Source of the DNA: Candidatus Moraniibacteriota bacterium
GTDB taxonomy: Bacteria > Patescibacteriota > Minisyncoccia > Moranbacterales > GWC2-37-73
NCBI GenBank assembly: GCA_003507445.1
Contig: DNVR01000008.1
Coordinates: forward strand, 29,083 to 93,082
Direction of reading: 5' to 3'
DNA length: 64,000 bases
Part shown: piece by piece, positions 1 to 64,000 of the stretch
How positions within the stretch are numbered: position 1 is the first letter of the stretch
How the letters are laid out: the number at the start of each line of letters is the position of its first letter
The notes under the pieces: model-generated
Told to the model about the DNA's origin: nothing
Database searches by the model: none
What the model saw: the letters and a program-made list of their open reading frames with translations, nothing else
Position numbers and translations under genes: made by a program

Positions 1-1
1 C

Positions 2-241
2 ATAAGAGAAAGAATGGGAACAGGTGGACACACTTGTTTTGATAGCGCTACGGATGCTGTTGATACTGTGGCCAAAAGAATTACTGCATTAGTAGAAGAA
101 TATGACAGAAATACTCCTGAGGAGATGGTAGTTTGGAAATGCGGATCAAATTGTGCAGTCACAGGCGGTCAAGCATCAGCCAACAAATGGATAAGCGACG
201 TAACGATGTATTTTGATGAATTAAGCACTGATCGCTCATAA
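2..241 (+). CDS. hypothetical protein, 5'-truncated by window edge; paralog of the C-terminal domain of the next gene
   Basis: Open frame continues to window start. The last ~75 aa align with the C-terminus of 457..1206 (WKCG(S/T)xCA, YF(D/N)(E/Q)L). Confidence 0.5.
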   Translation: MRERMGTGGHTCFDSATDAVDTVAKRITALVEEYDRNTPEEMVVWKCGSNCAVTGGQASANKWISDVTMYFDELSTDRS

Positions 242-456
242 CAACACACAAAAGCATAGTGATTTTAAAAAAGGCTCTATCAAGAGCTTTTTTGCTTATC
301 ATTTTTAAAAAATGGCTTAGATAAAGCATTTTAAAGAATAAGGTTCTTAAAAAGTGCATAAAAGTGCTTGACCGCAACGCTTGTTTTTGGTACCATAAGA
401 TCTGCGTCCCAACACCTTGTTTATAACTGGGGCCATTAAATTGTTAAAAATAACTT

Positions 457-1206
457 ATGAGTAAACCCTTGTGGTTTAAAGGAAAAACAGTGCAAAATTG
501 GAAAAGTGATGTTGCACGAATAAAAATTGTCATCAAAAGAAGCAATATTCTTTTTTTTGCTATTGCGCTTGCAGTTTTCGCTGTGTTGACAAGTTTATGG
601 GAAAACCAAACAGTGTCATATGCTAAGAAATATGCTACCAATAATGCAAATATTCAGGTCAAATCTCCCTTGCTTGAAGAACGAGAAGAATTGTTTGGCG
701 AAACTGTCGTTAGTGACAGGCAAGCAATGATTCTTAAAAAAGAACTTTTGAAGCAAACACAAGAAGACGGGAATATAGATTCAGGTCAATTTGCTCAAAA
801 AATATATGAAATAGTCGGAGATGCGCCAATTCGTGAGATGGTGCCATTTATTGCTAAGCGAGATGAAAAAGTGGCAGCATTTTTGGTTGGAATTGCAAAA
901 AAAGAAAGCAGCTTCGGTTTGGCTTCGCCGTCTAAGGATGGGAAGACTTGTTATAATTATTGGGGATATAAGTCATCAGGCGAGCGTGGAACTGCAATGG
1001 GGTATGCTTGTTTCGGTAGCGCTGAAGAAGCCATTAAAGTTGTTGGCGATCGCATTGAAGTTCTGGTTAACAAACAAAGAAACACTCCAGCTCGAATGGT
1101 TGACACTTGGAAATGTGGCACAAGCTGTGCCGGCGACCCCGGAGCACCCAGCTGGACTTCAACCGTAGCATTATATTTTAACCAACTTGTGACTAAAGAA
1201 GGTTAG
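457..1206 (+). CDS. hypothetical membrane-anchored protein (N-terminal TM helix); tandem paralog of upstream partial ORF
   Basis: 249-aa ORF with hydrophobic segment ILFFAIALAVFAVL. C-terminal region homologous to ORF 2..241. Followed by an intrinsic terminator. Confidence 0.55.
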   Translation: MSKPLWFKGKTVQNWKSDVARIKIVIKRSNILFFAIALAVFAVLTSLWENQTVSYAKKYATNNANIQVKSPLLEEREELFGETVVSDRQAMILKKELLKQTQEDGNIDSGQFAQKIYEIVGDAPIREMVPFIAKRDEKVAAFLVGIAKKESSFGLASPSKDGKTCYNYWGYKSSGERGTAMGYACFGSAEEAIKVVGDRIEVLVNKQRNTPARMVDTWKCGTSCAGDPGAPSWTSTVALYFNQLVTKEG

Positions 1207-1226
1207 AAAATACTTTGAATATAAAA

Positions 1227-1257
1227 AACGCTCAACTCTTGTTGAGCGTTTTTTTTG
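1227..1257 (+). terminator. rho-independent terminator (hairpin AACGCTCAAC-TCTT-GTTGAGCGTT plus T-run)
   Basis: Perfect 10-bp stem followed by TTTTTTTT, directly after the stop of 457..1206. Confidence 0.7.
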
Positions 1258-1389
1258 TTTAATCATTGGAGATTCATAAGAAATATGCTATATTTTATTC
1301 ATAAATCAGTAATGGTTGTATTATACTAAAAGTTCGCATAACCTGCAACTTTCAGCACACTATCAAACATTAAGTTCGCATATAAACGA

Positions 1390-1591
1390 GTTCATCTGAA
1401 ATGTCGCTCCGCTACGCTCGCTCCATTTCAGATGAACGCGCGCGCCTGCCGTCGCTGTCATCTGCTGTGTTGCTTCTCCCTACGGTCGTGAGCAAACACA
1501 TCAGATAACAGCGCCTATCCGAAATTTCCCTCGCCCCGACTGCTGTCGGGACTCGTGAAACATCGGATCAGGCGCGCGCGTTCTGCGAAAT
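1390..1591. repeat. GC-rich structured repeat element, copy A (full core ~202 bp)
   Basis: Near-identical to 2791..2992. Contains nested stems: GTTCATCTGAAATG...CATTTCAGATGAAC, CGCGCGCGCCTG...CAGGCGCGCGCG and CCCGAC-TGCT-GTCGGG. GC ~58% in an AT-rich background. Confidence 0.8.
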
Positions 1592-1640
1592 AGCGAAAAA
1601 CATACCTTTATTAATAATTTTTTCAAGCCCTTTTGAAATA

Positions 1641-1676
1641 AAAAAATCCCCCGGTCAATCACCAGGGGACGGCAGT
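1641..1676 (-). terminator. rho-independent terminator for the minus-strand small ORF
   Basis: Hairpin CCCCTGGTGATTGACCGGGG followed by a T-run on the minus strand, immediately after the TGA stop at 1677..1679. Confidence 0.55.
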
Positions 1677-1843
1677 CATCTTTTCAGATTTTTCATCACT
1701 GCGTAGAATGAAGCTGCTGCTCCGCCAACCATTACAAGTGCGAGTAATCCGATTGCAATGGGCTCGTAAATCTTCGGGTAGGATATCGTGGAAACCGTAA
1801 AGAGTGCCGTCCCTACGCCAAAAACAAAAGCATCCCATTTCAT
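1677..1843 (-). CDS. small hydrophobic membrane protein (55 aa), not in supplied ORF track
   Basis: ATG preceded by AAGGAGG with 6-nt spacing. Translation MKWDAFVFGVGTALFTVSTISYPKIYEPIAIGLLALVMVGGAAASFYAVMKNLKR. Terminator downstream. Local GC ~50%. Confidence 0.45.
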
Positions 1844-2077
1844 AAAGAACCTCCTTGAGAGTTGATATTACAACACTTCAATGACTTCCTATCCTACACA
1901 CGAAGTATTGAAATGTCAAGTGGCAATATTTCAAAAGGGCTTGAAAAAATTGGGCTCAAAATAAGGAGTGTATGTTTTTCCGCTACATCGCAGAACAAGC
2001 AATATCTGGCTCAAAAGTCTTGCCTAATATATAATTAAATAAAGGAGTGCAAGATTTTTTCGACCCAAATTTGCCCT

Positions 2078-2192
2078 TCGCTACGCTCGATCAAACTTCA
2101 GATATTGCTAGACGTTCATCTGAAATTTTCCTCGCCCCGACTGCTGTCGGGACTCGTGAAACATCGGATCAGGCGCGCGCGTTAGATGAAAT
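2078..2192. repeat. GC-rich structured repeat element, copy B (internal-deletion derivative)
   Basis: Has the 5' arm (TTCGCTACGCTCGATCAAACTTCAGATATTGCTAGAC), GTTCATCTGAAAT, then jumps to the 3' part TTCCTCGCCCCGACTGCTGTCGGGACTCGTGAAACATCGGATCAGGCGCGCGCGTT. Confidence 0.7.
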
Positions 2193-2255
2193 ACCCAGAA
2201 ATTTCTTTTTTTATTTTAATATTTTTTTGCAATTCATAATTCTTAATACAAACCC

Positions 2256-2630
2256 ATGTTTAATCCAAATCGTCCACCATCAGAACAATTAGAAAATAAA
2301 ATGTTCACTATCGAGCTTAAGGATAATGAGTCCATTGTCGTTAAGGAAATGGAACCAGGTGTATTTAAAATAGTAGATAATAGTATAACAAAAAAAGATG
2401 AGCATCAGATGGCGGGCGAAACATTCATAGGCTTCGGAGAGTGGGATGATGAGGTTGAAGATTTAGATAGTCGTAGTAGCGATGCACGATATTTTGATAT
2501 GTCGGAACATCTCAGATGGGAAGATGTTGAGTTTATTGGTGATGATGAAATAAAGGCGCCATCACTAGATCGGCTGAAGCAAGCGTTGCAACACATAAAA
2601 ATACTTCCTTATAATCCCGAAGATATGTAA
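2256..2630 (+). CDS. hypothetical acidic protein
   Basis: 124-aa ORF between repeat copies. No recognisable motif. Confidence 0.3.
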   Translation: MFNPNRPPSEQLENKMFTIELKDNESIVVKEMEPGVFKIVDNSITKKDEHQMAGETFIGFGEWDDEVEDLDSRSSDARYFDMSEHLRWEDVEFIGDDEIKAPSLDRLKQALQHIKILPYNPEDM

Positions 2631-2748
2631 TTGCAAAATACATTAAGGAAAAAGAAATTTCTGGGTACATCACATAACAAGGCACATGCGGTTCAAAAAT
2701 TTTGCATCTTTTAAAATTAGAGGTGTGCAAAATTTTCTCTCCCAAATT

Positions 2749-2992
2749 TTTTTCGGCTATGCCTTCAGAAAAACTTCAGATATGCCTAACGTTCATCTGA
2801 AATGTCGCTCCGCTACGCTCGCTCCATTTCAGATGAACGCGCGCGCCTGCCGTCGCTGTCATCTGCTGTGTTGCTTCTCCCTACGGTCGTGAGCAAACAC
2901 ATCAGATAACAGCGCCTATCCGAAATTTCCCTCGCCCCGACTGCTGTCGGGACTCGTGAAACATCGGATCAGGCGCGCGCGTTGTGCGAAAT
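2749..2992. repeat. GC-rich structured repeat element, copy C (full, includes 5' arm)
   Basis: 2791..2992 nearly identical to 1390..1591. The 5' arm CCCAAATTTTTTTCGGCTATGCC...CTTCAGATATGCCTAAC is shared with copies B and D. Confidence 0.8.
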
Positions 2993-3443
2993 GCATGTTT
3001 TCCTTTTGGGCTAACGCCCTGGCTCAAAAAAGAATCCGATTTTGTTTTTTCTTTATTTTAAAGAGGGGTTAAAAAGGTGTTTTTCTGCTCTTTGGGGAGC
3101 AGAAAAATTATACAAAAATTATACATATTGATTTTATTTATAAGCCATGTTAACTTATTATTATCAGTTAAGAATTTGTTTGTAGATTATGTTCTTTGTA
3201 TCAATTGATGTTATCCCACAGAAAGGAGGAAACTGCTTATGCGGAAGCTTATTGTGCTGTGCGCAGTTGTAGCTCTGGCTTAGAGACCATACCGATTTGG
3301 CCGGCGTCGTCGCCCGGCCGCCAGAGAAACATTCGCCCCCGATTCAAGAAACGGAAGAACCGTCATGGTGTAACCGTGGATTCTTGAATTGGCATAACCG
3401 ATAAACCGCCAACAAATGGATATACCCCCAAGGAGGTAATACC

Positions 3444-3542
3444 ATGACGACCAGCCGTGGACGACCTGTTTTCGCTCAGATGATCAAGGGAGAAGAAGCT
3501 GCCGGCAAGGTGAAGAAAGCCGAAGGTACAGCACTGGTCTAG
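3444..3542 (+). CDS. micro-ORF (32 aa) with consensus SD inside a GC-rich island
   Basis: AAGGAGG-7nt-ATG. Encodes MTTSRGRPVFAQMIKGEEAAGKVKKAEGTALV. Strong terminator 80 nt downstream. GC ~55%. Confidence 0.25.
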   Translation: MTTSRGRPVFAQMIKGEEAAGKVKKAEGTALV

Positions 3543-3622
3543 GACCGTGAAGTGGCCGGCCTCGTCCTTCCGGCCAAAATGGGGAAAGATAATCGTCAAC
3601 CGGACATCATGTCCATAACCTG

Positions 3623-3658
3623 ACCGCTCTCGGCATTGCTGAGAGCGGGTCTTTTTTT
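3623..3658 (+). terminator. rho-independent terminator
   Basis: ACCGCTCTC-GGCATTGCT-GAGAGCGGGT followed by TTTTTTT. Confidence 0.7.
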
Positions 3659-3863
3659 ATTTGCCACCCCAATAAATACCACGTATAATTACCAATAAGG
3701 AGTATTGGCTCCAGGCCATTCACCCTTAGCCCCTCTTCCCAAAACAAAGACGAAATTCAATTAATTCATTACAGAAATGCTATTCCTCTGCTGAGGAATG
3801 AAAAGAAAAAACAAACATCGCACAACAACGAGTATCCGGTTTCGACTTTTTCGAAAGTCTTCA

Positions 3864-3948
3864 CCCAAATTTTTCTTTCGCTATGCTTGGTCAAACTTCA
3901 GATACTGCTAGACGTTCATCTGAAATGTCGCTCCGCTACGCGCGTTCG
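3864..3948. repeat. GC-rich structured repeat element, copy D (large internal deletion)
   Basis: 5' arm, GTTCATCTGAAATGTCGCTCCGCTACG, then CGCGTT. Shares its 5' arm with copies B and C. Confidence 0.6.
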
Positions 3949-4052
3949 GAAAAAAACTAAAAATTTCCTCTCTATTTTGAAAAGAATTTTTTGGCAATTT
4001 TGTTCGGTCGAACTAATTTTAAACAATTCAAAAAATTAATTTTAAAAACAAA

Positions 4053-4898
4053 ATGATGAGAAATAAAAAAGAAAATATTACCATAATTATAATTATCGTA
4101 ATTTTAACCTTATCCGCAGGAGTTATCGGCTGGATGCTAGCGAAGAACTCGCAAGATGTTTCAAAATCTAAGATAGTTAATAATTCAAAACTAATAAGCA
4201 CAACAGAACAGTCTTCGGAGCCGACAAATAAAATTTCTGAATCGTTACCTCCTGTTGATGAAATCGCTATTAACGATTTTTCCATAGCTATTGTCGCAAA
4301 CAATGATCTGCACTGGTCTAGTCGCGCAAATGTCAAATCAGATACTTCAATTCAATTTCGCTGGACAACAACAGGTGCGGATAGTTGCAATATAAGTGGC
4401 GGAAATTTATTTAATTCGAATACAAATTTAGCAACAAACGAAACAGGAATTAAAAAAGTTGCAGATGATTTTTCGAACGGAATCTACACATTAAAATGTG
4501 TAAGAAAATTAGATAATAAAACAGCAGAGGCAACTCCTATAATACTCAATGTCACACCAGCTAAAAAGTTAGTCATGTGCATGAAAAAATGCGGAAATGG
4601 CGGAATACCCATTCAGCAGAATATGAATCGCTTCTCTGGTGAAACAGTCCAAAAAGTCCGAGCGTGTTTTGGAAATTTTGCGTTGGATTGTCCAACACAG
4701 GATGTTACCAAAAATGCCGAATGGCTAACTAGTAATAATTCGATAATTACTTGGTCAAAGGATTATACGGTCGATGGAGAGAAGATAGTGGATGATGTGT
4801 ATCCCAATAAAACCCTGAAATCAGTCGGTGCAGGCAATGCTGAAGCCAGTGTTACATATTCTGGTTATTCATATGTTGTGAGGGTTGATGTGAAGTAG
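4053..4898 (+). CDS. hypothetical secreted/membrane-anchored Cys-containing protein
   Basis: 281-aa ORF with N-terminal signal-anchor ITIIIIIVILTLSAGVIGWML. No recognised catalytic motif. Confidence 0.5.
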   Translation: MMRNKKENITIIIIIVILTLSAGVIGWMLAKNSQDVSKSKIVNNSKLISTTEQSSEPTNKISESLPPVDEIAINDFSIAIVANNDLHWSSRANVKSDTSIQFRWTTTGADSCNISGGNLFNSNTNLATNETGIKKVADDFSNGIYTLKCVRKLDNKTAEATPIILNVTPAKKLVMCMKKCGNGGIPIQQNMNRFSGETVQKVRACFGNFALDCPTQDVTKNAEWLTSNNSIITWSKDYTVDGEKIVDDVYPNKTLKSVGAGNAEASVTYSGYSYVVRVDVK

Positions 4899-5083
4899 AC
4901 ATATTAAAAATAATTACTAAAAACTCTTTATTTTTAGGAAAGAAAAACTTTAGTTTCATTGCTTGAACCCGGCATATGTGGCTCGAAAAATTGACACTAT
5001 TAAAAAGTTCCAAATCAAGCATCATATTTGACGAAAATGAGTTAATTGGATATAATTGGATGTAGTTAATATATCCAAAAACT

Positions 5084-6172
5084 ATGGCTAATATAAAGCA
5101 AAAAGATATTAATATTGCAGACAAATTTTCAAAAAGGCTTGATAATATACCTGCGGAAATAATTTCAAAAATCGCCAAGATTGATGAATTAAAAGGCAGC
5201 TGGGTTTCTGGCACTCAACTAAGCTCGCAAGCACTGGGTCGTCTCAAGCGGTCTGTTTTGATAACCTCGACTGGAGCATCAACTCGTATTGAGGGTGTGC
5301 AACTTTCTGATGAGGATATTGAAAAAGTGATGCGCGGTATAAATATTCAAAAATTTGCTGACCGCGATAAGCAAGAAGTCAAGGGTTATTACGAACTTTT
5401 GGAAAATGTCTTTAATTCTTGGGGGAGTTTGAAATTCAACGAAAGTTCAATAAAACATTTCCACAAGGAGTTATTGAAATATTCAGAAAAAGACCAGGGT
5501 CATTTGGGTGATTACAAATTTGGAGAAAATAAAGTCGTCGCATACGATCATGAAGGAAAAGAGGTTGGGATAATTTTCAATCCCACTTCGCCATACCTCA
5601 CGCCCAAAGAAATGATTGAGCTTATTGAATCAACCAATTTTTTGCTTGCTGAAAAAAAATACCATCCGTTGCTAGTAATTGCAAATTTCCTGGTTGAATT
5701 TTTGGCAATTCATCCTTTTAAAGATGGAAATGGAAGAGTTTCTAGAGTTTTGACGAATTTATTGTTGCTTCAAAATGGATATCTGTATATGCCGTATGTT
5801 TCACATGAAAAACTAGTGGAAGACAATAAAACAGATTATTATCTTGCACTTAGGAGAAGTCAAAAGACTTTTCATTCAAAAAACGAAGACATTTCTCCAT
5901 GGTTAGAATTTTTCTTTACAATTTTATTACGACAATCACAATTTGCGATTGAATTATTGTCAAAAGAGAATATTGAAAAATTACTATCAGAAAGACAACT
6001 TGCAGTTTGGAAATTTTTTCAACAAGTTGAAATTACTGGAACAGGCGAGATTGTTGCTGGAACAAATATTCCGCGGCCAACCGTCAAGCAATCACTTGAG
6101 GTATTGTTGAAGTTGAAAAAAATAGAGAGAATAGGCCAAGGTAGAAGTGTGAGATATAAAAAGGTTGCTTAA
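5084..6172 (+). CDS. fic: Fic/DOC family protein (putative AMPylator) with N-terminal inhibitory helix and C-terminal winged-helix-like region
   Basis: Canonical Fic motif HPFKDGNGRVSRVL (HxFx(D/E)GNGRxxR). Upstream STRIEG matches the (S/T)xxxE(G/N) inhibitory motif of class II Fic proteins. Confidence 0.85.
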   Translation: MANIKQKDINIADKFSKRLDNIPAEIISKIAKIDELKGSWVSGTQLSSQALGRLKRSVLITSTGASTRIEGVQLSDEDIEKVMRGINIQKFADRDKQEVKGYYELLENVFNSWGSLKFNESSIKHFHKELLKYSEKDQGHLGDYKFGENKVVAYDHEGKEVGIIFNPTSPYLTPKEMIELIESTNFLLAEKKYHPLLVIANFLVEFLAIHPFKDGNGRVSRVLTNLLLLQNGYLYMPYVSHEKLVEDNKTDYYLALRRSQKTFHSKNEDISPWLEFFFTILLRQSQFAIELLSKENIEKLLSERQLAVWKFFQQVEITGTGEIVAGTNIPRPTVKQSLEVLLKLKKIERIGQGRSVRYKKVA

Positions 6173-6416
6173 GATTGAATAATAGAAAGAAAATTAAGAA
6201 GTTAGGTTCGCCAAAATACGTAAAAGTTTATATTTCTAAAAAGCGGAATCAAGGGATTTCGCTTTTTGTTATGGATTTTTTGGTGTATAATGAATGTATA
6301 AAATGATCAATGAGCAGTTTTCAATTTTCATATAAATTAATAATTTTCAATTTGAAAATTAAAAATATTGAAAATTAAATGAAAATTGTGAATTGTAAAT
6401 TGAAAATTGTTAATCT

Positions 6417-7337
6417 ATGTCTTGGATTTTTGTTGCAGTAAGCGCATATTTTTTGGGAGCCTTTGCGGTCCTGATGGACAAGTTTCTTTTGGGCTCCAAA
6501 AGAATTTCTTCTCCGCAAGTGTACACTTTTTACGTGGGAATTTTTGGATTGGGCGCATTTCTTTTTGCGCCGTTTGGTTTTGATGTTCCTTCTGCTTGGC
6601 AGATCACAATAAGTTTTATTTCGGGAGCAATTTATATTGGCGGAATTTTTGCGCTCAATCTTTCAATCAACAAAGCTGAAGCAAGCAGGGTAACACCTGT
6701 TGTTTTTTCGGTTGTGCCGATTGCGACATATTTGATATCCTTTGTTTTTAATGATGAAAAACTGACACTCATTCAGATTGGTGGAGTCGCATTGCTTATA
6801 ATCGGTGGACTGCTCATTTCTTTTGACTTGCCGCTTAAATTGAACAAGAGAAAATTTTTTGTTGGCTTTTATTTTTCTTGTTTGGCTGGAGTGCTTTTGG
6901 CAATTTCATATGTGATGTTTAAGATGGTTTATGTTGAGCAAACATTTTTAAATGGATTTATGTGGACCAGAGTTGGCGGTTTTGCGGCTGCACTTTTGCT
7001 TTTGATTGTTCCGACTTGGCGCAAGGCTATTTTTAAAAGTTTTTCTCATGCTAAAAAACCTTCAAAGGAACATATTGGCACGGGAGGAATATTCATTGCA
7101 AATAAGATCCTGGGCGGAACAAGTTCTATCTTGCTCAATAAGGCTTTTCAGTTGGGAAGTGTGACATTGGTCAATTCGATGGTATCGCTCCAATATGTGT
7201 TTGTGCTTATTCTCGTGGCAATAGCAGCCAAAAAACATCCGAAAGTTTTTGAAGAAAAGTTGTTGTTTTGGGATTGGGCTCAAAAAGTTGTTGCGATATT
7301 AATCATTGCAATAGGGATGGTTTTAATTTCAAGATAG
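6417..7337 (+). CDS. polytopic membrane protein, EamA/DMT-superfamily-like transporter
   Basis: 306 aa with ~10 hydrophobic helices in two halves. No ATP-binding motif. Confidence 0.45.
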   Translation: MSWIFVAVSAYFLGAFAVLMDKFLLGSKRISSPQVYTFYVGIFGLGAFLFAPFGFDVPSAWQITISFISGAIYIGGIFALNLSINKAEASRVTPVVFSVVPIATYLISFVFNDEKLTLIQIGGVALLIIGGLLISFDLPLKLNKRKFFVGFYFSCLAGVLLAISYVMFKMVYVEQTFLNGFMWTRVGGFAAALLLLIVPTWRKAIFKSFSHAKKPSKEHIGTGGIFIANKILGGTSSILLNKAFQLGSVTLVNSMVSLQYVFVLILVAIAAKKHPKVFEEKLLFWDWAQKVVAILIIAIGMVLISR

Positions 7338-7343
7338 AAATTC

Positions 7344-7462
7344 TGTCATTCCGGACTTGATCCGGAATCCAGGTTTTACGCTTAGTGATTTTTATTGCGA
7401 TAATTACAGTTTTTATACGGAATTGCAGAACCTGGATTCCCGCCTTCGCGGGAATGACAAAA
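7344..7462. repeat. MITE-like palindromic element, copy 1 (TIR TGTCATTCC...GGAATGACAA)
   Basis: ATTCCGGACTTGATCCGGAAT and ATTCCCGCCTTCGCGGGAAT palindromes (ATTCCC-N8-GGGAAT form). Second copy at 21297..21382. Confidence 0.75.
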
Positions 7463-7524
7463 GGTTAATTTGTAAAAAATACTCTCGCTCCTAAATTTTA
7501 TAAATTAAATAATATATTATAAAA

Positions 7525-8598
7525 ATGAAAAAAGAAAAAACCAGTTCAAGCAAAATAAGCTCGGCATTGGCTGGGTTGTGGCGCGCTATCTCTTGGACTT
7601 TGGCTGTGATTGTGATTGTGTTTATCCTCTTGTTTATATATGTGAATTTGCCAGTTAAGGCAAACACTGATGATGCAAAAATCGGTGTGACATTTTCATA
7701 TATTTACGCTGAGCAAATCGGGCTTGATTGGAAACAGGCATATTTGGCAATGTTAAATGATCTTAAAATTAAGCATATAAGATTGCCAATATATTGGGAC
7801 AGGGTTGAGGGTAAAGAAGGTGAATATGATTTTTCGCATATTGATTGGCAGTTGGAACAAGCACGAAATGCTGGTGCGGAAATAATTTTGGTTATTGGTC
7901 AAAAGGTTCCACGTTGGCCAGAATGTTATGTGCCAAAATGGGTGGGAGAAGATCCAAGCAATCTTCCTGCGGACAGATTAAAAGAAAAATTGTTAACCTT
8001 TGAAGAAGTTGTTATCAACAGGTATAAGGATAATCATCCCGAAATTGTTCGTTGGCAAGTTGAGAATGAACCGTTTTTGAATTTCGGAATTTGCTCTAAA
8101 GTTGACACTGAACTTTTGGACAGTGAACTTGTTAAGGTGAGAGAACTTGATCCCAGTCGTCCAATTGTGGTTACTGACAGTGGGGAACTTAGTTTGTGGG
8201 TAAATGCTGCCAAAAGAGCTGATGTTTTTGGAACCACAATGTATCGAGAAGTTTATAGTCAAAAAATGGGTCATTGGCGTTATCCAATAGGACCAAATTT
8301 TTTCAAAATAAAACAGTGGATGATTGAGGCTTTTGCTGATCAGGAAAATGCTATTGTGATTGAGCTTCAAGGCGAGCCGTGGGTGGCAGGATGGACAATT
8401 GATGCACCTGTTGAAGTTCAACTTGCTTCAATGAATGCTGAAATTTTGAAGGAAAATATAGAATTTGCCAAAAAAACAGGAATGAACGAAATTTATATTT
8501 GGGGTGTGGAATGGTGGTATTATATGAAAACAGTTCAGAATAATCCAACTCTCTGGGAAACAGTCAAGGCATTTGAAATTCAAAACAATGCAATATAA
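7525..8598 (+). CDS. putative glycoside hydrolase (TIM-barrel clan GH-A-like), membrane-anchored
   Basis: N-terminal TM helix. VENEPF motif typical of the GH5/clan A acid-base catalyst; candidate nucleophile in IELQGEPW. Confidence 0.4.
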   Translation: MKKEKTSSSKISSALAGLWRAISWTLAVIVIVFILLFIYVNLPVKANTDDAKIGVTFSYIYAEQIGLDWKQAYLAMLNDLKIKHIRLPIYWDRVEGKEGEYDFSHIDWQLEQARNAGAEIILVIGQKVPRWPECYVPKWVGEDPSNLPADRLKEKLLTFEEVVINRYKDNHPEIVRWQVENEPFLNFGICSKVDTELLDSELVKVRELDPSRPIVVTDSGELSLWVNAAKRADVFGTTMYREVYSQKMGHWRYPIGPNFFKIKQWMIEAFADQENAIVIELQGEPWVAGWTIDAPVEVQLASMNAEILKENIEFAKKTGMNEIYIWGVEWWYYMKTVQNNPTLWETVKAFEIQNNAI

Positions 8599-8663
8599 TA
8601 ATGGCTGTAAATATTTGAATTAAAATGCTATAATAAGAATATAGTAAAAATAAAAAAAATATT

Positions 8664-9881
8664 ATGAATATAAATTATTCATTGCATAAATACTTCTTGA
8701 TTGTTATGTTTGTTGTTTGTGCAAGCGCAGTTGTGATTTTTGTAAAACAAAGAGCAAATGCTTCTGACAGTATTTCAGTTGCTGTCCCGATAAACGGTGT
8801 TTGTTCGGGAATAAATGAAACAAAGGTTGACAGTAAGCCAACAAGCGGCTTGTGTAGCGTAGGAACAGCCTCTGATGTGATAGAAAATAGTGATGGTTGG
8901 GCTTGGAAATGTCTGGGTATAAATGGAGGAGGAAGTGCTTACTGCAAAGTTATTAAATATATCGCCCCAGTTGCGACAACTGTTTCTCCAGTTGCGACAA
9001 CGACAACGGCACCCACAGTGCTTAATACGGCCCCTGTTACAACTACCGTGGACCGTGTGACGAATGTTGTGGATGAAATTGAACCAAAAATTACAGCGCC
9101 AACAACCAGCTCAGTGTCGACAACTTCTTTGCCAACTACGATTTCAAAAACAACTCAAACAACTTCTGTCTCAGATGATTCTGAAAAAAACACCGAGGAA
9201 GAAAGGCAGCGAGAAAGGCAAATTTCCGAAACAGTGATAAAACCAGAAATCACTGATAATGTTGTCATAGCTCCGCCTGAACAGCAGCAAATTGATGAAA
9301 AACAAGTTGTTCTTCCTCAGGAGGAAAAAGAGATGGTTAGAAGTCAAATAATAAAGCCACCTGTTATTGTTGCAGCAAAAAATCTTGTACAAAAAAATAA
9401 TCCAAAAATTGCAGGCGAGACTAATGCTGTTTTGAAAGTTGAAAAAGTGGCTTTAGTGGAGAAAAATAATGGAGTCAAACAACTTGAATTGTCTGGAAAA
9501 TCAGAGCCTAATGCGATTGTAACTTTGTACATATTTAGTAAGGATCCTATTGTTATTAGTATTAAGGCAGACGTTGATGGTTTGTGGAATTATGAATTGG
9601 ACAAGGAATTGGCAGACGGACAACATGAGGTTTATGTGGCTGTGGCAGATGATGAAGGTAAGATTGTTTCCAAGAGTGAGCCTATTGCTTTCATTAAAAC
9701 TGCTCAAGCTGCGGATATGATTCCATTTTCAGAATTCCAAGAGAATGAGTCGCCTGTAAAAAACTCTGCTCAGCAATTTGTTTTAATAGCTATAATCGTA
9801 ATGTCAGTATGTTTGGCATTGGCATTGGCTGCAATTGGATTTTTAACTCGCAAAGAAAGTTTTAATGAGGGAATTAATTAA
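8664..9881 (+). CDS. surface protein with Thr/Val-rich linker, Ig-like domain and C-terminal TM anchor
   Basis: Signal peptide. Low-complexity PVATTVSPVATTTTAPT region. C-terminal hydrophobic helix FVLIAIIVMSVCLALALAAIGFL. Confidence 0.55.
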   Translation: MNINYSLHKYFLIVMFVVCASAVVIFVKQRANASDSISVAVPINGVCSGINETKVDSKPTSGLCSVGTASDVIENSDGWAWKCLGINGGGSAYCKVIKYIAPVATTVSPVATTTTAPTVLNTAPVTTTVDRVTNVVDEIEPKITAPTTSSVSTTSLPTTISKTTQTTSVSDDSEKNTEEERQRERQISETVIKPEITDNVVIAPPEQQQIDEKQVVLPQEEKEMVRSQIIKPPVIVAAKNLVQKNNPKIAGETNAVLKVEKVALVEKNNGVKQLELSGKSEPNAIVTLYIFSKDPIVISIKADVDGLWNYELDKELADGQHEVYVAVADDEGKIVSKSEPIAFIKTAQAADMIPFSEFQENESPVKNSAQQFVLIAIIVMSVCLALALAAIGFLTRKESFNEGIN

Positions 9882-11259
9882 GCGTGGAATAACTTTTGTT
9901 AAAAATAATCCAACAATAATTTCTTCATTGTTGCTTATTTTTGTTGTGATCGGAGCACTTTTTTTAAACTCCTATTTTATTCTGGCTCGTTTTCAAGAAA
10001 ATTCAGATAAAATTTTAAGAGCAAAAGCGGTGCTTGCAGAGGATGTTATTAGTGTTGTGGCAAAACAACATTTTGAAAACTTGTTGCAAGACAGTGTTTT
10101 GCTTGAAGAAAAAATAATCGATATTCAGGAGAATGATCCTGAAATCGCTGAAATCGCTGTCTATATGCCAACTGCGACAGACAATGTTTATAAGCCGTTT
10201 ATTTCAGCAAGAAATGTTCTCTTGGATGAACCAGAGAGGGTGGAAGTGGAAAAAATTACTCAAAATGCGATAAAATTTTCCTTGTCAGTTGAGGATGCAT
10301 TTGCCTATATAAGTTCTTCAGGAGGAAATCGTTATTGGAATGTTGTTAAGACTGTTCGTGCGAAAGATGGGACTGCGAAAGCTGTTTTGCGTTTGAAATT
10401 ATCGTTGGTTGAAAATGATAGGCTTGTTGGGAAGATAATTTTGCAAGTATATATCTTGTCTGTGGGCGCAATGCTTGTTGTGCTCTTGCTCGTTTTTAAT
10501 CATATACGACTTTTTGCTTTTGAACTTAAGGCCAAAAAGTTAGAGGAAATAGATCAGATGAAAGATGATTTTATTTCAATGGCAAGTCACGAATTAAAGA
10601 GTCCATTAACTGCGATTAGCGGGTATAGTGAATTGCTTGAGGACACTTTGGAGATAAGAGAAAATTTGCCAGACAATAAAATCCATCAGAAAAAGTATTT
10701 AAAAAACATCAACATTTCCGTAAACAGATTGAAAGAGTTGGTGGAGGATTTGTTGGACGTTTCACGCATCGAGCAAAACAGATTGCCGATTGATTTAAAA
10801 GAAATAGATTTGTCAGCGATTGTTTTGGAGCTTGCAGATGAGATGAGTGTGCTGGCTAATGAAAAAGGATTGGAGCTCAAAAGGAATGTCCCAAAAATTT
10901 CCAATGTTTTGGCTGATCCAGAAAGATTAAAACAAATCGTTATTAACCTGCTTAGTAATGCAATCAAATATACACCTGCCGGATCAGTGGAGATTCAAAT
11001 TAGGGAAGATGAGAAAAATGTATTTTTGACAGTGGCTGATACTGGACTGGGAATTTCAGCAGAGGATATGAAAAATTTGTTTTCCAAATTTTATCGAGTC
11101 AAAACGCAATTTACCACTGGAATTTCAGGAACGGGACTTGGTCTCTGGATTGCAAGAGAAATTGCACAAAAAATGGGCGGAGATTTGAAAGTAGAAAGTA
11201 TAGAAGGCGTTGGATCGCATTTCACATTAAGTTTGAAAAAAGCAAAAATAGATAGATAA
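9865..11259 (+). CDS. sensor histidine kinase (two TM helices, periplasmic sensor domain, HisKA + HATPase_c)
   Basis: H-box MASHELKSPLTAISGYSELL, N-box LLSNAIKYT, G1 DTGLGI, G2 GTGLGLWIAREIA. Overlaps the upstream gene by 17 nt. No cognate response regulator adjacent. Confidence 0.85.
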   Translation: MRELIKRGITFVKNNPTIISSLLLIFVVIGALFLNSYFILARFQENSDKILRAKAVLAEDVISVVAKQHFENLLQDSVLLEEKIIDIQENDPEIAEIAVYMPTATDNVYKPFISARNVLLDEPERVEVEKITQNAIKFSLSVEDAFAYISSSGGNRYWNVVKTVRAKDGTAKAVLRLKLSLVENDRLVGKIILQVYILSVGAMLVVLLLVFNHIRLFAFELKAKKLEEIDQMKDDFISMASHELKSPLTAISGYSELLEDTLEIRENLPDNKIHQKKYLKNINISVNRLKELVEDLLDVSRIEQNRLPIDLKEIDLSAIVLELADEMSVLANEKGLELKRNVPKISNVLADPERLKQIVINLLSNAIKYTPAGSVEIQIREDEKNVFLTVADTGLGISAEDMKNLFSKFYRVKTQFTTGISGTGLGLWIAREIAQKMGGDLKVESIEGVGSHFTLSLKKAKIDR

Positions 11260-11277
11260 GAAACTAAAGCAGAAAGA

Positions 11278-12021
11278 ATGAATTTTAAAAAAAATATGGA
11301 TAAAAAACAAAAAATTGCTATTTTTGATATCGACGGAACAATTTTTAGAAAAAATCTTCAGTTCGAATTGATCAACGAACTTTCTTGGATGAATATTTTT
11401 CCTCGCAAAGTGCGTGATCAGATCGTGACGCTTTATACAAATTGGTTGGAACACAAGGGAACATATGAACAGTATCGTCTTGGGCTGGTTGAGTTGTATG
11501 AAAAATATATTCGCGGTTGCAAACTTGCTGATGTTGAGAGAGCAAGTAAGGTTGTGATTTCTTTTCATCAGGACAGAACATATATATTTGCTGAACAAAT
11601 GATTAGAAAACTTCGCAAAGAAAATTATCATTTGATAGCGGTGTCAGGATCGCCCATTGAAATTGTGCGAGAATATGACAAAACACATCTTAAATTTGAT
11701 GCTGTGTTTGGCAGTGTGTATGCTTTTGATAAGAAAGGTGTTTATACTGGAGAATCGCAATATGAGCCGGTGAAAAACAAGGGTAATCTTGTGAAACAAT
11801 ATGTCTATGAACACAATCTGACACTGGAAGATTCATATGGAATGGGAGACACAGAGTCCGATGCGAGTTTTTTGGATATCGTCTCAAATCCGATTGCATT
11901 TAATCCCAATGAAAATCTTAAAGCGATAGCTCAAGAAAAAGGTTGGAGAATTGTGGTTGAAAAGAAAGATGTGGTGTATGATATATCAAGAATCATAAAG
12001 GATTGTGATATTTCTTTTTAA
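11278..12021 (+). CDS. HAD-superfamily hydrolase (subfamily IB, phosphoserine-phosphatase-like)
   Basis: Motif I FDIDGTI, motif II VSGSP, motif IV GMGDTESD. Confidence 0.7.
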   Translation: MNFKKNMDKKQKIAIFDIDGTIFRKNLQFELINELSWMNIFPRKVRDQIVTLYTNWLEHKGTYEQYRLGLVELYEKYIRGCKLADVERASKVVISFHQDRTYIFAEQMIRKLRKENYHLIAVSGSPIEIVREYDKTHLKFDAVFGSVYAFDKKGVYTGESQYEPVKNKGNLVKQYVYEHNLTLEDSYGMGDTESDASFLDIVSNPIAFNPNENLKAIAQEKGWRIVVEKKDVVYDISRIIKDCDISF

Positions 12022-12060
12022 TAAAATAAAAAATATAGGACTTACGCTTTTTCTCAACTA

Positions 12061-12141
12061 TTTCTTTTTTGGCACGCTTTTGGATAAATACTCAATATCC
12101 AAAAGCTCAAAGAGTTGCTGTCGCCAACTATTGGCCAAAAA
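12061..12141 (+). repeat. ~80-bp intergenic repeat (family 3), copy 1
   Basis: TTGGCACGCTTTTGGATAAATACTCAATATCCAAAAGCTCAAAGAGTTGCTGTCGCCAACTATTGGCCAAAAA. ~93% identical to 25725..25805. Contains a 10-bp perfect IR CTTTTGGATA/TATCCAAAAG. Confidence 0.8.
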
Positions 12142-12185
12142 AGAAATGTTTCGAAACGCGTAACTTCTGAAATAATTAAATCATT

Positions 12186-12374
12186 ATGAATACTGTAATC
12201 ATTTCCGTGCTTGTTATTCTCATTATCGTTGTCCTTACTGTGGCAATAGGTTTGATTCGCTTTACGTTCAATGATTTTTTGGAAAAAGTTGTCAAAAAAA
12301 CCTTGTGGCTCTGGCTTCCTTTTCATGCGCTTAAAAGATTGAGCGGAGAGTTTCGAAAAAAATATATGAAATAA
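12186..12374 (+). CDS. small hydrophobic protein (62 aa)
   Basis: Single TM-like segment VIISVLVILIIVVLTVAIGLI. Ends at a bidirectional terminator. Confidence 0.3.
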   Translation: MNTVIISVLVILIIVVLTVAIGLIRFTFNDFLEKVVKKTLWLWLPFHALKRLSGEFRKKYMK

Positions 12375-12435
12375 AATCGCTGATAAAGCGCGGATAATAA
12401 ACGCTGATATACACGCTGATTATATACGGTCATAA

Positions 12436-12466
12436 AAATAAAAACCCTCTTGTTGAGGGTTTTTAT
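12436..12466. terminator. bidirectional rho-independent terminator between convergent genes
   Basis: AAAACCCTC-TTGTT-GAGGGTTTT with A-run upstream and T-run downstream. Flanked by an outer IR CGCTGATATACACGCTGA/TCAGCGTGTATATCAGCG. Confidence 0.7.
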
Positions 12467-12513
12467 GGTTTCTGCGTAAAATCAGCGTATTTTTTTCAGC
12501 GTGTATATCAGCG

Positions 12514-12858
12514 TTATTTCACTTTTTCCATAAACTTTGCAAAGATTGCTGGGTTTTCGGCAGCCATTTGTGAAAGCACTTTGCGGTCAGTTTCAATGTT
12601 TTTTGATTTCAAGATTGCAATAAATTTGCTATATGTAATGTCGAACAATCGAACTGCATTGTTAAGTCGCAAAATCCAAAGAGCTCTGTTTGTTCGCTTT
12701 TTGGCTCGACGATCACGATGAGCGTATTTTCCAGCTTTGATAACCGCTTCTTTGGCAGCAACATAATTTTTGCTACGACGCCATCTGAAACCTTTGGCCA
12801 TTTCTAATACATTTTTTCTACGTTTTGATGCGGCTACACCGCGCTTTACTCTGCTCAT
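12514..12858 (-). CDS. rplT: 50S ribosomal protein L20
   Basis: MSRVKRGVAASKRRKNVLEMAKGFRWRRSKNYVAAKEAVIKAGKYAHRDRRAKKRTNRALWILRLN matches the L20 family. The track ORF start lies upstream, so the start is placed at the MSRVKRG methionine. Confidence 0.9.
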   Translation of the reverse strand: MSRVKRGVAASKRRKNVLEMAKGFRWRRSKNYVAAKEAVIKAGKYAHRDRRAKKRTNRALWILRLNNAVRLFDITYSKFIAILKSKNIETDRKVLSQMAAENPAIFAKFMEKVK

Positions 12859-13024
12859 TTTGTCTATGAGGTACGAGTAGCTACAAAATGAAGCACCCCG
12901 CACCAATTCTCTATTAAATTCTTAAATTATATAAATACTGAGCCGTAGGCGTTTCCGTGCATAAATCCCTCAACTAGTACCGGTAGTTTTTGGAATTTGG
13001 TGCGGGGGTAGGCCTCCTCTCTAA

Positions 13025-13231
13025 TTATTTTCCAATTGAATATGGAAGAGCTGCAACAATATTCTTTTCGTCAGCTCGAAACATACGTTTATCTTTTTTC
13101 TTTGCGCGTCCTTCAGCGCCTGTTTCTTTTGAGTTGTAGTGGTTTTGTCCTGTTGCTCTGCGAATCACTTTACCATTTTTGGTTATTTTAACTTTCTTTA
13201 CTACTGATTTCTTCGTTTTCATCTTAGGCAT
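13025..13231 (-). CDS. rpmI: 50S ribosomal protein L35
   Basis: MPKMKTKKSVVKKVKITKNGKVIRR is the typical L35 N-terminus. The upstream part of the track ORF is encoded by a heptamer repeat and is not protein. Confidence 0.85.
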   Translation of the reverse strand: MPKMKTKKSVVKKVKITKNGKVIRRATGQNHYNSKETGAEGRAKKKDKRMFRADEKNIVAALPYSIGK

Positions 13232-13238
13232 CTCTTTG

Positions 13239-13350
13239 TTGAATTTCGAATTTCGAATTTCGAATTTCGATTGAATTGTGAATTGATTCAAAATTTAATC
13301 ATTGAAATATTGGAAATTGATTCAAAATTTAAAATTTAAAATTTAAAATT
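13239..13350. repeat. heptamer-array element: (TCGAATT)x4 - ~50-bp spacer - (AAAATTT)x4
   Basis: Fills the infC stop to rpmI start interval exactly. Same architecture as the in-frame insertion in recG (50867..50967). Confidence 0.8.
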
Positions 13351-13909
13351 ATTCTGTTATTGTTGTTGGGGCGATGATCACATTGAATCCACCGGGGAAT
13401 CTTTTGATTGGATCTTCAATTTTATATGGAACAGTGATGCCGGTTATAAAATCTTGTAAATTCTTTCTGGCTAAATCTTGATGAGCTTTTTCTCTTCCGC
13501 GCAGCACAATGTCAATTTTTACTTTGTCACCTTGTTTGAGAAATTTTTCTGATTGAGCTCTTTTGAATTCAACATCGTGAGTGTCAGTTCGAAGTCCCAA
13601 TCTGACTCCCTTTATTTCAACTTTCTTTTGCTTGGCTTTTGCAAGTCGCAATTGCTTGGATTGTTGATAAAGGTGTTTGCCATAATCCATTATGCGGCAT
13701 ACCGGCGGTTGTGCCTTTGGAGAAACTTCAACCAAGTCGAGCATTCTTTCTCTGGCAAGCGCCATAGCATCAAGTGTTGACATTTCTCCCAGCTGTTTTC
13801 CTTCGTCATCAATCACAAATACCACGGGAACTCGAATTCCATCATTGATGCGCAATTGCGCCGGCCCAGTCTGCTGCTTTGGTTTAAATCTAAATCGCTT
13901 TCTAATAAT
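13349..13909 (-). CDS. infC: translation initiation factor IF-3, probable non-ATG (ATT/ATA) start
   Basis: RINDGIRVPVVFVIDDEGKQLGEMS and PPVCRIMDYGK match IF-3. The frame stays open upstream of the track's TTG codon to an in-frame stop at 13934..13936, and the conserved N-terminal KRFRFKPKQQ region lies upstream. Confidence 0.8.
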   Translation of the reverse strand: MIRKRFRFKPKQQTGPAQLRINDGIRVPVVFVIDDEGKQLGEMSTLDAMALARERMLDLVEVSPKAQPPVCRIMDYGKHLYQQSKQLRLAKAKQKKVEIKGVRLGLRTDTHDVEFKRAQSEKFLKQGDKVKIDIVLRGREKAHQDLARKNLQDFITGITVPYKIEDPIKRFPGGFNVIIAPTTITE

Positions 13910-14040
13910 CGTGGTGGTCTTGCTTATTCCGCTTTATGTAAAAGTGGAAAAGGACGACATTAACTTTAATTTTTTCATATAACATATAGCATATAACATG
14001 AAACACAAAACAAAAATGTTATATGCTACATGTTACATGT

Positions 14041-14452
14041 TGTATATATGGTGGAGTTGATGGGAATTGCACCCATGTCCAAAATTGACAATCCAAAATC
14101 CTCTACAAGTTTAGTTTATTTTTTCTCACCGAAGCGAGTGCGACTAATTAGAGTAGAGAATAAACAAAACCTCTAAATGCCGTTTTCAGAATTATTTCGC
14201 ATTTTGTGTCCAAAAAACCACAAAACACTATTCTCATGTTTGACACCGAGGTCTGCTTACGAGAAATCAGCAGTTCGATGGCTTCGAGCCTAAGCTAAAG
14301 CAGGTGAAAAACCAGCAAATGCTTGCGCAAATGTAGCTTTCGCCTTTGATATGAAGTTTGCACTTATATCTTCGCCACACTTTTTACGATACAGCAGCGG
14401 TGATCGACTTGCATATTTTGAAAAGTACAACCTGTCGAAACTAAACAACCCC
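14041..14452 (-). ncRNA. ssrA: tmRNA (ssrA)
   Basis: Minus-strand 5' GGGGTTGTTTAGTTTCGACAGG matches the tmRNA 5' consensus. 3' end reads ...GGACATGGGTGCAATTCCCATCAACTCCACCA with encoded CCA. Acceptor pairs 7/7 including the G3-U wobble. Adjacent to smpB. Confidence 0.75.
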
Positions 14453-14629
14453 CGGCCGCAACACTCTGTAAGGGTTGAGTGCGGGGAATGTCAATTTATT
14501 TTCGTGTGCGGAATTTCCAAATCCCAATTTCCAATTTCCAATAAAAATTTAAATTACAAAATGTCCAATAATAAACAATACCTTTGGCATTAAAAGTTGG
14601 AAATTTTGTTAGAAATTAGATATTGGTAA

Positions 14630-15100
14630 TTAGGAATTTTTCATGGCTCTTCCTATTTCTCTCTCACTCTCTCTTTTGGTGATGTCTGAGCGCTTGTCGT
14701 GAGCCTTTTTTCCGCGCGCTACAGCGAATTCCAACTTAACTAGGCGTCTCTTAGTATACACACGAAGAGGTACTAATGTCAAGCCTTTTACGTGTAATTT
14801 TCCAATCAGAGACTTGATTTCTGACTTTTTGACCAAAAGCTTGCGAGAGCGTGTCGGATCGTAGGCTATTTTAAAGCCAGCGAAGGGATAATGTGAGATG
14901 GTGGCGTTAGTAAGGTATAATTCTGAATCGTGAATCGTGACAAAACTGCCCTTGAGGCTTATGTGCCCCATTTTTGTTGATTTTGTTTCCGCCCCAGACA
15001 GCACTAAACCAGCCTCATATTTGTCGAGAAGCTCGTAGTCAAAATGCGCTCTTTTGTTGGTTGCTAATGTTGGCATATTCCTATAATGCCTTAAAATCAA
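14630..15100 (-). CDS. smpB: SsrA-binding protein SmpB
   Basis: 156 aa; LVLSGAETKSTKMGHISLKGSFV and YDPTRSRKLLVKKSEI typical of SmpB. Confidence 0.85.
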   Translation of the reverse strand: MILRHYRNMPTLATNKRAHFDYELLDKYEAGLVLSGAETKSTKMGHISLKGSFVTIHDSELYLTNATISHYPFAGFKIAYDPTRSRKLLVKKSEIKSLIGKLHVKGLTLVPLRVYTKRRLVKLEFAVARGKKAHDKRSDITKRESEREIGRAMKNS

Positions 15101-15196
15101 ACAAAAATCAACAGACTATAGGATAAATTTTTCATTTCTCTTCTTTTATGTTAAAATAATAAAAGAAATATAAAATTTGTTAAATAAAATAAAAAT

Positions 15197-15589
15197 ATGG
15201 AACAAAAAATAAAAACAGTGCTGATAGTTGAAGATGAAGAAGATCTTCGTGAGATATATTCAAGAGCTCTTACGGTAAATGGCTACGAAGTTTTGCAAGC
15301 AACCAATGGCATTGAAGCGCTGGAGTGGCTTGAAAGAAAATCTGAAAAAATAGATTTAATATTGCTGGATATTGTGATGCCTGGTATGGATGGATTTGAG
15401 GCTTTGGAAAAAATCAAGAAAAATGAGAAATATGAAAAAATTCCAGTGTTGGTCTCTACTAATCTGGACAACGATGATGACAGACGACAAGCATTAGGAA
15501 TGGGTGCAAAGGAATATTTTGTGAAATCTCAGCACACTCCTTCTGAGCTTGTGGCTAAGGTAAGTGCGGTTGTGAAAGAAAGAGAATAG
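15197..15589 (+). CDS. single-domain response regulator (CheY-like receiver)
   Basis: VLIVEDEEDLREIY, LLDIVMPGMDG and the conserved K at YFVK. Paralog of 63044..63427. Confidence 0.8.
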   Translation: MEQKIKTVLIVEDEEDLREIYSRALTVNGYEVLQATNGIEALEWLERKSEKIDLILLDIVMPGMDGFEALEKIKKNEKYEKIPVLVSTNLDNDDDRRQALGMGAKEYFVKSQHTPSELVAKVSAVVKERE

Positions 15590-15735
15590 TCGGTCAATGA
15601 AAAGATGAATAAAAGATTTTAACTATCACTAGAATGTTTTTTATAAGAGATGCTCACCGGAGTATCTCTTTTTAGTATTAATTGACCAAAGGGATAAAAA
15701 GATGTAAAGTGTATTATGCTTAATAAACATAAAAT

Positions 15736-17121
15736 ATGACTAAAAAAAGCCAAAAAATTGAATTGCTTGCGCCGGCGGGCTTGTCCGCCAAAGCCATTAA
15801 AAATACTGATAATTTGAAAAGTGTAAAAATTTTGAAAAAAAGAGAAGATAAAATTGAATTACTCGCGCCGGCGGGGAGTCCGGAAAAATTGAAATATGCC
15901 ATCAAATATGGGGCAGATGCTGTTTATTGTGGAGTCCCAGATGTTTCAATGCGCGCTCGCGTGAACACTTTTACTGAAAAGGATCTTTTGGAAGCGGCAA
16001 AATTTGTTCACAGTGAGGGCAAAAAAATATTTGTAACTTTGAATATTTATGCGCATAATTATCATTTGTCAAAAATAGAAGCGCATTTAAAATTTTTGAA
16101 AAAAGTTAATGTCGATGCTGTTATTGTGGCTGATCCGGGAGTGATTATGCTGGTCAAAAAGCATTTGCCAAAAGTTGCCATTCATCTTAGCACTCAAGCC
16201 AACACGACAAACTGGCAAGCAGCAAAATTTTGGTATGACCTTGGCGTGACAAGAATCGTTTTAGCCAGAGAAGTTACACTGGAGGATATTACTGAAATAA
16301 AAAAACATGTACCAAAATTGGAGTTGGAATATTTTGTGCACGGAGCAATGTGTATGAGTTATTCCGGACGTTGCATTTTGAGCAAATGGATGAGCAACAA
16401 AAGTGCAAACCTTGGAGATTGCACGCAACCGTGTAGGTGGGGATACAGGCAAAAGTCGAAAGTCGAAAGTTTAAAGTCTAAAGAAATAGAAGAATATAAA
16501 ACAATGGAGGTTGAGGAAGTTCAGAGTGGGCGGCCGGTTTTGTTGGAGGAGGATTCTCACGGAACATATTTTTTCAACAGCAAGGATTTGAACTTGCTTT
16601 CGCATTTGCAAGAACTTCGTAGCGCGGGCGTGACGTCGTTTAAAATAGAGGGGCGCAATAAGAGTGTGTTTTATGTGTCCAACGTTTGTAGGGCCTATAG
16701 GAGCGTTCTGGATGCAATCGAGACCAAAAAAACAGCTCCGGAGGCCAGAAAAATTCAAAAATGGGCAGCAAAAGAATTGGATAAATTGGCAAATCGTGGC
16801 TATACCAAGGGTTTTTTGCTTGGAAACGAGCCTGAGCACGGTTTTTCCGGTCAACAAGGGGGCAATGAGTTTCAATTTGTGGGAGAAATCCTAGAAGTTA
16901 ATGGCAGCGAACTGACTGCAAAAATTCATAATGTTGTAAAAGCTGGAGACAATTTGGAGATTATAGATAAGAAAAAAAACATTGCCATTAAAATTTTGAA
17001 GATTTACAATCAAGACAGAGAAGAAGTTTCCTCGGCGCACGGCGGTCACGGCAAATTGTATTTTTTGAAAGTAAACAAAAAAAATATCCAGCCGTATTCA
17101 TTGCTGAGAAAAATAATTTAA
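15736..17121 (+). CDS. U32-family peptidase (collagenase-like / RlhA-TrhP family)
   Basis: ELLAPAGSPEKLKYAIKYGADAVY N-terminus and HGAMCMSYSGRC motif. N-terminal 32 aa are an in-frame direct duplication (IELLAPAG twice). Confidence 0.75.
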   Translation: MTKKSQKIELLAPAGLSAKAIKNTDNLKSVKILKKREDKIELLAPAGSPEKLKYAIKYGADAVYCGVPDVSMRARVNTFTEKDLLEAAKFVHSEGKKIFVTLNIYAHNYHLSKIEAHLKFLKKVNVDAVIVADPGVIMLVKKHLPKVAIHLSTQANTTNWQAAKFWYDLGVTRIVLAREVTLEDITEIKKHVPKLELEYFVHGAMCMSYSGRCILSKWMSNKSANLGDCTQPCRWGYRQKSKVESLKSKEIEEYKTMEVEEVQSGRPVLLEEDSHGTYFFNSKDLNLLSHLQELRSAGVTSFKIEGRNKSVFYVSNVCRAYRSVLDAIETKKTAPEARKIQKWAAKELDKLANRGYTKGFLLGNEPEHGFSGQQGGNEFQFVGEILEVNGSELTAKIHNVVKAGDNLEIIDKKKNIAIKILKIYNQDREEVSSAHGGHGKLYFLKVNKKNIQPYSLLRKII

Positions 17122-17135
17122 TAGTATAAAATTTT

Positions 17136-18530
17136 ATGAAAATTTTGTTGAGTGATAAAAAAAATGTTTTTGACAAAAAAATAACTGGTATTTCTTTTAG
17201 TGAGAAAATCTCTGAAAGTAAGTTTGTTATCAAAGATGGTTTACAAATTTTAGAAATAAAAATTCCTAAAAAAGAAAAAATAAATTGGAGACAAGCAGCA
17301 TTAATACCAAGAAGTATTATTGCTACCGCTAAAAAACATCAAATAAAAAAAATAGCCCTAGATTGGCCTGATATTGAAGCAATGAAAATGGGGAATTCTC
17401 AAGACGTGGCAGAGTCTTTCGGAATTAATTTTGAAATGGCAAATTACGAATTTGTTGCTTTTAAAACTAAACCAAAAGAGGGATGGGATTTTATTGATGA
17501 AATTCAAATTTTTGGATATGAAAAAAATGATATAAAAAATGCTTTAAAAAAAGGGCAAATTATAGGGCAAGAAACAAATGCGTGTAGAGAACTTTCAAAT
17601 ATGCCTGGTGGAGAAATGACTCCCGAAATATTGGTTCAAAAAACTGAAAAGGCTATAAAAAATACTAGGATTAAAATGAAAGTCTTGGATGAAAAAGAGA
17701 TGAAAAAAATAAATATGAATGCTGTATTGGCTGTAGCAAAAGGTTCTGTTGAAAAACCAAAATTTATAATACTGGAACATTTTGGGGCTAAGAATAAAGC
17801 GGAAAAACCTGTTGTTTTGATAGGGAAGGGTGTTACATTTGATTCGGGTGGTTTGAATATAAAAACTGGAAATGGAATGGCAGATATGAATATGGATATG
17901 TCTGGTGGTGCTGCCGTGGTGCACACTTTAATTCTGGCTTCCAAGCTTGGAATTAAAAAAAATGTAATAGGCTTAGTGCCTGCAGTAGAAAGTATGCCTT
18001 CTGGCGAAAGTTTGAGACCAGGCGATATAATTAAATCAATGTCTGGTCAAACTATTGAAGTTCAAGATACTGATGCAGAGGGTAGGATTATTCTTGCAGA
18101 TGCAAATACTTATGCTGAAAGATATAATCCAAGTTTAGTTGTAAATGTGGCAACCTTAACTGGTGCGGCTTGCGTTGCTCTCGGAGAAAGAGCGTCAGCT
18201 ATATTTTCTAAAGACGAAAAACTTACTGATTTATTTAAAAAATATGGAGAGGAAAGTGGTGATCATGTTTGGCCGTTGCCTCTTTGGGAAGAATACGAAG
18301 TTGAGGTTAAAGGTATAAATGGAGATGTTTGCAATATAAGAAATAGAGCGAATAGTCGTGATGGCGGAGCAATTCTCGGTGCAATATTTGTGTACCAATT
18401 TGCCAAAAAATTTCCACAATGGATACATATAGATATTGCTCCGCGTATGGTTTCAGTTTTTGATGAATTTTTGTCAAATGGAGCTGCTGGTGCTCCGGTT
18501 AGGTTGTTGATTAAATTATTGGAAAAATAA
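17136..18530 (+). CDS. pepA: leucyl aminopeptidase (M17 family)
   Basis: NACRELSNMPGGEMTP, LIGKGVTFDSGG and DTDAEGRIILADA signature motifs. Confidence 0.85.
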   Translation: MKILLSDKKNVFDKKITGISFSEKISESKFVIKDGLQILEIKIPKKEKINWRQAALIPRSIIATAKKHQIKKIALDWPDIEAMKMGNSQDVAESFGINFEMANYEFVAFKTKPKEGWDFIDEIQIFGYEKNDIKNALKKGQIIGQETNACRELSNMPGGEMTPEILVQKTEKAIKNTRIKMKVLDEKEMKKINMNAVLAVAKGSVEKPKFIILEHFGAKNKAEKPVVLIGKGVTFDSGGLNIKTGNGMADMNMDMSGGAAVVHTLILASKLGIKKNVIGLVPAVESMPSGESLRPGDIIKSMSGQTIEVQDTDAEGRIILADANTYAERYNPSLVVNVATLTGAACVALGERASAIFSKDEKLTDLFKKYGEESGDHVWPLPLWEEYEVEVKGINGDVCNIRNRANSRDGGAILGAIFVYQFAKKFPQWIHIDIAPRMVSVFDEFLSNGAAGAPVRLLIKLLEK

Positions 18531-18536
18531 ACATCT

Positions 18537-19805
18537 ATGAATTATAAAAAAACAACTTTAAAAAATGGGCTGAGGATTTTGACGATTCCGATGAGTGGAA
18601 CTCAAACAGCAACTGTGATGTTGATGGTGGGGGTTGGTTCTCGCTATGAAACTGAAAAACAAGCAGGGCTTTCGCATTTCATTGAGCATATGCTTTTTAA
18701 GGGAACAACAAAGCGTCCAACTGCGCAATCAATTTCTGAGGAACTTGATTCGATTGGTGGAGAATTTAATGCGTTCACTTCCAAGGACAAAACTGCATAT
18801 TATGCCAAAGTTGATTCTCGTCATATTGAAAAAGCTCTTGATGTCGTTTCGGATATTTTCTTGAATTCAAAAATTGAACAAGTTGAAATTGACAGGGAAA
18901 GAGGTCCTATACTTCAAGAACTTAGTATGTATGAAGATGAACCGCGCCGAAGTGTGGGAGATGAATTTGAAAAAATGCTGTACACTGATCAGCCATTGGG
19001 GCGAGGTATTGTTGGGTATAAAAAAACAATTTCTGATTTCAAACGAAAAGATTTTGTTTCGTATATGAAAAAATATTACTCTGCCAATGAAACTGTTGTT
19101 TGTGTGGCTGGAAAGTTTGATGAAAAGGAAATTGTTTCGCAGATAAAATCATATTTTTCTGATTTTCAAGCTGGAGAAAAGGTGGCAATGAAAAAAGTTG
19201 TGGAAAAACAATCTTCTCCCAAGGTTCATATTAAATTTAAAAAAACCGATCAGACGCATTTGATTATCGGAACACGAGCTTATCCTCAAAATCACAAAGA
19301 CCGCTATGTGTTGGCGATGCTTTCAGTTATTCTTGGCGGCAATATGAGCAGTCGTTTGTTTATTAAAATTCGCGAACGTCAGGGGCTGGCATATTTTGTG
19401 CACACTAGTGTGGACACATATCAAGACTGCGGATATATTGCAACTCAAGCCGGCATTGATCACAAAAAAGTTGAGCAAACAATCAAGGCTATTTTGGAGG
19501 AATACAAAAAAATATCACTTGAAAAAGTTGATGCAAAGGAATTGCAGAAAGCCAAAGATTATGTGAAAGGACGAGCTGTGATGGGCTTTGAGGCTTCAGA
19601 TGATATGGCAATGTTTTTTATTGATCAAGAAATGCACAAAGAAAAAATTCTTACGCCGAAAGAAGTTTTTGCAAAAGTTGACGCTGTCACGCTTGAAGAT
19701 ATTTTGCGCGTGAGCAAGGATGTTTTCCAAAATAATAAATTAAATCTAGCAATAGTTGGACCACACAAAAACAGCAAGAAAATTGAGGAAATGTTGAATC
19801 TATAG
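18537..19805 (+). CDS. M16-family zinc peptidase (insulinase-like)
   Basis: Inverted zinc-binding motif HFIEHMLFKGT (HxxEH). Confidence 0.8.
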   Translation: MNYKKTTLKNGLRILTIPMSGTQTATVMLMVGVGSRYETEKQAGLSHFIEHMLFKGTTKRPTAQSISEELDSIGGEFNAFTSKDKTAYYAKVDSRHIEKALDVVSDIFLNSKIEQVEIDRERGPILQELSMYEDEPRRSVGDEFEKMLYTDQPLGRGIVGYKKTISDFKRKDFVSYMKKYYSANETVVCVAGKFDEKEIVSQIKSYFSDFQAGEKVAMKKVVEKQSSPKVHIKFKKTDQTHLIIGTRAYPQNHKDRYVLAMLSVILGGNMSSRLFIKIRERQGLAYFVHTSVDTYQDCGYIATQAGIDHKKVEQTIKAILEEYKKISLEKVDAKELQKAKDYVKGRAVMGFEASDDMAMFFIDQEMHKEKILTPKEVFAKVDAVTLEDILRVSKDVFQNNKLNLAIVGPHKNSKKIEEMLNL

Positions 19806-20006
19806 TTTTGTTCTGTACTGATCGCTCGGATACATTTTTCTTTTTGTCACAGAAAAACAATTGCAACTTTTGAAATTAACACTAAGGAGACTTGTTTTAA
19901 GTGAAAAAAGAAAAAGTATCCTTGCTAATTTGGTGTTATTTTTTAACTTTATACTTTAGGTTTGAATTAGTCTTTAGAAATTAGAATTTATACTTTATGC
20001 AATGTT

Positions 20007-20942
20007 ATGTCTGATAAATTAAATAAAAATATTTTGGCGACAGTCATTTATTATGATGGATTTAATTATCCATTGACTGCTTTTGAGATATGGAAATATT
20101 TAATCAGAACTGATTATTACGCACCAAAAAATGATGTTATCAATATTTCCTTGTCTGAAATTTTTGGGCACCTTCAAGACAAGAGCTTGAATAAATATAT
20201 TGAACACGTAAACGGTTTTTATTTTCTGAAAGGAAAAAAGGAAATAGTTGAATTTCGAATTGCAAATAACAAAACTTCCACTGGAAAAATAAAAAAATTG
20301 CAAAGAATTGTTTGGTGGCTCAGGTTCTTGCCGTTTGTGAGAATGATTGGGATCACGGGTGCACTTTCAATGAAAAACGCAAAAGTTTCCAGCGATTGGG
20401 ATCTGCTTATCGCACTTAAATATGGAAAAATTTGGACAGGCAGAACCATCGTGACAGGCGCACTCCATCTTTTTAAAAAGCGGCGGCACACTTTGAAAGT
20501 GGCTGACCGAGTTTGTTTGAATTTTTTTGTGACTGACGAGTCTCTGGAAGTCATCACGAAAGATTTGTTTTCAGCCAGCGAGTATATGTTTTTCTTCCCG
20601 CTTTATGGTGCTGACGTTTATACAAAATTTCAAATAAAAAATAAATGGATCAGAAAAATAAAACCAAATTACGCCTTGGGGGATATTATGCCGCCCAAAA
20701 CCATGGGCGATTCTTTTTTCTCAAAGCGGATTAGAGAAATTGGGGAATTTGTGTTTGCTCCAAGTTGGATTGAAAATGTCTTGAAAAAAGTTGAAAAAAA
20801 ACGCATTATGAGCAATCCCAAAACTCATCAAGAGGGAAGCTTGGTATATGCCAATGACGACGCTCTGGTTTTTTTGCCAAAACCCCACGGACCAGTTGTT
20901 TTTGAGAAATTTAAGGAAAAAATAGAGCAGCTGAATGGATAG
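20007..20942 (+). CDS. hypothetical protein with possible Pol-beta-type nucleotidyltransferase motif
   Basis: GITGALSMKNAKVSSDWDLL resembles G(S/x)...DxD NTase signature. Weak. Confidence 0.35.
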   Translation: MSDKLNKNILATVIYYDGFNYPLTAFEIWKYLIRTDYYAPKNDVINISLSEIFGHLQDKSLNKYIEHVNGFYFLKGKKEIVEFRIANNKTSTGKIKKLQRIVWWLRFLPFVRMIGITGALSMKNAKVSSDWDLLIALKYGKIWTGRTIVTGALHLFKKRRHTLKVADRVCLNFFVTDESLEVITKDLFSASEYMFFFPLYGADVYTKFQIKNKWIRKIKPNYALGDIMPPKTMGDSFFSKRIREIGEFVFAPSWIENVLKKVEKKRIMSNPKTHQEGSLVYANDDALVFLPKPHGPVVFEKFKEKIEQLNG

Positions 20943-21065
20943 GCATTTAAATAATATATTTTTGCTTTATTGTAGCCAAAAAACGTGAAAATAGCTTGAC
21001 TTGGGGGGTGGTTTTTGCTAGATTTATAAATGTATACAAGGTTTGTAATCATTCAAAATATATAG

Positions 21066-21287
21066 ATGAAATTAATTACTATCGCTCAGCTTGTCGTGGC
21101 AATTCTGCTTACTGTTTCAATTTTGCTTCAAAATAGGGGTAGCGGTCTTTCTAGTGCTTTTGGGGGAGACTTTGGGGGTTATTACACAAAAAGAGGGATG
21201 GAAAAGTTCCTTTTTTATCTTTCAATGTCACTGGGCGCAATCTTTATTATTCTTGCAATTGCAACCATCGTAATTGCAAATCGCTAG
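21066..21287 (+). CDS. secG: preprotein translocase subunit SecG
   Basis: Two TM helices and LLQNRGSGLSSAFGG motif, similar to SecG LQQGKG...FG. Confidence 0.6.
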   Translation: MKLITIAQLVVAILLTVSILLQNRGSGLSSAFGGDFGGYYTKRGMEKFLFYLSMSLGAIFIILAIATIVIANR

Positions 21288-21296
21288 AAAAAATAA

Positions 21297-21382
21297 TGTC
21301 ATTCCGGACTTGATCCGGAATCTCGTCACGTACGCAAGTCCGGCTCCGTCCTGGATTCCCGTTTTCACGGGAATGACAAAAA
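21297..21382. repeat. MITE-like palindromic element, copy 2
   Basis: TGTCATTCCGGACTTGATCCGGAATC...CTGGATTCCCGTTTTCACGGGAATGACAAAA. Same termini as 7344..7462 but lacks a central segment. Confidence 0.75.
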
Positions 21383-21447
21383 CGTAACTATAACAATTTA
21401 TATTAAAATTTATTAGTAACTATTCGAACGATAAAATTAAATATCTT

Positions 21448-23124
21448 TTGCCAAAAAATTGGAAAACAATTGGTAAAATGCTGACATTTAAGGAAAAGGT
21501 TGTGGTCACATCTTTGCTTTTGGTTATCGCGGTTTCTTTTGTGGTGTGGGCTGGCTCTTTTTATTTTAATCTTACCAAAGCCATTCCAAAGGCAGGTGGG
21601 GAATATATTGAGGGAATCGTTGGTCAACCTTTGTATATTAATCCTCTTCTTTCTCAAACAAGCGAGGCTGATTTAGATTTGGTGCAATTGATTTTCAGTG
21701 GACTTTTCAAATATGACAAAGATGGAAAAGTCGTTGCTGATTTGGCTGAAGGTTATGATGTTTCTGATGATCAGCGAGAGTATACTGTCTATTTGAAAAA
21801 AAATGTTCTTTGGCAAGATGGCCAACCGCTTAATGCGAATGATGCATTCTTCACTTTCAATGTTTTGCAGGATTCTTCATATAAAAGTCCGCTTCGTCAA
21901 AGTATGCAAGGTGTTGAAGTGAACTTGGTTGATGATTATACTGTAAAATTTGTGCTTAAAAATCCTTACATTGGGTTTTTGGAAAATCTTACAGTAGGAC
22001 TTTTGCCAAAACACATTTGGGAAAACATTGCTCCGGAGAAATTTGCATTGGCTGATAATAATCTGCATCCTGTTGGATCAGGACCATATTCTTTCGGCAG
22101 TTTTCAGAAAGATTCAAGTGGAAACATTTTGACTTTGCAACTTGTTTCTAATAAATCTTATTACAACAACGTTCCATATATTTCGAAAGTTACTTTCAAT
22201 TTTTATCCCGATGACGAGCAGCTTGTTGCAGCGTATAACAAGAAAGAAATTATGGGGATGGGGAGTCTGCCACCAGATAATATTAAAGATCTCAAAAATG
22301 CTAAAAGCACAAATATTCACGAGTTGGTAATGCCTAGTTATTTTGCGGTGTTTTTTAATCAAACAAAAAGTGTTGCGCTGGCTGATGATGAGGTGCGAAA
22401 AGCTCTGAGCTTGAGTGTTGATAGACAGGAGATTATTGATAAGATTTTGTATGGCAAGGGTCGTGCGATCAGTTCTCCGTTTTTACCTCAAATGCAGGGA
22501 TATAAAAATGATGATAATGTTAAGATTGATTTGGAGGCTGCCAAGAAAGTGTTGGACGAAGCCGGTTGGGTTTTGGATGAAAATGAAAACGTGCGTAAAA
22601 AAAATTCACAGACTTTGTCTTTTGAATTGGTAACAGCTGATTATCCCGAATTGAATCAGACAGCAGAAATATTGAAACAACAATGGGCAAAAATAGGCGT
22701 GAATGTTGATGTTAAGGTTCTGACAATTTCTGATTTGTTGCAAAACTATATCCGCACAAGGGAATATGACAGTATGCTGAATGGTCAAACAATCAGGTTT
22801 AGACCCGAGCTGTATGATTTCTGGCATTCTTCGCAAAAAAGTGATCCAGGACTAAATCTTTCTTTGTTTGACAATAAAGATGCTGATGGATTGTTGGATG
22901 ATTTGCGACAACAAACAGATCAGGATAAGCGCGTTGAAGGTTATCAGAAATTTCAAGATATTTTAACCAAGGAAACTCCTGCTGTTTTTCTGTATTCAAG
23001 ATATTATCTTTATCCTGCCAATACTAATGTGCAAGGAATGGCTGTGGAGAATATCAATAATCCCGCACAACGATTTGTTGATGTAAATGATTGGTATGTC
23101 AAAACAAAGAGAATTCTTAAATAA
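21448..23124 (+). CDS. ABC transporter substrate-binding protein, family 5 (oligopeptide/nickel type), orphan
   Basis: 558 aa with N-terminal signal anchor. YTVYLKKNVLWQDGQPLNANDAFFTF typical of the SBP_bac_5 family. No permease/ATPase genes adjacent. Confidence 0.7.
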   Translation: MPKNWKTIGKMLTFKEKVVVTSLLLVIAVSFVVWAGSFYFNLTKAIPKAGGEYIEGIVGQPLYINPLLSQTSEADLDLVQLIFSGLFKYDKDGKVVADLAEGYDVSDDQREYTVYLKKNVLWQDGQPLNANDAFFTFNVLQDSSYKSPLRQSMQGVEVNLVDDYTVKFVLKNPYIGFLENLTVGLLPKHIWENIAPEKFALADNNLHPVGSGPYSFGSFQKDSSGNILTLQLVSNKSYYNNVPYISKVTFNFYPDDEQLVAAYNKKEIMGMGSLPPDNIKDLKNAKSTNIHELVMPSYFAVFFNQTKSVALADDEVRKALSLSVDRQEIIDKILYGKGRAISSPFLPQMQGYKNDDNVKIDLEAAKKVLDEAGWVLDENENVRKKNSQTLSFELVTADYPELNQTAEILKQQWAKIGVNVDVKVLTISDLLQNYIRTREYDSMLNGQTIRFRPELYDFWHSSQKSDPGLNLSLFDNKDADGLLDDLRQQTDQDKRVEGYQKFQDILTKETPAVFLYSRYYLYPANTNVQGMAVENINNPAQRFVDVNDWYVKTKRILK

Positions 23125-23215
23125 AACAAATACTCACGAATGTAAAACAAATAGTCACTGATCACGAATTTTCGTGCTTCGTGAAAATTCGTTAGATATT
23201 CGTGAAAATTAGTGT

Positions 23216-23821
23216 ATGATGGATTTTACAAATGTTCCAAAGCATTATGCGGCGCGAACGCAAGAAAAAATGCAAGATGTTTTAATGGATCCAAATGGGG
23301 TTGGGCCAGTAATTCATTACTATATGATTCGCGGCGGGGTGGATCAAAAAAATACAACAGTTTGGGAACCAGGGACAATTTCTGGGGAATATATAAAAAC
23401 ATATGGGCATTATCACGTTGGAAAATTAAGCGAGGATTATTTTATTGCCTATGGCGAAGGTGTGGTATTGCTTCAAAAATTGGTTGAAAATGAAAATGGC
23501 GAAATGATTGCTGATCAAGTTGAAGATTTTAAAGCTGTCATCGTGAAAACAGGTGATAAGGTTTTTATGCCTGAAAAATATGGACATCTTTTGGTTAATA
23601 CTGGAAAAACATATCTTGTTACTATTGATGATAGTCCTGTTGATTTTGAAGATCGTGATCCTTCCAGCTTTCCTGGGCATGCTGATTATGAACCTGTGAA
23701 AAAGATGAGAGGATTTGCTTATTATGTTGTTGAAAAAAATGGCAAGCCAGCACTCAAAAAAAATCCTTTGTATAAAAATATTGAAAAAGAGGATTTGGGC
23801 GGTCTTCAAGTGATTAACTAA
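23216..23821 (+). CDS. cupin-type glucose-6-phosphate isomerase (archaeal cPGI-like)
   Basis: TYGHYH (TxGHxH) and PEKYGHLLVN (PPx3Hx3N-like) motifs characteristic of cupin PGI. Confidence 0.55.
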   Translation: MMDFTNVPKHYAARTQEKMQDVLMDPNGVGPVIHYYMIRGGVDQKNTTVWEPGTISGEYIKTYGHYHVGKLSEDYFIAYGEGVVLLQKLVENENGEMIADQVEDFKAVIVKTGDKVFMPEKYGHLLVNTGKTYLVTIDDSPVDFEDRDPSSFPGHADYEPVKKMRGFAYYVVEKNGKPALKKNPLYKNIEKEDLGGLQVIN

Positions 23822-23837
23822 TATTAATATTAAAATT

Positions 23838-24317
23838 ATGCCAATCAAGAAAAAAAAGAAAATTGTCGTTGCCGTTAGTGGCGGTTTTGATCCGATTCAT
23901 GTCGGACACGTTAGATTGTTTAATGAGGCCAAGGCGTTGGGAGATGAGTTGGTGGTGATATTAAACAACGACAATTGGTTTGATATCAAGGGGAGAGCTC
24001 TTTTTATGCCAGGAAAAGAACGCAAAGAAGTGATTGAAGCGCTCAGGTCTGTGGATCGCGTTATTTTGAGCAAGCATAAAGCTTCCAAGATAAAATACGA
24101 TAGGAGCAGTGTTGAATATAGCGTGTGTCGCGAGTTGGAAGAATTAAAACCAGATATTTTTGCTAATGGTGGTGATCGTTTTAGCGATGATGTGCCAGAG
24201 GTTGGAGTTTGCAAAAAAATCGGCTGTAAAACAGTTTTTAATATAGGGAAAGGCGGTAAGGCCCAATCCAGCTCTTGGCTCTTGGAAAAATATTTAAAGA
24301 AAGTATGTAAAAAATAA
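23838..24317 (+). CDS. cytidylyltransferase-like nucleotidyltransferase (HxGH family)
   Basis: VAVSGGFDPIHVGHVRLF contains the (T/H)xGH motif of class I-like nucleotidylyltransferases. 159 aa. Confidence 0.6.
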   Translation: MPIKKKKKIVVAVSGGFDPIHVGHVRLFNEAKALGDELVVILNNDNWFDIKGRALFMPGKERKEVIEALRSVDRVILSKHKASKIKYDRSSVEYSVCRELEELKPDIFANGGDRFSDDVPEVGVCKKIGCKTVFNIGKGGKAQSSSWLLEKYLKKVCKK

Positions 24318-24318
24318 T

Positions 24319-25341
24319 ATGAAACAAAATTTAAATCCGATAGACAAGTCTAATATGAGACAGGTCATTCTTGATGGGCCTAGTCAATTTGAACTCGGTC
24401 TTTCTTTGGCGAGTGATATTAAGGTTGAAGGTAAATTTAGCTCCGTTATGATTTCGGGAATGGGCGGATCATCTCTGCCAGCCAATGTTCTCAGAACTTA
24501 TGTCAATGATTTGGCTAAAGGAAAGACGGAACATGCCAAGTATTTTAGTATATATCAAAATAGATTTTATACGCTTCCGCCAGAATCTTATTCGAACTGT
24601 TTGAATATAATTTCTTCCTATTCTGGAAATACCGAAGAAACAATAGCTTCGCTTGAGGAAGCACTTTTAAATGATTTACCTTGCGTTGCCATCTCAAGTG
24701 GCGGAAAAATAGAAAAAATATGCAAGAAAAAAAATGTTCCTTTTGTTAAGATTCCAGCTGGCATTGAGCCGAGAATGGCTACAGGATATTTTTTTGGAGC
24801 TATGTTCAAGATATTGGCAAATGTGGGTTTGGTAAATGATATGACGGAGAATATAGTGTCTATGTCTAATGCGCTTGCCAAAAATAGCTTCAATTTGGAG
24901 AAAAAAGCCATGGGCATTGCCGAAAAAATCAAGGGTAATATTCCCGTGGTTTATGCCAATACCAAATACAAATCTTTGGCTATGATATGGAAAATAAAGC
25001 TTAATGAGAATGGTAAAGTGCCAGCTTTCTGGAATTATTTTCCCGAGTTTAATCATAATGAAATGAATGGTTTTGCAAATACAAAGGGTGGATTTTTTGC
25101 TATTATGCTTAGGGATAAAGATGATCATCTTCAGAATTTAAAAAGGTACAATGCTGCTCAAAAAATACTTGAGACAAAAGGAATAAGCTCGGAGATAATT
25201 GATTTGGAAGGCTTTTCTGTTATTGAAAAAATATTCACCAGTTTGCATTTGGGAGATTGGGTTTCCTATTATTTGGCGCTGGCTAATAATCAGGATCCTA
25301 CACCAGTAGATATGGTTGAGGAATTTAAAAAATTGCTCTAG
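24319..25341 (+). CDS. SIS-domain bifunctional phosphoglucose/phosphomannose isomerase (archaeal type)
   Basis: ISGMGGSSLPANVL SIS P-loop-like motif. 340 aa, with size and layout of the PGI/PMI family. Confidence 0.5.
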   Translation: MKQNLNPIDKSNMRQVILDGPSQFELGLSLASDIKVEGKFSSVMISGMGGSSLPANVLRTYVNDLAKGKTEHAKYFSIYQNRFYTLPPESYSNCLNIISSYSGNTEETIASLEEALLNDLPCVAISSGGKIEKICKKKNVPFVKIPAGIEPRMATGYFFGAMFKILANVGLVNDMTENIVSMSNALAKNSFNLEKKAMGIAEKIKGNIPVVYANTKYKSLAMIWKIKLNENGKVPAFWNYFPEFNHNEMNGFANTKGGFFAIMLRDKDDHLQNLKRYNAAQKILETKGISSEIIDLEGFSVIEKIFTSLHLGDWVSYYLALANNQDPTPVDMVEEFKKLL

Positions 25342-25502
25342 CTTGCATTTCTTGTATCAACTTTTAAACTTAGGAAGACAAATTTGGAGATAATTGAAGT
25401 ACAGACTGGTAGTTACTTAGGCGAAGACGATATTGTACGCTACGAAGATAAATATGGTCGTAAAACGGGTGTGGCAGCCTAGCGTATATTTATAGTGCGG
25501 GG

Positions 25503-25531
25503 TTGACAAAAATACTTGTTGGGTGTATAAT
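25503..25531 (+). promoter_or_regulatory. consensus sigma70-type promoter (TTGACA-17-TATAAT)
   Basis: TTGACA at 25503..25508, 17-nt spacer, TATAAT at 25526..25531. No ORF for ~550 bp downstream until rnj. Confidence 0.6.
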
Positions 25532-25724
25532 TAATCTAATAAGTAATACTTCTTGAATTTTACCTTGTTTAAAGCTTTTTTTCTTCGAAACAAACAAACA
25601 AGTGCTCAAATTGACAAAAAGTCTCTTTATTAAGGGGTTTTTACTATTGTATTTAAAAATCAAATCTTTATATAAGTAAGTTATCGTTTCTTTAAATTTG
25701 GAACTTTTGCAATTGCTCGAATAT

Positions 25725-25805
25725 TTTCTTTTTGGCACGCTTTTGGATAAATACTCATTATCCAAAAGCTCAAAGAGTCGCTGTCGCCGACTATTGGCCA
25801 AAAAT
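25725..25805 (+). repeat. ~80-bp intergenic repeat (family 3), copy 2
   Basis: ~93% identical to 12061..12141, same orientation. Confidence 0.8.
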
Positions 25806-26081
25806 AAAATATTCTCACATTGCGAAAGTGAATGTTTAAACTCTGAATTTGTAATAATTGTGTAACGTGCTTTTGTAAGTTCACCCAGTCAAATTGCTTA
25901 CGCACCGCCTTTGGCGGATTTGACGGGGTAAACCCTGTTAAATAATTTTAATTTTTTTAAGAAAATTAAAATTAAGATTTGAGTCCTAAATTGAATTTAC
26001 GGGGTGTACTAAATTAAAAAATTAATATAATAAGTTTGTTTCTCTTATTTGTAGAGACTCAAATCTTATTTAATAGGGTAA

Positions 26082-27884
26082 ATGTTTAAAAAACAGTCAG
26101 AAGGCAGCAAGCCTTCAGTTGCGACTTCGGCGCATACAAAAAAACCGATGAAAAGAACAGGGAAGCAGATGGGGAAATCCCACAAAACCCAAACACCTTT
26201 GGGCAATGCACCAAGCAAAAACTTGCGCATCACGCCGATGGGTGGAAATGAAGAAGTGGGACGTAATATGACTATGTTTGAATATGATGGAGACATCATT
26301 ATCTTGGATATGGGAATTCAATTTCCAGAGGAAGATATGCCGGGGATTGATTATATCATTCCAAACATAAGTTATCTGAAAGGCAAGGAGAAAAATGTTA
26401 GAGGTGTGATTTTGAGTCACGGACATTTGGATCATATTGGAGCCGCTCCAATTTTGCTCAAAGAACTTGGTTATCCTCCAATTGTTGGACGTGATTTAAC
26501 CTTGGCTTTGGTCAAGAAAAAAATGGAAGACTATGACACTAATTCTGCTCAAAATCTGAAAATAATCAGAGTTAATGCTATCACTGACAAAGTTAGACTT
26601 GGAAAATTTGAAATTGAATTTTTTGATGTTGAACACAGCGTGATGGATGCGGTTGGTGTTATTATTAAAACTCCAGATGGCACAGTGATTCATCCTGGGG
26701 ATTGGACAATGGACAAAAATCCAACCGATCACAAAATGGTTACATATGACCATCTTTCTAAATTGCCTTCACCAAAAATCTTGATGTTGGAAAGTTTGGG
26801 AGCAACTGACACGCGCCCTACTCAAAAGTCAGAAGTTGAGATGTATAAAAATCTTGATGATTTGGTGGGTAGTGCTAAAGGAATGGTTATTATCGGAACA
26901 TTTTCTTCGCAAATTAAGCGTATTGGAAAAATAATCGAATATGCTGAATCTATTGGAAAAAAAGTGGCTCTTGATGGTTATAGTATGAAAATGAACATTG
27001 AAATTGCCAAGGAATTGGGATATATCAAAGCTCACAAGCAAACACTGATAACAGTAAATGAAATTCAAAAGCATCCAAGAAACAAGGTGGTGGTGATTTG
27101 TACAGGAGCGCAAGGCGAGGGAAATGCTGTGCTTTCAAGAATTGTTAATGATGAACATCGCTTTATTCATATTATGCGTGAGGATACGATTGTGTTTTCA
27201 TCTTCGATTATTCCTGGAAATGAAAGAACGATTCAACGTCTTAAAGATGATTTGTATCGAAAATGTGACAATGTTATTCATTCTGACATTTTGGATGTGC
27301 ATACTAGTGGTCACAGCAATGCGCGCGACATTCAAGATATTATTGGTCAAATTAAACCTGATTATTTCTTGCCGGTATATGCTAATCACTATTTTCTCAA
27401 AGAAGCTGCGAAGCTTGGGGAAAAAGTTGGTGTGCATCGAGACAATATCTTTGTGTTGGATAATGGTAACCAGCTTGAATTTGCTGGTGGAAAGGCTAAA
27501 ATGCTTCCACAGAAAATTGATACTAGCTATGTGATGGTTGATGGGCTTGGAATTGGCGACATCGGCGAAATCGTCCTCAGAGACAGGCAACTTTTGGCGA
27601 AGGACGGGATGTTTATGATCGTGGTTGTTATTGATTCAAAAACCAAAAAAATCATCGGAACTCCCCAAATCACATCGCGAGGCTTTATTTTCGTCAAAGA
27701 AAATTTTGACTTGGTAAACGCTACCAAGCGTGTGGTGGAAAAGGTGGTAAAAGAAAAGACTTCTCCAGATGTTTCAGTTAATTGGGACTATGTGAAAAAC
27801 AATATTCGCGAAGCAGTTGGATCATTTCTGTTTACTAAAACAGAGCGAAGACCGATGGTTTTGCCTGTTGTTATTGAAGTCTAA
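26082..27884 (+). CDS. rnj: ribonuclease J (metallo-beta-lactamase / beta-CASP) with basic N-terminal extension
   Basis: HGHLDHIG zinc motif and beta-CASP region. 600 aa, with a ~50-aa Lys/Ser-rich N-terminal tail. Confidence 0.85.
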   Translation: MFKKQSEGSKPSVATSAHTKKPMKRTGKQMGKSHKTQTPLGNAPSKNLRITPMGGNEEVGRNMTMFEYDGDIIILDMGIQFPEEDMPGIDYIIPNISYLKGKEKNVRGVILSHGHLDHIGAAPILLKELGYPPIVGRDLTLALVKKKMEDYDTNSAQNLKIIRVNAITDKVRLGKFEIEFFDVEHSVMDAVGVIIKTPDGTVIHPGDWTMDKNPTDHKMVTYDHLSKLPSPKILMLESLGATDTRPTQKSEVEMYKNLDDLVGSAKGMVIIGTFSSQIKRIGKIIEYAESIGKKVALDGYSMKMNIEIAKELGYIKAHKQTLITVNEIQKHPRNKVVVICTGAQGEGNAVLSRIVNDEHRFIHIMREDTIVFSSSIIPGNERTIQRLKDDLYRKCDNVIHSDILDVHTSGHSNARDIQDIIGQIKPDYFLPVYANHYFLKEAAKLGEKVGVHRDNIFVLDNGNQLEFAGGKAKMLPQKIDTSYVMVDGLGIGDIGEIVLRDRQLLAKDGMFMIVVVIDSKTKKIIGTPQITSRGFIFVKENFDLVNATKRVVEKVVKEKTSPDVSVNWDYVKNNIREAVGSFLFTKTERRPMVLPVVIEV

Positions 27885-27933
27885 AAAGTTTAAAAAGTTG
27901 AAAGTTCATAAGGTTCATAAAGCCTATGAGATA

Positions 27934-27963
27934 AAAAACCAGTCAGTTTGACTGGTTTTTTTG
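27934..27963 (+). terminator. rho-independent terminator
   Basis: AAAAACCAGTCA-GTT-TGACTGGTTTTT. Confidence 0.7.
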
Positions 27964-27970
27964 TTAGTGC

Positions 27971-28090
27971 TTTTTTTGTTTTGCCTGCTTCCTTTCTCGG
28001 CACGCTTCGCAATCGAAGAACTATGATTGCTCGCTAAGAGTTCGCTGTCGCTCTCTGCTACCCTCAAAAGAAAACAGGCAAAACAAAAAA
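27971..28090. repeat. long hairpin element related to repeat family 3
   Basis: Outer 15-bp IR TTTTGTTTTGCCTG/CAGGCAAAACAAAA enclosing GGCACGCTT + palindrome CTTCGCAATCGAAG + AGAGTTCGCTGTCGC. Shares the GGCACGCTT and GCTGTCGC blocks with family 3. Confidence 0.55.
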
Positions 28091-28288
28091 CAAATCTTTA
28101 TTTTTTTGAACCACAATCTTGGTATAACCAGATTTTTTTGAATAGATAAAAACATCTTGATTGATATAGGAAACACTGATAATATCTATCTTTTTGGGGT
28201 TGGCAAGATATTTGAAAATATGCTATAATTTGATAAGTTAACAGATGATGTTTTTAGTGAAAAAAATTATTCAGTCATTGCTTTTATT

Positions 28289-28882
28289 ATGCAAGAAAAG
28301 AAAAAAATAAAAATGTTATCTTCGTGGTTTGTTGACCACTTTCATTTGATTTTTAAGTCTGCGGCAGACAATCATTTGCGTATTCAAAATGCGCTTAAAA
28401 ATCCGGACGGAACTTTTCAATTGACGCTGCGATTTAAATCGTATAGTGAACTAAAAAAATATCAAAAGAAAATAAGAACCATTTCTGTCAGTCTTTCTTC
28501 TGCTGTTGCGATGGTGGCAGTGGCGTTTATTGTTGCGCCGTATATTATGAACCCTAGTCGTTCGAGCGCTGCTAGTTTTCAATGGACACAAAATAGTTGG
28601 GCGGCAGGCGCAGGTGCAGAATCAGCAACAAAAACTGGTTGGACAAAATATGCTTCAAAAGATGAAAATATCACAGCAGCGGAAGCGGGTATTTCCCTCA
28701 CACTCCCAACTCCTCAAAGTGTCGCGGAGAATGCAGATGCTGATTTTACTGGCGCGCAGACAGGCGATGGGTTCTATACTAATGGATCTGGACAGCTGCT
28801 ACTCAAAAAACCAACGGGCGCAACTTGCGGCGTTGGCGGAGAATGCGCAAGCGGGACCTGCACTTCGACGCTGTGTACGTGA
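28289..28882 (+). CDS. small secreted Cys-rich protein, paralog of the N-terminal part of 41687..42835
   Basis: Shared blocks HLRI, YQKKIR, TM helix, WTQNSWAAGAGAE, KTGWTKYASKDENI. C-terminal Cys cluster CGVGGECASGTCTSTLC. Confidence 0.6.
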   Translation: MQEKKKIKMLSSWFVDHFHLIFKSAADNHLRIQNALKNPDGTFQLTLRFKSYSELKKYQKKIRTISVSLSSAVAMVAVAFIVAPYIMNPSRSSAASFQWTQNSWAAGAGAESATKTGWTKYASKDENITAAEAGISLTLPTPQSVAENADADFTGAQTGDGFYTNGSGQLLLKKPTGATCGVGGECASGTCTSTLCT

Positions 28883-29031
28883 GAACTGCAACCCCAGTTA
28901 AATACTGCGGAGTACCGCAATTTAACGGGGTAAACATACAACATACAACAAAATACAGAATACAAAACATATAACATATAGCATGTAACAAATAGATACT
29001 AAATACTAAATACTAAATACTAAAAAAACTT

Positions 29032-29736
29032 ATGGATATGATAAAAAGGGAACAAAAGAAAACAGAGGGAGTTAATTTGGAAAAACAAACAGTAAGCTCA
29101 AAAAGAAAGTATGTGAAAATGATTGTGTTGGCTTTGGTTGTTGCGGCCATTGTCGCAGCCGGTTTTTTTGCTTGGCCCAAGATTGCAGAAAAATTAAACC
29201 AACCAAAACCTGCAGCAACAAATGCGATTGATCAGTATAAACAAGATTTGAAAGACTTGAAAAAACAAGCAGCAACTTCTGGCAGCAAAGAAGATTTGCA
29301 AGCGCTTGGCATTGCTCAATATGCAACAGGCGATCAGGCAGGAGCAATTGAGACGTATAAAAAACAAATTGAAAAAGAGCCAAACAGCATTGTTGCTCAC
29401 AGTGGTCTTGCTAATGCACTTCGCGATCAGAAAAATTTTGACGGAGCAATCGAGGAGTACAAAAAAGTTATTGAAATTTCCCCAATCGACATTTCTGCCT
29501 ATGTGAACTTGGCTAGTGTTTATCAGTATCAGCTTAAGCAAATGGACAAGGCTATCGAGGCTTATAAACAAGGAATTGAAAAAAATCCAAAATCAGATGA
29601 TTTGTATGTGCTTTTGGGATTGGCTTATGAACAAAACGGGGACAATGAAAGTGCAAAGACATCTTATGAAAAAGCTTTAGAATTGGATGAAAACAACGCA
29701 GCTGCCAAGCCAGCCTTGGAAAGACTTAATCAATAG
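29032..29736 (+). CDS. TPR-repeat protein with N-terminal membrane anchor
   Basis: TM helix MIVLALVVAAIVAAGFFAW followed by ~34-aa repeats (AxxxYxxAL...P). Confidence 0.7.
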   Translation: MDMIKREQKKTEGVNLEKQTVSSKRKYVKMIVLALVVAAIVAAGFFAWPKIAEKLNQPKPAATNAIDQYKQDLKDLKKQAATSGSKEDLQALGIAQYATGDQAGAIETYKKQIEKEPNSIVAHSGLANALRDQKNFDGAIEEYKKVIEISPIDISAYVNLASVYQYQLKQMDKAIEAYKQGIEKNPKSDDLYVLLGLAYEQNGDNESAKTSYEKALELDENNAAAKPALERLNQ

Positions 29737-29785
29737 GGGTTAATAATTTCTAATTTCCAATTTCTAATTTCCAACAAAAAATCAA

Positions 29786-30166
29786 ATGTCAAATGATAAA
29801 AGGATATATGATTTGGAGGAACGTACGGAAGTATTTGGTGAGAATATTATTGAATTTTGCAAAATAATTCCAAAAACAGCATTAACAACCGTATTGACGA
29901 ATCAACTTTTGCGATCAGGGACTAGCGTGGGAGCAAATTATTGCGAAGCGGATTGTGCTGAATCAAGAAAAGATTTTGAACATAAATTGGGAATTTGTAA
30001 AAAGGAAGCCAAGGAAACAAAACATTGGCTTAGGATGATTGCAAAAGCTGCACCTGAAATTAAAAGTGAAGCGCAAATATTATGGAAAGAATCAAATGAG
30101 CTGCAGTTAATATTTATTGCGATTATTAATAAGTCAAAAATAAATGAAGCAGAGAAGAAAAGATAA
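29786..30166 (+). CDS. four-helix-bundle protein (23S rRNA intervening-sequence protein family)
   Basis: LRSGTSVGANYCEA ... KDFEHKLGICKKEAKETKHWL matches the conserved core of the family. Confidence 0.65.
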   Translation: MSNDKRIYDLEERTEVFGENIIEFCKIIPKTALTTVLTNQLLRSGTSVGANYCEADCAESRKDFEHKLGICKKEAKETKHWLRMIAKAAPEIKSEAQILWKESNELQLIFIAIINKSKINEAEKKR

Positions 30167-30241
30167 GTTTGGAAATTATATATTGAAAATTTTGTTAGAA
30201 ATTGGATATTAGAAATTAGTAATTAAACGAAGTATTCTCTG

Positions 30242-33200
30242 ATGGGTGTAATCGGAATAAGGAAAAATATAAAAAGCAAAAATTGGGGACTGAAAATTAT
30301 TTCAGCGTTTTTTGCTTTGAGTTTCTTTTTTGTGGCTGTCGCTTCAGCTGAAGTCGCTCCAACAATCTCTGAAATTTCTCCAAATAATGGGTTGCCAGAG
30401 GGTGGAACAAGTGTGACGATAACTGGAACAAATTTTTCTCAAAGTACAATAGATGCAAACACGAAATTGTTGATTCAAGGTAACGGCACAGGTGCAAGCT
30501 TCGTTGATTCTGAAATAACCCCAAAGACAGTTACCGCTGTTGGAAATGTCACCCAATCTTCTGCGCAGTCAAAATTTGGAGGATCAAGTGTTTATCTTGA
30601 TGGAAATGGCGATTATTTGTCTTTAGCGGACAGCGAGGATTGGGCTTTTGGCACAGGAGATTTCACAATGGATATGTGGGTTAAAACAACCGAATCTGAT
30701 GGTTTCTTGCTTTCTCAGATGCCTTCAAATGGTGCAGCGGGAGTTGCTAGTTTTTATTCAGTTGTGAGTGTGGATGGAAAAGTTATTTTTGTTCCTGATT
30801 ATGTTTCCTACCCAAGTCATCACACTATAACATCAACAGTTTCTGTTAATGATGATGCTTGGCATCACATCGCATTTGTTAGGAACGGCGCATATATAAG
30901 AATGTATATTGATGGAACAGAAAGTGGCACAGCTTTAAATATGGGCGCTGGTTTTACTATGACAAATTCTGCTGAACTTTTGAAAATAGGTAGCATTGGG
31001 CTTCCAGAAAATTACAGTCCTTATGGTGGGTATATTGATGAAATCCGTGTTTCCAAGGGGATTGCTCGCTGGACCAGCAATTTTACACCTCCATCTTCTG
31101 AAAATCATTTGCAATCAACATTAACAATCGGTGGAACTTCTGCCACAAATATTGCAGTTACAAGCCCAACTACAATTACCGCCACAACTCCTGCTCACGC
31201 TGCGGGTGCAGCTGATGTAGTGGTTACAAATTACGACGGTCAATCTGCAACACTGACAAGCGGATATACTTTCAATGCTGCTCCAACCATTTCTGCAGGA
31301 GCTGTTACTCCAGCGAGTGCAAAACTTACGGGTGGCGACACAATTACAATTACAGGATCTGGTTTTTATGGAACTCCAAGTGTAACTCTTGGTGGAACAG
31401 CTGCGACTGCTGTTACAGTAGTAAATCCAACCACAATCACCGCGACAACCCCAGCACATTCTGTTGGTGCTGTTGATGTTGTGATTACAAATGAAGATTC
31501 GCAAAGCGCGACACTTGCAAACGGATTTACATTCACGGAACTTCCACCGACAGTTTCAGGAATTTCTCCAAGTGCTGGTTCACCTGCTGGCGGAACAAGT
31601 GTGACGATAAGTGGAACTAATTTTTTGGTTGGAGATGTTGATACATACACTAAAGTGTTGCTGCATGGTGATGGCACGGGAGCAAGCTTTGTTGATTCTG
31701 AATTAATCCCAAAAGTAGTTACAGCAGTTGGCAATGCTACTCAATCTGCTGCGCAATCTAAATTTGGAGGGAAAAGTATGTATTTTGATGGGAGTGGTGA
31801 TTATCTTGATTTGGCAACCTCTGCTGATTTTGGTCTCGGCACAGGTGATTTTACTGTGGATTGTTGGGTAAATTTCTCCACTGTAACTAATGCAATATTT
31901 GTGAATACCACTAGTTCAGCAAATGGATTCTTTTTTCAATACTATAATAATGCTTTTACTTTTGGTCAAAATAATGTAGGTTTTGTAATTAATACACCTT
32001 GGACGCCTTCTATAAACACTTGGTATCACATAGCAGTGACAAGGGCGAGTGGCACAACCAAAGGCTTTATTAATGGAACGCAAATAGCATCTGTTAGTGA
32101 TAATTATAATTACGCTAACAATATATTGCGCGTAGGTGAAAGCGTTAATGGTTATCTAGATGAAGTCCGTGTTTCAAAAGGGATTGCTCGTTGGACTAGT
32201 AATTTTACACCGCCGTCTGCTGAATATCACTCACAACCAATGTTAACTTTTGGCGGAATCTATGCTACAAATGTCGCAGTCACAAACCCAACTACAATTA
32301 CCGCTACAACTCCTGCTCACACTGCAGGTGCAACTGATGTTGTCGTCACAAATTACGATGGACAAAGTGCAACACTAACAAGTGGTTACACTTTCAATCC
32401 TGCGCCAACAATTTCTGCTGGAGCAGTTTCTCCAGCCAGTGCCTTGAAGACAGGAGGCGACACAATTACAATCACGGGAACAGGATTTTATGGCACACCT
32501 ACCGTAACTTTGGGAGGAACAGCTGCGACTGCTGTTACAGTAGTAAATCCAACCACAATCACCGCGACAACCCCAGCACATTCTGTTGGTGCTGTTGATG
32601 TTGTGATTACAAATGAAGATTCGCAAAGCGCGACACTTGCAAACGGATTTACATTTACAGAACTTCCATCAACAGTTGGATCAATTTCTCCAAATAATGG
32701 AACTGTTGCAGGTGGAACCAATGTGACGATTACGGGGACGAATTTTATTGAAAACAGCGCAACAGGTGGAACGATTACAACCTCTGGAGAATATACAGTG
32801 CATACATTTACAGGAAGTGGAACGTTTGTGCCGAATAATGAGATGGATGTTGAGGTTTTGGTTGTTGCTGGCGGAGGTGGAGGTGGAGGTGGAGAACCTA
32901 GTGCTGGCGATTCTGGTGGTGGTGGAGGAGCTGGAGGATACAGAACTGCAAATCTTACAATATCATCAGAATCTCATAATGTGACTGTGGGTGCTGGAGG
33001 CGCAGGTGCAGCAGGAACATCTTTACCAGGAAATAAAGGGAATGATTCAATTTTTGATTCCATAACTGCAGCAGGTGGAGGTGCTGGTGGAATAGAGGGC
33101 GGAAGTGGTGGAGCTGGAGGATCTGGAGGTGGAGCTGGAGGTCTCTGTTCAGTTCCAGTTTCAGGAGGAGCAGGTAATACGCCAGCAACGACACCAAGTC

Positions 33201-36200
33201 AAGGAAATAATGGAGGATTTACACCCGGGACAACTTGTTCTGGGCGAGCTGGTTCTGGCGGTGGTGGTGCTGGCGGTGTTGGAGGTGCAGGAACCACTGT
33301 TAGTGGCGCTGGTGGTGCGGGCGTAGCAAGTGATATTACCGGAACTTCTATAACAAGAGCTGTTGGTGGTGCTGGCGGACAAAGCGGCAGTGGAACAGGT
33401 ACAGCAGGAGCTGCAAACACTGGAAATGGTGGAAAAGGAGGAGGAATAAGTTCTGCTGGTGGTGCAGGAGGAAGCGGTGTTGTTATTGTTAGATATTTGA
33501 CCCATAAACCAGTAGTTACCATCGGTGGAACTTCTGCTACAAATGTCGCAGTCACAAGCCCAACCACCATCACTGCCACAACTCCCGCACATACCGCAGG
33601 CACAGCTGATGTGGTGGTTACGAATTATGACGGACAATCTGCAACGCTGACAAATGGATACACTTTCAATCCTGCGCCAACAATTTCTGCAGGAGCAGTT
33701 TCTCCAGCCAGTGCAAAACTTACTGGAGGCGATACAATCACAATCACTGGAACGGGATTTTATGGCACACCTACCGTAACTCTTGGAGGCACAGCTGCGA
33801 CTGCTGTTACAGTAGTAAATCCAACAACAATCACTGCGACAACTCCCGCACATTCTGTTGGCGCTGTTGATGTTGTTATTACAAATGAAGATTCTCAATC
33901 CGCAACTCTTACCAATGGATTCACTTTCACAGAACTTCCACCAACACTAAGTTCAATTTCTCCTGATAACGGTCCAGTAGCAGGGGGAACTAATGTGACG
34001 ATAAGTGGTACGAATTTTGTCGCTGGGTCTGTAAGTGCAATTGGCGGAACAATAACAACTGATGGTGATTATACGGTACACACATTTACAGGTAGTGGAA
34101 CATTTACAGCTGATAGTGATATGCCTGTGGAGGTTCTGGTTGTTGCTGGTGGTGGAGGTGGCGCAGGAATGGCTGAATCTGGTGGAGGTGGAGGAGGTGG
34201 AGTGCAACATCATACTTCATGGCCAATAAATGCTGGTGCAAATTATAGTGTTGTAGTTGGAAATGGTGGTTTAGGTGCTACAAGTGTTTCAAATGGTGCA
34301 AATGGTGCAAATTCATCTTTTGGCGAATTGATTGCTAATGGAGGTGGTGGAGGAGGTGGATTTATCGGTTTAACTCCAGGATCTGGAGGTTCAGGCGGTG
34401 GATCTACGCGAGGAGTTGCTGCAGGATTGAGTAATCAAATTTCAATTAATGGTTCAAATTCTTACGGAAATCCTGGAGGTGTTGGATGGCCAAGTGGATA
34501 TACGGCTGGAGGTGGTGGAGGTGCTGGTTCTGCGGGAGGAAATGCTACTAGTGGAGTGTATCCAGATGGAGGTGTTGGAGGTGCTGGAAGAGCATTTGAT
34601 ATTTCAGGAACATCAACATATTATGCTGGAGGTGGTGGAGGAATTTATGCTTATGGTGGTATTGGTGGTGGAGGCAATGGTAATATGGGAACAGTTGAAT
34701 CTTATAATGGTGTGGCTAATACTGGAGGTGGAGGAGGTGGAGGAGCTAATGTAGTTGGAGGAGATGGTGGTTCTGGAATTGTAATAGTGAGATATTTGAC
34801 AAAGGCTAAATTGCCAACCGTAATAATCGATGGAATTGCAGCTACAAATGTTTCACTTGTGAACCCAACCACAATAACAGCAACCACTCCTGCTCACACT
34901 GCAGGTGCAACTGATGTTGTCGTCACAAATTACGATGGACAAAGTGCAACACTAACAAGTGCGTTTGAATATCACAATTGGATTACGGCAGGAACGTATA
35001 CCTCAACAGTTAAACCTCTGGCTAATGTTGGATTTGGAAACATTGATTGGGTTGCTGGCACGCCTGCTAATACTAATTTGACAATGCGAGTAAAATCTTG
35101 CACCTCTGCTGATTGCAGCGACAAACCAAGTTGGTCTGGATGCGACTTGGCTGCGCTGGACAATGGTACCGATATTTCCGGTAAGGGTTGTGTGGTGGAT
35201 GGCCAAGGTTATGTTCAATATCAAGCATATCTTTCAACTGATTCAAATTCTGCTCAGCCATATCTCGACAGCGTCACAATTTCAACTCAACCAGAATATT
35301 CCAAAACATTTTTAAGTCTCATTTCTTCTCCTTTTGATACGGGAAATGAAAGCAACAGTGTTCAAAAAATTTCTTGGACTGCAACAAATGACAACTTGGC
35401 AACTCAGGGACAAGTGGCAATACAAATTCGAACTGCACCGGATAATGGCGGAATTCCTGATTTTACAAATTCAGTTTGGTGTGGGCCGACTGATTGCAGC
35501 GGCACAACAAATTCAACAACAGCTTTTGCAATCAGTTATTACACTGACAAAACAGGGGCTCTTGCGATAAATGCAATTAACAAGGATCTTAGTGATGATC
35601 GTTGGATTCAATATGCAACATTCTTGAAATCAGCTGATGGAACTTTGACTCCGACATTGACTGATGTGACGATGCAATATGCATATAACACTCCACCAGC
35701 AATTACAATTGACAGCAACCCAATATTTTTAAAGCAAAATGCAGATGGAACTTTCTCTGTTCCATACACCTTAAGTGAAACTTATGATGATTTTGGTAAC
35801 ATTCCTCACGGAACAGCTGGTTCTCCGATTAAAGCACTTCTTTTTTATCAACCGAAAAATGACATCACAATTGAAGAACTTACAAATGTTCGAACAGGAA
35901 TTGTCACCCTCAATAATCCAAGCAATCTTCCAATTCCATCGCAAGGTTCAATGCTGATTGGCGATGAGTTGATGACTTTTGATTCAGTTGGAGCAACTGG
36001 AAATCAAAGAAACATCACAGCGCGTGGAATTGCTTTTGCAACTTCATATCCAACCACGGCTGCTGCACACTTGGCAAATTCCGCAGTATTTTTTGCAACT
36101 TCAGCTTCGATTCAAACAATCGATACGCTTGTTGAGACGGGCATAGTTGGCGCTGAGGCATCCGTATCAAATATGTTCTCTTGGAATCCAAGAACTGATG

Positions 36201-39200
36201 TCAATACAAATTTGAATGGTAACAAACTTTCAGACGTGGTTTTCAAAGTTGCTGCCAACGACGCTGATTCAACCAACATTAATAATATCGGACAAAGCAG
36301 TGCGACCACTTCGCAAGTTCTGGATTTGGAATCTCCTTTGATTAAAAATGTCACTTCATCTTCGGCTGATGGGAAATATAACGCTGGAAAAAATGTGGAC
36401 GTCACGATTAATTTTGCTGACAGTCTTGGCAACGCAAAGAATGTGACTTCAACAGGCGCTGTCACGATAGTTTTGGAAACTGGCGTTAATGATTATGAAT
36501 GCTTGATCCCATCTATCACAAACGCATCAAGCGCATCTTGCACATATCAAGTCCAAACAGGCGATGTTAGCGAAGATCTAACTGCAATTTCTGTAAGCGG
36601 AACAATTAAAGATCAATTCCAAAACACTCTTTCAAACTTTGCGATTCCAGCAGGACAAAACATTGCTGATTCAAAAGCTATTGTTATCGATACAATTTCT
36701 CCAATCATTTCAGGTGTGTCGCCAGCAGCAAGTGCGTTTGTAAATTCAATCACTAGCGCTAATGGTGGCTCTGATATTTCGTATGAAGCGACAGAACTTT
36801 TAAAAACAGGATCATATGTTAAATTCACTTCAACTTCGGGAACAGATTTGAACACCGAATATCTTTGCACTTTGCAGGGAACAGCACTTGAGGTTGGCGT
36901 GCACAGTGGTTTTGAAATCAAACAAGATGCAAACAACTGCACTGAAGTTCAAAGCGCGCTTCAAAGTGGTTCTGTTTATACAATGACAATTCACGCCATT
37001 GACGAAGCTGACAATGCCAGTGACCAAACAATTGCAAATATTAATTTTGACACAACCAATCCGACAGCTAGCGTAACTTCCCCATCAAACGATGCCTTTT
37101 TCAACAGCATTACAACTGGCTCAGATGTTTCATATAATCTTGATGAACAGTTGCAAGCAGGCAGTTATCTTAAATTCACTAGAACTGCTGGTAGCGCTGA
37201 TGGATCTTCTCCGCGAACTTGTAATTTGACAGGGACTGAGCTTGAAGAAGGTGATCATAATAATGTGGACTTGAACGCTGTCTGTGGAGGATTTGCTTTA
37301 GTAGATGGTGCAGTTTATTCAATTGATCTTTTCGCTAAGGACTTGGCTGGAAATGAGGCAAATGCAACACAAAAAACAAATGTTACTTTTGACCAAACTG
37401 CTCCAACACTCAACTCATTTACTTCAGACAAGGCCAACAACACGCCAGCTACAGCTTATGGCGCAGGGGAAGTGATTGATATTAAGGCGGTTTACAGCGA
37501 ATCATTGGCAGTTGGCTCAACAATGACAGTTAGATTGGAAAACACAGCAACGCCCGCTGTTGATGTTGTGCTCGATCAAATTGCTGGAAATGTGCTTTCG
37601 GGAACATTTGTTGTGGACGGTCCGCGTAAGGGATATGACACGGCTGATTTGACTTTGCGATCAATTGTTTCTCAAAATGCTATCGATCAAGCTGGCAATG
37701 TTAAAACTGATTCGGCGATACCGTTTGGACAAAACTTAGGAGACAACAAAGACATTGCGATTGATACAGGAACTCCAATTCTGGAAAGTTTTGCTGCTCA
37801 AAAACTTCCTGAGAATTCAACAAGCGGTTCTTACAAAGCAGGAACGGAAATAAAAATAACCGCGACATATTCCAAACCAATTGCCTCTGGCGAAATCACG
37901 CTGCATCTTAATACTCAAAATGGAGCTGAAGACATTGAAAACATTGTATTGTCAACAATTTCAGGTTCTACAATTTTCGGCACACACACTGTGCAAAATC
38001 TGGACAACGCTGAAGACTTGAAAGTTTTTGCCATCACTGCTCAAAGCGTTACTGACTTTAAAGGTAATGTGCTTGATAGAACAGGAACAATGACTGAATA
38101 TGACGCATATTTCACTTCGCTTGTTGGCGAAAACATTTCTGCTGTTACAAATATTTCCAATTTCAAAATTGACACAACTGCGCCAACACTTGGAGCAACG
38201 CCAATTGCCATTGCAAATGTCGCAGGAAAAACTAGCAGTGCAACCCCAGTGATAACATTGTCTGCAACTGATAATGATATTTCTAAAGCAATCTTCTCAT
38301 TGGATGGGGGAACTTCTTGGTGTGCTCCAATTGATTATGGTGCAACAATAAACACATTTGACATTACATCTAGTGCTTGCGGTGGTTCTGCTTCCAACGA
38401 AGTAAAAACTGTCACAGTCAAGTTCAGCGATGTTGCTGGCAATGAGAGTGCAACTTCCAGCGCTTCAGTTGAATATGATAATTTGAAACCACAGTTGCAA
38501 ACAATTACTGCTGATGTGGTCGGCGGAATCTATGGACCAAATTCAGTTATTAAAATCACTGCAACATATGACGAAGACATTGCCAGTGGAACATTAGTTG
38601 TCAATCTTAACAATGGAAAGCAGCTTACGATTAATACTGTCGAAACGGCCAGAACACTGGTGGCAAATTATACTGTTGGCGCAACTATTAGTGGCGAAGA
38701 CACAAGCGCGCTTCGTGTAGCTGCAATTGTTTCGCAAGCTGTTTCTGATTCAGCTGCCAACACGCAAGACGGAACCAGTCTGGCTGGAATAACTGCCAAC
38801 ATCGACACTGATAAAACAATTATAATTGATACTACTGCGCCAAGCGCTGCTGCGCCAGACGGCTCGATTGTTGCTGACAGGGCAAGCGAAGAAAACAAAA
38901 TAAAAATTACAATTTCTCCTGATGATTGGGGTGTGGCAAAGGATGAAATGACCGCTCAAATTGCGCTGATGGACACGGTGGTTGCTTGCAACTTTACTGG
39001 CGCAAATGCAGCAGTCTTCAACAGTGAATTTCCAAAAACATTTACATATGATGACCTTGCAGGCGCAGTGAAAAAAGTTTGTGTTAAATTGACTGACAAG
39101 GCGGGGAACATTTCTTCTGATTTCAGTGTGGTCACTCCAAACACTCCTGAAAATTTCGTGTATACTGATCTTACCAGCGCGACGTTTACAGGTGCGATTT

Positions 39201-47348: not shown

Positions 47349-48338
47349 ATGAACTTGCGTAAGCGTATTTTTTCAGGTGTTCAGCCAAGCGGAAATTTGC
47401 ATATTGGAAATTATCTGGGAGCCATTGCTAATTGGGTCAAACTTCAAGACGAGTTCGAATCTATTTTTTGCGTTGTTGATATGCATGCCATCACAGTCCC
47501 GCAAGACCCTGAAATGCTTCGTAAAAAAACCATTGAAATTGCCAAGATATATTTGGCTGCCGGAATCGATCCGAAAAAATCTTCAATTTTCATCCAGTCT
47601 CAAGTTTCCGAGCATGCTGAATTGATGTGGATTTTGAATACGATTGCAAAAATGCCAGAATTGGAAAAAATGACCCAATTTAAAGATAAAACTCAAAAAG
47701 GAGGAAGTGAAAGTGCCGCTGTTGGTCTTTTTGATTATCCTGTTTTGATGGCAGCTGATATTTTGCTATATGGAACTGAAGTTGTGCCCGTGGGAGAGGA
47801 TCAAAAGCAGCACGTTGAACTTGCGCGAGATTTGGCCAAGAGATTTAACCAGAAATTTGGAGAAACTTTTATTGTTCCAAAAGCTTTTATTAAGGAAGAG
47901 GGAATGAGAGTAATGGGACTGGATAACCCAGAGAAAAAAATGAGCAAGTCTGCAGCTTCAGAATATAATTATATTTCACTTCTTGACGATGAAGAAACTG
48001 TGAAAAGAAAAATCAAAAAAGCCGTGACCGACTCTGGCTCAGAAATTATTTATAGCGATGAAAAACCTGCACTTAAAAATTTGATTAATATCTATTCTTC
48101 ATTTTCAAATCTTTCTCCCAAAGAAATTGAAAAAAAGTACACTGGAAAAGGTTACGGAGATTTTAAAACTGAATTGGCTGAAGTTATCATCGGATTTTTG
48201 AAACCATTCCAAGAAAAATTCAATGCACTTTCAGATGAAGAAGTTTTGAAAATTCTTGCCGATGGAGCCACCAAAGTTCGTCCAATCGCCAAAGCAAAAC
48301 TTGATGAAGTTAAAAATAAGGTAGGATTTATAATATAG
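47349..48338 (+). CDS. trpS: tryptophanyl-tRNA synthetase
   Basis: GVQPSGNLHIGNYLGAI (HIGH region) and KMSKS motif. 329 aa typical of TrpRS. Confidence 0.85.
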   Translation: MNLRKRIFSGVQPSGNLHIGNYLGAIANWVKLQDEFESIFCVVDMHAITVPQDPEMLRKKTIEIAKIYLAAGIDPKKSSIFIQSQVSEHAELMWILNTIAKMPELEKMTQFKDKTQKGGSESAAVGLFDYPVLMAADILLYGTEVVPVGEDQKQHVELARDLAKRFNQKFGETFIVPKAFIKEEGMRVMGLDNPEKKMSKSAASEYNYISLLDDEETVKRKIKKAVTDSGSEIIYSDEKPALKNLINIYSSFSNLSPKEIEKKYTGKGYGDFKTELAEVIIGFLKPFQEKFNALSDEEVLKILADGATKVRPIAKAKLDEVKNKVGFII

Positions 48339-48378
48339 CTTGTTAGGCTTTAGCTTGTTAGCTTGAAAAATACAAATA

Positions 48379-48406
48379 AAAAAGTCCCATTAATTGGGAC
48401 TTTTTT
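48379..48406. terminator. bidirectional rho-independent terminator between trpS and the convergent phosphohexomutase gene
   Basis: AAAAAGTCCCA-TTAA-TTGGGACTTTTT. Confidence 0.7.
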
Positions 48407-48423
48407 ATTTGGGATAATGCTTG

Positions 48424-49761
48424 TTAGTTTCGGATAATGTTTAGCAGTTCGTCGCGTTTTTGCTCCATTAATTCCTTGGTATTTGCTTCGAGATTAAGTC
48501 TAAGCACTGGTTCGGTGTTGGAAGGTCTAACATTAAACCACCAGTCAGTAAAATCAATACGGATGCCATCCAGTGTATCTAAATTGCCGTCTTTGTATTT
48601 TTCCTTTAGTGTATTTATCACTGCATCTTTGTCTGTGACTTCTGAATTTATTTCTCCACTGTGATAATATTTGTTTAAATCAGTAGTTAATTCGGATATT
48701 TTTTTGCCCGTTTCATTTAGTAGGTTTAATAATATTATAACGGCAAGAGCAGTCATTTCTGCTTTGGAATTTTCTTCAAAATAATAATGACCAGAAAGTT
48801 CTCCAGCAAATATTGCACCTTCTTTCCTCATCTGCTTTTTAATTAAAGAATGTCCTACTCTTGAGCGAAGAACTTTTCCACCAGCTGCTTCAATGTTTTC
48901 TTTGATGGAATTTGAGGCTCTAAGGTCTGAAAGTATTGTGCTGCCAGGATGATTTTTGAGAACTTCTTTTGCAATTAGCGCGGTAATGTAATCCATTGGA
49001 ATAATTTCTCCTTTTTCATTCACGAAACCAACTCTGTCCGCGTCACCATCATATGAAATCCCTAAATCTGCATTCTCTGCCAATACTTTTTCTTGCAAAG
49101 CTTTAAGAGTTTCGAGCTTTAGTGGATTTGCTTCGTGATTTGGAAATGTTCCGTCTAGATCTTCAAAAAGATATACTGCATCAATATCTGTTTTGAATTT
49201 CTCATATAATTCCTTGTCTAAACTGCCTACTGAGTTTGCAAAATCAATTACGATCTTTTTTTTGCCGAGTCCTTGTTTGAAGAAATTTGCTACATATTCT
49301 AAATAAATAGTCTTTAGCTGTTTGTTTTCAGTAACTTTTCCTGTGTATTCGCTAGGAGAAAAGCTGTTACTTATTGAGAGATTTTTAATTTCCTCCATGC
49401 CCTCTCCTTCGCCGATTGGCACTGCATTTTTTTTACAAAGCTTGAGACCATTCCACTCGGCAGTATTGTGCGAAGCTGTGATCATAACTCCAGCATCAAC
49501 ATTCAGTTTCCATGTGGAAAAGTATAACATAGGTGTTGAAACAAGTCCGATATTTATAACGTCAACACCTTGTTCCGTGAGACCCTTTATGAGTCCAGCT
49601 TCAATTTCTGGAGATGATGTTCTCATATCCATTCCAATTGTGATAGTTTTTGCTTGTGTGTAAGTTGCTATAGACCTTCCGATTATTTCAGCAATTTCAC
49701 CATTAAGTTGTTCTGGATAAAGTCCTCGAATATCATAGGCTTTAAATATTTTTTCGTTCAT
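48424..49761 (-). CDS. alpha-D-phosphohexomutase family enzyme (phosphoglucosamine mutase / phosphomannomutase-like)
   Basis: Active-site TASHNTAEWNGLK (T/SASHNP-type serine loop). 445 aa with four-domain layout. Confidence 0.75.
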   Translation of the reverse strand: MNEKIFKAYDIRGLYPEQLNGEIAEIIGRSIATYTQAKTITIGMDMRTSSPEIEAGLIKGLTEQGVDVINIGLVSTPMLYFSTWKLNVDAGVMITASHNTAEWNGLKLCKKNAVPIGEGEGMEEIKNLSISNSFSPSEYTGKVTENKQLKTIYLEYVANFFKQGLGKKKIVIDFANSVGSLDKELYEKFKTDIDAVYLFEDLDGTFPNHEANPLKLETLKALQEKVLAENADLGISYDGDADRVGFVNEKGEIIPMDYITALIAKEVLKNHPGSTILSDLRASNSIKENIEAAGGKVLRSRVGHSLIKKQMRKEGAIFAGELSGHYYFEENSKAEMTALAVIILLNLLNETGKKISELTTDLNKYYHSGEINSEVTDKDAVINTLKEKYKDGNLDTLDGIRIDFTDWWFNVRPSNTEPVLRLNLEANTKELMEQKRDELLNIIRN

Positions 49762-49815
49762 TTTTTTTATGATTAATTATTTAGGCACCTTTAAATTCTA
49801 GCAAAAATAAGCTTT

Positions 49816-52038
49816 TTATTCAAGGTGGATATTTTGTTGGAATTTGTTGAGCTCTTTTTGTAGGAGTGGGTAGTCTTTCAAGTCGGGGCTGTTTTGCAAA
49901 GTTTGCTCGGCGTAGTCGTGGGCGATTTCAATCAGTTTTACGTTCGACAAATGCTCCATTGCGATGTCGGGAAGACCTGATTGGCGCGTGCCGAGAAATT
50001 CGCCGGGACCACGGAGTTTCAAATCTTCTTCTGCAATTGCAAAACCGCTGGATGTTTTCTCCATTGCACTAAGACGTGATTTTGCTTTGACGGTTTTGCT
50101 GCCAGTGAAAAGAAAACAATATGATTGCTTGTCTGATCTGCCGACTCGTCCACGAAACTGATGAAGTTGAGAAAGGCCAAATCTTTCCGTATCCTCGATC
50201 ATAATCACAGTGGCATTTGGAATATCAATACCAACTTCTACCACGCTGGTGGCAACCAAAATGTCATATTTTTTATCTTTAAAATCGGCCATCACTTGCT
50301 CTTTTTCGCCAGCTTTCAATTTGCCGTGCAGAAGTCCCAATTTTAAATCTGGAAAAATTTCCCGTGACAGTCGTGTATGCTCTTGGGTGGCAGCTTTAAG
50401 TTCTGTTAATTTTTCTGATTCTTCCACTAGAGGGAAAATGATGAAAGCCTGATGGCCCTTGGAAATTTCTTTGCGCACAAAATCATACACATCTTTTCTT
50501 TTGCTTGGCAAAATAATTTCAGTGAGAATAGGCTTTCGATTTTTGGGCATTTCATCCAACACTGAAATATCCAGATTTCCAAAAAAAGCTAAGGTCAATG
50601 TTCGGGGAATCGGAGTTGCTGTCATCGTGAGCAGGTGGGGAATTTTTCCTGGCAAGCCGTCATTAATATCAGCAATCTGCTGTTGCAAAAAAGCACGTTG
50701 AGCCACGCCAAAGCGATGTTGCTCATCGATGATTATTAAAGCTAAATTTTTAAATTTTATATCTTTCTGAATAAGCGCGTGAGTACCTATTACAATGTTA
50801 ATATTGCCAGACACTAGTTCCGATAGTAATTTTTTTCTAGAAATATCCTCTTTTTTTTCTGCTGATAATTTTGAATTTTGAATTTTGAATTTTGATTGAA
50901 TTTTTAATGTTTTAATTTTTAAACATTCATCATTAAGATTTGATTCGAAATTCGAAATTCGAAATTCTGATTTATTAATCAAATGATAGGAATTCGTTAA
51001 AAGTCCTACAGTTATGTCTTGCTTTGAAAATATTTTTGATATACTTTCAAAATGTTGCTTGGCCAAAACTTCTGTTGGAGCCATAATGGAAACCTGAAAA
51101 CCAGCATTAATGGCTGACAAGCTCGCCATTGCAGCCACAATTGTTTTGCCACTTCCCACATCGCCATTAAGCAGACGATTCATTGGAAGAGGTTTTTCCA
51201 AATCTTTCAAAATTTGAAATGCAGCTTTGCGTTGAGCATCAGTGAGTGTAAAAGGAAGTGACTCGACGAAATATTTGGTCAGTGTTTCATTGAAAGCAAT
51301 TGAAACAGCATTTTGTTTGTCCCATGAAATTTTGACTCGCTGAGTTGCAAGTTGTACCAAAAACATTTGCTGAAAAGCAAAACGTTTTTGCGCAAGTTCA
51401 AATTCTTTGAGCGTTTTTGGGAAGTGTAAAGATTTTACAGCTTCACTCAAGATTGGCAGATGCAAACCCTTCAAAATATTTTCTGGAATTGGGTCAACAA
51501 GCGCATCGGCATATTTGATCATATTTTGCATTTGCCAGCGAATCCATTTTGAAGTGAGGCCTTCTGTTTCTGGATATATTGGAACAAGCCGTCCTGTGTT
51601 GGTTGGGGTGCGCGAAGAAAGTTCCCAAGCGGGATTGGAAAAAAACATTCCTTTTGCATCTTGCGAGATTTTTCCAGCTAGTCTCACGCCTTTGCCGGCA
51701 GTGAGCGAATCACTGACATATGGTTGGTTAAACCACACAGCTCTCACAGTGCCAGTTTCATCACTCACAAAGCACTCTGTGATCATCATCTTCTTTTTCC
51801 AAGTGCGCACCAATTTGCTTTGTACAACTTCTCCCATCACAGTGGCCGTTTCTCCTTCTTGAAGATTTTCAATCAAAACCCGCTCGGAATAATCTTCATA
51901 GCGAAAAGGGAAGTGCAGCAAAAAATCCTCCACAGTTTCAATGTTGAGTTTTTTTAAAATCGCGCCATATTTCATCCCGATACGCGGCAGTTTTTCCAAT
52001 TTCATCTTCAAAAAATCCATACCTAAATTATAACTCAA
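49816..52038 (-). CDS. recG: ATP-dependent DNA helicase RecG, carrying an in-frame repeat insertion
   Basis: Walker A GDVGSGKT, DEQH box IIDEQHRFGV, motif VI QFRGRVGR, N-terminal wedge/OB region. Inserted segment NFESNLNDECLKIKTLKIQSKFKIQNSKL encoded by 50867..50967. Confidence 0.85.
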   Translation of the reverse strand: MSYNLGMDFLKMKLEKLPRIGMKYGAILKKLNIETVEDFLLHFPFRYEDYSERVLIENLQEGETATVMGEVVQSKLVRTWKKKMMITECFVSDETGTVRAVWFNQPYVSDSLTAGKGVRLAGKISQDAKGMFFSNPAWELSSRTPTNTGRLVPIYPETEGLTSKWIRWQMQNMIKYADALVDPIPENILKGLHLPILSEAVKSLHFPKTLKEFELAQKRFAFQQMFLVQLATQRVKISWDKQNAVSIAFNETLTKYFVESLPFTLTDAQRKAAFQILKDLEKPLPMNRLLNGDVGSGKTIVAAMASLSAINAGFQVSIMAPTEVLAKQHFESISKIFSKQDITVGLLTNSYHLINKSEFRISNFESNLNDECLKIKTLKIQSKFKIQNSKLSAEKKEDISRKKLLSELVSGNINIVIGTHALIQKDIKFKNLALIIIDEQHRFGVAQRAFLQQQIADINDGLPGKIPHLLTMTATPIPRTLTLAFFGNLDISVLDEMPKNRKPILTEIILPSKRKDVYDFVRKEISKGHQAFIIFPLVEESEKLTELKAATQEHTRLSREIFPDLKLGLLHGKLKAGEKEQVMADFKDKKYDILVATSVVEVGIDIPNATVIMIEDTERFGLSQLHQFRGRVGRSDKQSYCFLFTGSKTVKAKSRLSAMEKTSSGFAIAEEDLKLRGPGEFLGTRQSGLPDIAMEHLSNVKLIEIAHDYAEQTLQNSPDLKDYPLLQKELNKFQQNIHLE
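50867..50967. repeat. heptamer-array element inserted in-frame within recG
   Basis: (AATTTTG)x4 - spacer - (CGAAATT)x3 on the + strand. On the coding strand, same architecture as 13239..13350. Confidence 0.75.
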
Positions 52039-52144
52039 TGCATATTTTGTATCTAGTGATAAATTTTGGAATAAAAAAATCCCCCGAAGTTCGAATCTTC
52101 AGGGGCGGTCACATTTGGACCAGGGGGTAAGCGTTGTTATTTCT

Positions 52145-52561
52145 CTATGCCATTCCTGGCGACATTATGTAGGTTTGTTCTCGCAAACCTCCAACACGAG
52201 GAAGCACATAGCGTGGTTTTTCGGTTGTGCATTTAAAACAAAAAGGCGCTGTCGGCATTGCTTTTAAGCGAGCAATGGGAATGTCTTCCTTACATTTGCA
52301 ACATATCCCGTACGTCTCATTATCAAGACGTCGCAGTGCTGCAGTGCAAGCCGCTATCGTTTCTCTGCATCTCGGGTTATTTACTGCTTGAAGAGACCGC
52401 TCATTGTGATCTGGTCCCTCCGACTCTATGCCACTGTTGCCCTTATATGAAAAAACAGGTTCATCAGGGCAAACGTCACAAATTATACCCCTCGTTGCTT
52501 CTTCGAGCATTCTCATTATAACTTCTCGTGCAGACTGTAATTCCTCGTTGTTTAATGACAA
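52145..52561 (-). CDS. DksA/TraR-family C4 zinc-finger protein, TTG start
   Basis: C-x2-C-x17-C-x2-C zinc finger at the C-terminus with upstream coiled-coil-like region. AAGGAG-6nt-TTG start. The longer track ORF is an upstream extension. Confidence 0.6.
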   Translation of the reverse strand: MSLNNEELQSAREVIMRMLEEATRGIICDVCPDEPVFSYKGNSGIESEGPDHNERSLQAVNNPRCRETIAACTAALRRLDNETYGICCKCKEDIPIARLKAMPTAPFCFKCTTEKPRYVLPRVGGLREQTYIMSPGMA

Positions 52562-52778
52562 AGCGATTCTCCTTTTTAAAAAAAGATAAGATTTTTCCCC
52601 TTTAATAAAGCAAAAATACGAGCACTTACCACCAAAACATAATTTCATTGAAAAAGAACAACAATTAAGCACTAATCTATTATTATACTCCTTTTATCGA
52701 AAAATGTCAAGACTTTTAAATTCCTGACATTTTCCGACAATAATGCTGTGCCACGTGATGAGCGTAGCGAATTTTACG

Positions 52779-52854
52779 TGGTGCTCTCGGCAGGAATCGA
52801 ACCTGCGACCTTCTGGACCGCAACCAGACGCTCTATCCACTGAGCTACGAAAGC
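52779..52854 (-). tRNA. tRNA-Arg (anticodon read as GCG)
   Basis: Cloverleaf: acceptor GCTTTCG/CGAGAGC, D-arm GCTC-AGTGGATA-GAGC, anticodon stem TCTGG/CCAGA with loop TTGCGGT, T-arm GCAGG-TTCGATT-CCTGC, encoded CCA. Confidence 0.75.
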
Positions 52855-52863
52855 AAATTTTTG

Positions 52864-52895
52864 TACGGGGTCCACTGAGCTACAAGGACAACTTC
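52864..52895 (-). pseudogene. partial tRNA-like fragment (acceptor + D-arm only) adjacent to tRNA-Arg
   Basis: Minus strand reads GTCCTTGTAGCTCAGTGGACCCCGTAC. Shares TAGCTCAGTGGA with the neighbouring tRNA D-arm and then breaks off. Confidence 0.3.
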
Positions 52896-52992
52896 ACATA
52901 ACACGTATCATAGAACATGGAACAAAAAAAATCAATAGATTACGCACTTATTACATTTATGCTCTATGTTTTATGCTATATGCTATATGACC

Positions 52993-53700
52993 TTAGATAT
53001 GTAAAACACGTTCAATTGCATCAATAAGTCCGGGATCCTGTTTGATTTCTGGAATATTGCGCATCAAAATTTCTCGCATTTTCACTGGGTCTTCGTTGGC
53101 GATGGGGATGTGAACAAAGGGAAGCATAGAAGCCTTGGTATGAAGGCTGATAGTTTTGGTGTGATTTGGATCATAAAAAATCCAAAAGGAATGAATATTT
53201 TCATATAAATACATTTCCTTGTCAGCAGTCACACCTTTGGATGTTATCGAGAATGTGATCACGCGCGGATCTTTTTGCAAATAAATATAACCGACAATGC
53301 CAAGCAAAATGAAGGTAATTGCCATAATTGGACTGTTTGTAGCCAGCGCATATCCAATCATTGCAACAATAAAAAGCCCAAAAATAATATACCAACGGGC
53401 AGATTTTTCGTATACTTCAAATTCCGGAGCTTTCCACTGATGGAAAATTTCATCCAAATTGCTTTCTTGGTCGGAATCATTTTGCTGTCTTGTTGGCGCT
53501 TCTTCTGTCTGTCTGCGCGTAGCAAAATTCTGTGATTCCACTGGCGTGTTCGCCGAATTAAGCAGCTTGGAATTTCTAAGATCAAATGACATATTTCTTG
53601 CCCCGTGAAATTCTGCTAGCAGGCAGACATATTTCACTGGGGTGTATTTCTTTATTAAATAGTCCTGGCTCAATTCTAGCATATTTACCCACACACTCAA
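52993..53700 (-). CDS. membrane protein with two TM helices and C-terminal PH-like (YdbS/YdbT, DUF304-like) domain
   Basis: Hairpin-like TM pair WYIIFGLFIVAMIGYALATNSPIMAITFILLGIVGYIYL followed by a ~110-aa soluble domain. Confidence 0.35.
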   Translation of the reverse strand: MSVWVNMLELSQDYLIKKYTPVKYVCLLAEFHGARNMSFDLRNSKLLNSANTPVESQNFATRRQTEEAPTRQQNDSDQESNLDEIFHQWKAPEFEVYEKSARWYIIFGLFIVAMIGYALATNSPIMAITFILLGIVGYIYLQKDPRVITFSITSKGVTADKEMYLYENIHSFWIFYDPNHTKTISLHTKASMLPFVHIPIANEDPVKMREILMRNIPEIKQDPGLIDAIERVLHI

Positions 53701-53808
53701 AGTGTTGTATATTATAAATAGTAGCTATTATTTAATGTGGTTATGTTATTGAAACTATTGAGTGTGTGGGTTTACAAATATGTTTCTAGCTGTTACTATA
53801 TGCTTTAT

Positions 53809-53831
53809 GGAAGCGTGGCCGAGCGGTTCAA
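53809..53831 (+). pseudogene. duplicated 5' fragment of tRNA-Ser (23 nt)
   Basis: GGAAGCGTGGCCGAGCGGTTCAA matches the first 23 nt of the tRNA-Ser(TGA) gene at 53920 (1 mismatch), then diverges with no cloverleaf. Confidence 0.35.
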
Positions 53832-53919
53832 ATGCGATATAGGAGCATTTGAAGGTTTTCAAAAGAAAACCAGGGCAACCGTGAGGCATCAGTTTTTTAT
53901 GTTTTTGGAAAAACAATTT

Positions 53920-54004
53920 GGAAGCGTGGCCGAGCGGTTGAAGGCAACAGTCTTGAAAACTGTCATGGGGCGACCCATCAAGAGTTCGAATCTCTTCGCT
54001 TCCT
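53920..54004 (+). tRNA. tRNA-Ser (anticodon TGA), type II with long variable arm
   Basis: Acceptor GGAAGCG/CGCTTCC, anticodon stem ACAGT/ACTGT with loop CTTGAAA, variable arm CATGGGGCGACCCATC, T-arm AAGAG-TTCGAAT-CTCTT. Confidence 0.75.
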
Positions 54005-54046
54005 CAAGAATCTAATAAAAGAGATTTCTTAAAATTGAATAATTCC

Positions 54047-54133
54047 GGAGAGGTGGCTGAGAGGCCGAAAGCACCTCACTGCTAACGAGGCAGGGGGTAA
54101 AACCCCTCGAGGGTTCGAATCCCTCCTTCTCCG
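54047..54133 (+). tRNA. tRNA-Ser (anticodon GCT), type II
   Basis: Acceptor GGAGAGG/CTTCTCC, anticodon loop CTGCTAA, long variable arm CAGGGGGTAAAACCCCTCG, T-arm GAGGG-TTCGAAT-CCCTC. Confidence 0.7.
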
Positions 54134-54141
54134 CAAATTTT

Positions 54142-54169
54142 TTAAAGACCCATTTTTATGGGTCTTTAA
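54142..54169. terminator. perfect palindrome TTAAAGACCCATTTTTATGGGTCTTTAA (bidirectional terminator-like)
   Basis: 10-bp perfect stem flanked by A/T runs on both sides, immediately 3' of tRNA-Ser(GCT). Confidence 0.55.
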
Positions 54170-54350
54170 AAATATACAGAAGGAGGGATTCGAACGGGCA
54201 GAAGCTAAACAAATTTTCATTTAGCAAAATGAAAATGCAGTGTGCGTCGATGGATGCGACCATAGGAGCATTCAGCGCTGCCCAGGGCAAGGAGCGAGCG
54301 AGTGTCGACGAGCGAGCGACGCGGAAATCCCTCCCTTTCCGCATTAATAC

Positions 54351-54380
54351 AAAAAAGAGTTCATCGCGAACTCTTTTTTG
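54351..54380. terminator. hairpin AAGAGTTC-ATCGC-GAACTCTT flanked by A- and T-runs
   Basis: Perfect 8-bp stem with A6 upstream and T6 downstream. Confidence 0.5.
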
Positions 54381-54431
54381 TGTATTTTGCTGAGTAGAGT
54401 ATAATGAAGAAAGACAAATAAACAAAAACAT

Positions 54432-54734
54432 ATGAACGAATCTTCATTTGAAAATCCATTTTTGAAAAAAGAAACTTCTAATCGAGAGTGTTTTTTTCGG
54501 AAGATGTTTGAAAAATGTTCTTTGGAAGAAAATTGCGCAAAATGCAGTAGAAAAGGTTTGGAGTTTGACGGCGATGGTGCAGTTGCAACAATACGCAGAA
54601 AATCGGAAGCAGAAAAAGAATATTATTCAATAATACAAGCCAAGGGCGACGCTGATTTTGTTTTAGATGAAAGATTGATTACTGATGATTATTACGTTTT
54701 CTTTCAAAGAGATGAATTTAAAGAAGCAGCTTAA
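54432..54734 (+). CDS. hypothetical small protein (100 aa) with Cys cluster
   Basis: ORF with CFFRKMFEKCSLEENCAKC. No recognised family. Confidence 0.35.
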   Translation: MNESSFENPFLKKETSNRECFFRKMFEKCSLEENCAKCSRKGLEFDGDGAVATIRRKSEAEKEYYSIIQAKGDADFVLDERLITDDYYVFFQRDEFKEAA

Positions 54735-54758
54735 GTATATAACAATACAATAAATATT

Positions 54759-55268
54759 ATGACTGATGTAATTTTTGAATCAAGCCTCGAAATAAAAGCA
54801 GCCCAGGCAAGCAACATTCCGCAAATAGTTGGCGATTGGTGGAAGGAAATTTCGAAACAATCAAACTCTCCAGCAACTCCGGGAAAGTTATATGCTGTGG
54901 GAAATTATCTTGTTCAATTGGTAAAAAATTCGTTGAGCGATGGAAAAAGCAATGGGAAAGTGACCGCTATTTTTGACGAGGAAAAAATAAAAATTGTGAT
55001 TGATGATCTTGGCAGTGAAGAAAAAGATATTAATTTGAATGTGAAAGGAGAATATGGAATGAAAGAAGCGATTGAATATTTTGATGTTTTCAACATTGAA
55101 TCCAAGGGTAAGTTGTATGAAAAAGATAATCGCAATATGATTGAAGAAGTTGATGAGAGCGACGTGTATGCCGGCTCGAAAGTTACTATTATTAAATATC
55201 ATATAACACCAGTTGAAGAAGCGGAGGAAACTTGGCAATCCAGCAGAAATTTCGGACAAAGGATGTAA
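54759..55268 (+). CDS. hypothetical protein, possible GHKL/HATPase_c-like fold
   Basis: LVQLVKNSLSDG (N-box-like) and IVIDDLGSEE (G1-like DxGxG). Weak resemblance to small anti-sigma serine kinases. Confidence 0.3.
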   Translation: MTDVIFESSLEIKAAQASNIPQIVGDWWKEISKQSNSPATPGKLYAVGNYLVQLVKNSLSDGKSNGKVTAIFDEEKIKIVIDDLGSEEKDINLNVKGEYGMKEAIEYFDVFNIESKGKLYEKDNRNMIEEVDESDVYAGSKVTIIKYHITPVEEAEETWQSSRNFGQRM

Positions 55269-55286
55269 TAAACAAAAAGAAATTTA

Positions 55287-56483
55287 ATGAAATTTGAAAA
55301 AATAAAAATTATTATTCTGCTGACTGTTTTGGTTGATGTGATTGGGCTGGGGATTATTATTCCTGTGCTGCCTTTTTATGTGGAAAGTTTTGGCGTTTCT
55401 TCTTTTGTGGTAACTCTGCTTTTTTCAGTTTTTGCATTCTTTTCTTTTGTTAGCAGTCCATTTTTGGGAGCACTTTCTGATAAGATTGGACGTAGGCCAA
55501 TTTTGATTATCAGCATTGCAAGCACAGCTTTTGGTTGGTTTGTTTTCGCTTCAGCAAATTCTGTCTGGCTTTTGTTTTTGGGGCGCATTATTGATGGAGC
55601 AGCTGCGGGAAATTTTCCAATTGCACAAAGCTATTTGTTGGACATTGCGAAAAACGACAAAGAACGAACCATGAATCTTGGGTTGATTGGTGCGGTTTTC
55701 GGAATTGGTTTTATGGTGGGTCCTGCTATTGGCGCAACTCTTGGAGGAATTTCACCGGCGCTTCCATTTTGGTTTGTGGGATTTTTGGCGATGTTTAATG
55801 CAATCGGTGCATATTTCTTTTTGCCAGAAACAAATCGCAACAAAAATGCTGTCAAAAAAATTCCGATAAATCCCTTCATTCCACTTTTTAGTGCAATGAA
55901 AGACGGGATGCTTAGGTCTCGATACTTAGCTTGGTTTCTATTCGGCATTGCTTTTGCGGGAATGCAATCAATCTTTGCGCTTTTTGTGAAATCAGTTTTT
56001 GGTTTCTCAGCTTCCGTCACAGGATATCTCTTCACAGCTATGGGGGTTATTCTTGTTATCAATCAAGGTTTTGCGCTCAAAAGAATATGGCTTAAATATT
56101 TTAAAGAAGCTGATTTGGAGATCTGGTTTTTCGTGGTTATGATTTTGGGTTTTGTTTTTCTGGATTTGAAAATCTTCGCTTTTTTTGCTGCCGGTCTTTT
56201 ATTGACCACCGTTGGTCAATCAACACTGCGCGTTGTGATGTCCAGTGGAATTGCAAGTGTGGCAGGTGCTCAAAAAAGAGGAGAGGTTATGGGGATTATG
56301 GCCTCGATAATGTCTGTCTCTATGATTGTCGGACCACTGGTGGCAGGCGCACTATTCGTCAAAAATGTGCAATGGCCCTTTCTGCTTAATATCCTATTAT
56401 TATCAGCAGCTTTTTTCATTATGAAAAAATGCTGTATAAATGAAAAAATTGTAACACAGGAAGATATTGAAGTGCTTGGATAA
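55287..56483 (+). CDS. MFS transporter
   Basis: 12 predicted TM helices. MFS loop 2-3 motif GALSDKIGRRPIL. Confidence 0.8.
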   Translation: MKFEKIKIIILLTVLVDVIGLGIIIPVLPFYVESFGVSSFVVTLLFSVFAFFSFVSSPFLGALSDKIGRRPILIISIASTAFGWFVFASANSVWLLFLGRIIDGAAAGNFPIAQSYLLDIAKNDKERTMNLGLIGAVFGIGFMVGPAIGATLGGISPALPFWFVGFLAMFNAIGAYFFLPETNRNKNAVKKIPINPFIPLFSAMKDGMLRSRYLAWFLFGIAFAGMQSIFALFVKSVFGFSASVTGYLFTAMGVILVINQGFALKRIWLKYFKEADLEIWFFVVMILGFVFLDLKIFAFFAAGLLLTTVGQSTLRVVMSSGIASVAGAQKRGEVMGIMASIMSVSMIVGPLVAGALFVKNVQWPFLLNILLLSAAFFIMKKCCINEKIVTQEDIEVLG

Positions 56484-56524
56484 TTTTTAGAATGACAAAT
56501 TCTAGAACCTAGAACCTAGCAATT

Positions 56525-57127
56525 ATGTTTGAAGTAGAGAAAAAATTTATACTTTCTGAAAGTGATGCTAAAAAGCTTGTTGAGGGAGCTGATTTTGTTG
56601 GCGAAAAAACTTTTACAGATGTGTATTATGACACTGATGAGTTTGCGCTGACAAAAAATGACATTTGGCTGAGAAAAAGAGGGGGGTATTTTGAATTGAA
56701 ATTACCGATGCATTTGGGTGATAAAAATTTTTCGCAGCAATATCAAGAAATTGAAGGGGAGGAAAAAATAAGGGAAATTTTTGCGATTGCAAAAATAAAT
56801 GATTTTGAAAGTGATATTGAAGCGTTCGGTTATAAGCTTTTTTGCAATTGCATCACAACAAGAAAAAAATTCAAAAAAGAGGGATTTGTTATTGATCTGG
56901 ACAGCGTGGTTTATGATGACAAAAGCACTTATAATATTGGTAAGATAGAACTTTTGGTGGAAGAAAAAAAACAGATGGCTGAAGCGCTGGAAAAAATTGA
57001 AAAATTTGCACAAAAAAACGGACTGAAAAGTTCGCCCGTCAAAGAAAGGGTTATTGAATATTTGTCACGTAGCAAACCCGATCATTATCGCGCACTTGTT
57101 GAAGCAGGAGTTATTGATCTTTCATGA
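56525..57127 (+). CDS. CYTH-domain protein (CyaB/thiamine-triphosphatase-like)
   Basis: N-terminal EVEKKFIL matches the CYTH ExExK signature. 200 aa. Confidence 0.55.
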   Translation: MFEVEKKFILSESDAKKLVEGADFVGEKTFTDVYYDTDEFALTKNDIWLRKRGGYFELKLPMHLGDKNFSQQYQEIEGEEKIREIFAIAKINDFESDIEAFGYKLFCNCITTRKKFKKEGFVIDLDSVVYDDKSTYNIGKIELLVEEKKQMAEALEKIEKFAQKNGLKSSPVKERVIEYLSRSKPDHYRALVEAGVIDLS

Positions 57128-57160
57128 CTTTTGTGCTTGGCTGGATGTTATTCTTTGAAA

Positions 57161-57763
57161 TTATTTCAACATACCTTTGCCAAAAGGGAAGTCGTTGCCT
57201 CTTTTTTCGTCGAGAGTTTTTTTGGAAATTGGTTTTAAATGTAGATCTAATTCTGGCTCTACCTCTGGGTGTTTCAGTTCAGTTTCTATTTCTTTTTTTG
57301 GCATCTCCCTAGGTGGAATTACTATTGTAAACTCTACGGGATCTTCCTGATCGTCTATATCTCCAGTGGGTAAGCTTTTTTCAATGTGTTCATCTCCATG
57401 AAGTCCAGCAAGAGAGGATGTGCGGTGTTTGTTTGTTGTTTGCATTATTTCTTTTGGTTGCAAATCTTTGTTTTCATTATTGAATAAAAAGGTCTTTTGT
57501 TCCATTGTTAAACTTTCCAATCTCGCATTCTCGCTTATTTCTCGCAAAAAAACAGACATATTTTTTTTAAGATATGCCAGCCAAAAACTTTTGTCTTCAT
57601 AATAAACATCTCCAAATTCTTTGTTGAGCGTTGAAAAAAGCTCCTCGGCAGTTATTTTTGGTTGATTTGTTAATCTTTTTTTGCATGACAATTTGACACC
57701 TTCAATAACGTGCTTGTTTTTGTGTAGAAATTCTTGATATTTCGAATGCGTATTTTGAGGCAT
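57161..57763 (-). CDS. hypothetical protein
   Basis: 200-aa ORF, charged and low-complexity C-terminus. No motif recognised. Confidence 0.4.
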   Translation of the reverse strand: MPQNTHSKYQEFLHKNKHVIEGVKLSCKKRLTNQPKITAEELFSTLNKEFGDVYYEDKSFWLAYLKKNMSVFLREISENARLESLTMEQKTFLFNNENKDLQPKEIMQTTNKHRTSSLAGLHGDEHIEKSLPTGDIDDQEDPVEFTIVIPPREMPKKEIETELKHPEVEPELDLHLKPISKKTLDEKRGNDFPFGKGMLK

Positions 57764-57849
57764 AATGTTTATCTTTAGTTATGATTCATTGCTATCGTGT
57801 TTCAAATATAGCAAAAAAAAGTTGATTTGGCGATTAAGTAGCTCGTTTG

Positions 57850-58578
57850 CTATTTCGTTTCCTGCCTGGCAATTACGATTGCGAAAACCTCGCTTGCCCC
57901 CGCTTCTTTTAATATTTTGGCGCATTCAAAGAGGGTGGAGCCAGTGGTGGCAATGTCGTCAACCAACAAAACAGTTTTGTTTTTGATTTCCGCATTAGGA
58001 GAGAGTGAAAATGCTCCGGCAATATTTTGCTTGCGCGAAATGTGATCTTTTATTTTCATTTGTGGCGACGTGTAGCGATTGCGAATAAGAATGTTTTCGT
58101 CAAATGATATTTTGTTTTGAGGCAATAAATTGTCGGCAAGATGTTTTGCGAGCAGCGCTGATTGATTGAATCCTCGCCAGCGGAGTCTTCTTTTGTGAAG
58201 CGGCACTGGTGTTATGATGTTTGGCAGTGGAAGTTCTGTTTTTCTTAAGACATTCACAAATAAATTTCCCAAAGGAACGTGCAAATCATCCACGAAGCGA
58301 TATTTGAAAAGATGAACTGCTTTTGAAATTTGAAATTGGGAATAGGAAGCTGCAACAACCATTCCATCAAGAGAACTTTTTTTCTTGCAAGCAAGACAAG
58401 TTTGTCCATCCGGAGTAATCATTTTTTCGCATATTGGGCACAAATGTTCCTCATTAATGTGAATGTTATTTTGACATTTGTTACAAAGCCAAGAACTCTC
58501 TTTTTTGCAGTTTATGCAAGAAATAGGAAATAAAGTGTCCAATAATATGAAATGCGTTTTTTTAAGAAAGTTTTTCAA
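57850..58578 (-). CDS. comFC: ComF-family protein (double zinc ribbon + phosphoribosyltransferase domain)
   Basis: CINCKK...CNKCQ / CPICEK...CLAC zinc ribbons and PRPP-binding VLLVDDIATTGSTL. Confidence 0.8.
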   Translation of the reverse strand: MKNFLKKTHFILLDTLFPISCINCKKESSWLCNKCQNNIHINEEHLCPICEKMITPDGQTCLACKKKSSLDGMVVAASYSQFQISKAVHLFKYRFVDDLHVPLGNLFVNVLRKTELPLPNIITPVPLHKRRLRWRGFNQSALLAKHLADNLLPQNKISFDENILIRNRYTSPQMKIKDHISRKQNIAGAFSLSPNAEIKNKTVLLVDDIATTGSTLFECAKILKEAGASEVFAIVIARQETK

Positions 58579-58700
58579 AATTATGATATGATAATAGTGT
58601 CATTGTAGGGAAATAATAAAAAAGAGTTGTTGTTTGTTTTTCAAAATTATGTTATTATGATAACATAATTTTCGAGTTGTAGTATAAAACAAATATAAAA

Positions 58701-59804
58701 ATGTTTGAATTTTTAAAGAAAGTAGACAATCACTTTGTCGGAATAGATTTTGGAACATCCTCAATTAAAGTTGTGGAGCTTTCCTTTGAAAATCAAAAAA
58801 CCAAATTGGAAAATTATGGTGTTGTTGATTTGAACTGGAATGGGCAAGGCGATCAAACAAAGGGTGCAAGTGTTTCTTCTTATGAGCAAAAATTGAACAG
58901 CGCACTCAAGAGCTTAATTGCAAAAATGAAATTGAAACGAGGCTCAAAAGCGTTTGTTTCCATTCCTGGATTCAGCGGGCTTATAACAATCATTGAATTA
59001 CCTGAGATGCAGCAGGACGAGCTTGCCAGGGCTATTCAATTTGAGGCTCACAAATATATTCCAAGCTCTCTGGATGAGGTTGCAATGAGTTGGGAGATTA
59101 TTGAACATCTTGAAGCGGACAAGGTGCCGCAGCAAAATTTGGAGAAAAATAATGCCAAAAGAATAAGGGTTCTTCTTGTTGCTGCACCAAAAAAAGACAT
59201 TGAACACTACGACAGACTTGTTTCTGGAATGAATATGGAAGTTAGAGCCATCGAATTGGAAACTTTTTCAATCGCACGCTCTTTGGTGGGAGAGGATGTT
59301 GGCAACTTTTTTATTATCGATATTGGTTCTCGAGCAGCTAATATGATTTTAGTAGAAAAAGGAGTTGTGACAGTTAATCGAAATATTGATGCTGGTGGAA
59401 ATGAAATTACAACTGCTATTGTTGATAGTATGGCTGTTTCAAGACAACGGGCAGAAAGTTTTAAAAAGGGAGATAAGGATTTGATAAACAGCAGGGAATC
59501 AGCACTTGTTATTCCAGTGCTGGAATTGATTGCAAGCGAATCAAAAAGAATATTGAACGCTTGTAGAGAGAAAAATAAAAACTTGCGCATCGATGGGATT
59601 TTTATTTCAGGCGGCACATCAAAAATGAAAGGCCTTGAAGAATATCTCACTAGCTCGCTTGGAATGCCTGTTACAGTGGGAGATCCTTGGAAAAGAATTT
59701 TAGTTGATGAAAATGCTAAACCGTTAGTGTCTCAACTAGGGGCTTCTTTTTCTGTCGCAATCGGTCTTGCTCTGCGAGGAATAGAAGAGTATAAACGTAA
59801 ATAA
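58701..59804 (+). CDS. pilM: type IV pilus assembly protein PilM (actin-like ATPase fold)
   Basis: FVGIDFGTSSIKVVEL N-terminal phosphate-1 motif, 367 aa. Followed by PilN/PilO-like genes. Confidence 0.75.
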   Translation: MFEFLKKVDNHFVGIDFGTSSIKVVELSFENQKTKLENYGVVDLNWNGQGDQTKGASVSSYEQKLNSALKSLIAKMKLKRGSKAFVSIPGFSGLITIIELPEMQQDELARAIQFEAHKYIPSSLDEVAMSWEIIEHLEADKVPQQNLEKNNAKRIRVLLVAAPKKDIEHYDRLVSGMNMEVRAIELETFSIARSLVGEDVGNFFIIDIGSRAANMILVEKGVVTVNRNIDAGGNEITTAIVDSMAVSRQRAESFKKGDKDLINSRESALVIPVLELIASESKRILNACREKNKNLRIDGIFISGGTSKMKGLEEYLTSSLGMPVTVGDPWKRILVDENAKPLVSQLGASFSVAIGLALRGIEEYKRK

Positions 59805-59886
59805 AAAATAAAAACATAATAAAAGAAATTAATATAATACCTCAGTTGAATAGTCGCCAAAGGCGAATTCAAAGGGGCAAGAAAAA

Positions 59887-60423
59887 ATGACCACTATAAA
59901 TTTGCATCAATCCCAGCAGGAGGACAATTCTTTTTTGAAAAGCGGGAACAAAGGAATGTTTTTTTCATTGGGAATTTTAGCTGTTATTGTATTGTTGTTT
60001 GCAGCATTGAAATTTTATGTTCCAGTTGTGGAAGGAAAAGACAACGCTTTGGCAGAGACTATCTTGGTTGAAAAAGGAAAAATTGTCAATTTGAAAAGTC
60101 TTGAAATGTCTATGGATACGCAAAATCGTCTAACTGAAATTAAAAAAAATCTTGAAATTGAAAATGAAAACGTAACACGTCTGGAAATTACCAAGGTACT
60201 TGATTATCTTGGCGAAGATATGAGCTCAGGAATGCTTGTTTCTGAATTTGAATATGATCAAGAAAAAGTGGTCGTTTCTTTTAAGGCTGATAATTTTAAT
60301 AACTTGGCTTTGCAAATTTTCAATCTTAAAAATTCCAAATATTTTGATGAAATAAACATTATGGACGTTGCTCGTAGTGAAGAAGGTGTAGAATGTAACA
60401 TTGAAATGAAAATTAAAAAATAA
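59887..60423 (+). CDS. pilN: PilN-like bitopic pilus assembly protein
   Basis: TINLHQ N-terminus (INLLP-like), single TM helix, coiled-coil periplasmic region. Gene order after pilM. Confidence 0.45.
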   Translation: MTTINLHQSQQEDNSFLKSGNKGMFFSLGILAVIVLLFAALKFYVPVVEGKDNALAETILVEKGKIVNLKSLEMSMDTQNRLTEIKKNLEIENENVTRLEITKVLDYLGEDMSSGMLVSEFEYDQEKVVVSFKADNFNNLALQIFNLKNSKYFDEINIMDVARSEEGVECNIEMKIKK

Positions 60424-60488
60424 AAGATAAAAATATATATTGTTCTCGTTTTTGCTTAGAAACAAGCAATAACCTGGATTTAAAAAAA

Positions 60489-61265
60489 ATGAAATTAAAA
60501 TTCCTTTTCTTTCCCATTATGCTTTCTGTCTCGGTCGTTATTTTTATTAGTTTTGTGTGGCCGGAAATAAATAATATCAAAAAAATAAATGAGGATATTA
60601 TTGCAAAAAAAGAGGAATTAAAAGAGATTAATAACAGAAATGCAGCAATTGAAGCGCTTGGGAAAGAACTTGTTGATAACGCTGACATACAAAATGTTGT
60701 AAAAAGATATTTGCCAAGCAATAAAACTGAGGAGCGAATTATTAGTGAAATAAATTTTTTGGCCAACGACGCGAATGTCTCCTTGTTGGACATTTCCTTG
60801 AAAAGTGGCGAAAAGGCTGCTGCTCCAACAACTAAAAATGTTACATCTCCTGATGGTCAAGAAACTTTAAATGAAATTAATTCATTGCAAACAATTCCCG
60901 CTGAGATTTCAATCGCTGGCGAATATGAAAAAATAAGGATATTTCTCAACAACTTGCAAAGAATGCCGGTTTTTAATGTTGTTAAATCTGTGAAAATTGC
61001 AAAGCAAACAAATGAAACAGATGGGGAGCAGGAGGCAGAGGGAGAGCCTGTTGTTAACAACAGTAATTTGTTGTTGGCCGATGTCGAAATAAATTTTGGG
61101 TATTTGGATACTATAAAAATAAATAATCAGAAAGTTGAAAATTTTAATGCCATTTTGGATAACGAAACAATTGTCGCCTTGAAGAAATATATTCCTCAAA
61201 AGGCTCAATTAATCGGGGATTATATTGCTCCTGAAGGAAAGCAAAATCCGTTTGTCGTTAATTAA
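60489..61265 (+). CDS. pilO: PilO-like bitopic pilus assembly protein
   Basis: N-terminal TM helix, coiled coil, periplasmic domain. Position between pilN and pilB. Confidence 0.4.
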   Translation: MKLKFLFFPIMLSVSVVIFISFVWPEINNIKKINEDIIAKKEELKEINNRNAAIEALGKELVDNADIQNVVKRYLPSNKTEERIISEINFLANDANVSLLDISLKSGEKAAAPTTKNVTSPDGQETLNEINSLQTIPAEISIAGEYEKIRIFLNNLQRMPVFNVVKSVKIAKQTNETDGEQEAEGEPVVNNSNLLLADVEINFGYLDTIKINNQKVENFNAILDNETIVALKKYIPQKAQLIGDYIAPEGKQNPFVVN

Positions 61266-61307
61266 TTTTTGCTACCCGAATTCCTGATTTAAGGTTCCTT
61301 ATTTATT

Positions 61308-63026
61308 ATGGAGAAAAAAAATACATCGAAAAAAAATGTCGCATCAAATGCAAGCAAATCAAACTTGGCGCATTCTGATTCTGATGAAATAGCAAAAAAA
61401 GCCAAGGAATTGGGAATTCCGTATCTTCAAGATGCTCCAATCATCAATTCCGAAACGTTGAATATTATTTCTGAAGACATTGCAAAGCAAAATAAAATCG
61501 TTGCTTTTGAAGCAAGTGGAGCCAATGTTAAAATAGCAATAATTGATCCGCAAAATACAAATGCCCTTAACATCCTGCGCTTTATTTCTGAAAAAAGAAG
61601 ATTAGAGTTTGATTTGTACTTGGTTTCGGAGGTGATTTTTCAGAAAATGATAGAGCAATATGAAGGTGGCGCAGAGAAAGCTATTGAAGAAGCAATGGAT
61701 TCTTTGCAGATGGAAAGTGTTAAGGATATGAATTTGACGGCAGAAGAAGATGATGACTCAAAAGCTAATGATAGTTTGCAATCAGCGCCTGTAACAAAAC
61801 TTTTAAGTGTCGTTATTAGGCACGCAATTGACGGAAAAGCGAGTGATATTCATATTGAGCCGTATGGAGCAAAAGAATATCGCGTTCGTTTTAGAGTTGA
61901 TGGTGTTCTGTATGCTTCTCTTTCTATTCCAAAAGAAGTTGGCAGGGCTGTTGTATCAAGAATAAAAATTCTTTCTAATTTGAAAATAGACGAAAAAAGG
62001 AAACCTCAGGATGGAAGATTTAAGATTAAAGAAGATGGACATTCGGTTGATTTTCGCGTGTCGACTTTGCCTGTGATTGATGGTGAAAAAGTCGTGTTGC
62101 GTCTTTTGGACACGGGTAGCAAGGTCATCGACCTTGAAAGTATGGGGCTTATGGGAAGCGGGCGGGAAATTCTTACTCGAAATATCAAGGAACCATTCGG
62201 TATTATTTTAATGACGGGTCCAACAGGAAGTGGAAAATCAACAACACTGTATGCTTGTTTGGATATTCTTAACAAAGAAGAACGAAACATAATAACACTT
62301 GAAGATCCTGTGGAATATTCAATCTCCGGAATCAATCAAAGTCAAATAAACCCAGAAATAGGATATACTTTTGCCAGTGGACTTCGCAGTATTTTGCGTC
62401 AAGATCCTAATGTTATTATGGTTGGGGAAATTCGTGACAACGAAACGGCTGAGCTTACCATTCACGCAGCACTCACGGGGCATTTGGTTGTTTCTACTTT
62501 GCATACAAACAGTTCTATCGGTGCAGTTCCGCGACTTATTGATATGGGAATCGAAGCTTTTTTGTTGGCCTCATCTCTTCGAGTTGTGGGAGCGCAGAGA
62601 CTTGTACGAAGAATTTGCAGCGATTGCAAAGAAGAAGTGAAAATTTCTCCGGCAGTTTCAGAATATATTCATGAACAAATAGACAAAATGTCAAAAGAGG
62701 AAATTGAAAAGTATAAATTAAATTTGGAAGACGGAGTGCATATGTATAAAGGCAAGGGATGCGAATCTTGTGGGAATAGCGGATATAAGGGTCGCGTAGC
62801 AATTTTTGAAGCACTTGAAATTGATAAGGAAATGAAAGAAATAATTTCTGAGCACAATGGTTCAGAGACCGCTGTTCAAGAATATGCCAACAAGCAAGGA
62901 ATGGTAACAATCAAACAAGACGGTGTGCTCAAAGTTTTGCTTGGACTGACAACGCTTGAAGAGGTTGAAAGAGTAACCGAGGGAAGCAAAAATGTTGGAG
63001 GCGAGATGGAGGATGATAAAGGCTAA
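61308..63026 (+). CDS. pilB: type IV pilus assembly ATPase PilB (GspE family)
   Basis: Walker A GPTGSGKSTT, Asp box, His box, tetracysteine CSDC...CESCGNSGY zinc motif, N-terminal GspE_N-like domain. Confidence 0.85.
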   Translation: MEKKNTSKKNVASNASKSNLAHSDSDEIAKKAKELGIPYLQDAPIINSETLNIISEDIAKQNKIVAFEASGANVKIAIIDPQNTNALNILRFISEKRRLEFDLYLVSEVIFQKMIEQYEGGAEKAIEEAMDSLQMESVKDMNLTAEEDDDSKANDSLQSAPVTKLLSVVIRHAIDGKASDIHIEPYGAKEYRVRFRVDGVLYASLSIPKEVGRAVVSRIKILSNLKIDEKRKPQDGRFKIKEDGHSVDFRVSTLPVIDGEKVVLRLLDTGSKVIDLESMGLMGSGREILTRNIKEPFGIILMTGPTGSGKSTTLYACLDILNKEERNIITLEDPVEYSISGINQSQINPEIGYTFASGLRSILRQDPNVIMVGEIRDNETAELTIHAALTGHLVVSTLHTNSSIGAVPRLIDMGIEAFLLASSLRVVGAQRLVRRICSDCKEEVKISPAVSEYIHEQIDKMSKEEIEKYKLNLEDGVHMYKGKGCESCGNSGYKGRVAIFEALEIDKEMKEIISEHNGSETAVQEYANKQGMVTIKQDGVLKVLLGLTTLEEVERVTEGSKNVGGEMEDDKG

Positions 63027-63043
63027 ATTTAAAAAATATAAAT

Positions 63044-63427
63044 ATGGCTATGAAGGCTAAGAGAATATTGATTGCTGAAGATGATGCGTTTATTAGGGAT
63101 ATTTATGAAATGAAATTTTCTCAGGAAGGTTTTGATGTTATTGTTGCTGAAGACGGAGTTGATGCTATGGAAAAATTGAAAAAAGAAATTCCTGACATTA
63201 TTTTGCTTGATATAATTATGCCGAATATGGATGGTATTCAAGTTTTTAAAAAAATAAAAAGTATTGATGCTTTAAAGGAAATTCCAGTTATAATGCTTAC
63301 AAATATTTCAAAAGATAATGAAAATATTGTTAATAGTGTTGAAAATGGAGCTGATGGATATTTAATAAAATCGCATTTCACGCCGTCGGAAGTTGTGCTC
63401 AAAGTAAAAACTTTGCTGAAGATGTAA
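63044..63427 (+). CDS. single-domain response regulator (CheY-like), paralog of 15197..15589
   Basis: ILIAEDDAFIRDIY, LLDIIMPNMDG, YLIKSHFTPSEVV closely parallels the other receiver. Confidence 0.8.
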   Translation: MAMKAKRILIAEDDAFIRDIYEMKFSQEGFDVIVAEDGVDAMEKLKKEIPDIILLDIIMPNMDGIQVFKKIKSIDALKEIPVIMLTNISKDNENIVNSVENGADGYLIKSHFTPSEVVLKVKTLLKM

Positions 63428-63471
63428 AAATTGGTATAATATAAACACAGTGTTTTTAAAATAAAAACAAA

Positions 63472-64000
63472 ATGACAACATTGCATAGTGAACAAAGAAT
63501 AAAAAATCTTTTAAGATTGGTGGCTCAGCAAAATGCTTCTGATTTGCATTTGGTCGTGGGTCGTTATCCAACGCTTAGGCTTGATGGAAAACTGTATCCC
63601 TTAACTCAGGAAACTATTTTATCTGCTGATGACACGCAAGCACTCAGTGATGCCTTGATGAGTGAAGACAACAAGAAAAAGCTGATTGCAGATGGTCAGG
63701 TCGATTTTTCATATAATTTTGAAGACAAAGCTCGATTTCGAACTAATATTTTTCATCAGCAGGGAAACACAAGTGTGACTATGCGTATGGTTTCTGGAAA
63801 TGTTCGCACTTTGGAAGAATTGAACATACCGCCGATATTATATGATTTTACCAAAAATGCCCAGGGGTTGCTCTTGGTGACAGGGCCTGTTGGACACGGA
63901 AAATCAACAACACTTTCCGCTTTGGTTGATTTTGTTAATCATAATGAAGACAAGCACATAATCACGATTGAAGATCCTATCGAATATATTTACGAGCAGG
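63472..64000 (+). CDS. pilT: twitching-motility ATPase PilT (3' end beyond window)
   Basis: ATG at 63472. [19 protein letters not shown]-terminal motif and Walker [11 protein letters not shown]. Open to window end. Confidence 0.8.

Follow-up and report, generated by a model that had tools for sequence, protein, structure and literature searches.

Two non-homologous types of phosphoglucose isomerase (PGI) lie on either side of a nucleotidyltransferase gene in the window, the 64,000-nucleotide stretch of DNA analysed here, which belongs to a Candidatus Moranbacteria (CPR) bacterium. This arrangement raised the question of which pathway the three genes serve, and of why two PGI types occur together. 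All three proteins were recorded at 100% identity in one Candidatus Moranbacteria MAG in a protein search. Taken together, the families of the genes and their genomic context suggest that the cluster is rather probably a mannose-activation module leading from glucose-6-P to NDP-mannose, and that its nucleotidyltransferase gene and second PGI gene arrived with a cassette that replaced ManC.

Gene families at the locus

The three genes are located on the plus strand and encode a cupin-type phosphoglucose isomerase of the cPGI family (23216..23821; 201 aa, PF06560), a nucleotidyltransferase of the HxGH class from a Parcubacteria family not yet characterised, hereafter NT (23838..24317; 159 aa, PF01467), and a SIS-type bifunctional PGI/PMI (24319..25341; 340 aa, TIGR02128 and PF10432). 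They are separated by gaps of 16 nt (cupin–NT) and 1 nt (NT–SIS), and the ORFs were found exactly where the sequence-only reading, made before this analysis, had placed three co-directional, tightly packed genes. The HMM search that it had proposed assigned the cupin to PF06560, the NT to PF01467 and the third gene to PF10432/TIGR02128, and the strength of these profile matches identifies the three ORFs as real genes rather than chance ORFs; they are probably co-transcribed as an operon. An Rfam search of the 740 nt after the SIS gene returned sub-threshold noise only. A repeat, TTCGTGAAAATT, is located 5' of the cupin gene, and its count within the window is not above chance.

The cupin protein matched Pfam PF06560 (GPI) with 69.5 bits (cutoff, 20.7) and contains both motifs from which an archaeal cupin-type PGI had been recognised, TYGHYH at residues 62–67 and PEKYGHLLVN at residues 119–128. 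Among solved structures, a sequence search placed the cupin PGIs of T. litoralis and P. furiosus closest to it (E 3e-8). Comparison of its AlphaFold model (pLDDT 89.4) with solved structures by Foldseek revealed full-length matches to the Pf/Tl PGI structures with E about 1e-13 (range 1e-12 to 1e-14) and TM 0.65–0.71; the top 12 matches consisted of 11 Pf/Tl PGI chains and one engineered protein (3sxw), whereas the next-best cupins showed E about 4e-6 and TM about 0.35. The modelled fold is nearer to cPGI than to other cupins and, together with the PF06560 match, argues against membership of an unrelated cupin family, which had been named as a counter-case. In PfPGI, the metal ligands are His88, His90, Glu97 and His136, and the proton-transfer residues are Tyr152 and His158 (PMC6627849). 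All four ligands are kept in the window protein as H65, H67, E73 and H124, respectively, and the three histidines are at least 90% conserved in the CPR family alignment. His158 aligns with H155; Tyr152 aligns with S140, and this Tyr is not conserved, most CPR homologues carrying Trp or another residue. The predicted reaction is the interconversion of glucose-6-P and fructose-6-P.

The SIS protein scored 227.1 bits against the NCBIfam equivalog TIGR02128 (bifunctional PGI/PMI; cutoff, 213.9) and 151 bits against PF10432, in agreement with its earlier description as SIS PGI/PMI-like. R135, E203 and H219, the catalytic residues ascribed to the P. aerophilum PGI/PMI 1tzb by Swan et al. 2004, have R152, E230 and H246, respectively, as their counterparts in the SIS protein. 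These three residues of the SIS protein are invariant in 17 homologues, and the family shows little variation in a DPTPV...K motif, without a counterpart mapped on 1tzb. HMMER alignments of the SIS protein with 1tzb end at residue 252, and the C-terminal residues proposed to enable PMI activity, presumably those of the Thr291 region that would permit mannose-6-P binding in PGI/PMI, lie outside the alignment; the C-terminal fragment searched alone against solved structures returned nothing relevant. The enzyme is predicted to interconvert fructose-6-P and mannose-6-P, and to possess PGI activity as well. Jaffe et al. 2020 (PMC7304191) had previously described both cupin and SIS-type PGIs from CPR bacteria; the label "archaeal-type" therefore conveys no special status here.

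The NT scored 53.9 bits against PF01467 (cutoff, 21) and 52.2 bits against TIGR00125 (cutoff, 27.7), and its HxGH motif, H21-V-G-H24, lies inside GGFDPIHVGH (residues 15–24), confirming the 159-aa HxGH nucleotidyltransferase recognised earlier. Models of NMNAT and CoaD, the identities that would have spoken against a role in sugar activation, matched weakly at 16–32 bits. Residues invariant in the family are located in GGFDPxHxGH, NNDNW, FANGGDR and GGKxxSSS, and the family also has two invariant cysteines and an SSSW motif. A structural model (pLDDT 86.9) matched TagD, 3glv and HldC with TM 0.6–0.68, and the best solved sequence match was 3glv, an archaeal protein that we take to be RibL-like, followed by TagD. 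Neither sequence nor fold searches discriminate the substrate, as TagD, 3glv and HldC score alike. At least 585 Patescibacteria genomes at species level carry the family, whose members are now named "adenylyltransferase/cytidyltransferase family protein" or, wrongly on the present reading, as a heptose enzyme.

Cassette boundaries and the relic of a PMI cupin

Comparison with L097, the nearest relative of the window backbone, revealed flanking proteins that are 92–99% identical in aa sequence (SecG, 99%; SBP5, 95%; cPGI, 92%; RNase J, 99%), and the SBP5–cupin stretch is 89% identical at the nt level. Collinearity of the two sequences, at 89–94% nt identity, extends to window position 23825 and resumes at 25381, giving breakpoints at 23825/23826 and 25380/25381. 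Between these breakpoints, the slot after the cupin PGI is filled in L097 (3197–4953, corresponding to window 23826–25380) by ManC (mannose-1-P guanylyltransferase/PMI), which in the L097-like order has the cupin PGI on one side and RNase J on the other. The ManC proteins of L086 and L097 pass the GMP_PMI equivalog TIGR01479 (cutoff, 373) with 422 and 441 bits, respectively. The segment that occupies the slot in the window (23826..25380, plus strand) is closest to an NT–SIS pair in L090, with 74% nt identity over window 23820–25343 and 87% aa identity for the NT. We propose that this NT+SIS cassette came from another Moranbacteria lineage and recently replaced the ManC gene of an L097-like ancestor, in a two-for-two exchange in which the HxGH NT would have taken the place of the GMP domain and the SIS PGI/PMI that of the PMI cupin.

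At the downstream breakpoint, translation and tblastn revealed a relic of a type II PMI cupin C-terminus (25375..25482, plus strand), 35 codons plus stop with the translation KTNLEIIEVQTGSYLGEDDIVRYEDKYGRKTGVAA*, which lacks a start codon and shares its reading frame with the stop codon of the SIS gene. In tblastn it is 79% identical to the C-terminus of P0131, an NT homologue fused to a PMI cupin, and 86% identical to the PMI cupin of L088; 31 of the 35 residues are shared with the L084/L098 fusions and 29 of the 35 with L097 ManC. A complete PF01050 cupin spans about 115 aa and has a start codon; the relic is not a full domain, and its upstream sequence is unrelated. At the DNA level, the homology with L084 and L097 runs on past the relic into intergenic sequence further downstream, and codon differences from L084 are synonymous only in 11 cases and non-synonymous in 4. 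These last 35 codons of the PMI cupin would be all that the ManC gene left behind. PMI-cupin relics were absent from the NT-only, NT–SIS and cupin-PGI-only loci L004, L090–L094, L120, L126–L128, L131 and L132; the scar is thus confined, so far, to the window.

The two PGI types lie side by side because the cassette replaced both ManC domains next to a cupin PGI, and their co-occurrence is a transitional redundancy, a by-product of the recent swap and not a designed feature. The sequence-only reading was correct in recognising two non-homologous PGIs, but its use of their pairing as a pathway feature is not borne out, since all five other NT–SIS loci (L090–L094) are without a cupin PGI. This absence is what one would anticipate if the SIS enzyme serves as both PGI and PMI.

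In a wider census of 80 metagenome loci with a cupin PGI, the slot 3' of this gene contained ManC in 24, the HxGH NT in 11 and both in none; this alternation was counted at cupin-PGI loci, and the locus censuses were built on tblastn queries, with metagenome contigs that may sample one population repeatedly. In the Moranbacteria loci L004, L127, L131 and L132, cPGI and NT occur together without a nearby PMI. Operons of PGM_PMM, PMI cupin and cPGI were found in 8 loci of a more distant clade, with no NT there.

Partners of the nucleotidyltransferase and candidate pathways

Elsewhere, NT homologues are fused to a type II PMI cupin (PF01050) in P0131, P0133, P0220, P0224 and L083, and NT and PMI cupin form one ORF in 8 loci. 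A second type of fusion joins the NT to a PF03332 PMM-like HAD domain (L013, L033, L046 and L059). Of the solved proteins, L. lactis alpha-PGM (E 3e-32) and eukaryotic PMMs come closest to this domain. The PMI cupins fused to the NT and those of the ManC fusions are 78–83% identical, and the two sets are interleaved when clustered. Analysis of 80 species-level genome loci showed a PMI cupin adjoining the NT in 5, genes for GH130 mannoside phosphorylases (PF04041, 139 bits) nearby in 8, and polysaccharide-cluster genes (flippase-like, SDR epimerase, Bac_transf, GT2 and NTP_transferase) nearby in 12 to 19 each, the flippase-like, epimerase and Bac_transf types each being represented in 17 to 19; no queried sugar-related gene lay beside the NT in about 50 of the 80. 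GH130 enzymes make or consume mannose-1-P.

Because the NT is fused to PMI- and PMM-like partners and occupies the ManC slot, it is most likely a non-homologous functional analogue of ManC, that is, a predicted mannose-1-P nucleotidylyltransferase. The same evidence supports the earlier preference for an NDP-mannose-like branch over plain glycolysis. The claim is one of functional analogy and not of family membership: BLASTP of the NT against the ManC N-domain gave no detectable similarity (E 1.1 or worse).

In the proposed pathway, with every activity predicted from gene family and context, the cupin PGI would turn glucose-6-P into fructose-6-P, a step at which the SIS enzyme would be redundant here, and the SIS-type PGI/PMI would turn fructose-6-P into mannose-6-P. 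An unlinked PGM/PMM of the alpha-D-phosphohexomutase family (48424..49761, minus strand) would then yield mannose-1-P, which the HxGH NT would couple to an NTP, giving NDP-mannose for glycan synthesis. The mutase has four of four PGM_PMM Pfam domains, scores 422 bits against NF007088, under the cutoff of 618, and is 57% identical to the PGM_PMM adjoining the cupin-PGI locus in L088; it is a candidate for the mannose-6-P to mannose-1-P step, in either direction.

Context of this kind has to be weighed against the possibility that the genes share no pathway, and that two redundant glycolytic PGIs merely lie beside an unrelated housekeeping NT, such as a TagD-like G3P cytidylyltransferase or a RibL-like FAD synthetase. 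We regard this as unlikely. Adjacency alone is weak evidence in compact CPR genomes, many NT loci have no sugar genes nearby, and 3glv and TagD are the best solved matches; however, the NT was repeatedly and independently fused to PMI and PMM-like domains, alternates with ManC at one slot, came in by cassette replacement in an almost isogenic background, and is kept together with the SIS gene in five other loci. Its presence within polysaccharide clusters (17 to 19 of 80 loci) also speaks for a pathway link, and is compatible with CDP-glycerol as well. As specific candidates, a RibL-like FAD synthetase and a TagD-like CDP-glycerol enzyme were rejected as the main reading, since both leave the PMI/PMM fusions and the displacement of ManC unexplained.

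An NDP-heptose branch, with the NT as a heptose-1-P nucleotidyltransferase, appears improbable. The top NCBIfam match of the NT is rfaE_dom_II (TIGR02199), aligned over the full length but with 69.8 bits, far under the equivalog cutoff of 181.5; homologues are labelled heptose kinase/adenylyltransferase by JGI, the structural neighbours include B. pseudomallei HldC, and the chemistry runs parallel to the mannose route. The motif (F/L)xxGRSTT, which marks HENases with broad NTP use and not all HENases (PMC11573728), is missing, the corresponding NT region being FNIGKGGKAQSSS. No GmhA, heptose kinase or GmhB was among the families recognised or queried at approximately 170 loci, where the queries were aimed at other families. 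Together with the bona fide GMP_PMI equivalog in the L097 slot and the PF01050 PMI and PF03332 PMM-like fusion partners, the low score disfavours the heptose-like alternative that the sequence-only reading had left beside mannose.

Similarly doubtful is the activation of another hexose-1-P, for instance of glucose-1-P to ADP-/CDP-glucose, with the isomerases merely feeding hexose-phosphate pools. The similarity of the fused HAD mutase domain to L. lactis alpha-phosphoglucomutase (E 3e-32) would fit, and the PGM/PMM of the window could serve either sugar. However, the recurrent fusion and neighbour partner is PMI, with its mannose-specific chemistry, the GH130 neighbours act on mannose-1-P, and the gene lost from the slot encoded a mannose-1-P guanylyltransferase/PMI equivalog. 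A catabolic route carrying mannose or mannan-derived mannose-1-P into glycolysis (PMM, PMI, then PGI), with a regulatory or salvage NT, is very improbable: GH130 phosphorylase pairs beside PMI plus NT::PMM in L013, L024 and L033 and the PGM_PMM–PMI–cPGI operons without NT would suit it, but neither the window nor the other Moranbacteria loci contain GH130, and the NT alternates with the anabolic GMP domain of ManC and is frequent inside polysaccharide biosynthesis clusters.

Consequences of the proposed NDP-mannose synthesis and comparison with known systems

We know of no HxGH-class enzyme that works with GTP, and the NDP-mannose predicted here may therefore be other than GDP-mannose. Tentatively, the NT may found a new Parcubacteria-wide class of mannose-1-P nucleotidylyltransferases with ATP or CTP as donor rather than GTP, as in related HxGH enzymes, and many CPR would then build glycans from ADP-/CDP-mannose. 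These would be glycans of the cell surface, or a beta-mannan reserve resembling mannogen on which the adjacent GH130 enzymes act, and their precursor would be a nucleotide sugar for which no role as a natural donor is known. The literature search found no report of an HxGH mannose-1-P nucleotidylyltransferase, of ADP-/CDP-mannose synthesis or of CPR mannose metabolism.

The mannose-activation reading offers a specific, testable function for an uncharacterised family that is widespread in Patescibacteria. If confirmed, the exchange would be a clean case in which both ManC domains were displaced by non-orthologous ones against an almost isogenic background, leaving a molecular scar, and the cassette swap would account for the two PGI types in a small fraction of CPR genomes. 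For CPR metabolic reconstruction, a missing ManC would not imply missing activated mannose, and a cupin "PGI" may belong as much to a glycan-precursor module as to glycolysis.

Among known systems, ManC/AlgA/XanB (TIGR01479) likewise brings the PMI and sugar-1-P nucleotidylyltransferase steps side by side or into one fusion, it occupies the identical genomic slot in the nearest relative, and its C-terminal PF01050 cupin recurs in the NT::PMI fusions. The two systems differ in that the window NT is an HxGH (PF01467) Rossmann-type protein, whereas the ManC domain is PF00483, with no detectable similarity, and in that the PMI cupin of the window was also replaced, by a SIS-type PGI/PMI. HldC and RfaE domain II belong to the same HxGH superfamily as the NT and are similar in length, rfaE_dom_II being its best curated match, and their substrate is likewise a manno-configured sugar-1-phosphate, as predicted for the NT. 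However, the NT has SSS after an insertion in place of the STT-type motif, and its partners are PMI and PMM, not GmhA, HldA and GmhB.

With the archaeal cupin PGIs of P. furiosus and T. litoralis, the window cupin has the fold, the four metal ligands and His158 in common; it is only about 23% identical to the solved structures, about 24 residues shorter N-terminally as judged by the alignment offset, and contains two insertions (about 96–107 and 145–153), with model pLDDT below 50 at residues 147–152. It also would sit in mannose-activation operons, not in glycolytic ones. The SIS protein is above the equivalog cutoff for the bifunctional PGI/PMI of Aeropyrum pernix, Thermoplasma acidophilum and Pyrobaculum aerophilum, and shares with these archaeal enzymes its build of two SIS-like halves, while its SYSGNTEET motif and its catalytic Arg/Glu/His align with 1tzb; in contrast to them, it is bacterial (CPR) and the cassette partner of a nucleotidyltransferase.

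Families of the three clustered genes

The sequence-only reading had described three co-directional, tightly spaced genes of the cupin PGI, CTP_transf_like and SIS PGI/PMI families, and both the layout and the family assignments were reproduced by profile searches. The ORFs, all on the + strand, encode a cupin (23216–23821; 201 aa; PF06560 cupin GPI, 69.5 bits vs cutoff 20.7), an HxGH nucleotidyltransferase (NT; 23838–24317; 159 aa; PF01467 CTP_transf_like, 53.9 bits) and a SIS protein (24319–25341; 340 aa; PF10432, 151 bits; NCBIfam equivalog TIGR02128 'bifunctional PGI/PMI', 227.1 bits vs cutoff 213.9), with 16 nt between the first two and 1 nt between the last two. This spacing suggests transcription as an operon; a promoter scan around the trio gave nothing better than chance in the region. 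The flanking genes encode M16 peptidase, SecG, an SBP_bac_5 solute-binding protein (SBP5) and RNase J by profile search, and identical proteins are recorded from the source, a Candidatus Moranbacteria (CPR/Patescibacteria) MAG.

The nearest solved relatives of the cupin were the T. litoralis and P. furiosus cupin PGIs. H65, H67, E73 and H124 align with His88, His90, Glu97 and His136, the Mn ligands of PfPGI (PMC6627849), and H155 with His158; PfPGI Tyr152 lies opposite S140 and is thus not conserved. The AlphaFold model (pLDDT 89.4), over its full length, matched the Pf/Tl PGI structures (E about 1e-13, TM up to 0.71); matches to other cupins began no better than E about 4e-6. The cupin belongs to a small family (447 clusters at 50% identity) and, within Moranbacteria, is strongly conserved (77–100% identity among the best 120 clusters listed). 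Eight of 80 metagenome cupin-PGI loci, from a more distant clade, contain PGM_PMM–PMI cupin–cupin PGI operons, an arrangement that connects the cupin PGI itself with the metabolism of mannose phosphates. The cupin would be the PGI of the predicted mannose pathway. Just upstream of its start codon (23122–23213) are two direct-repeat pairs, each with 21-nt spacing (TAAAACAAATA(C/G)TCAC twice and TTCGTGAAAATT twice), and a palindrome, CACGAATTTTCGTG, at about 23163–23176; together these could be an operator, but the 12-mer of the repeats was not above chance in its count within the window.

The SIS protein carries a SYSGNTEET motif. In the alignment to P. aerophilum PGI/PMI (1tzb), its R152, E230 and H246 fall opposite R135, E203 and H219, which we take to be the catalytic residues; for the C-terminal region no alignment to the 1tzb structure was obtained. 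The protein is predicted to be the PMI and would also act as a PGI.

The HxGH motif of NT sits in GGFDPIHVGH. Its best curated match was HldE domain II (rfaE_dom_II; 69.8 bits, below the cutoff of 181.5), and the NMNAT and CoaD models scored only 16–32 bits. Neither its solved relatives (3glv, TagD, ECT and HldC) nor the Foldseek matches of its model (pLDDT 86.9) separate the substrates. The family is tightly conserved, with invariant residues in GGFDPxHxGH, NNDNW, FANGGDR, PEV and GGKxxSSS and two invariant cysteines. At least 585 species-representative genomes carry a member; to go by the 80 that were listed, these are apparently mostly Parcubacteria/Patescibacteria.

Alternation with ManC and its probable displacement by a cassette

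Loci were counted with tblastn queries of our own design and with crude calling of ORFs. Among 80 metagenome loci with the cupin PGI, whose contigs may repeat one another (L084, L085 and L098 are apparently one sequence), the gene downstream of cupin PGI was canonical ManC, the bifunctional mannose-1-P guanylyltransferase/PMI (NTP_transferase + PMI cupin), in 24 and the HxGH NT in 11; none contained both there. A PMI cupin accompanied NT in 8 of these 11 loci, fused in seven and as a separate ORF in L140. ManC of L086 and of L097, the nearest relative's locus, scores above the cutoff of the GMP_PMI equivalog TIGR01479. NT and ManC N-terminal domains are joined to PMI cupin domains that are 78–83% identical and interleave on clustering; between NT itself and the N-domain of ManC, no similarity was detectable. 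Moranbacteria carry cupin PGI followed by an NT–PMI fusion (L001, L084, L095 and others), by NT only (L004, L127, L131, L132), or by a PMI cupin with ManC-like and PGM_PMM genes nearby (L088, L133). We read this slot as always holding PMI plus a sugar-1-P nucleotidyltransferase, in one of several non-homologous forms.

Comparison with L097 revealed close amino acid identity of the backbone (SecG 99%, SBP5 95%, cupin PGI 92%, RNase J 99%), with ManC lying between cupin PGI and RNase J in L097. The two DNAs are collinear at 89–94% identity up to 23825, which is 4 nt beyond the cupin stop, and again from 25381; L097 3197–4953 (ManC) corresponds to 23826–25380 (NT + SIS). The closest sequence to this cassette was the NT–SIS pair of L090 (74% nt over 23820–25343; NT 87% aa identical). 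In frame with the SIS stop codon, which it directly follows, 25375–25482 (+) encodes the C-terminal end of a type II PMI cupin (KTNLEIIEVQTGSYLGEDDIVRYEDKYGRKTGVAA, then a stop), identical at 31/35 residues to the L084/L098 fusions and at 29/35 to L097 ManC, with homology extending into orthologous intergenic DNA. Relative to L084, 11 codons of this relic differ synonymously only, 4 differ non-synonymously, and there is no frameshift, which points to a recent truncation. The NT+SIS cassette probably replaced ManC two-for-two, and the redundancy of two PGI types in the window is transitional. Five other NT–SIS loci (L090–L094) are located between SBP5 and RNase J, and a search of them for cupin PGI and the PMI relic found neither.

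From the SIS TAG stop, the relic frame (25339–25482) comprises 11 unrelated codons (LAFLVSTFKLR), 35 relic codons and the next stop. Chance alone (1 in 3) may account for the shared frame; read-through, if it occurs, would append the cupin tail.

DNA downstream of the relic

Between the relic and RNase J lies a 600-nt AT-rich non-coding stretch (25483–26081; GC 0.29) with a perfect sigma-70 consensus, TTGACA-17-TATAAT (25503–25531), a terminator-like hairpin (25918–25943) and several inverted repeats. Parts resemble other intergenic regions of relatives (L084 2005–2178; L001 7244–7384), and no Rfam family matched it; the stretch may serve as a long leader for RNase J or encode a small RNA. The gene order directly after RNase J in L001 is tRNA-synt_1b, an unknown gene, PGM_PMM(-), RecG(-). 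The tRNA-synt_1b/PGM_PMM/RecG block lies at 47349–52038 in the window, which thus has about 19 kb of extra DNA in between (~28000–47300). This possibly inserted segment contains a TPR protein (29032–29736), presumably a four-helix-bundle protein (29786–30166) and a 1406-aa fn3/purple-acid-phosphatase-N protein (42888–47108), and GC reaches 0.47 at 32–34 kb. Elsewhere in the window, tmRNA (14049–14452, -) and tRNA-Arg(GCG), tRNA-Ser(TGA) and tRNA-Ser(GCT) within 52779–54134 are ordinary housekeeping RNA genes.

Predicted function of the NT family

NT forms a single ORF with a C-terminal type II PMI cupin (PF01050) in P0131, P0133, P0220, P0224 and L083, and likewise in eight loci each checked for one ORF; in L013, L033, L046 and L059 it is joined to a PF03332 'eukaryotic phosphomannomutase'-type HAD domain. 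These fusions, with the alternation with ManC, support the sugar-nucleotide branch first proposed and sharpen it to mannose, and they support NT as a predicted mannose-1-P nucleotidylyltransferase. The unlinked PGM/PMM gene at 48424–49761 would be the candidate mutase. Characterised HxGH-class enzymes, to our knowledge, use ATP or CTP; ADP- or CDP-mannose may therefore be the product, in place of GDP-mannose.

Among 80 species-level genome loci, a PMI cupin adjoins NT in 5, GH130 beta-mannoside phosphorylase genes lie nearby in 8, and genes typical of polysaccharide clusters (MurJ/Wzx-like flippase, GalE-like SDR, Bac_transf, GT2, NTP_transferase) in 12 to 19 each; about 50 had none of the sugar-related genes searched for. 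Compact clusters in other Parcubacteria (L013, L024, L033, about 2600–7200; L017, 6001–9856) combine two or three GH130 genes, a stand-alone PMI cupin and NT, which in L013 and L033 carries the fused HAD domain. They suggest a beta-mannoside/mannose-1-P cycle linked to the NT family. A 343-aa protein in L040 (5977–7008) joins NT to a C-terminal weak match to DisA-type diadenylate cyclase (PF02457; 26.2 bits, just under the cutoff of 27), a partner at odds with the mannose model.

Glucose-1-P is a possible substrate, since the best solved relatives of the fused HAD domain are L. lactis alpha-PGM, the top match, and PMMs; the recurrent partner of NT, however, is PMI. For the GH130 loci a catabolic mannan route is plausible; for the window it is not. 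The NDP-heptose branch is disfavoured because the rfaE_dom_II score is below cutoff, the heptose-enzyme motif (F/L)xxGRSTT (PMC11573728) is absent from NT, no heptose genes were recognised among its identified neighbours, and the displaced gene encodes a mannose enzyme. The PMI/PMM-like fusions, together with the way NT alternates with ManC, speak against an unrelated housekeeping nucleotidyltransferase.

Cupin PGIs, SIS PGI/PMIs and classical PGIs have all been reported from CPR bacteria, with more than one PGI type in about 2% of CPR genomes (Jaffe et al. 2020, PMC7304191). That CPR genomes can carry cupin or SIS PGIs was already known; what is new in this cluster is the function predicted for the HxGH family, together with the documented cassette displacement.

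Follow-up and report, generated by a model that had tools for sequence, protein, structure and literature searches.

The metY-nusA-infB-...-pnp operon of E. coli is headed by a tRNA gene and contains internal leaky terminators, and the small RNA 3′ETS-leuZ is derived from a tRNA-operon spacer. The E. coli ribonuclease gene rne has an autoregulatory 5′ untranslated region. Bacteria also carry MITEs and other small palindromic repeats, such as the REP, Correia, RUP, and BOX-type elements. In the CPR/Patescibacteria, which cannot yet be grown alone, almost nothing is to our knowledge known about non-coding RNA or the control of RNA decay. In H. pylori, negative feedback on the RNase J gene (rnj) acts on its 5′ untranslated region (PMC5874925), and the B. 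subtilis ribonuclease gene rny likewise has an autoregulatory 5′ untranslated region (PMC10303841).

The rnj locus of a Candidatus Moraniibacteriota genome described here is similar to E. coli rne, B. subtilis rny, and H. pylori rnj in that a strong promoter and a long untranslated leader precede the gene of a major RNA-decay enzyme; as in those cases, the leader is conserved within its lineage, here with a conserved hairpin (P3) near the coding start. In contrast to those leaders, to which it has no sequence or structure similarity, its conserved part is predicted to be unstructured and a tRNA gene was ancestrally embedded at the locus. Similar to the metY operon, a tRNA appears to be co-transcribed with a gene of RNA metabolism, and weak terminators are predicted to require read-through. 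Similar to 3′ETS-leuZ, tRNA processing may set free a stable small RNA from a transcribed spacer or leader. However, what is conserved at this locus is a 5′ leader, which lies ahead of the tRNA and has persisted after the tRNA was lost, and the leader has no sequence or structure in common with either the tRNA-headed operons or 3′ETS-leuZ. The reading preferred here, with a probability of roughly 0.5, is that the region is a conserved operon leader or attenuator that was later colonized by MITE-like repeats.

The window, i.e., the whole stretch of 64,000 nucleotides that was analyzed, encodes an RNase J of 600 aa on the plus strand (26082–27884) with matches to the Pfam families RNase_J_b_CASP, RNase_J_C, Lactamase_B, and RMMBL. 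The protein shares 99% identity with that of MAG GW2011_GWC1_36_108 (locus L001) and 55–97% with those of 79 further CPR loci, and the upstream region (25342–26081) was set against these 80 rnj loci, which are referred to by L numbers. All of the homologues are MAG sequences that are related to each other, and copy counts therefore do not represent independent events; statements on promoters, terminators, and co-transcription are sequence-based predictions. As described in the first-pass annotation, no substantial open reading frame precedes rnj: those overlapping 25532–26081 are short (at most 103 aa) and without a Pfam match (best E = 0.13). The approximately 550 nt before rnj are a mosaic of four kinds of sequence, namely a conserved leader, the site of a lost tRNA, a split hairpin, and dispersed repeats (Table 1).

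Table 1. Features of the region upstream of rnj, and one related repeat copy, in window coordinates.
Feature	Position	Strand	Basis or remark
Sigma-70-type promoter, TTGACA-17-TATAAT	25503..25531	+	Score 12/12; conserved in 32 related loci
Conserved non-coding leader	25538-25642	+	Same strand as and upstream of rnj in 32 Moranbacteria loci
Invariant leader core, ACTTCTTGAATTTTACCTTGTTTAAAGCTTTTTTTCTTC	25548..25586	+	Pyrimidine-rich, G-poor, two CTTCTT-like motifs; alignments
Second conserved leader block, AAACAAG..CTCAAAT (AAACAAGCTTTCAAAT in most relatives)	25596..25611	+	Alignments
Weak hairpin, UCUCUU / UAUU / AAGGGG, and U5	25622..25642	+	-2.9 kcal/mol; homologue comparison
P3 hairpin, 5′ arm	25674..25686	+	RNAalifold, six sequences
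Family-3 palindromic MITE-like element	25701..25845	+	In the apical loop of P3; copies elsewhere
P3 hairpin, 3′ arm	25860..25876	+	RNAalifold and fold of the window sequence
Short palindromic repeat, CCCAGTCAAAT-[CCGCC TTT GGCGG]-ATTTGACGGGG	25884..25928	+	Dispersed copies
148-nt palindromic element, terminal inverted repeats ACCCTGTTAAATAA / TTATTTAATAGGGT	25932..26079	+	Inverted repeats I9, I4, I5
Second copy of the short palindrome, CCCCAGTTAAAT...ATTTAACGGGG	28892..28930	+	Begins 10 nt beyond the ORF 28289-28882 stop codon

The perfect promoter that had been annotated at the start of this region was recovered at the same coordinates. Its −35 element TTGACA (25503–25508) and −10 element TATAAT (25526–25531) are separated by a 17-nt spacer, and with 12/12 matching positions it is the top site within 8 kb; the pattern TTGACA-N16-18-TAYAAT occurs at two sites in the 64 kb, compared to 0.12 expected. 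Both hexamers and the spacer length are kept in the 32 related loci, and in every relative that has the promoter it lies on the rnj strand and is linked to rnj. In L002 and L014, no other promoter-like site lies on the plus strand from the upstream gene to rnj. Transcription would start at approximately 25538, about 7 nt past the −10 element. Additionally, a TATAAT sequence without a −35 element is present at 26026–26031 and is a candidate internal start for rnj in this genome.

Within 25342–26081, the promoter and the approximately 130 nt that follow it are conserved in many of the relatives among the 80 rnj loci, and the remainder is mostly not. Profile searches with nhmmer placed the leader element in 32 loci at E ≤ 1e-9, in all cases upstream of rnj and on its strand, so that the conservation of the leader in related genomes, which the first-pass annotation had put forward as a check, was borne out for the promoter and about 105 nt. 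Similarly, when metagenomes were scanned with the core pattern alone, i.e., without the use of rnj, each of the 8 loci found had rnj downstream on the same strand (8/8). Weaker versions occur in the more distant Moranbacteria loci L030–L032, L026, and L027, where the promoter is followed by ACTTCTT about 10–20 nt into the transcript. The core is mostly 88–100% identical among loci in which the third codon positions of rnj are approximately 50–60% identical, and 60–83% identical in the most diverged versions, including L002 and L008. Because it is near-invariant where the third codon positions are saturated, the core is, as judged from these alignments, under strong purifying selection overall. 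In contrast to the core, the segment before the second conserved block tolerates insertions, with 30–55 nt extra in L003, L005, and L008. The leader is not obligatory, since L016, which has the tRNA-Leu described below, has no recognizable leader element upstream of rnj.

No known RNA family accounts for the leader. With Rfam 15 (including T-box, 6S, and SRP), a scan of the whole window at the gathering threshold found only tmRNA and tRNAs, a sensitive scan of 25300–26200 gave a best E value of 0.23, and in four relatives the tRNA alone was matched. Literature searches yielded no description of the element. It is a candidate for a lineage-specific operon leader or sRNA, undescribed and outside every Rfam family. 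When 16 leaders were folded together with RNAalifold, almost no consensus structure emerged (−0.39 kcal/mol), and no covarying structure was found within the conserved core; the fold of the window's own leader is no better than those of shuffled sequences (z = −0.13). The conserved 105 nt or so are therefore nearly unstructured by prediction. The two CTTCTT-like motifs and the G-poor, pyrimidine-rich composition of the core suggest a factor that binds single-stranded RNA, or equally the decay machinery itself. Several pairings were considered: two candidates between the first and second blocks (CUUGUUU/AAACAAG and AAAGCUU/AAGCUUU) are mutually exclusive and vary on one side only, and complementarity between 10 nt of the core and the universal 3′ region of 16S rRNA (AACAAGGUAA) was judged to be post hoc and is lost in diverged members. 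As a separate observation, a small GCUU-loop-AAGC hairpin that precedes the central U-run is evident in diverged members and mismatched in the ACC variant of the window.

The 3′ end of the leader is different in this regard. In the window, stem arms at 25622–25627 and 25632–25637 are followed by five U residues (25638–25642), and a hairpin directly precedes the U-run in 20 of the 23 distinct homologues. Its stem takes at least 15 different sequences, and its summed energy is well below that of shuffled sequences (z = −12.5). The stem covaries, e.g., UCUCUU/AAGGGG, UCCC/GGGA, ACCCU/GGGGU, and CUCUU/AAGAG, with GCGCA/UGCGU, UUUCCC/GGGAAA, and CUUUC/GAAAG as further variants. Across the homologues, the hairpins have energies of −1.6 to −6.9 kcal/mol and contain many G-U pairs; the stable G+C-rich stem of efficient terminators is lacking, and the terminator scan did not report the leader hairpin. 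We interpret the hairpin and U5 either as an intrinsic terminator or attenuator that is leaky, or as the site at which a released leader RNA ends. Two related mechanisms were considered. An antiterminator could be formed by pairing of the 5′ CUUCUU motif with purine-rich 3′ arms, but this pairing is not accompanied by covariation (e.g., in L012, L014, and L018; stems assessed by eye). The consensus of rrn-type boxA sequences, which act in NusB/NusE antitermination, is GCUCUUUA-like, and the 5′ arm of the hairpin reads UGCUCUUU in L004, L014, L017, L022, and L082. Elsewhere, however, it is CCCUUU, UCCA, GCGCA, or UUUCCC with pairing retained, and thus the arm is not conserved as a sequence while the pairing is kept.

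If the conserved block acts as DNA rather than RNA, then it could be an operator or roadblock for a DNA-binding regulator, located at approximately +10 to +50 and marked by CTTCTT-like repeats about 30 bp apart. Conservation of primary sequence without covarying structure is consistent with this, as is the repetition of ACTTCTT-like motifs at a spacing of approximately 20–32 bp even in diverged members. However, the dyad symmetry that is typical of operators was not seen in the block, the region between the blocks tolerates insertions of tens of nucleotides, and the hairpin downstream covaries in RNA fashion, so that a DNA operator is considered improbable. Least credible of all is a leader peptide, or an attenuator based on one, encoded by an open reading frame of 26 aa (MNFTLFKAFFL...) that starts at TTG 25553 and stops inside the hairpin loop. 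Although this frame is open and ends in the hairpin loop in the window, L014, and L006, and a faint match to Rfam Phe_leader (RF01859) was found, the match scored 17.9 bits compared to a gathering score of 55 and was without a counterpart in Pfam. Moreover, the length of the frame ranges from 0 to 68 codons across homologues, a T-run of 6 rather than 7 T shifts it, L010 and L012 lack the start codon, a stop follows immediately in L021, L057, and L009, and the terminal stop is lost even in the near-identical L001. As neither length, frame, start, nor stop is conserved, the leader peptide is refuted by the comparison.

In most relatives, a gene for tRNA-Leu(CAG) lies between the leader and rnj, and tRNA-Leu is found directly upstream of rnj in genomes as distant as Magasanikbacteria and Falkowbacteria. 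The distance from the start of the U-run to the 5′ end of the tRNA is 23 nt in L002, 25 nt in L008, 36 nt in L024, 40 nt in L084, and 44 nt in L022, so that a separate promoter would hardly fit, if at all. Given that the tRNA follows the U-run within 23–25 nt and that no other promoter-like site is present (L002 and L014), the leader appears to be co-transcribed through a leaky hairpin: it would be the 5′ part of a leader-tRNA-rnj transcript, with the hairpin and U-run read through at least in part. The tRNA is not detectable in the window, L001/L088, L003/L086, L004, L005/L087, L012, L015, L018, and L082, all of which keep the leader, so the tRNA by itself does not account for the conservation of the leader. 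In two of these, L003 and L082, the leader is followed within about 100 nt by the rnj start codon. By comparison with the relatives that have the tRNA, the window genome has lost tRNA-Leu by deletion. For L005/L087, the alignment suggests a decayed tRNA remnant.

Retention of the leader where the tRNA has been lost would also be expected if the element were an independent gene for a trans-acting sRNA of approximately 100 nt, with a pyrimidine-rich conserved core that pairs with other mRNAs, a neighborhood to rnj that is inherited synteny, and a separate promoter for rnj. Such a gene would look alike, in that a consensus promoter is followed by a covarying hairpin and U-run; an invariant block of this length without structure is reminiscent of an sRNA seed; and there is no second copy of the leader within the 64-kb window. 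In opposition to this are the close spacing of tRNA and U-run in L002 and L008 and the single promoter-like site in L002 or L014. Additionally, the leader hairpin is far weaker than the clear terminators of this genome, for instance that of rnj at 27928–27957, which has a much longer and clearly stronger stem; sequence similarity among closer relatives runs about 15 nt beyond the U-run; and an RNAduplex search for targets over the 64-kb window gave only G-U-rich matches of low specificity. Overall, an independent sRNA gene is considered unlikely.

Downstream of the leader, a segment proximal to rnj is conserved among L002, L003, L004, L082, and L084. In an RNAalifold comparison of only six sequences, which is modest evidence, its P3 hairpin has 17 pairs, four of them with compensatory changes. 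In the window, the two arms of P3 are separated by the family-3 repeat, yet they still pair around the repeat in the window's own fold. P3 is therefore modeled as a second conserved hairpin of the ancestral rnj-proximal untranslated region.

The most conspicuous structures of the region are of a different origin. The first-pass annotation had listed the family-3 repeat, CCCAGTYAAAT hairpins, and a 12-bp inverted repeat as parts of a structured leader. Family-3 is present (25694–25813 matches 12031–12150 at 85%), and the CCCAGTYAAAT...ATTTRACGGGG hairpin was found at 25884–25928 as described, but all of these structures belong to dispersed repeats with copies elsewhere in this genome or in related ones. 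Besides the copy at 12031–12150, family-3 occurs in L008, L087, L001, and L088 (three matching stretches, one of them in opposite orientation at the rnj locus), and in L088 and L008 it has another position or orientation. The sequence AATTTG stands on both sides of the element (25695–25700 and 25846–25851), and L084 has an uninterrupted site with a single AATTTG, as judged by eye. The short palindrome is missing from this site in the 99%-identical L001, in which the flanks align; further copies are at 28892–28930, a position that is likewise occupied in L001, in L019/L020 (minus strand, downstream of rnj), and in L037. The recurrence of the hairpin after the open reading frame 28289–28882 thus stands, although with these coordinates rather than 28891..28937. 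As for the two claimed copies of the TTTRACGGGGT motif, the one at 25918–25929 is exact (ATTTGACGGGGT), whereas that at 25996–26007 reads TTTACGGGGTGT and lacks one motif base; with at most one mismatch, the motif has 7 occurrences compared to 1.8 expected.

The third repeat, a 148-nt element with 14-nt terminal inverted repeats, stops 2 nt short of the rnj ATG, and the SD-like AGGG (26075–26078) is part of it. It includes an A/T palindrome and the inverted repeat that had been reported as 12 bp bracketing about 80 nt, which has in fact 16-nt arms (25970–25985 and 26056–26071; 94% complementary) that are 70 nt apart. The element is located just before the rnj ATG in the window, L001/L088, L007, and L009, is absent from the closer relatives L002–L006, and has a further copy on the minus strand of L014 (8996–9124). 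Inverted repeats I2, I4, I6, I9, and I12 were detected across the three elements, and the open reading frames of the repeat region match no Pfam protein family. On the basis of these copies, all three repeats are dispersed, and at least family-3 and the short palindrome vary in their presence at this locus among near-identical strains.

The terminal inverted repeats, long hairpins, and lack of coding capacity of these repeats are similar to those of MITE- and REP-type elements, as are their dispersed intergenic copies, the insertion polymorphism between strains, and the duplication of AATTTG around family-3. Some copies also lie directly after stop codons in the manner of terminators. Compared to REP, Correia, RUP, and BOX elements, copies are few (2 to 3 per 64 kb), and the likeness is drawn from general features. 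Separately, L084 has a different palindrome, flanked by inverted repeats, at the same spot before the ATG (by eye). The spot before the rnj ATG may be an insertion hotspot, as the occupancy in several lineages suggests.

If the entire 550 nt were one structured and regulated 5′ untranslated region of rnj, with family-3, the CCCAGTYAAAT hairpins, and the 12-bp inverted repeat as functional parts, then strong folding would be expected, and the repeat segments do fold far better than shuffled sequences: family-3 at −52.5 kcal/mol (z = −8.2), the 148-nt element at −38.5 kcal/mol (z = −3.9), and the short palindrome at z = −3.4. Two arrangements could even be regulatory. In the 148-nt element, pairing of the 3′ terminal repeat with 25933–25936 involves the SD-like AGGG and could mask it, and the 3′ arm of the short palindrome can alternatively pair with 25933–25943, forming a terminator-like hairpin (25918–25943) with a U-rich tail that could compete with the 25884/25918 pairing. 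However, every such hairpin belongs to a repeat that is dispersed and recurs at unrelated sites, and the absence of the short palindrome from L001, the different placement or orientation of family-3 in L088 and L008, and the lack of the 148-nt element in L002–L006 are at odds with a common functional structure. The comparison largely refutes this model, which is accordingly very improbable, and the strong folding predicted for the region is explained by the repeats and not by a conserved regulatory structure. In this genome, the terminator-like hairpin at 25918–25943 and the three long palindromes could block read-through to rnj, the expression of which may depend on read-through or on an internal start.

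Under the preferred reading of a conserved operon leader or attenuator, the promoter at 25503 would drive an old Moranbacteria unit consisting of the promoter, a non-coding leader of about 105 nt, tRNA-Leu(CAG), and rnj. The weak hairpin and U-run would be a leaky terminator or attenuator at which some transcripts end or are cut, and in genomes with the tRNA the leader would be freed by RNase P; both routes would yield an sRNA-like RNA of approximately 100 nt, and the leader is thus possibly also released as a small RNA. The remaining transcripts would read through into tRNA-Leu, where present, and rnj, with P3 forming a second conserved hairpin in the untranslated region near rnj. In the window genome, the tRNA would have been deleted, and three palindromic MITE-like repeats would have inserted downstream of the leader and ahead of the ATG, with one in the loop of P3. 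These insertions would have lengthened an untranslated region of about 200 nt to approximately 550 nt and created most of its visible structure. Of the two functions proposed in the first-pass annotation, a regulated leader and a promoter-driven non-coding RNA, both fit the conserved promoter and the conserved non-coding segment, with the qualification that only about 105 nt are conserved.

Autoregulation of RNase J via the leader, which that annotation had also raised, is a possible hypothesis. An extended and rather speculative version of it, which is doubtful at present, is that the leader and P3 together are the cis-acting sensor of a Moranbacteria-wide RNase J feedback loop. The hairpin and U-run would set the flow into tRNA-Leu and rnj, the processed 5′ end of the rnj transcript would be guarded by P3 such that the lifetime of the mRNA is tied to the 5′-exonuclease activity of RNase J, and the released leader might be a new small RNA of the CPR. 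A near-invariant leader next to coding DNA that is saturated at silent positions, and always tied to the gene of the main 5′-exoribonuclease, makes a testable cis-regulatory RNA or sRNA candidate in this lineage. Additionally, in A+T-rich genomes such as those compared here, small mobile palindromes accumulate ahead of essential genes and can pass for riboswitch-like structures.

A further observation concerns L002, the RNase J of which is 97% identical to that of the window, yet its leader core is only 83% identical. This mismatch between protein and leader may be due to recombination.

L002, one of the related CPR/Moranbacteria rnj loci compared, shares 97% identity with the window in RNase J but only 83% in the leader core; the rnj-proximal region of L002 is also of a different type. 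Recombination at the rnj locus may explain why the coding and non-coding parts have diverged to such unequal degrees. In L084, another related locus (read on its minus strand), a palindromic insertion bounded by ATGTCCAGTAGT...ACTACTGGATAT has the GTAAGTAAAAAAAT segment on one side and the rnj ATG on the other. It sits directly before the start codon, the spot taken in the window by a different palindrome, the 148-nt element, which points to a possible insertion hotspot.

Most relatives have a tRNA-Leu(CAG) gene in the interval from the leader to rnj; the window has none there. In the related loci L005 (~3735-3800) and L087, the alignment contains an apparent decayed tRNA-like remnant, for which ARAGORN made no call, and loss of this tRNA from the rnj locus may be under way in one subclade. 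Inspection by eye of L014 (~3380-3440) and L085 (~5010-5100) found partial tRNA-Leu-like sequence 5' of the intact tRNA, broken up by GCCTGCC-rich repeats (GCCTGCCTGCCGATAGGCA...), a further small repeat family of these genomes. Just 5' of the rnj promoter, a short ORF matches Pfam MannoseP_isomer (PF01050; E=8e-7) over the last 22 Pfam positions only. At the equivalent position, L009, L010, and L016 have coding sequence with the same terminal motif. The ORF looks like the remnant of a deleted mannose-6-phosphate isomerase/cupin gene.

Coordinates of features in the window
Feature	Position	Strand	Detail
Region lacking tRNA-Leu(CAG)	25643-26081
ORF matching PF01050	25384-25482	+	32 codons; MEIIEVQTGSYLGEDDIVRYEDKYGRKTGVAA
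Second TTGACA-17-TATAAT	52682-52710	-	perfect
TTG-initiated ORF	near 52560		after ~120-nt leader
Weak profile match	307-334	-	GCTTTATCTAAGCC then ATTTTTT
CATATAACATATAGCATATAACA-like motif	13976-14028, 28968-28990, 52895-52917, 52949-52989		families D19, I1, I6
ORF with long internal repeats	30242-41353	+	3703 aa; families D1-D7, D11
Direct repeats	1390-3001		84-202 nt; D8, D9

Only one perfect TTGACA-17-TATAAT other than the one before rnj is present in the window, just downstream of tRNA-Arg. The leader that follows it carries TTTTTGCTTTATTAAAGGGG, which is similar to a small hairpin, GCTTT..AAAGC, seen in the diverged rnj leaders, and had no match in the leader profile search. The weak profile match elsewhere shares its form, a small hairpin plus U-run, with the middle section of diverged leaders, and may simply be a weak terminator type common in this genome.

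Other repeats are also present. The CATATAACATATAGCATATAACA-like motif adjoins the tmRNA gene, recurs just past the 28892-28930 palindrome, and is found around tRNA-Arg. One pair of the D8/D9 direct repeats is 100% identical.

Follow-up and report, generated by a model that had tools for sequence, protein, structure and literature searches.

A predicted array of binding domains nested within split TIG domains in a giant Candidatus Moranbacteria surface protein, and its intragenic repeats

The RTX adhesins AhLap of Aeromonas hydrophila and FrhA of Vibrio cholerae contain units composed of a split domain and a ligand-binding domain (PMC12077191, PMC10865825). The ligand-binding domains of RTX adhesins have been described as "mix-and-match," with very low identity between like domains (bioRxiv 10.1101/2025.09.30.679566). 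Size-variable repeat adhesins are known from the yeast FLO genes (PMC3512402), and variable tandem repeats (PMC3899988) as well as antigenic variation systems based on gene conversion (PMC4534519) have been reviewed.

We analyzed a 64-kb stretch of DNA (GCA_003507445.1, DNVR01000008.1:29083-93082), referred to here as the window. It contains a giant gene (30242..41353; the gene and its parts given below are on the + strand) whose 3703-aa product corresponds, in an exact look-up, to NCBI entry HBI33866.1, annotated as a "hypothetical protein" of a Candidatus Moranbacteria metagenome-assembled genome (MAG). Our main reading, to which we assign a probability of about 0.75 together with the explanation by recombination given below, is that the repeat region of this gene specifies an array of ligand-binding domains at the N terminus of a fibre-like surface protein that is secreted by the Sec route in an ultrasmall groundwater bacterium of the Candidatus Moranbacteria (Parcubacteria/CPR). 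The CPR/Patescibacteria have a lifestyle of attachment to other microbes. Multiple adhesins are needed for growth in the only case that is open to genetics (PMC10633639). The locus provides a concrete candidate host-recognition fibre for the CPR.

Domain layout of the giant gene

The gene was delimited from its open reading frame (ORF), its translation and its Pfam matches, and an ORF scan of the window showed that it is flanked by housekeeping genes, i.e., it has a chromosomal setting. The protein starts with a Sec-type signal peptide read from the sequence (aa 1 to 36, 30242..30349, MGVIGIRKNIKSKNWGLKIISAFFALSFFFVAVASA; cleavage inferred), and N termini homologous to this region are present in the relatives L005 and P0145. 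Seven TIG domains then open the mature part, and TIGs 1, 3, 5, and 7 are each interrupted at one loop by an insert, in the order LamG, LamG, glycine-rich domain, and glycine-rich domain; we refer to these inserts as cargo and to their positions as slots. The N-half of TIG1 (strands A and B, 30350..30439) is followed by cargo 1, a LamG jelly-roll identified by Pfam and a local HMM (Laminin_G_3, 30440..31120), and by a first frame (F1, 31121..31627) that consists of the C-half of TIG1, the intact TIG2, and the N-half of TIG3. Cargo 2 (31628..32242) is a LamG domain with 44% amino acid identity to cargo 1. The second frame (F2, 32243..32749) comprises the C-half of TIG3, the intact TIG4, and the N-half of TIG5; it is followed by cargo 3 (32750..33514), a glycine-rich domain inside TIG5 recognized by Pfam (Gly_rich_2). 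The third frame (F3, 33515..34021) comprises the C-half of TIG5, the intact TIG6, and the N-half of TIG7. Cargo 4 (34022..34819), the second glycine-rich domain, lies inside TIG7 in a slot that holds Kelch in relatives. The C-half of TIG7 (34820..34978), a fourth and partial copy of the frame, closes the array, and orthology with the relatives restarts here.

The remainder of the gene (34979..41353) encodes a nonrepetitive stalk with Ig-like, FN3, and PhoD_N-like domains identified by Pfam, which shares 82.5% amino acid identity with relative L001 across 2124 aa. The C terminus is FN3-like and ends with NIIQIIIGNFTEIFGWAKF, a motif also found in the gene at 42888..47108. A repeat search found no repeat families past 35 kb inside the giant gene, and neither the conserved 3' element nor the repeat-rich region at 1.2-4.05 kb matched an Rfam family.

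These data revise the outline given in the preliminary description, in which the repeats began at 31120 and were parsed as a triple Ig-like module alternating with TIG+LamG units. The array starts upstream, at 30350; the recurring block is half a TIG, a whole TIG, and half of the next; and the cargo is nested inside TIG domains. The module was rightly seen to recur, but instead of approximately 430 bp in three to four copies at 85-100% DNA identity, the block measures 507 nt, is 82-84% identical, and is present in three copies plus a fourth of which only the C-half is found.

Several lines of evidence point to the nested arrangement. (i) Seven N-half and seven C-half TIG motifs alternate strictly along the sequence. 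(ii) The protein belongs to the IPT/TIG family PF01833 (272.8 bits versus a Pfam cutoff of 20.9), with 11 matching stretches, namely, 3 whole domains, 4 N-halves, and 4 C-halves. The cargo matches are two to Laminin_G_3 (PF13385, 109.2 bits versus a cutoff of 27.6) and two to Gly_rich_2 (PF21722, 117 bits versus a cutoff of 24.3). (iii) When each N-half is joined to its own C-half, the product can be aligned over its full length to an intact TIG, with approximately 50% identity and the 5-residue YGTPS loop as the sole real gap. (iv) An AlphaFold2 (AF2) model of aa 37 to 436 had a pLDDT of 89.6, with values above 90 for both strands of the N-half (5-10 and 21-27), and the strand order of the modeled split TIG is that of an intact TIG. 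In a second model, the cargo 3 domain had a pLDDT above 90 throughout; the TIG halves were of low confidence because few alignment rows covered them. The modeled cargo 1 LamG resembles BoNT Hc-N, domain 4 of AbnA, and the SraP lectin, and the glycine-rich fold resembles the phage Bxb1 tail tip (9d93), the fibre of cyanophage Pam3 (7ypx), and the TG domain of ALK/LTK. A whole domain is thus predicted to sit inside every second TIG, as in split-domain ligand-binding units, and the predicted cargo folds are typical of receptor binders. The chain would exit a split TIG after two strands at the position of the YGTPS loop, fold the cargo, and return to complete the TIG. From its domain content and by analogy, the protein would be an adhesin or host-recognition fibre.

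Exact repeats and the number of cargo units in one strain

Two pairs of exact repeats lie within the array. A 140-bp run occurs in the C-terminal parts of TIG2 (31394..31533) and TIG4 (32516..32655), and a 76-bp run occurs in the C-halves of TIG3 (32309..32384) and TIG7 (34886..34961). The first pair had previously been given as 31394..31534 and 32516..32656, but the last base differs; for the second, 32309..32383 had been equated with 34889..34963, a register in which identity is 35%, the true partner lying 3 nt upstream. The copies of the 140-bp run lie 1122 nt (374 codons) apart and those of the 76-bp run 2577 nt (859 codons) apart, both in frame. The 140-nt run was matched in 0 of 20,000 shuffles in a permutation test, and permutation of third codon positions gave P<1e-5 for the 46-codon run and P=8e-5 for the 25-codon run. 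Given the divergence of the surrounding sequence, both runs are far above chance.

Comparison of assembled contigs revealed that the same strain is represented by genes with four and with five cargo slots. Three contigs (L017, L008, and L018) carry a five-slot gene of 4092 aa; aligned with the window, they show no mismatch for at least 20 kb downstream and a single one in the 9.1 kb upstream. Their gene is longer by 1167 nt, i.e., 389 codons or one whole LamG unit, and the window gene equals the five-slot gene minus this unit, deleted across a 473-nt perfect direct repeat. The junction segment (32183..32655), single copy in the window, is elsewhere this direct repeat, spaced 1167 nt apart around the third LamG unit. 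In the five-slot allele, the 140-bp repeat is present in three copies, and the cores of LamG2 and LamG3, which share 33% amino acid and 51% nucleotide identity, are flanked by perfectly identical arms of 384 and 473 nt. Six short-read contigs (L014, L015, L019, L020, L021, and L023) terminate k-1 to k nt into the 140-bp repeat. The 140-bp repeat of the window appears to be a remnant of the 473-nt repeat structure. The earlier proposals that the in-frame repeats are recombination substrates for expansion or contraction, and that they call the assembly into question, are both supported by the one-unit difference between the window and these contigs. Two origins are conceivable for the four-slot gene: a genuine deletion allele or a collapse during assembly.

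If the window is collapsed, the true gene has five slots and the assembler passed through the repeat loop a single time, so that the third LamG unit was lost. We consider this a realistic prospect, although we would not call it probable. The five-slot order was recovered in three contigs, each from a different sample, with no fewer than two pipelines represented; the window departs from these contigs at repeats only, by lacking the 1167-nt unit and at an (ATACTAA) array that has 4 copies in the window, 14 in L014, and gaps in L017 and L015. No other contig links the LamG2 core to the first glycine-rich domain across the repeat. In a second MAG of this kind, the break falls precisely where the repeat begins, its contig terminating 21 nt into the 473-nt repeat. 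Against a collapse, four MEGAHIT k141 contigs cross boundaries that are expected to break in a pure five-slot genome: L016, which ends at gene nt 1536, and L009, L012, and L013, which begin exactly at 32183 and continue past the end of the repeat into the first glycine-rich domain. Because these four contigs cross such boundaries, the data suggest that the junction between the repeat and the TIG N-half before LamG3, which only the five-slot gene has, is absent from those samples; this break-point argument concerns inferred assembler behavior.

The same contigs would fit a real polymorphism, in which the aquifer population contains both four- and five-slot alleles, produced by unequal homologous recombination acting on the repeats of 140, 384, and 473 nt; we take this reading seriously, if at somewhat less than even odds. 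Contig ends vary by sample as they should if some samples contain the diagnostic junction and others lack it, and the identical flanks imply variants of one strain. L001 and L004, which belong to another species, share 99.6% identity but are distinguished by an in-frame Kelch-blade indel of 150 nt. Weighing on the other side are the dependence on how assemblers are inferred to behave and the absence of any full four-slot contig besides the window. A four-slot allele in which LamG3 replaces LamG2 may also exist; the hypothetical 3718-aa protein with LamG3 in slot 2 has no record in the protein collection, which is neither proof nor exclusion.

Conversely, the five-slot gene could itself be artefactual, if assemblers had strung together two four-slot alleles that differ only in their slot 2 LamG core. 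Since most assemblers use a k below 140 nt, the repeat of this length would create a graph loop able to absorb both cores, and L016, L009, L012, and L013 are compatible with a simple bubble. We nevertheless regard this as unlikely, since the order LamG2 and then LamG3 was found in all three informative contigs from different pipelines and L018 passes the first repeat copy into LamG3, a passage for which paired-read support is needed.

The deposited HBI33866.1 (3703 aa) may therefore be one domain unit short, and such short-read MAG gene models are unsuitable for comparing copy number or architecture unless the reads are checked. Module copy number, whose comparison across related strains had been recommended, is four versus five slots between assemblies of the strain, a difference that may be real or an assembly artefact, and in a related species (L006) the array begins one unit later than in the window. 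Size variation through unit number may thus occur; no evidence of programmed or high-frequency phase variation was found.

Frame similarity, gene conversion, and replacement of cargo

The frames share 82-84% DNA and 87-90% protein identity, and 61-72% of their differences are at third codon positions. The cargo domains reach only 33-56% identity among themselves. The perfect 46- and 25-codon tracts stand against a background third-position difference of 0.27-0.38, and the 113 three-way informative sites, split 42/33/38, form 48 runs and are strongly clustered (permutation P<1e-5). Frames cluster by genome, both in the window and in L005. Because the perfect tracts are sharply bounded and the three-way site patterns are clustered, they indicate that gene conversion between frames has probably occurred in the past; bubble popping in short-read assembly can inflate the perfect identity of such tracts. 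Homogenization does not appear to be universal in the family, since two frames in L001/L004 are 69% identical and have no long exact run.

Purifying selection on the TIG fold alone, without recombination, would fit the highly conserved frame protein and the mostly synonymous differences, but it is very improbable, as it cannot give 46 identical codons beside stretches with approximately 35% third-position differences and leaves unexplained both the conflicting, clustered three-way patterns and the zero-difference arms of 384 and 473 nt around 51%-identical cores. CPR genomes are rich in retroelement-targeted surface proteins, and the repeat lengths resemble pairs of template and variable repeats; a dedicated system, be it a diversity-generating retroelement or switching between an expression site and silent cassettes, can nevertheless hardly account for the locus, as no reverse transcriptase was found among the scanned ORFs of at least 150 aa in the window, the mismatches between frames are not adenine specific, and tblastn detected no frame or cargo copies outside the giant gene in the 64-kb window, which speaks against silent cassettes of the pilE/pilS or vlsE type there. 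The gene is also not a simple-sequence contingency locus: the (TTAGAAA)x4.4 array upstream of it (30195-30225) is identical in L017, whose alignment with the window from 29023 shows no differences until past 32655, inside the frames. The length-variable heptamer array sits upstream of another gene, the TPR gene.

In related species, cargo has been swapped exactly at the frame edges, with the frame kept. Relative L005 has the same seven-TIG scaffold with a glycine-rich domain, two DUF2341+LamG units, and Kelch as cargo, in this order, and its DNA homology with the window ends at the GTNF codon (34018) and restarts at the start of the C-half (34815). In L001 and L004, Kelch occupies all three slots visible ahead of the contig breaks. 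The LamG domain of cargo 2 has 91% amino acid identity to the slot 1 LamG of L006. A further relative, L003, was found at 45% identity.

In our main reading, the frames would stay alike through purifying selection and repeated short-tract conversion while the cargos diverge. Recombination between frames would add, delete, or replace whole cargo units without damage to the protein, because the frames share a reading frame and end exactly at domain boundaries. We infer that the agent is RecA-type recombination and that selection acts on the variation. More tentatively, and with considerable doubt, the TIG frames may be standardized recombination arms, i.e., a plug-and-play scaffold for swapping, duplicating, or dropping receptor-binding domains and so retargeting the attachment fibre. 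This doubtful proposal would, as a whole, cover exchange both within the gene and between strains of a naturally competent CPR bacterium dependent on host attachment, and the DNA homogeneity of the scaffold would be maintained because it preserves exchangeability.

Comparison with described adhesins and fibres

The alpha C and Rib proteins of group B streptococci are size-variable repeat surface proteins, and with these, the FLO adhesins, and other tandem-repeat adhesins the locus shares long in-frame intragenic repeats, which here would recombine to change unit number, as well as paralogous repeats that recombine into chimeras. Here, however, the repeats are a constant frame around differing payload domains, so that recombination alters which binding domains are displayed and not only the length. 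As in antigenic variation by gene conversion, short tracts between conserved flanks make mosaics of a surface protein; in contrast to those systems, the window contains no silent donor cassettes, and the donors therefore appear to be units of the same gene or other strains. As in modular receptor-binding fibres of phages, relatives exchange receptor-binding modules across junctions that are conserved, and the locus shares with these fibres the glycine-rich fold seen in the Bxb1 tail tip and the Pam3 fibre. It differs in being a cellular chromosomal gene with several different binding modules per chain.

The RTX adhesins resemble it in several respects: (i) a complete ligand-binding domain is inserted into an Ig-like domain, from which it buds out before the chain returns; (ii) split domains alternate with ordinary extender domains; (iii) the kinds and order of ligand-binding domains vary between related adhesins; and (iv) short-read assemblies of such genes are unreliable. 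The protein is nonetheless not a member of the RTX class: neither an RTX nor a HemolysinCabind family was among its Pfam matches, it has no RTX beta-roll or type I secretion signal, its C terminus is FN3-like with NIIQIIIGNFTEIFGWAKF, and it carries an N-terminal Sec-type signal peptide. Nor does its nonrepetitive stalk resemble the RTX-type run of near-identical tandem extenders. Moreover, the array is N-terminal, the organism belongs to the CPR, the scaffold is TIG/IPT, and the scaffold copies are near identical in DNA with conversion tracts, in contrast to the very low identity between like domains described for RTX adhesins. The cargo here and in relatives comprises LamG, phage-fibre-like glycine-rich, Kelch, and DUF2341+LamG domains. 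The locus would thus display binding domains on split Ig-like domains, as do RTX adhesins of Gram-negative pathogens, with an unrelated secretion context, which suggests a design principle that applies to fibrillar adhesins in general, and gain, loss, or replacement of whole domains by recombination in conserved frames would offer a simple route to changed fibre specificity.

Split TIG domains and their nested cargo

The giant surface-protein gene is a single open reading frame on the forward strand (30242..41353; 11,112 nt) that encodes 3703 amino acids in the window; the protein corresponds to NCBI entry HBI33866.1, from a third-party-assembled Candidatus Moranbacteria MAG. According to Pfam, its first 1580 residues contain 11 TIG stretches, 2 Laminin_G_3 domains, and 2 Gly_rich_2 domains. 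Motif mapping and local HMMs identified exactly seven TIG N-halves (GGTxVTIxGxxF) and seven TIG C-halves (TTITATTPAH), in the order N/C, NC, N/C, NC, N/C, NC, N/C, where the slash stands for an inserted LamG or glycine-rich domain, hereafter the cargo. Once joined, N-half and C-half align over the full length of the uninterrupted TIGs at ~50% identity; the sole real gap is a five-residue loop, YGTPS, which is therefore the insertion point. In an AlphaFold2 model of residues 37 to 436 (pLDDT, 89.6; pTM, 0.70), two N-half strands (pLDDT of >90) are followed by the LamG sandwich and then by five strands ordered as in the next intact TIG, from which we infer that the two halves of a split TIG probably pack together. 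The array is composed of seven TIG domains, four of which are split by a nested domain. What the preliminary description took for a triple Ig-like module is in reality one whole TIG preceded by the C-half of the TIG before it and followed by the N-half of the TIG after it. Three copies of this 507-nt frame, F1 to F3 (31121-31627, 32243-32749, and 33515-34021), are present, and a final lone TIG C-half is found at 34820-34978. Among known folds, the LamG cargo is similar to jelly rolls that bind receptors or carbohydrates (botulinum toxin Hc-N, AbnA domain 4, and the SraP lectin), and the glycine-rich cargo, modeled with a pLDDT of >90, is similar to the mycobacteriophage Bxb1 tail tip, the cyanophage Pam3 fiber, and the ALK/LTK TG domain.

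The exact repeats lie in this array. An identity of 31394..31534 with 32516..32656 had been proposed, and it holds as an exact run of 140 bp, the last base being mismatched. In the second proposed pair, 32309..32383 and 34889..34963, the actual partner of 32309..32383 is located at 34886..34960, and the exact run is 76 bp long (32309-32384 = 34886-34961). The spacings of 1122 nt (140-bp pair) and 2577 nt (76-bp pair) are each divisible by three, and permutation tests placed both runs far beyond chance given the divergence of the surrounding DNA.

Evolution of frames and cargo

The frames share 82 to 84% DNA and 87 to 90% protein identity, with third codon positions holding 61 to 72% of their differences. 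Against a background third-position difference of 0.27 to 0.38, there are sharply bounded perfect tracts of 46 codons (F1 versus F2) and 25 codons (C-half of TIG3 versus that of TIG7). The 113 sites at which two frames agree against the third are split almost evenly (42/33/38) and are patchy, forming long patches (48 runs; permutation P < 1e-5). Judging from sequence, these tracts and patches most probably reflect recurrent short-tract gene conversion that has involved every frame copy, combined with purifying selection. Cargos are much more diverged than frames: LamG1 and LamG2, the first two LamG cargos, share 44% protein identity, and the two Gly-rich modules match at about half of their positions (56% when whole units are compared). 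Neither a retroelement nor a silent-cassette mechanism is supported, because the frame differences lack adenine specificity, no reverse transcriptase was detected among the window ORFs of at least 150 aa scanned, and the window contains no frame or cargo copies outside the giant gene.

A number of relatives could be compared. (i) Contig L005 (L002 is from the same organism) encodes a complete orthologue of 4241 aa with an identical layout of the seven-TIG scaffold, filled with Gly-rich, DUF2341+LamG, DUF2341+LamG, and Kelch cargo; two of its frames have a 455-nt exact run in common. DNA homology between the window and L005 ends at the GTNF codon of TIG7 (34018) and restarts at the start of the TIG7 C-half (34815). 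Since homology is lost and regained at the frame edges, the cargo has been replaced precisely between them. (ii) In L001 and L004, Kelch propellers occupy all three slots visible before the contigs break. Over 9.3 kb, L001 and L004 share 99.6% identity and differ by a 150-nt in-frame indel that corresponds to one blade of the nested Kelch cargo, 5' of which identity is just 94.5%. (iii) On L006, which comes from a related species and is syntenic upstream, the window's first unit is absent, and the array opens with a LamG 91% identical to that in slot 2 of the window, followed by a Gly-rich slot. This contig has a frameshift within the first TIG C-half, and it carries a Bro-N domain gene (L006:2403-3245) where the window has, directly upstream of the giant gene, a gene for a 23S-rRNA-intervening-sequence protein (29786..30166). 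The stalk (34979..41353) is orthologous, with 82.5% amino acid identity to L001 over 2124 residues and 76 to 80% nucleotide identity to L005. The window and L005 show clustering of frames by genome, which is absent from L001/L004 (69% identity); homogenization therefore differs among lineages.

A second large surface gene (42888-47108; 1406 aa) is a downstream paralogue. Its orthologue in L002/L005 (L002:9717-15260; 1847 aa) has an insert of ~450 aa (Gly_rich_2 plus another domain) that is absent from the window gene, with a clean break between ...SSYP and AIISTPYDTTSQ; cargo gain or loss thus also occurs outside the TIG scaffold. Both giant proteins end in the same 19 residues, NIIQIIIGNFTEIFGWAKF (41297-41353 and 47052-47108), and the preceding 1 kb shows only about 60% DNA identity between the genes. 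This common end could serve both proteins as a C-terminal signal for sorting or anchoring, or it could be a conversion tract that extends into the element that follows, a GC-rich stretch of ~105 nt after both stop codons (41354-41460 and 47109-47209). The copies of this element are identical, and its conservation (97% in L002/L005 and 90% in L001/L004) is above that of coding DNA (about 78%). It has a predicted fold of -30.7 kcal/mol, varies little, and matched no Rfam family.

Four or five slots in the same strain

Proteins neighboring the giant gene in the window have matches of 100% identity on many public contigs, and on two long scaffolds from different samples, L017 (136 kb) and L008 (91 kb), the gene is longer and encodes 4092 aa. 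L017 shows zero mismatches to the window over gene nt 1 to 2414 and over window 32183-38999, with 1167 additional nt (389 codons) between these stretches; its upstream flank has 1 mismatch in 9.1 kb, and downstream, L008 and two further contigs (L009 and L010) show no differences from the window over 20.3 to 20.7 kb. The additional unit consists of a third split TIG with a third LamG and another spacer TIG, giving the cargo order LamG1, LamG2, LamG3, Gly a, Gly b. This five-slot version contains two perfect direct repeats, one 473 nt long (spacing, 1167) and the other 384 nt long (spacing, 1122); their overlap is the 140-bp repeat of the window, of which the five-slot version has three copies. 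Removal of one unit across the 473-nt repeat yields exactly the window gene, with the merged copy at 32183-32655. L018, from another pipeline, likewise has the order LamG2, repeat, LamG3. Source runs for this material include Rifle-type groundwater metagenomes (ERZ28564033, ERZ28564079, ERZ909587/SRR1658471, and JGI 3300025010) and the run underlying the DDY44 MAG. The LamG2 core (window 31778-32182) and the LamG3 core (L017 gene nt 2659-3108) share 33% protein and 51% DNA identity (third-position identity, 0.39), whereas their flanking arms show zero differences, a pattern that, as far as the sequences tell, would be producible by recombination only and not by mutation after duplication. The earlier suspicion that the repeats are recombination substrates, that size variation is possible, and that the assembly is doubtful was thus borne out by same-strain contigs that are one 1167-nt unit longer.

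Assembly collapse in the window, with the loss of one unit, has a probability of about 0.4. All three informative contigs have five slots, and a heptanucleotide array, (ATACTAA), at 28996-29024, 8 nt upstream of the ATG of a TPR gene (29032), is also short in the window, with 4 copies, whereas L014 has 14 and L017/L015 have no fewer than 9 in addition to scaffold gaps. Several same-strain contigs start at this array, which is either a hypervariable promoter-proximal repeat or a second collapsed repeat of the window assembly. In a second third-party-assembled MAG, the gene is broken exactly where the 473-nt repeat starts. However, simple collapse is at odds with several MEGAHIT k141 contigs, which differ in this from L019 and L011, two contigs of another sample that break as a five-slot genome predicts: L016 extends as far as the end of the 384-nt repeat, past the point where a pure five-slot graph should break, and L009, L012, and L013 begin at 32183 and traverse the repeat end into Gly a, where such a graph should also break. 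A comparably plausible explanation is that the gene is truly polymorphic, perhaps with a four-slot allele that has LamG3 in slot 2 among the variants; assembler behavior suggests that the tandem-diagnostic junction is present in some samples and absent from others, but the hypothetical four-slot protein with LamG3 in slot 2 is absent from protein records. It is improbable that the five-slot form itself is artifactual. Short-read contigs of the strain and its relatives all start or end within the array, and the spacing between these ends and the edges of the repeats agrees with their k-mer sizes, an independent confirmation that the samples do contain the repeats. The unit count of the window gene should not be trusted without reads.

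Neighboring loci and comparison with known systems

Other repeats were observed in the window. Tandem arrays of period 7 are unusually numerous in intergenic DNA (13241, 13320, 13976, 14016, 14512, 14609, 28966, 29744, 30195, 41472, 41542, 50867, 50943, and 52956), with ~4 copies each (~30 nt) and differing unit sequences; four of them surround the tmRNA gene (14049-14452), and another is found immediately before the giant gene start. The segment 1206-4053 has few ORFs and contains a repeated noncoding element, with a perfect 202-nt repeat (1390-1591 = 2791-2992), three copies of an 84-nt GC-rich core (1517, 2118, and 2918), and incomplete copies at 2063 and 3863; Rfam gave no match with a meaningful score. 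The window also encodes RecG (49816-52038) and, at 57850-63026, a ComFC-like protein (phosphoribosyltransferase plus double zinc ribbon) and type IV pilus proteins (PilM, PilO-like, and a PilB-type ATPase), which are parts of a DNA uptake and recombination toolkit that would bear on the exchange of cargo between strains.

A variable binding array matters in the CPR group, since the epibiotic growth of a cultivated patescibacterium requires adhesins (PMC10633639). RTX adhesins have ligand-binding regions in which extender domains alternate with Ig-like split domains, and from the latter, carbohydrate-binding, RTX-like, or vWFA domains protrude (PMC12077191); the combinations are termed mix-and-match, and like domains within one adhesin have very low identity (bioRxiv 10.1101/2025.09.30.679566). 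The nested arrangement of the window protein follows the same "split domain" principle. This protein is not an RTX adhesin: (i) it lacks an RTX beta-roll and a T1SS signal and has a Sec-type signal peptide at its N terminus, and (ii) its stalk is nonrepetitive and its array N-terminal. Its scaffold copies are kept near-identical, with conversion tracts, unlike the like domains of an RTX adhesin. Size variation and chimera formation via repeats are well known in adhesins (PMC3512402, PMC3899988, and PMC4534519); what looks new is a constant recombinogenic frame around differing payload domains, in a CPR bacterium.

Follow-up and report, generated by a model that had tools for sequence, protein, structure and literature searches.

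The recG gene in the analysed DNA (a stretch of 64,000 nucleotides, hereafter the window) carries a repeat-encoded insert, which is best explained as a palindromic element of a dispersed type, present as a miniature copy without an ORF. The copy would occupy a permissive loop of RecG and be translated in frame as a passenger, a reading to which a probability of roughly 0.7 was assigned. The element would be composed of two arms, each an array of 7-bp units inverted relative to the other, placed in frame in a loop of the first RecA-like domain. It would be a selfish or neutral passenger, persisting because it is harmless at this site of RecG, and most likely it contributes nothing to the protein. 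The features are collected in Table 1.

Table 1. Positions of recG, its insert and related features in the window.
Feature	Position	Strand	Description	Basis
recG ORF as listed	49816-52038	minus	740 aa, TTG start	ORF list
recG, probable real gene	49816-52020	minus	734 aa, ATG at M7 (52020)	
DNA for insert peptide KSEFRISNF...DISRKK	50830-50973	minus	aa 356-403	exact peptide match
5' arm (mRNA strand)	50943-50967	minus	(GAATTTC) x3.6, perfect array	TRF period 7, 100% matches
Spacer between arrays	50896-50942	minus	subterminal motifs GAATCAAATCTTAATGA ... CATTAAAAATTCAATC, small central palindrome AATGTTTAAAAATTAAAACATT	sequence
3' arm (mRNA strand)	50867-50895	minus	(AAAATTC) x4, perfect array	TRF
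Inverted repeat I1	50867-50915 / 50918-50966		49+49 nt, 71% complementary, total ~100 nt	
Sister element	13241-13350	plus	(GAATTTC)x4 - spacer - (AAAATTT)x4	TRF, alignment with RecG insert
Long-form related element	29740-30225	plus	inverted heptamer arrays around PF05635 ORF	
Second in-frame array, in peptidase U32 gene (15736-17121)	16452-16483	plus	(AAAGTCG)x4.6, translated QKSKVESLKSKE	TRF
Diagnostic peptide stretches of the predicted insert-bearing RecG product			HLINKSEFRISNFE and KIQNSKLSAEKK	

Position of the insert and state of the host gene

The listed 740-aa frame contains the Pfam domains RecG_wedge, DEAD, Helicase_C and RecG_dom3_C, and its top PDB sequence match is the RecG structure 1gm5 (E=6.8e-152). 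The wedge is present (Pfam residues 19-175, E=3.9e-22), and the alignment covers residues 123-452 of 1gm5. Translation probably starts at the ATG of M7, since the database protein P0001 has 734 aa and, in the orthologue L010, a stop codon precedes the corresponding ATG. The insert peptide reported in the earlier note is present exactly, although at aa 356-403 and not at residues ~335-385. Its proposed origin from heptamer arrays was confirmed by TRF, which made a second period-7 call in the insert at 50867-50919. The 3' arm complements the 5' arm imperfectly: each unit has a single C.A mismatch when the sense strand folds and a single U.G wobble when the antisense strand does.

The insert had been placed between the wedge and the helicase core. 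Its actual position is within RecA-like domain 1, in the stretch separating motifs Ia and II. On its N-terminal side is the LLTNS strand, which comes after motif Ia, and on its C-terminal side are the helix and the strand leading up to motif II, DEQH. The Pfam DEAD domain is split by it, covering residues 267-347 and resuming beyond the insert. About 45 residues are extra relative to 1gm5 (348 to 401 of the query correspond to 452 to 460 of 1gm5), and the segment at this site measures 64 aa in the window RecG versus 21-24 aa in insert-free orthologues. The insert is missing from the RecG proteins of Thermotoga maritima and E. coli. We take the LLTNS segment, by analogy, to correspond to the nucleic-acid-contacting 'GG' loop of DEAD-box helicases, and an insert after it may have an effect on DNA binding.

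The AF2 model of the window RecG (mean pLDDT 77) is that of a normal RecG with a disordered loop, and its top Foldseek match is 1gm5_A (E=1.6e-47). Within the insert, pLDDT falls below 50 at residues 358-395 only, where no secondary structure is modelled. According to this model, the insert is most likely a disordered surface loop of ~40 residues rich in Lys, Asn and Ser. Motifs I, Ia, II, III, V and VI and the TRG motif are intact. Across 62 orthologues including the query, the corresponding columns are invariant: GDVGSGKT, APTE..QH, DEQHRFG, ATPIPR, QLHQFRGRVGR and RGPGEF.G.RQSG. Since the helicase motifs and the fold are untouched, the insert-bearing RecG most likely still works, as judged from its sequence and model.

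It had been suggested that the insertion could mark a step of pseudogenisation, and an artefact of assembly would be a related explanation. The insert does sit inside the catalytic domain, and repeats can be wrongly joined in MAG assemblies. However, the frame is open, the motifs are invariant and the fold model is a confident RecG. The identical 734-aa protein of Candidatus Moranbacteria was found on 8 contigs from NCBI, JGI and ENA, homologous in-frame inserts occur in independent assemblies, and orthologues as distant as 62% identity retain an in-frame element of the window type. Both explanations are effectively refuted, and RecG is not a pseudogene. RecG is conserved, yet it is dispensable in E. 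coli, so that its description as an essential-type helicase was overstated.

A dispersed family of heptamer-array elements

Perfect arrays of at least 3 copies with period 7 occur five times in the window versus none in 50 shuffles, and other periods gave essentially none. Two of the five lie in the RecG insert. TRF returned ~30 period-7 rows for the window. The sister copy is intergenic, immediately 3' of the stop codon of infC and with rpmI/rplT downstream of it (flanking Pfam matches IF3 and L20), and it aligns with the RecG insert over the whole length. With up to 3 mismatches allowed, the 31-nt spacer core of the RecG insert matched nothing in the window but itself. In the long-form element, the arms (AATTTCY)x4 at 29744-29771 and (RGAAATT-like)x4 at 30195-30225 enclose a 126-aa ORF (29786-30166), which matches PF05635 (23S_rRNA_IVP, four-helix bundle; Pfam E=1.6e-14). 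The inverted repeat of this element, I6, is 93% complementary, and its arms are 427 nt apart. For the peptidase U32 gene, the Pfam match takes up 254 residues versus 230 profile positions. A search of this protein against the PDB gave no match; therefore, the second insertion is read solely from the Pfam coordinate offsets. The AAAGTCG heptamer of the U32 gene also fills the RecG loop of one orthologue (L009).

Outside the window, the architecture GAATTTCGAATTTC-N45-75-AAAATTYAAAATTY was matched on 43 metagenome contigs. An open frame of at least 120 codons runs through the element on 24 of them, always in the sense orientation. Host proteins with Pfam matches on both sides of the element were CoaBC, TsaD, two GT4 glycosyltransferases, a radical-SAM protein, LepA and Lgt. 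In L112, a PF05635 gene lies between FE-type heptamer arrays, accompanied by subterminal motifs as in the RecG spacer. The spacer is strongly variable between element copies. GAATTTCGAATTTC had no match in 80 genome-contig loci, but this absence says little because the loci are mostly RecG genes of other species. The idea that RecG tolerates a repeat-derived, dispersed and apparently mobile insertion thus agrees with the sister copy, the metagenome contigs and the PF05635 relative. The flanks of the window copy and of 37 distinct metagenome copies were inspected, and no direct repeat was evident; degenerate outer units blur the boundaries. No transposase was found either, and the long copies with matching ends encode the PF05635 four-helix-bundle protein only. 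Since neither a target-site duplication nor a transposase was found, the word 'mobile' refers to distribution only.

The orientation of the coding copies may be understood from the arrays themselves. The element is free of stop codons in one orientation only, and a heptamer array runs through all three frames every 21 nt. Therefore, sense copies with a length divisible by three would simply be translated. In the antisense direction, the arrays (GAATTTT)n have, from their sequence, a TGA in every frame. Translation of the RecG insert is suggested by the conservation of its frame.

A local origin by slippage in an A/T-rich linker, with no pre-existing element inserted, would also produce heptamer arrays. 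The arrays do expand and contract in place, as their unit and copy number differ among the window RecG and the orthologues L010, L124, L125 and L127. The genome is AT-rich (GC ~37% around recG), and the U32 array has no inverted partner. Slippage, however, does not yield two inverted arrays with shared subterminal motifs, and matching ends flank the PF05635 gene on L112 and occur in unrelated genes. The specificity of the enrichment for period 7 also speaks against it. A purely local origin is disfavoured and looks rather improbable. The arrays could in principle have arisen repeatedly rather than by copying, and the spacer differs greatly between copies.

Turnover of the RecG loop

Among 120 RecG orthologues, the loop varies from 21 to 65 aa, ~107 hold something extra in it, and at least 7 unrelated repeat types are represented. 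Insert length thus varies between strains and species, as the earlier note had anticipated, and no ordinary linker of the same length was found at this position in the orthologues. Proteins that are 2-8% divergent outside the loop can hold unrelated loop contents. For example, the loop of P0111 is empty, while that of P0115 has CHSALDAES..RFRGNDK. The window RecG's own clade includes FE, FE-deleted, FK, FQ and CAACTGA loop types, the last being the CAACTGA/TAACTGA-like array of L003. Random insertion followed by selection poorly explains unrelated element types in exactly one loop of RecGs at this divergence.

Changes inside the element can be followed in close relatives. In an orthologue of 92% identity (L126), 27 aa are deleted from the hairpin interior and the palindrome GAATTTCGAAATTC is left. 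In L010, the left arm has changed to AATTTTG, which complements the right-arm unit CAAAATT exactly. These rapid changes of length and unit would come from array slippage, deletion across the hairpin, correction of one arm by the other, and replacement by or recombination with other loop alleles. Between the window and L010, the gene is 75-78% identical in nucleotides and 84-85% in amino acids. The insert is 80% identical in nucleotides versus 62.5% in amino acids, and the 22-codon spacer core reaches 91% nucleotide identity. From this comparison of sequences, the insert appears to be constrained at the DNA rather than the protein level.

The better conservation of the nucleotide core than of the peptide would suit another explanation, in which the hairpin is a functional RNA or DNA cis-element and the peptide a by-product. 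Such an element could act as an RNase III site, as a point of translational pausing or as an antisense-strand structure that regulates recG. Hairpin potential is kept in orthologues from 62% to 100% identity. The predicted fold of the insert is -17.5 to -19.2 kcal/mol for the sense strand and -30.8 to -35.9 kcal/mol for the antisense strand. The antisense fold is much stronger in 8 of 10 RecG orthologues (window: -36 vs -19 kcal/mol), and 23S rRNA intervening sequences are known to contain related PF05635 cassettes (PMC10053308). On the other hand, the fold of the sense strand surpasses shuffled sequences by a modest margin only (z=-2.2). A promoter and terminator scan of 50600-51200 found no site inside the insert, and an Rfam scan of the window at gathering threshold returned a tmRNA and three tRNAs, none of them in recG, and no rRNA gene. 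Many orthologues have no insert or an unrelated one, so that no conserved role in regulating recG need be assumed, and the identical element type occurs in many unrelated genes and spacers. A functional cis-element is accordingly regarded as unlikely. The strand bias of the fold in the infC-rpmI copy is opposite to that of the RecG-orthologue set. A similar asymmetry in the metagenome copies (antisense mean -30 vs sense -19 kcal/mol) was discarded as independent evidence because the search pattern GAATTTC ... AAAATTY itself imposes the C.A / U.G asymmetry; the RecG-orthologue fold set is independent of that pattern.

It is possible, but judged doubtful, that the RecG loop is a targeted hotspot, to which elements are directed by a hairpin or heptamer remnant or by DNA structure, instead of a site of chance insertion and selection. 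The high share of filled loops, the number of unrelated content classes and the unrelated contents of near neighbours (P0111 and P0115, and the query clade) would be expected from it. TsaD behaves alike, since L090 and L105 carry different heptamer types at one site. By back-translation, the uninserted S-Y-Q-L-T could read TAT CAA CTG ACN, which would contain one CAACTGA unit; actual DNA of such a loop was covered for L003 only. However, no recombinase or target motif was found. In the flanks, identity to L001 and L002 is lower at codons ~321-350 and 400-420, a pattern that whole-loop allelic recombination between strains would fit equally well. RecG inserts also occur at aa ~427, 453-465 and 576-587, as if selection filtered permissive loops.

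Known systems and wider meaning

As an in-frame passenger derived from a dispersed element, the RecG insert resembles the Rickettsia palindromic elements most closely; they are treated here as an analogue and not as a family to which it belongs. Those elements are palindromic, ~100-150 bp long and found in frame in many unrelated housekeeping genes (review PMC10969869). The present element is likewise a dispersed palindrome of a small genome, in frame in RecG, CoaBC, TsaD, GT4, radical-SAM, LepA and Lgt genes, and it is apparently translated as a tolerated extra peptide. In contrast, its host is Candidatus Moranbacteria (CPR), its arms are 7-bp tandem arrays and not unique sequence, and its spacer is highly variable. 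A long form with a PF05635 gene and the many element types in one protein loop are further differences. A MITE is comparable in being small and ORF-less, with terminal inverted repeats (here 49+49 nt, 71%), many dispersed copies and a longer relative with matching ends. Unlike in a MITE, the longer relative encodes an Avd-like PF05635 four-helix-bundle protein and no known transposase, and the inverted repeats are repetitive arrays evolving in place. A target-site duplication was not evident at the blurred boundaries of the copies inspected.

The 23S rRNA intervening sequences are excised at their stems. The related long copies share with them an inverted-repeat stem enclosing a PF05635 ORF, whereas the RecG element is ORF-less, lies in the coding region of an mRNA and has no rRNA in its window. 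From the frame conservation, it is evidently retained in frame and not excised. Members of PF05635 have been recorded in these intervening sequences, and they are homologues of DGR Avd (PMC10053308). The PF05635 family is large, has no known function and is related both to DGR Avd and to the intervening-sequence proteins. A reading as an intein or intron was rejected, since no intein motifs were found and strict conservation of frame and orientation would be needless if the segment were excised.

The canonical units of STRR/TAACTGA repeats are CCCCAGT, TTGGTCA, CAACAGT and TAACTGA. They are not matched by the window insert, and a CAACTGA-like array was seen only in L003. The window is similar to these repeats in that tandem heptamers are specifically over-represented at period 7, but its units are GAATTTC/AAAATTC, arranged as inverted pairs forming a hairpin inside a coding sequence, in a different phylum. 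The heptamer repeats of Cyanobacteria, Beggiatoaceae and Bacteroidetes are tandem 7-nt repeats, mostly intergenic and of unknown origin (MacGregor 2015, PMC4679880). A literature search on palindromic, MITE or heptamer elements of CPR/Patescibacteria found nothing relevant.

We tentatively propose a broader view, which is at present the less probable one. Inverted heptamer-array hairpins, with or without PF05635 or GxxExxY (PF13366) cargo, may be an undescribed class of mobile CPR cassettes that repeatedly colonise the same permissive loops of housekeeping proteins by a structure- or repeat-directed mechanism. If this is true, loops such as RecG 350-400 would be hypervariable 'landing pads' that steadily supply new peptide segments.

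The tie between ORF-less hairpins and PF05635 cassettes gives a handle on the spread of PF05635 genes. For annotation, strings such as 'EFRISNF', 'KFKIQNS' and 'CHSGLDPES' in CPR proteins should be recognised as repeat-derived. The loop content turns over far faster than the remaining RecG, which makes it useful for telling strains apart and for studying, in a natural experiment, how insertions are tolerated. The RecG insert would extend the Rickettsia phenomenon of 'selfish DNA inside genes' to the Candidate Phyla Radiation. It suggests that, even in a very small genome, a core DNA-repair helicase can carry a translated selfish hairpin in its ATPase domain.

The RecG gene and its insert

The RecG gene of the window is intact. 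Its Pfam matches are RecG_wedge, DEAD (in two separate stretches), Helicase_C and RecG_dom3_C, and no variation occurs in the alignment columns of motifs I, Ia, II, III and VI or of the TRG motif. The true start is probably M7, at 52020, because an identical protein, recorded as Candidatus Moranbacteria RecG on 8 contigs, has 734 aa and in the related locus L010 a stop codon precedes the corresponding ATG. The nearest solved structure is Thermotoga maritima RecG, 1gm5 (E=6.8e-152). With 62 orthologues as input, AlphaFold2 gave a model of mean pLDDT 77, whose top structural match is 1gm5_A (E=1.6e-47). Therefore, the pseudogenisation that an earlier note had considered is not supported. That recG is a pseudogene, or the insert an assembly artefact, has almost no probability.

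Residues 20-348 align with 123-452 of 1gm5, and 401-710 with 460-760. Since residues 348 to 401 span only 452 to 460 of 1gm5, roughly 45 residues are extra. The insert follows the LLTNS-ending strand after motif Ia and precedes the helix KKLLSELVSG, which leads to IGTHAL and motif II (DEQH). The alignment to E. coli RecG gave the same placement. The insert therefore lies between motifs Ia and II rather than between wedge and helicase core, where the earlier note had put it. In the model, residues 358-395 have pLDDT below 50 and no secondary structure, and confidence is high for the strand (344-347, 352-355) and the helix (401-410) on either side. We take the LLTNS segment to be the positional counterpart of the "GG" loop with which DEAD-box proteins contact nucleic acid; an influence of the insert on DNA binding is possible.

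On the coding strand, 5' to 3', the insert reads (GAATTTC)x3.6, GAATCAAATCTTAATGATGAATGTTTAAAAATTAAAACATTAAAAATTCAATC, (AAAATTC)x4. Both arrays are called by TRF and together form an inverted repeat. The window holds five perfect period-7 arrays of at least three copies, two of them in this insert, against none in 50 shuffles, and essentially no such arrays of other periods. With the exact peptide match, this bears out a real, non-random, repeat-encoded insertion. In the hairpin, each heptamer has a C.A mismatch in the sense strand where the antisense has a U.G wobble. The antisense RNA fold is the stronger in 8 of 10 RecG orthologues, and the infC-rpmI copy has the opposite bias. The window's own values (antisense -36, sense -19 kcal/mol) would suit a regulatory RNA or DNA hairpin. 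However, promoter, terminator and Rfam signals are all absent at the insert, and many orthologues lack it; this explanation is unlikely.

Features of the window
Feature	Position	Strand	Remarks
RecG helicase ORF	49816-52038	minus	740 aa counted from TTG
RecG insert, aa 356-403	50830-50973	minus	exact match to the peptide first quoted
Inverted repeat of insert	50867-50966		49+49 nt, 71% complementary
Sister element (GAATTTC)x4-spacer-(AAAATTT)x4	13241-13350		directly after infC stop codon
Inverted heptamer-array hairpin, other units	6302-6418		spacer
Hairpin, CATATAA/ATGTTAC	13976-14041		spacer
tmRNA gene	14049-14452	minus	bracketed by the hairpins on either side
Hairpin, AATTTCC/TTAGAAA	14512-14638		spacer between tmRNA gene and smpB
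Hairpin, other units	28933-29024		spacer
Hairpin, other units	41468-41586		spacer
Hairpin, other units	52956-52989		spacer
Peptidase U32 gene	15736-17121		
(AAAGTCG)x4.6 array	16452-16483		in frame in U32 gene
PF05635 unit	29740-30225		flanking inverted heptamer arrays, 93% complementary
PF05635 ORF	29786-30166		126 aa, four-helix bundle; Pfam "23S rRNA intervening sequence protein"
3703-aa ORF	30242-41353		
Inverted arms, 25 nt	1616-1951		100% complementary, 286 nt apart
Inverted arms, 30 nt	2181-2678		87% complementary, flanking 124-aa ORF
124-aa ORF	2256-2630		no Pfam match

Variation of the loop among orthologues

The loop was measured from LLTNS to the conserved G-x-I (aa 350-413) in 120 Moranbacteria/Parcubacteria RecGs of 58-100% identity. 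Its length is 21-65 aa (median 40; 64 in the window). About 13 of the 120 are insert-free, and the others hold at least seven unrelated repeat types. These are the AATTTY heptamer family (FE, FQ and FK peptides), CAAGAAT (QESRIKNQ), TCAGTWA (VISNQ...LMTDD), CAACTGA (QLTTDN), CATGGAA (HGAWNMEHG) and two non-heptamer palindromes (CHSGLDPES...RFRGNDK and CHPERSEGS...QNDS). The arrays and palindromes were confirmed at the DNA level in related loci.

Orthologues with as little as 62% identity carry the window-type element (L010, L124, L125, L127, L128), with the hairpin kept and the left-arm unit altered. In L010 the left arm is now AATTTTG, which is exactly complementary to the CAAAATT unit of the right arm. 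In a strain of 92% identity (L126/P0003), a deletion has taken 27 aa out of the hairpin interior, and the perfect palindrome GAATTTCGAAATTC remains. Between the window and L010, nucleotide and amino acid identities are 75-78% and 84-85% for the gene outside the insert, 80% and 62.5% for the insert, and 91% and 82% for its 22-codon core. The conserving force on the insert thus acts on DNA, not on peptide.

In a clustering of the orthologues that left the loop out, neighbours differing by 2-8% had unrelated loop contents. P0111 has no insert and its neighbour P0115 a CHSALDAES palindrome; P0014 and P0016 likewise differ, and the window's own clade has five loop states. Because such close neighbours differ, the loop is either a real insertion/replacement hotspot or a place where alleles are exchanged. 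Over codons ~321-350 and ~400-420, identity of the flanks to L001 and L002 falls, which is consistent with some recombination. That the loop is an actively targeted landing site is a tentative idea, compatible with the main reading of the insert's nature. Four RecGs (P0070, P0077, P0080, P0086; 837-856 aa) carry a whole in-frame PF13366 domain (GxxExxY, PD-(D/E)XK; ~140 aa) between motif II and motif III (TATPIPR), at the position of aa ~453-465 in the window's RecG. Short repeat-like inserts lie there in P0054 and P0091, and this position is a second insertion hotspot.

A dispersed element family

The sister element after infC aligns over its full length with the RecG insert. Local slippage alone is a very unlikely source of that insert. 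The pattern GAATTTCGAATTTC-N45-75-AAAATTYAAAATTY matched 43 metagenome contigs. In 24 of these, the element lies within a long open reading frame, always in RecG's orientation. Three or more heptamers in tandem run through all three frames; the single orientation is explained because GAATTTC and AAAATTC are stop-free in every frame and the complement GAATTTT has TGA in every frame. Hosts with Pfam matches on both sides are CoaBC, TsaD, two GT4 glycosyltransferases, a radical-SAM protein, LepA and Lgt. TsaD, GT4 glycosyltransferase and O-antigen-ligase-like proteins of CPR (L090, L105, L104, L114) have two or three separate in-frame segments each, and the TsaDs of L090 and L105 hold different heptamer types at one shared site after HIEGHI. 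In L081, L082, L086 and L109, on GC-rich contigs, the GAATTTC/AAAATTC arrays enclose GC-rich spacers. Therefore, what is conserved in the element appears to be the arrays rather than the spacer, and these arrays are present outside AT-rich CPR genomes too.

The array in the U32 gene translates as QKSKVESLKSKE, and no inverted partner was seen for it. The Pfam match there is ~24 residues longer than the profile, and the same heptamer fills the RecG loop of L009 (SESRKSKVESPK). Elsewhere, GC is raised at 1-4000 (~0.41-0.43) and reaches 0.50 at 32800-34800, within the 3703-aa ORF, where tandem repeats of 9 and 6 nt encode a Gly-rich stretch (GGAGGT, TGGAGGAGG).

The PF05635 unit lies between a TPR-protein gene and the 3703-aa ORF. 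The PF05635 gene of L112, at 59% identity to that of the window, is flanked by FE-type arrays and by subterminal motifs, ...GAATTTCGAATTTCGAATCAATTTTAAATGA left and AAATCATTGGAATTTCAATCAAAATTCAAAATTC right, as in the RecG insert. Because the arrays and motifs are common to both, the RecG insert stands to the PF05635 cassette as a MITE to its parent, with the difference that the cassette does not carry a known transposase. With a PF05635 protein as cargo of the long form, the element was not classed as a MITE. Inspection of the flanks of the window copy and of 37 distinct metagenome copies showed no evident direct repeat as a target-site duplication; the degenerate outer units leave the ends of the element poorly defined. 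PF05635 proteins, homologues of DGR Avd, are contained in 23S rRNA intervening sequences (PMC10053308).

Probable tolerance of the element in RecG

Rickettsia palindromic elements sit in frame within many genes (PMC10969869) and are the closest functional analogue; membership is unlikely because the host taxon differs. Heptamer direct repeats of Cyanobacteria, Beggiatoaceae and Bacteroidetes are mostly intergenic (PMC4679880). In the limited literature searched, no such palindromic heptamer elements were described for CPR bacteria.

The dispersed family, the in-frame copies elsewhere and the intact gene agree with the earlier view of a tolerated mobile repeat. We give a probability of about 0.7 to a selfish or neutral palindromic element, tolerated through a permissive loop, a stop-free orientation and a length divisible by three. 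The element would have landed in the loop in that orientation, and would be translated into a disordered Lys/Asn/Ser-rich segment. Thereafter it may alter by slippage, hairpin-mediated deletion and arm-to-arm correction, and RecG activity would be retained.

Follow-up and report, generated by a model that had tools for sequence, protein, structure and literature searches.

Partial tRNA copies in a tRNA cluster of an uncultured Moranbacterial genome are probable remnants of tRNA genes replaced by inserted tRNA cassettes

A tRNA gene cluster in the genome of an uncultured groundwater bacterium (Candidatus Moraniibacteriota bacterium, contig DNVR01000008.1) is surrounded by partial tRNA copies and long palindromes. 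What left them there? Integrative elements that target tRNA genes, such as phages and genomic islands, leave attL/attR tRNA repeats, and the original prediction read the copies as scars of this type at an integration or recombination hotspot. Having analysed the stretch of 64,000 nucleotides that contains the cluster (further referred to as the window), we favor, with a probability of about 0.6, the reading that resident tRNA genes were replaced one after another by tRNA cassettes inserting into them. The partial copies appear to be the surviving ends of older tRNA genes that were interrupted and replaced by newer ones.

The partial copies are genuine and tRNA-derived. All three fragments, as well as the palindromes and an inverted 18-mer, are present above chance, the matches are absent from shuffled sequences, and every base of 52701-54440 is the same across five independent assemblies of one groundwater organism. 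ARAGORN, the check suggested beforehand, and Rfam both return the three known tRNA genes and no others; the tRNA-Arg stub and the two partial copies at the tRNA-Ser genes (elements A and B below) are called by neither. The main features are as follows.

52779-52854, minus strand: present (inner) tRNA-Arg(GCG), called by ARAGORN and Rfam; acceptor GCTTTCG/CGAGAGC, CCA encoded
52855-52870, minus strand: linker CCCCGTACAAAAATTT from the old stub to the present tRNA-Arg; left arm of a CCCCGYAY...RTGCGGGG terminal stem
52871-52889, minus strand: stub GTCCTTGTAGCTCAGTGGA from the 5' end of an older (outer) tRNA-Arg, comprising the acceptor 5' strand, the D-stem and the D-loop to G19-A
53771-53799, plus strand: σ70-type promoter of the tRNA-Ser operon; TTTACA, 17 nt, TACTAT, with TG before the −10 box
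53809-53898, plus strand: element A, delineated by alignment to the cognate tRNA; a tRNA-Ser(UGA) 5' half whose D-loop has a structured insert
53920-54005, plus strand: present tRNA-Ser(UGA), called by ARAGORN and Rfam
54047-54134, plus strand: present tRNA-Ser(GCU), called by ARAGORN and Rfam; acceptor allele GGAGAGG/CTTCTCC
54139-54172, no strand assigned: perfect palindrome with 15-bp arms (54139-54153 and 54158-54172), the tip of a long hairpin
54178-54343, plus strand: element B, derived from an older tRNA-Ser(GCU) allele of which it retains the T-arm and acceptor 3' strand; defined by homologues in relatives
54347-54383, plus strand: intrinsic terminator ending the operon; a 16-bp stem followed by a T-run, found by the terminator scan

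The fragment next to tRNA-Arg, described earlier as containing a D-arm, matches the D-arm region of this tRNA at 19 of 24 positions (52871-52894) with a 13-nt exact core. The stub GTCCTTGTAGCTCAGTGGA is identical at all 19 positions to the 5' end of a functional tRNA-Arg in L002 and other relatives (numbers with L denote related loci). Its allele, GTCCTTG, is the commonest one of tRNA-Arg(GCG), found in 17 loci, and the inner allele is rare, being confined to the window and L089 among 82 tRNA-Arg(GCG) genes in related loci. The stub is broken in the D-loop, and the linker CCCCGTAC connects it with the present gene. The left arm of the terminal stem, CCCCGYAY, remains in the linker; the right arm, RTGCGGGG, is absent from the window. 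The junction of stub and linker (CAGTGGA followed by CCCCR) recurs in eight loci, six of which also keep the right junction (GCGGGG followed by CAWGTGCC) and the remainder of the outer tRNA. The arrangement of stub, linker and inner gene seen in the window is found in L089 and L122. These junctions suggest that a resident GTCCTTG tRNA-Arg was split in its D-loop by a cassette with CCCCGYAY...RTGCGGGG arms carrying a complete tRNA-Arg of another allele; nothing but the 19-nt stub of the 5' end and the left arm would remain of this event in the window. A phage source for the cassette was considered and rejected, given that the viral contigs scanned contained no exact match to the tRNA-Arg 5' 31-mer or to the junction of stub and linker.

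Complete nested versions, in which a whole tRNA gene lies inside a loop of another, exist in relatives, and nested arrangements are seen in L089, L122, L127 and L153. When the insert is removed in silico, ARAGORN calls a tRNA-Arg(GCG) in L095 and a tRNA-Ser(UGA) in L153. The state of the outer copies varies, from seemingly intact in L112 and L153 to decayed in L087, and the T-loops of Arg genes rebuilt in silico as in L095 are degenerate. Several outer genes have degenerate T-loops and D-stems, and the outer copies therefore look dead rather than spliced.

Element A lies directly 3' of the operon promoter and consists of the following parts, all on the plus strand.

53809-53830: tRNA positions 1-22
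53831-53883: 53-nt insert
53884-53897: tRNA positions 23-36
53818-53826 with 53879-53887: helix P1
53827-53853: hairpin H1
53854-53871: hairpin H2
53893-53898: invariant T-run

That the start of tRNA-Ser(UGA) is repeated upstream of the gene was borne out: the first 20 nt recur exactly at 53809-53828 (a second match is found in 0 of 100 dinucleotide shuffles), and the likeness is taken up again by AGGCATCAGTTTTT at 53884-53897, the counterpart of tRNA positions 23-36 (AGGCAACAGTCTTG). In the window, L001, L004, L084 and L139 alike, the alignment to the cognate tRNA comprises positions 1-22 and 23-36 around a single 53-nt gap. The element occupies the same position in L001, L004 and L005, and in L003 tRNA-Ser(UGA) itself starts at the site of element A in the window and L001, equally far from the same promoter. 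Covariance model R1 has one match in the window and, in 725 kb of related loci, matches solely beside tRNA-Ser. The fold is well supported (z = −4.9), with 90.6% of cells paired and 11 covarying pairs, values not reached in any of 500 shuffles. In hairpin H1 99% of cells are paired, and seven of nine pairs are changed on both sides. The T-run is the same in all 14 distinct copies. Element A also retains D-arm-like and long-arm-like features. Its occurrence is patchy (about a dozen distinct loci of about 60 with tRNA-Ser), a distribution that repeated loss would explain as well as repeated gain.

Element B lies just upstream of the terminator, and its parts are also on the plus strand.

54178-54190 with 54326-54338: helix P1'
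54191-54325: structured RNA of about 135 nt replacing the T-loop
54196-54201 with 54278-54283: helix P2
54252-54273: hairpin H1
about 54290-54321: variable GAGCG-rich hairpin region
3' end: tail CCGCA

Both reported recurrences of the tRNA-Ser(GCU) 3' end were reproduced. The 18-mer GTTCGAATCCCTCCTTCT (54113-54130) has a perfect inverted copy at 54178-54195, across the palindrome with its 15-nt arms (0 of 100 shuffles), and 54118-54135 matches a direct copy at 54326-54343 at 16 of 18 positions. The palindrome tips a hairpin formed between the 3' half of tRNA-Ser(GCU) and the 5' strand of element B; for the 93 nt as a whole the folding energy is −51.3 kcal/mol (z = −9.1), and in relatives a different hairpin stands in the place of the palindrome. 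Homologues of element B are found at the same position in L001, L002, L003 and L010. Here 93.4% of cells are paired, with five covarying pairs among four sequences. The 3' end of the element, AATCCCTCCCTTTCCGC, equals that of functional tRNA-Ser(GCU) genes of the GGAAAGG allele in L127 and L133; this end (CCCTTTCC) represents, as in these two loci, an allele unlike that of the inner gene. L038 has a GGAAAGG-allele tRNA-Ser(GCU) as well, but with a CCTC end. Hairpin H1 and the motif CCAGGGCAA are common to elements A and B.

Relatives also carry a compact form of element B, in whose fold helix P3 covaries too. The covariance model of compact B aligns to the real T-arms of both tRNA-Ser genes in the window with its 78-nt core deleted, and hence compact B is a T-arm with an insert. 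The same model did not detect the extended B of the window, even with the filters off, and the extended form was therefore analysed separately. The relation between the two forms rests on their shared architecture and hairpin H1.

The inserted modules covary and evolve far more slowly than neighboring synonymous sites. Between genomes, identity is 60–98% for the insert of element A and 77–96% for the core of compact B, as compared to 13–46% for four-fold sites of a gene lying about 200 bp from them. Conservation at this level would not be expected of a mere relic and to that extent counts against the favored explanation. G-U pairs are common and A-C mismatches are rare, indicating that the RNA of the sense strand is the selected form. 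By the same count (G-U far above A-C), and since its arms covary freely, H1 was rejected as a protein-binding inverted repeat or a DNA cruciform. At the gathering score, Rfam recognized tRNA and tmRNA alone in the window, and tRNAs alone in 10 related loci; with E-values up to 10, the region 52500-54500 yielded no credible match, the remainder being low-scoring miRNA-like matches to hairpins. Hammerhead and other ribozymes were dismissed because no Rfam model matched and the junctions, by inspection, are unlike the hammerhead core. Considered as possible MITE-like dispersed palindromic elements, with terminal inverted repeats and several copies, A and B were placed by model searches of related loci solely beside tRNA-Ser.

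We infer from the sequence a tRNA-Ser transcription unit running from the promoter to the terminator. The promoter sequence is conserved in L001, L002, L003 and L005. The terminator at 54347-54383 is the only strong one; the palindrome is not called by the terminator scan because of its poor U-tract. When the whole transcript is folded to minimum energy, base pairs form between the 5' strand of element A and the 3' strand of element B (GGAAGCG with CCTTTCC, six of seven positions by hand count).

Under the favored explanation, each partial copy would be an end of an outer tRNA gene, and a complete inner gene inside or beside it would now do its job. Element A would be positions 1-36 of a tRNA-Ser(UGA), broken in the anticodon loop and bearing the 53-nt insert, a three-way junction, in the D-loop, whereas element B would be the T-arm and acceptor 3' strand of another tRNA-Ser(GCU) allele with a structured insert for the T-loop. 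The cassette would have no promoter of its own and would be read from that of the resident gene, giving an operon transcript with element A, tRNA-Ser(UGA), tRNA-Ser(GCU), the hairpin, element B and the terminator in this order. RNase P and 3' processing would probably free the inner tRNAs, leaving A as a leader and B as a trailer. Selection acting on the RNA may maintain the folded inserts as well as the strands pairing back onto the tRNA-like segments (P1 in A, P1' in B), most plausibly because tRNA-like strands made in the same transcript would without them mispair with the working tRNAs; alternatively, the modules could serve processing or help the cassette to spread. The outer alleles differ from the inner ones and match alleles functional elsewhere, as seen for the Arg stub (L002) and the 3' end of element B (L127, L133). 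The first 22 nt of element A match the inner tRNA-Ser(UGA) at 21 positions, which leaves room for a local partial duplication in the case of A. No locus combines A, an anticodon 3' strand, a variable arm and B that match as one outer tRNA-Ser, and the two elements could have separate origins.

In line with the hotspot claim, the locus is a place of frequent rearrangement and varies among relatives in genes, tRNA orientation and tRNA alleles between conserved flanks, which comprise recG, a dksA-like gene, a membrane protein gene, ORF169 and an MFS gene. Between these flanks, relatives have LAGLIDADG and GIY-YIG endonuclease genes (L002, L003 and L038), a gene with a resolvase domain (serine recombinase family), lexA, element A in tandem, tRNA-Ser genes in flipped orientation and other tRNA alleles. 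Within the interval 54134-55268, which the original prediction suggested comparing among relatives, ORF169 (54759-55268) is 60–92% identical and on the same side of the cluster in L001, L005, L008, L010 and L038, and is not island cargo. A Pfam scan of the seven ORFs at 52145-57763 identified a dksA/traR zinc finger, an MFS and a CYTH domain, with four ORFs having no family and none having an integrase family; recG at the locus was recognized by homology. The window contains no mobility gene or endonuclease gene.

Could the copies still be scars of a tRNA-targeting element that entered and was later lost, leaving attL/attR-like repeats? The topology at element B would fit, with an intact tRNA followed, after about 190 bp, by its 3' end repeated in direct orientation, and the displaced copy is of a different allele, as expected for attR; moreover, in L004 a resolvase-domain gene (serine recombinase family) adjoins the cluster. 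However, a direct repeat of a tRNA 3' segment bounding inserted DNA is found for B and not for the other two fragments, which are 5' ends, and classical integration leaves no 5' tRNA fragments. The acceptor stem of the inner tRNA-Ser(GCU) is self-consistent, meaning that the whole gene, and not its 3' end alone, was replaced. No integrase family occurs among the ORFs scanned nearby. An empty site was not seen in close relatives, B being in place in L001–L003 and A in L001, L004 and L005; the copies at both tRNA-Ser genes thus stand at the same positions in related Candidatus Moranbacteria, where they are kept by structural selection with compensatory changes. The original prediction had itself named such fixed positions as evidence against mobile scars, and we consider att scars very unlikely. 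Slippage or unequal crossing-over, producing local tandem or partial duplications that then decayed with no incoming cassette, would account for the first 20 nt of A being those of the neighboring tRNA, and the tandem copies of A in L086 and L099 show that unequal crossing-over between repeats does occur. This origin is nevertheless quite unlikely for the set of fragments, as the Arg stub and the 3' end of B differ from the neighboring alleles and match other lineages, the defined inverted-repeat junctions of nested genes recur in eight loci, and the D-loop and T-loop inserts are not tRNA-derived.

Another possibility is that A and B are parts of an RNA functional in its own right, either a two-piece tRNA-like molecule in which the acceptor 5' strand of A pairs with the acceptor 3' strand of B, or decoys or regulators for a protein recognizing tRNA-Ser (e.g. 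SerRS), or an attenuator using the T-run. The strong purifying selection and covariation, the invariance of the T-run, the A/B pairing in the minimum-energy fold and the D-arm-like and long-arm-like features kept in A are all in line with it. Still, the complementarity is not preserved where the elements differ from the inner tRNA (four of seven positions in L001 and five of seven in L097, by hand counts), the acceptor strand of A in L005 is degenerate (GAGGCAT) although the insert is intact, and many relatives have A alone or B alone; this option seems unlikely. The unkept complementarity, together with the different isoacceptors in the window, led us to reject A and B as halves of one split tRNA. 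A group I intron was likewise rejected given the size and the lack of a match to Rfam RF00028, and because A (positions 1-36) and B (T-arm and 3' strand) make no complete tRNA. As for chance similarity or an assembly artefact, nothing but the short length of single matches speaks for them, and they are already refuted by the shuffles, the agreement of the assemblies and the homologous elements in many other genomes.

Partial tRNA genes are the subject of bioRxiv 10.1101/2022.07.05.498093. The scars of integrative elements share with the cluster a partial copy by an intact gene, possibly of an older allele, at a locus variable among relatives; here, in contrast, no integrase was found, what was inserted is an entire tRNA gene for the same isoacceptor, the breaks lie in D-, anticodon and T-loops, and 5' as well as 3' remnants occur, with RNA structure conserved across species. 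Among the cases treated in PMC10714607 (citing Fujishima et al. 2009, 2010) are archaeal split, tri-split and multi-intron tRNA genes and mobile BHB introns at non-canonical positions. Similar to these are the interruptions of D-, anticodon and T-loops, the complementary flanks and the mobile-looking intervening sequence; outer exons of the relatives L153 (Ser) and L095 (Arg) rebuild a cloverleaf in silico, the Arg cases with degenerate T-loops, which the fragments of the window cannot do. Unlike in the archaeal cases, the host is bacterial (Patescibacteria) and the intervening DNA is a complete tRNA gene. Group I introns in tRNAs of the same phylum, as partly documented, also insert in the anticodon loop, leave partial tRNAs that confuse annotation and sometimes carry homing endonucleases, whereas the inserts studied here have 50–170 nt and match no Rfam model but tRNA, and the pieces in the window are not rejoinable. 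Free-standing homing endonucleases such as SegB of phage T4 occur in tRNA gene clusters (PMC2330249). The locus resembles such systems in that relatives have GIY-YIG and LAGLIDADG genes interspersed among these tRNA genes and in that one tRNA-region allele would preferentially replace another; the window has no endonuclease gene. Finally, tRNA operons give processed leader and trailer RNAs (external transcribed spacers). A has the place of a 5' leader and B that of a 3' trailer between promoter and terminator, but both are tRNA halves with structured inserts, conserved well above ordinary spacers.

If cassette replacement is true, these reduced genomes renew tRNA genes by whole-gene cassettes placed inside a resident gene whose promoter they borrow, a route of tRNA turnover distinct from islands moved by integrases and from self-splicing introns. 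It would account for the stray tRNA halves that mislead annotation in Patescibacteria, and the locus would offer a natural experiment on how cells tolerate tRNA-like fragments co-transcribed with essential tRNAs. There would also be at least two covariation-supported RNA motifs without an Rfam family, namely A and B (compact and extended), and a related element after tRNA-Arg. In the literature searched, neither nested bacterial tRNA genes nor the A/B modules were found to be described. More tentatively, and with considerable doubt, the fragments and nested genes might be the footprint of an undescribed class of bacterial mobile cassettes: a promoter-less complete tRNA would enter the D-, anticodon or T-loop of a same-isoacceptor resident, be expressed from the resident promoter and be released by tRNA processing, with the A/B modules (H1/H2, P2/P3) as its functional RNAs. 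In such a class the modules could be intron-like, processing guides or a two-piece tRNA-like RNA. The arms CCCCGCAC...GTGCGGGG bound both tRNA-carrying inserts in relatives and an element of about 120 bp at 12890-13012.

The best-supported reading of the tRNA cluster is that resident tRNA genes appear to have been serially replaced by complete tRNA genes that inserted into the loops of the residents; the ends of the older gene would persist, the 5' end as a stub or leader and the 3' end as a trailer. All the evidence is comparative and in silico, drawn from the window and from related metagenome loci (numbered L001 to L154). ARAGORN called three tRNA genes, in agreement with Rfam; they are listed here with the two tRNA-derived elements considered below.

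52779-52854, minus strand, tRNA-Arg(GCG)
53809-53898, plus strand, element A, a partial copy of tRNA-Ser(UGA)
53920-54005, plus strand, tRNA-Ser(UGA)
54047-54134, plus strand, tRNA-Ser(GCU)
54178-54343, plus strand, element B, ending in a partial tRNA copy

The original prediction of partial tRNA copies and palindromes around the cluster was confirmed by ARAGORN, Rfam, a repeat finder, shuffling and independent assemblies. The repeat finder recovered every feature of it: a 24-nt copy of the tRNA-Ser(UGA) 5' end (D3, 23/24 identical), a D-arm-containing copy adjoining tRNA-Arg (D4, 19/24, exact core of 13 nt), a perfect inverted copy (I3, 18 nt) and an imperfect direct copy (D5, 16/18) of the tRNA-Ser(GCU) 3' end, and a palindrome whose 15-nt arms match perfectly (I4). 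A second palindrome (I5) is a terminator. Dinucleotide shuffles of the window yielded 0 second matches to the 20-mer or 18-mer. An assembly artefact was ruled out, as five assemblies of this groundwater organism, made independently, are identical over positions 52701-54440.

Judged by RecG, which has 87–89% amino-acid identity to three published metagenome-assembled genomes, the window belongs to Candidatus Moranbacteria (Parcubacteria, Patescibacteria). The group-wide gene order is recG, a dksA-like gene, tRNA-Arg, a 199-aa membrane protein gene and two tRNA-Ser genes. The region 54134-55268, suspected to be variable, is not an island, since ORF169 (60–92%) and the MFS transporter (71–96%) are conserved beyond the cluster. 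Public assemblies annotate ORF100 (54432-54734) as a gene. Pfam gave no match to it, and neither did tblastn at 1e-4, not even against L001, which resembles it only over the first ~12 residues; ORF100 is either fast-evolving or not a real gene.

The evidence for replacement is most direct at tRNA-Arg and at the 3' end of B. The sequence 52871-52889 on the minus strand, GTCCTTGTAGCTCAGTGGA, is identical (19/19) to tRNA-Arg of L002 and by this match is the stub of a displaced tRNA-Arg. GTCCTTG is the commonest tRNA-Arg allele among relatives (alleles are named by the acceptor 5' strand); the window's tRNA-Arg has a rare one, GCTTTCG. This gene encodes 3' CCA, unlike the tRNA-Ser pair and the majority of tRNA genes in related loci; the encoded CCA fits a possible foreign origin of the tRNA-Arg cassette. 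The stub breaks off within the D-loop; CCCCGTACAAAAATTT comes next, then the present gene. This junction occurs in 8 loci, 6 of which retain the complementary right arm (...RTGCGGGG) and the rest of the outer (older, interrupted) tRNA; L089 has the same inner (complete) allele and arrangement as the window. In L127 three inserts with these arms, one holding the inner tRNA, break up the outer tRNA-Arg at its D-loop, its anticodon loop and its T-loop, and a tRNA-Ser is nested in the anticodon loop of another tRNA-Ser in L112, L128, L153 and other loci. With the inserts removed in silico, a cloverleaf was restored in L095, where ARAGORN called tRNA-Arg(GCG), and in L153, where it called tRNA-Ser(UGA); it called the L127 gene only once the D-stem 3' segment had been mended by hand. 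T-loops or D-stems are degenerate in several outer copies, and in L087 a decayed outer half lies directly 3' of the promoter. Together these and other outer copies form a series from intact-looking to eroded.

Complete nested tRNA-Arg or tRNA-Ser genes were observed in L127, L089, L122, L095, L112, L128 and L153/L154; a whole tRNA lies inside the D-loop, anticodon loop or T-loop, and the outer gene is a different allele of the same isoacceptor. The CCCCGCAC/GTGCGGGG arms, present in the linker beside the window's tRNA-Arg stub, bound both the relatives' tRNA-carrying inserts and a ~120-bp element at 12890-13012, between the minus-strand genes rpmI and rplT, with inverted arms CCCCGCACCAAATTC ... 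GAATTGGTGCGGGG. These elements look like a dispersed palindromic (MITE-like) family. One CCCCGCACTCAACCC half-site (14479-14493) lies between the putative −35 box and the 5' end of a standard one-piece tmRNA gene (14049-14452, minus strand; Rfam, 130 bits); no partner arm was found there.

For B, the 5' start is the exact complement of the 3' half of a tRNA T-arm, and the 3' end is a copy of the T-stem 3' strand, acceptor 3' strand and discriminator; the two ends pair with each other (helix P1'). Between the two ends lies helix P2 (GGGCAG/CTGCCC) around a hairpin that is the homologue of H1 in A; a variable GAGCG-rich hairpin follows 3' of P2. A and B are the only places in the window with the 11-mer ATAGGAGCATT and the 9-mer CCAGGGCAA, whose order is the same in both. 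The 3' end of B, AATCCCTCCCTTTCCGC, is exactly that of the functional GGAAAGG allele of tRNA-Ser(GCU) in L127 and L133, which rules out decay as the source of the two mismatches in the direct repeat; L038 has this allele too, and the window's own gene is the GGAGAGG allele. Homologues of B lie at the equivalent place in L001, L002, L003 and L010. Among four fairly close sequences of this extended form, 93.4% of cells are paired and five pairs covary. A compact form (~103 nt) lies 3' of tRNA-Ser in seven loci, after tRNA-Ser(UGA) in L004, L008 (with its duplicate L101), L010, L086 and L097, and after tRNA-Ser(GCU) in L095. Its model aligns with genuine T-arms of the window tRNAs with its own 78-nt core deleted, so compact B is a T-arm plus an insert. 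The model did not detect the extended B of the window; the proposed relationship of the two forms rests on shared architecture and H1. Another element related to B (~167–178 nt) lies 3' of tRNA-Arg in L001-L004 (in L001 at ~7164-7330) and L008, and 3' of tRNA-Ser in L013. In this element an acceptor-like 5' strand and a hairpin are combined with a T-arm that is interrupted by a core with two AT-rich hairpins, and the 3' terminus is a copy of the tRNA 3' end; it has a CAGAC...AGTCG skeleton in common with compact B. It is missing from the window, where the tRNA-Arg region is replaced.

The replacement origin proposed for A rests on position and alignment. From 53809, A matches positions 1-22 of its cognate tRNA-Ser(UGA) and, after one 53-nt gap, positions 23-36 (AGGCATCAGTTTTT against AGGCAACAGTCTTG in the tRNA), which run from the 3' strand of the D-stem through the 5' strand of the anticodon stem into the loop. 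L001, L004, L084 and L139 show these two blocks around the gap as well. By this alignment, A is the 5' half of a tRNA-Ser whose break lies in the anticodon loop and whose D-loop carries an insert. It starts a few bases 3' of a conserved promoter, TTTACA-17-TACTAT; in L003, which is without A, tRNA-Ser(UGA) itself begins at this point. UGA-type and GCU-type A elements each bear the 5' end of their own neighbouring tRNA. The insert folds into a three-way junction of these helices.

P1, D-arm 5' segment paired with the insert 3' end
H1, 9 bp, purine-rich loop
H2, 7 bp, AAAA loop

A covariance model of A gave one match in the window and 18 strong matches in 725 kb of related loci, all adjoining tRNA-Ser (E-values of such models are rough). 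In 14 distinct copies 90.6% of cells are paired and 11 pairs changed on both sides; pairing reaches 99% in H1, where 7 of 9 pairs covary. None of 500 shuffles reached these pairing and covariation values. G-U pairs are common and A-C mismatches few, which marks the sense RNA as the selected form.

Four-fold sites of the membrane-protein gene are saturated between genomes (13–46% identical), whereas in the same comparisons the A insert is 60–98% and the compact-B core 77–96% identical. Together with the compensatory changes, this indicates selection on RNA structure, which could serve the cell or a selfish element, and rules out the fragments as merely eroding scars. From sequence signals we infer one tRNA-Ser transcription unit comprising the promoter (53771-53799), A, the two tRNAs, a hairpin, B and the terminator (54347-54383). 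In the minimum-energy fold of the predicted 585-nt transcript the flanks compete with the cloverleaves: the P1 3' strand of A pairs with the inner tRNA D-arm, the 5' strand of B and the 3' half of tRNA-Ser(GCU) together make a hairpin with an interruption (18 bp, then a 15-bp tip), and the 5' acceptor strand of A pairs with the 3' strand of B. Given this competition, P1, P1' and the inserts may be maintained to sequester tRNA-like strands. Other roles may lie in processing, in attenuation at the T-run, which is invariant, in the binding of a protein or in cassette spread. A functional two-piece tRNA-like RNA made of A and B is not favoured, because the acceptor complementarity between them is not kept in L001 and L097 and the acceptor strand of A has decayed in L005.

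The partial copies had been suggested to be att scars of an integrase, and the topology of B does resemble an attL/attR pair. This interpretation did not hold, as no integrase was found among the seven ORFs scanned between 52145 and 57763, A and B have orthologues in other species, and the exchange involved whole genes instead of 3' ends. Archaeal multi-intron and split tRNAs have similar interruptions, but here they occur in a bacterium, with a tRNA inside the intervening DNA and with outer copies that decay. Rfam searches matched no group I fold and no family other than tRNA and tmRNA. Endonuclease genes in the same cluster of relatives recall T4 SegB (PMC2330249); the window itself has no endonuclease gene. 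Neither nested bacterial tRNA genes nor the A/B modules were described in the limited literature covered.

The content between the conserved flanks differs among relatives. It includes LAGLIDADG genes (L002, L038), small GIY-YIG genes (L003, L005, L011, L038), a resolvase-domain gene of the serine recombinase family (L004), lexA (L005, L010, L038) and tandem copies of A (L086, L099). The LAGLIDADG, GIY-YIG and resolvase-domain ORFs, recognised by Pfam, are inserted in the tRNA cluster or next to it (L002 5465-6166; L038 ~4616-5690; L003 3531-3770; L005 5474-5713 and 3637-3912; L011 21-254; L004 1-394). A decayed tRNA-Ser 5' stub, GAGCGGTTGAA, sits between the promoter and the LAGLIDADG gene in L002. 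In L004, L008 and L010 the tRNA-Ser genes both lie on the opposite strand from those of the window, forming an operon of GCU, UGA and compact B directed toward the membrane-protein gene; their order relative to the flanking genes is as in the window, so the difference is not a simple inversion of the pair.

Two further inverted repeats were observed. An imperfect 31-nt repeat, ACCCACACACTCAA ... TTGAGTGTGTGGGT (53687-53771), also conserved in L001, is situated between the start of the membrane-protein gene and the promoter of the tRNA-Ser genes and may be an operator or divergent-promoter element. A 23-nt repeat (52694-52740) overlaps the dksA-like gene's promoter, a perfect TTGACA-17-TATAAT; L001 and L002 keep the motif TTGTCGGAAAATGTCAGGAATTTAAA.
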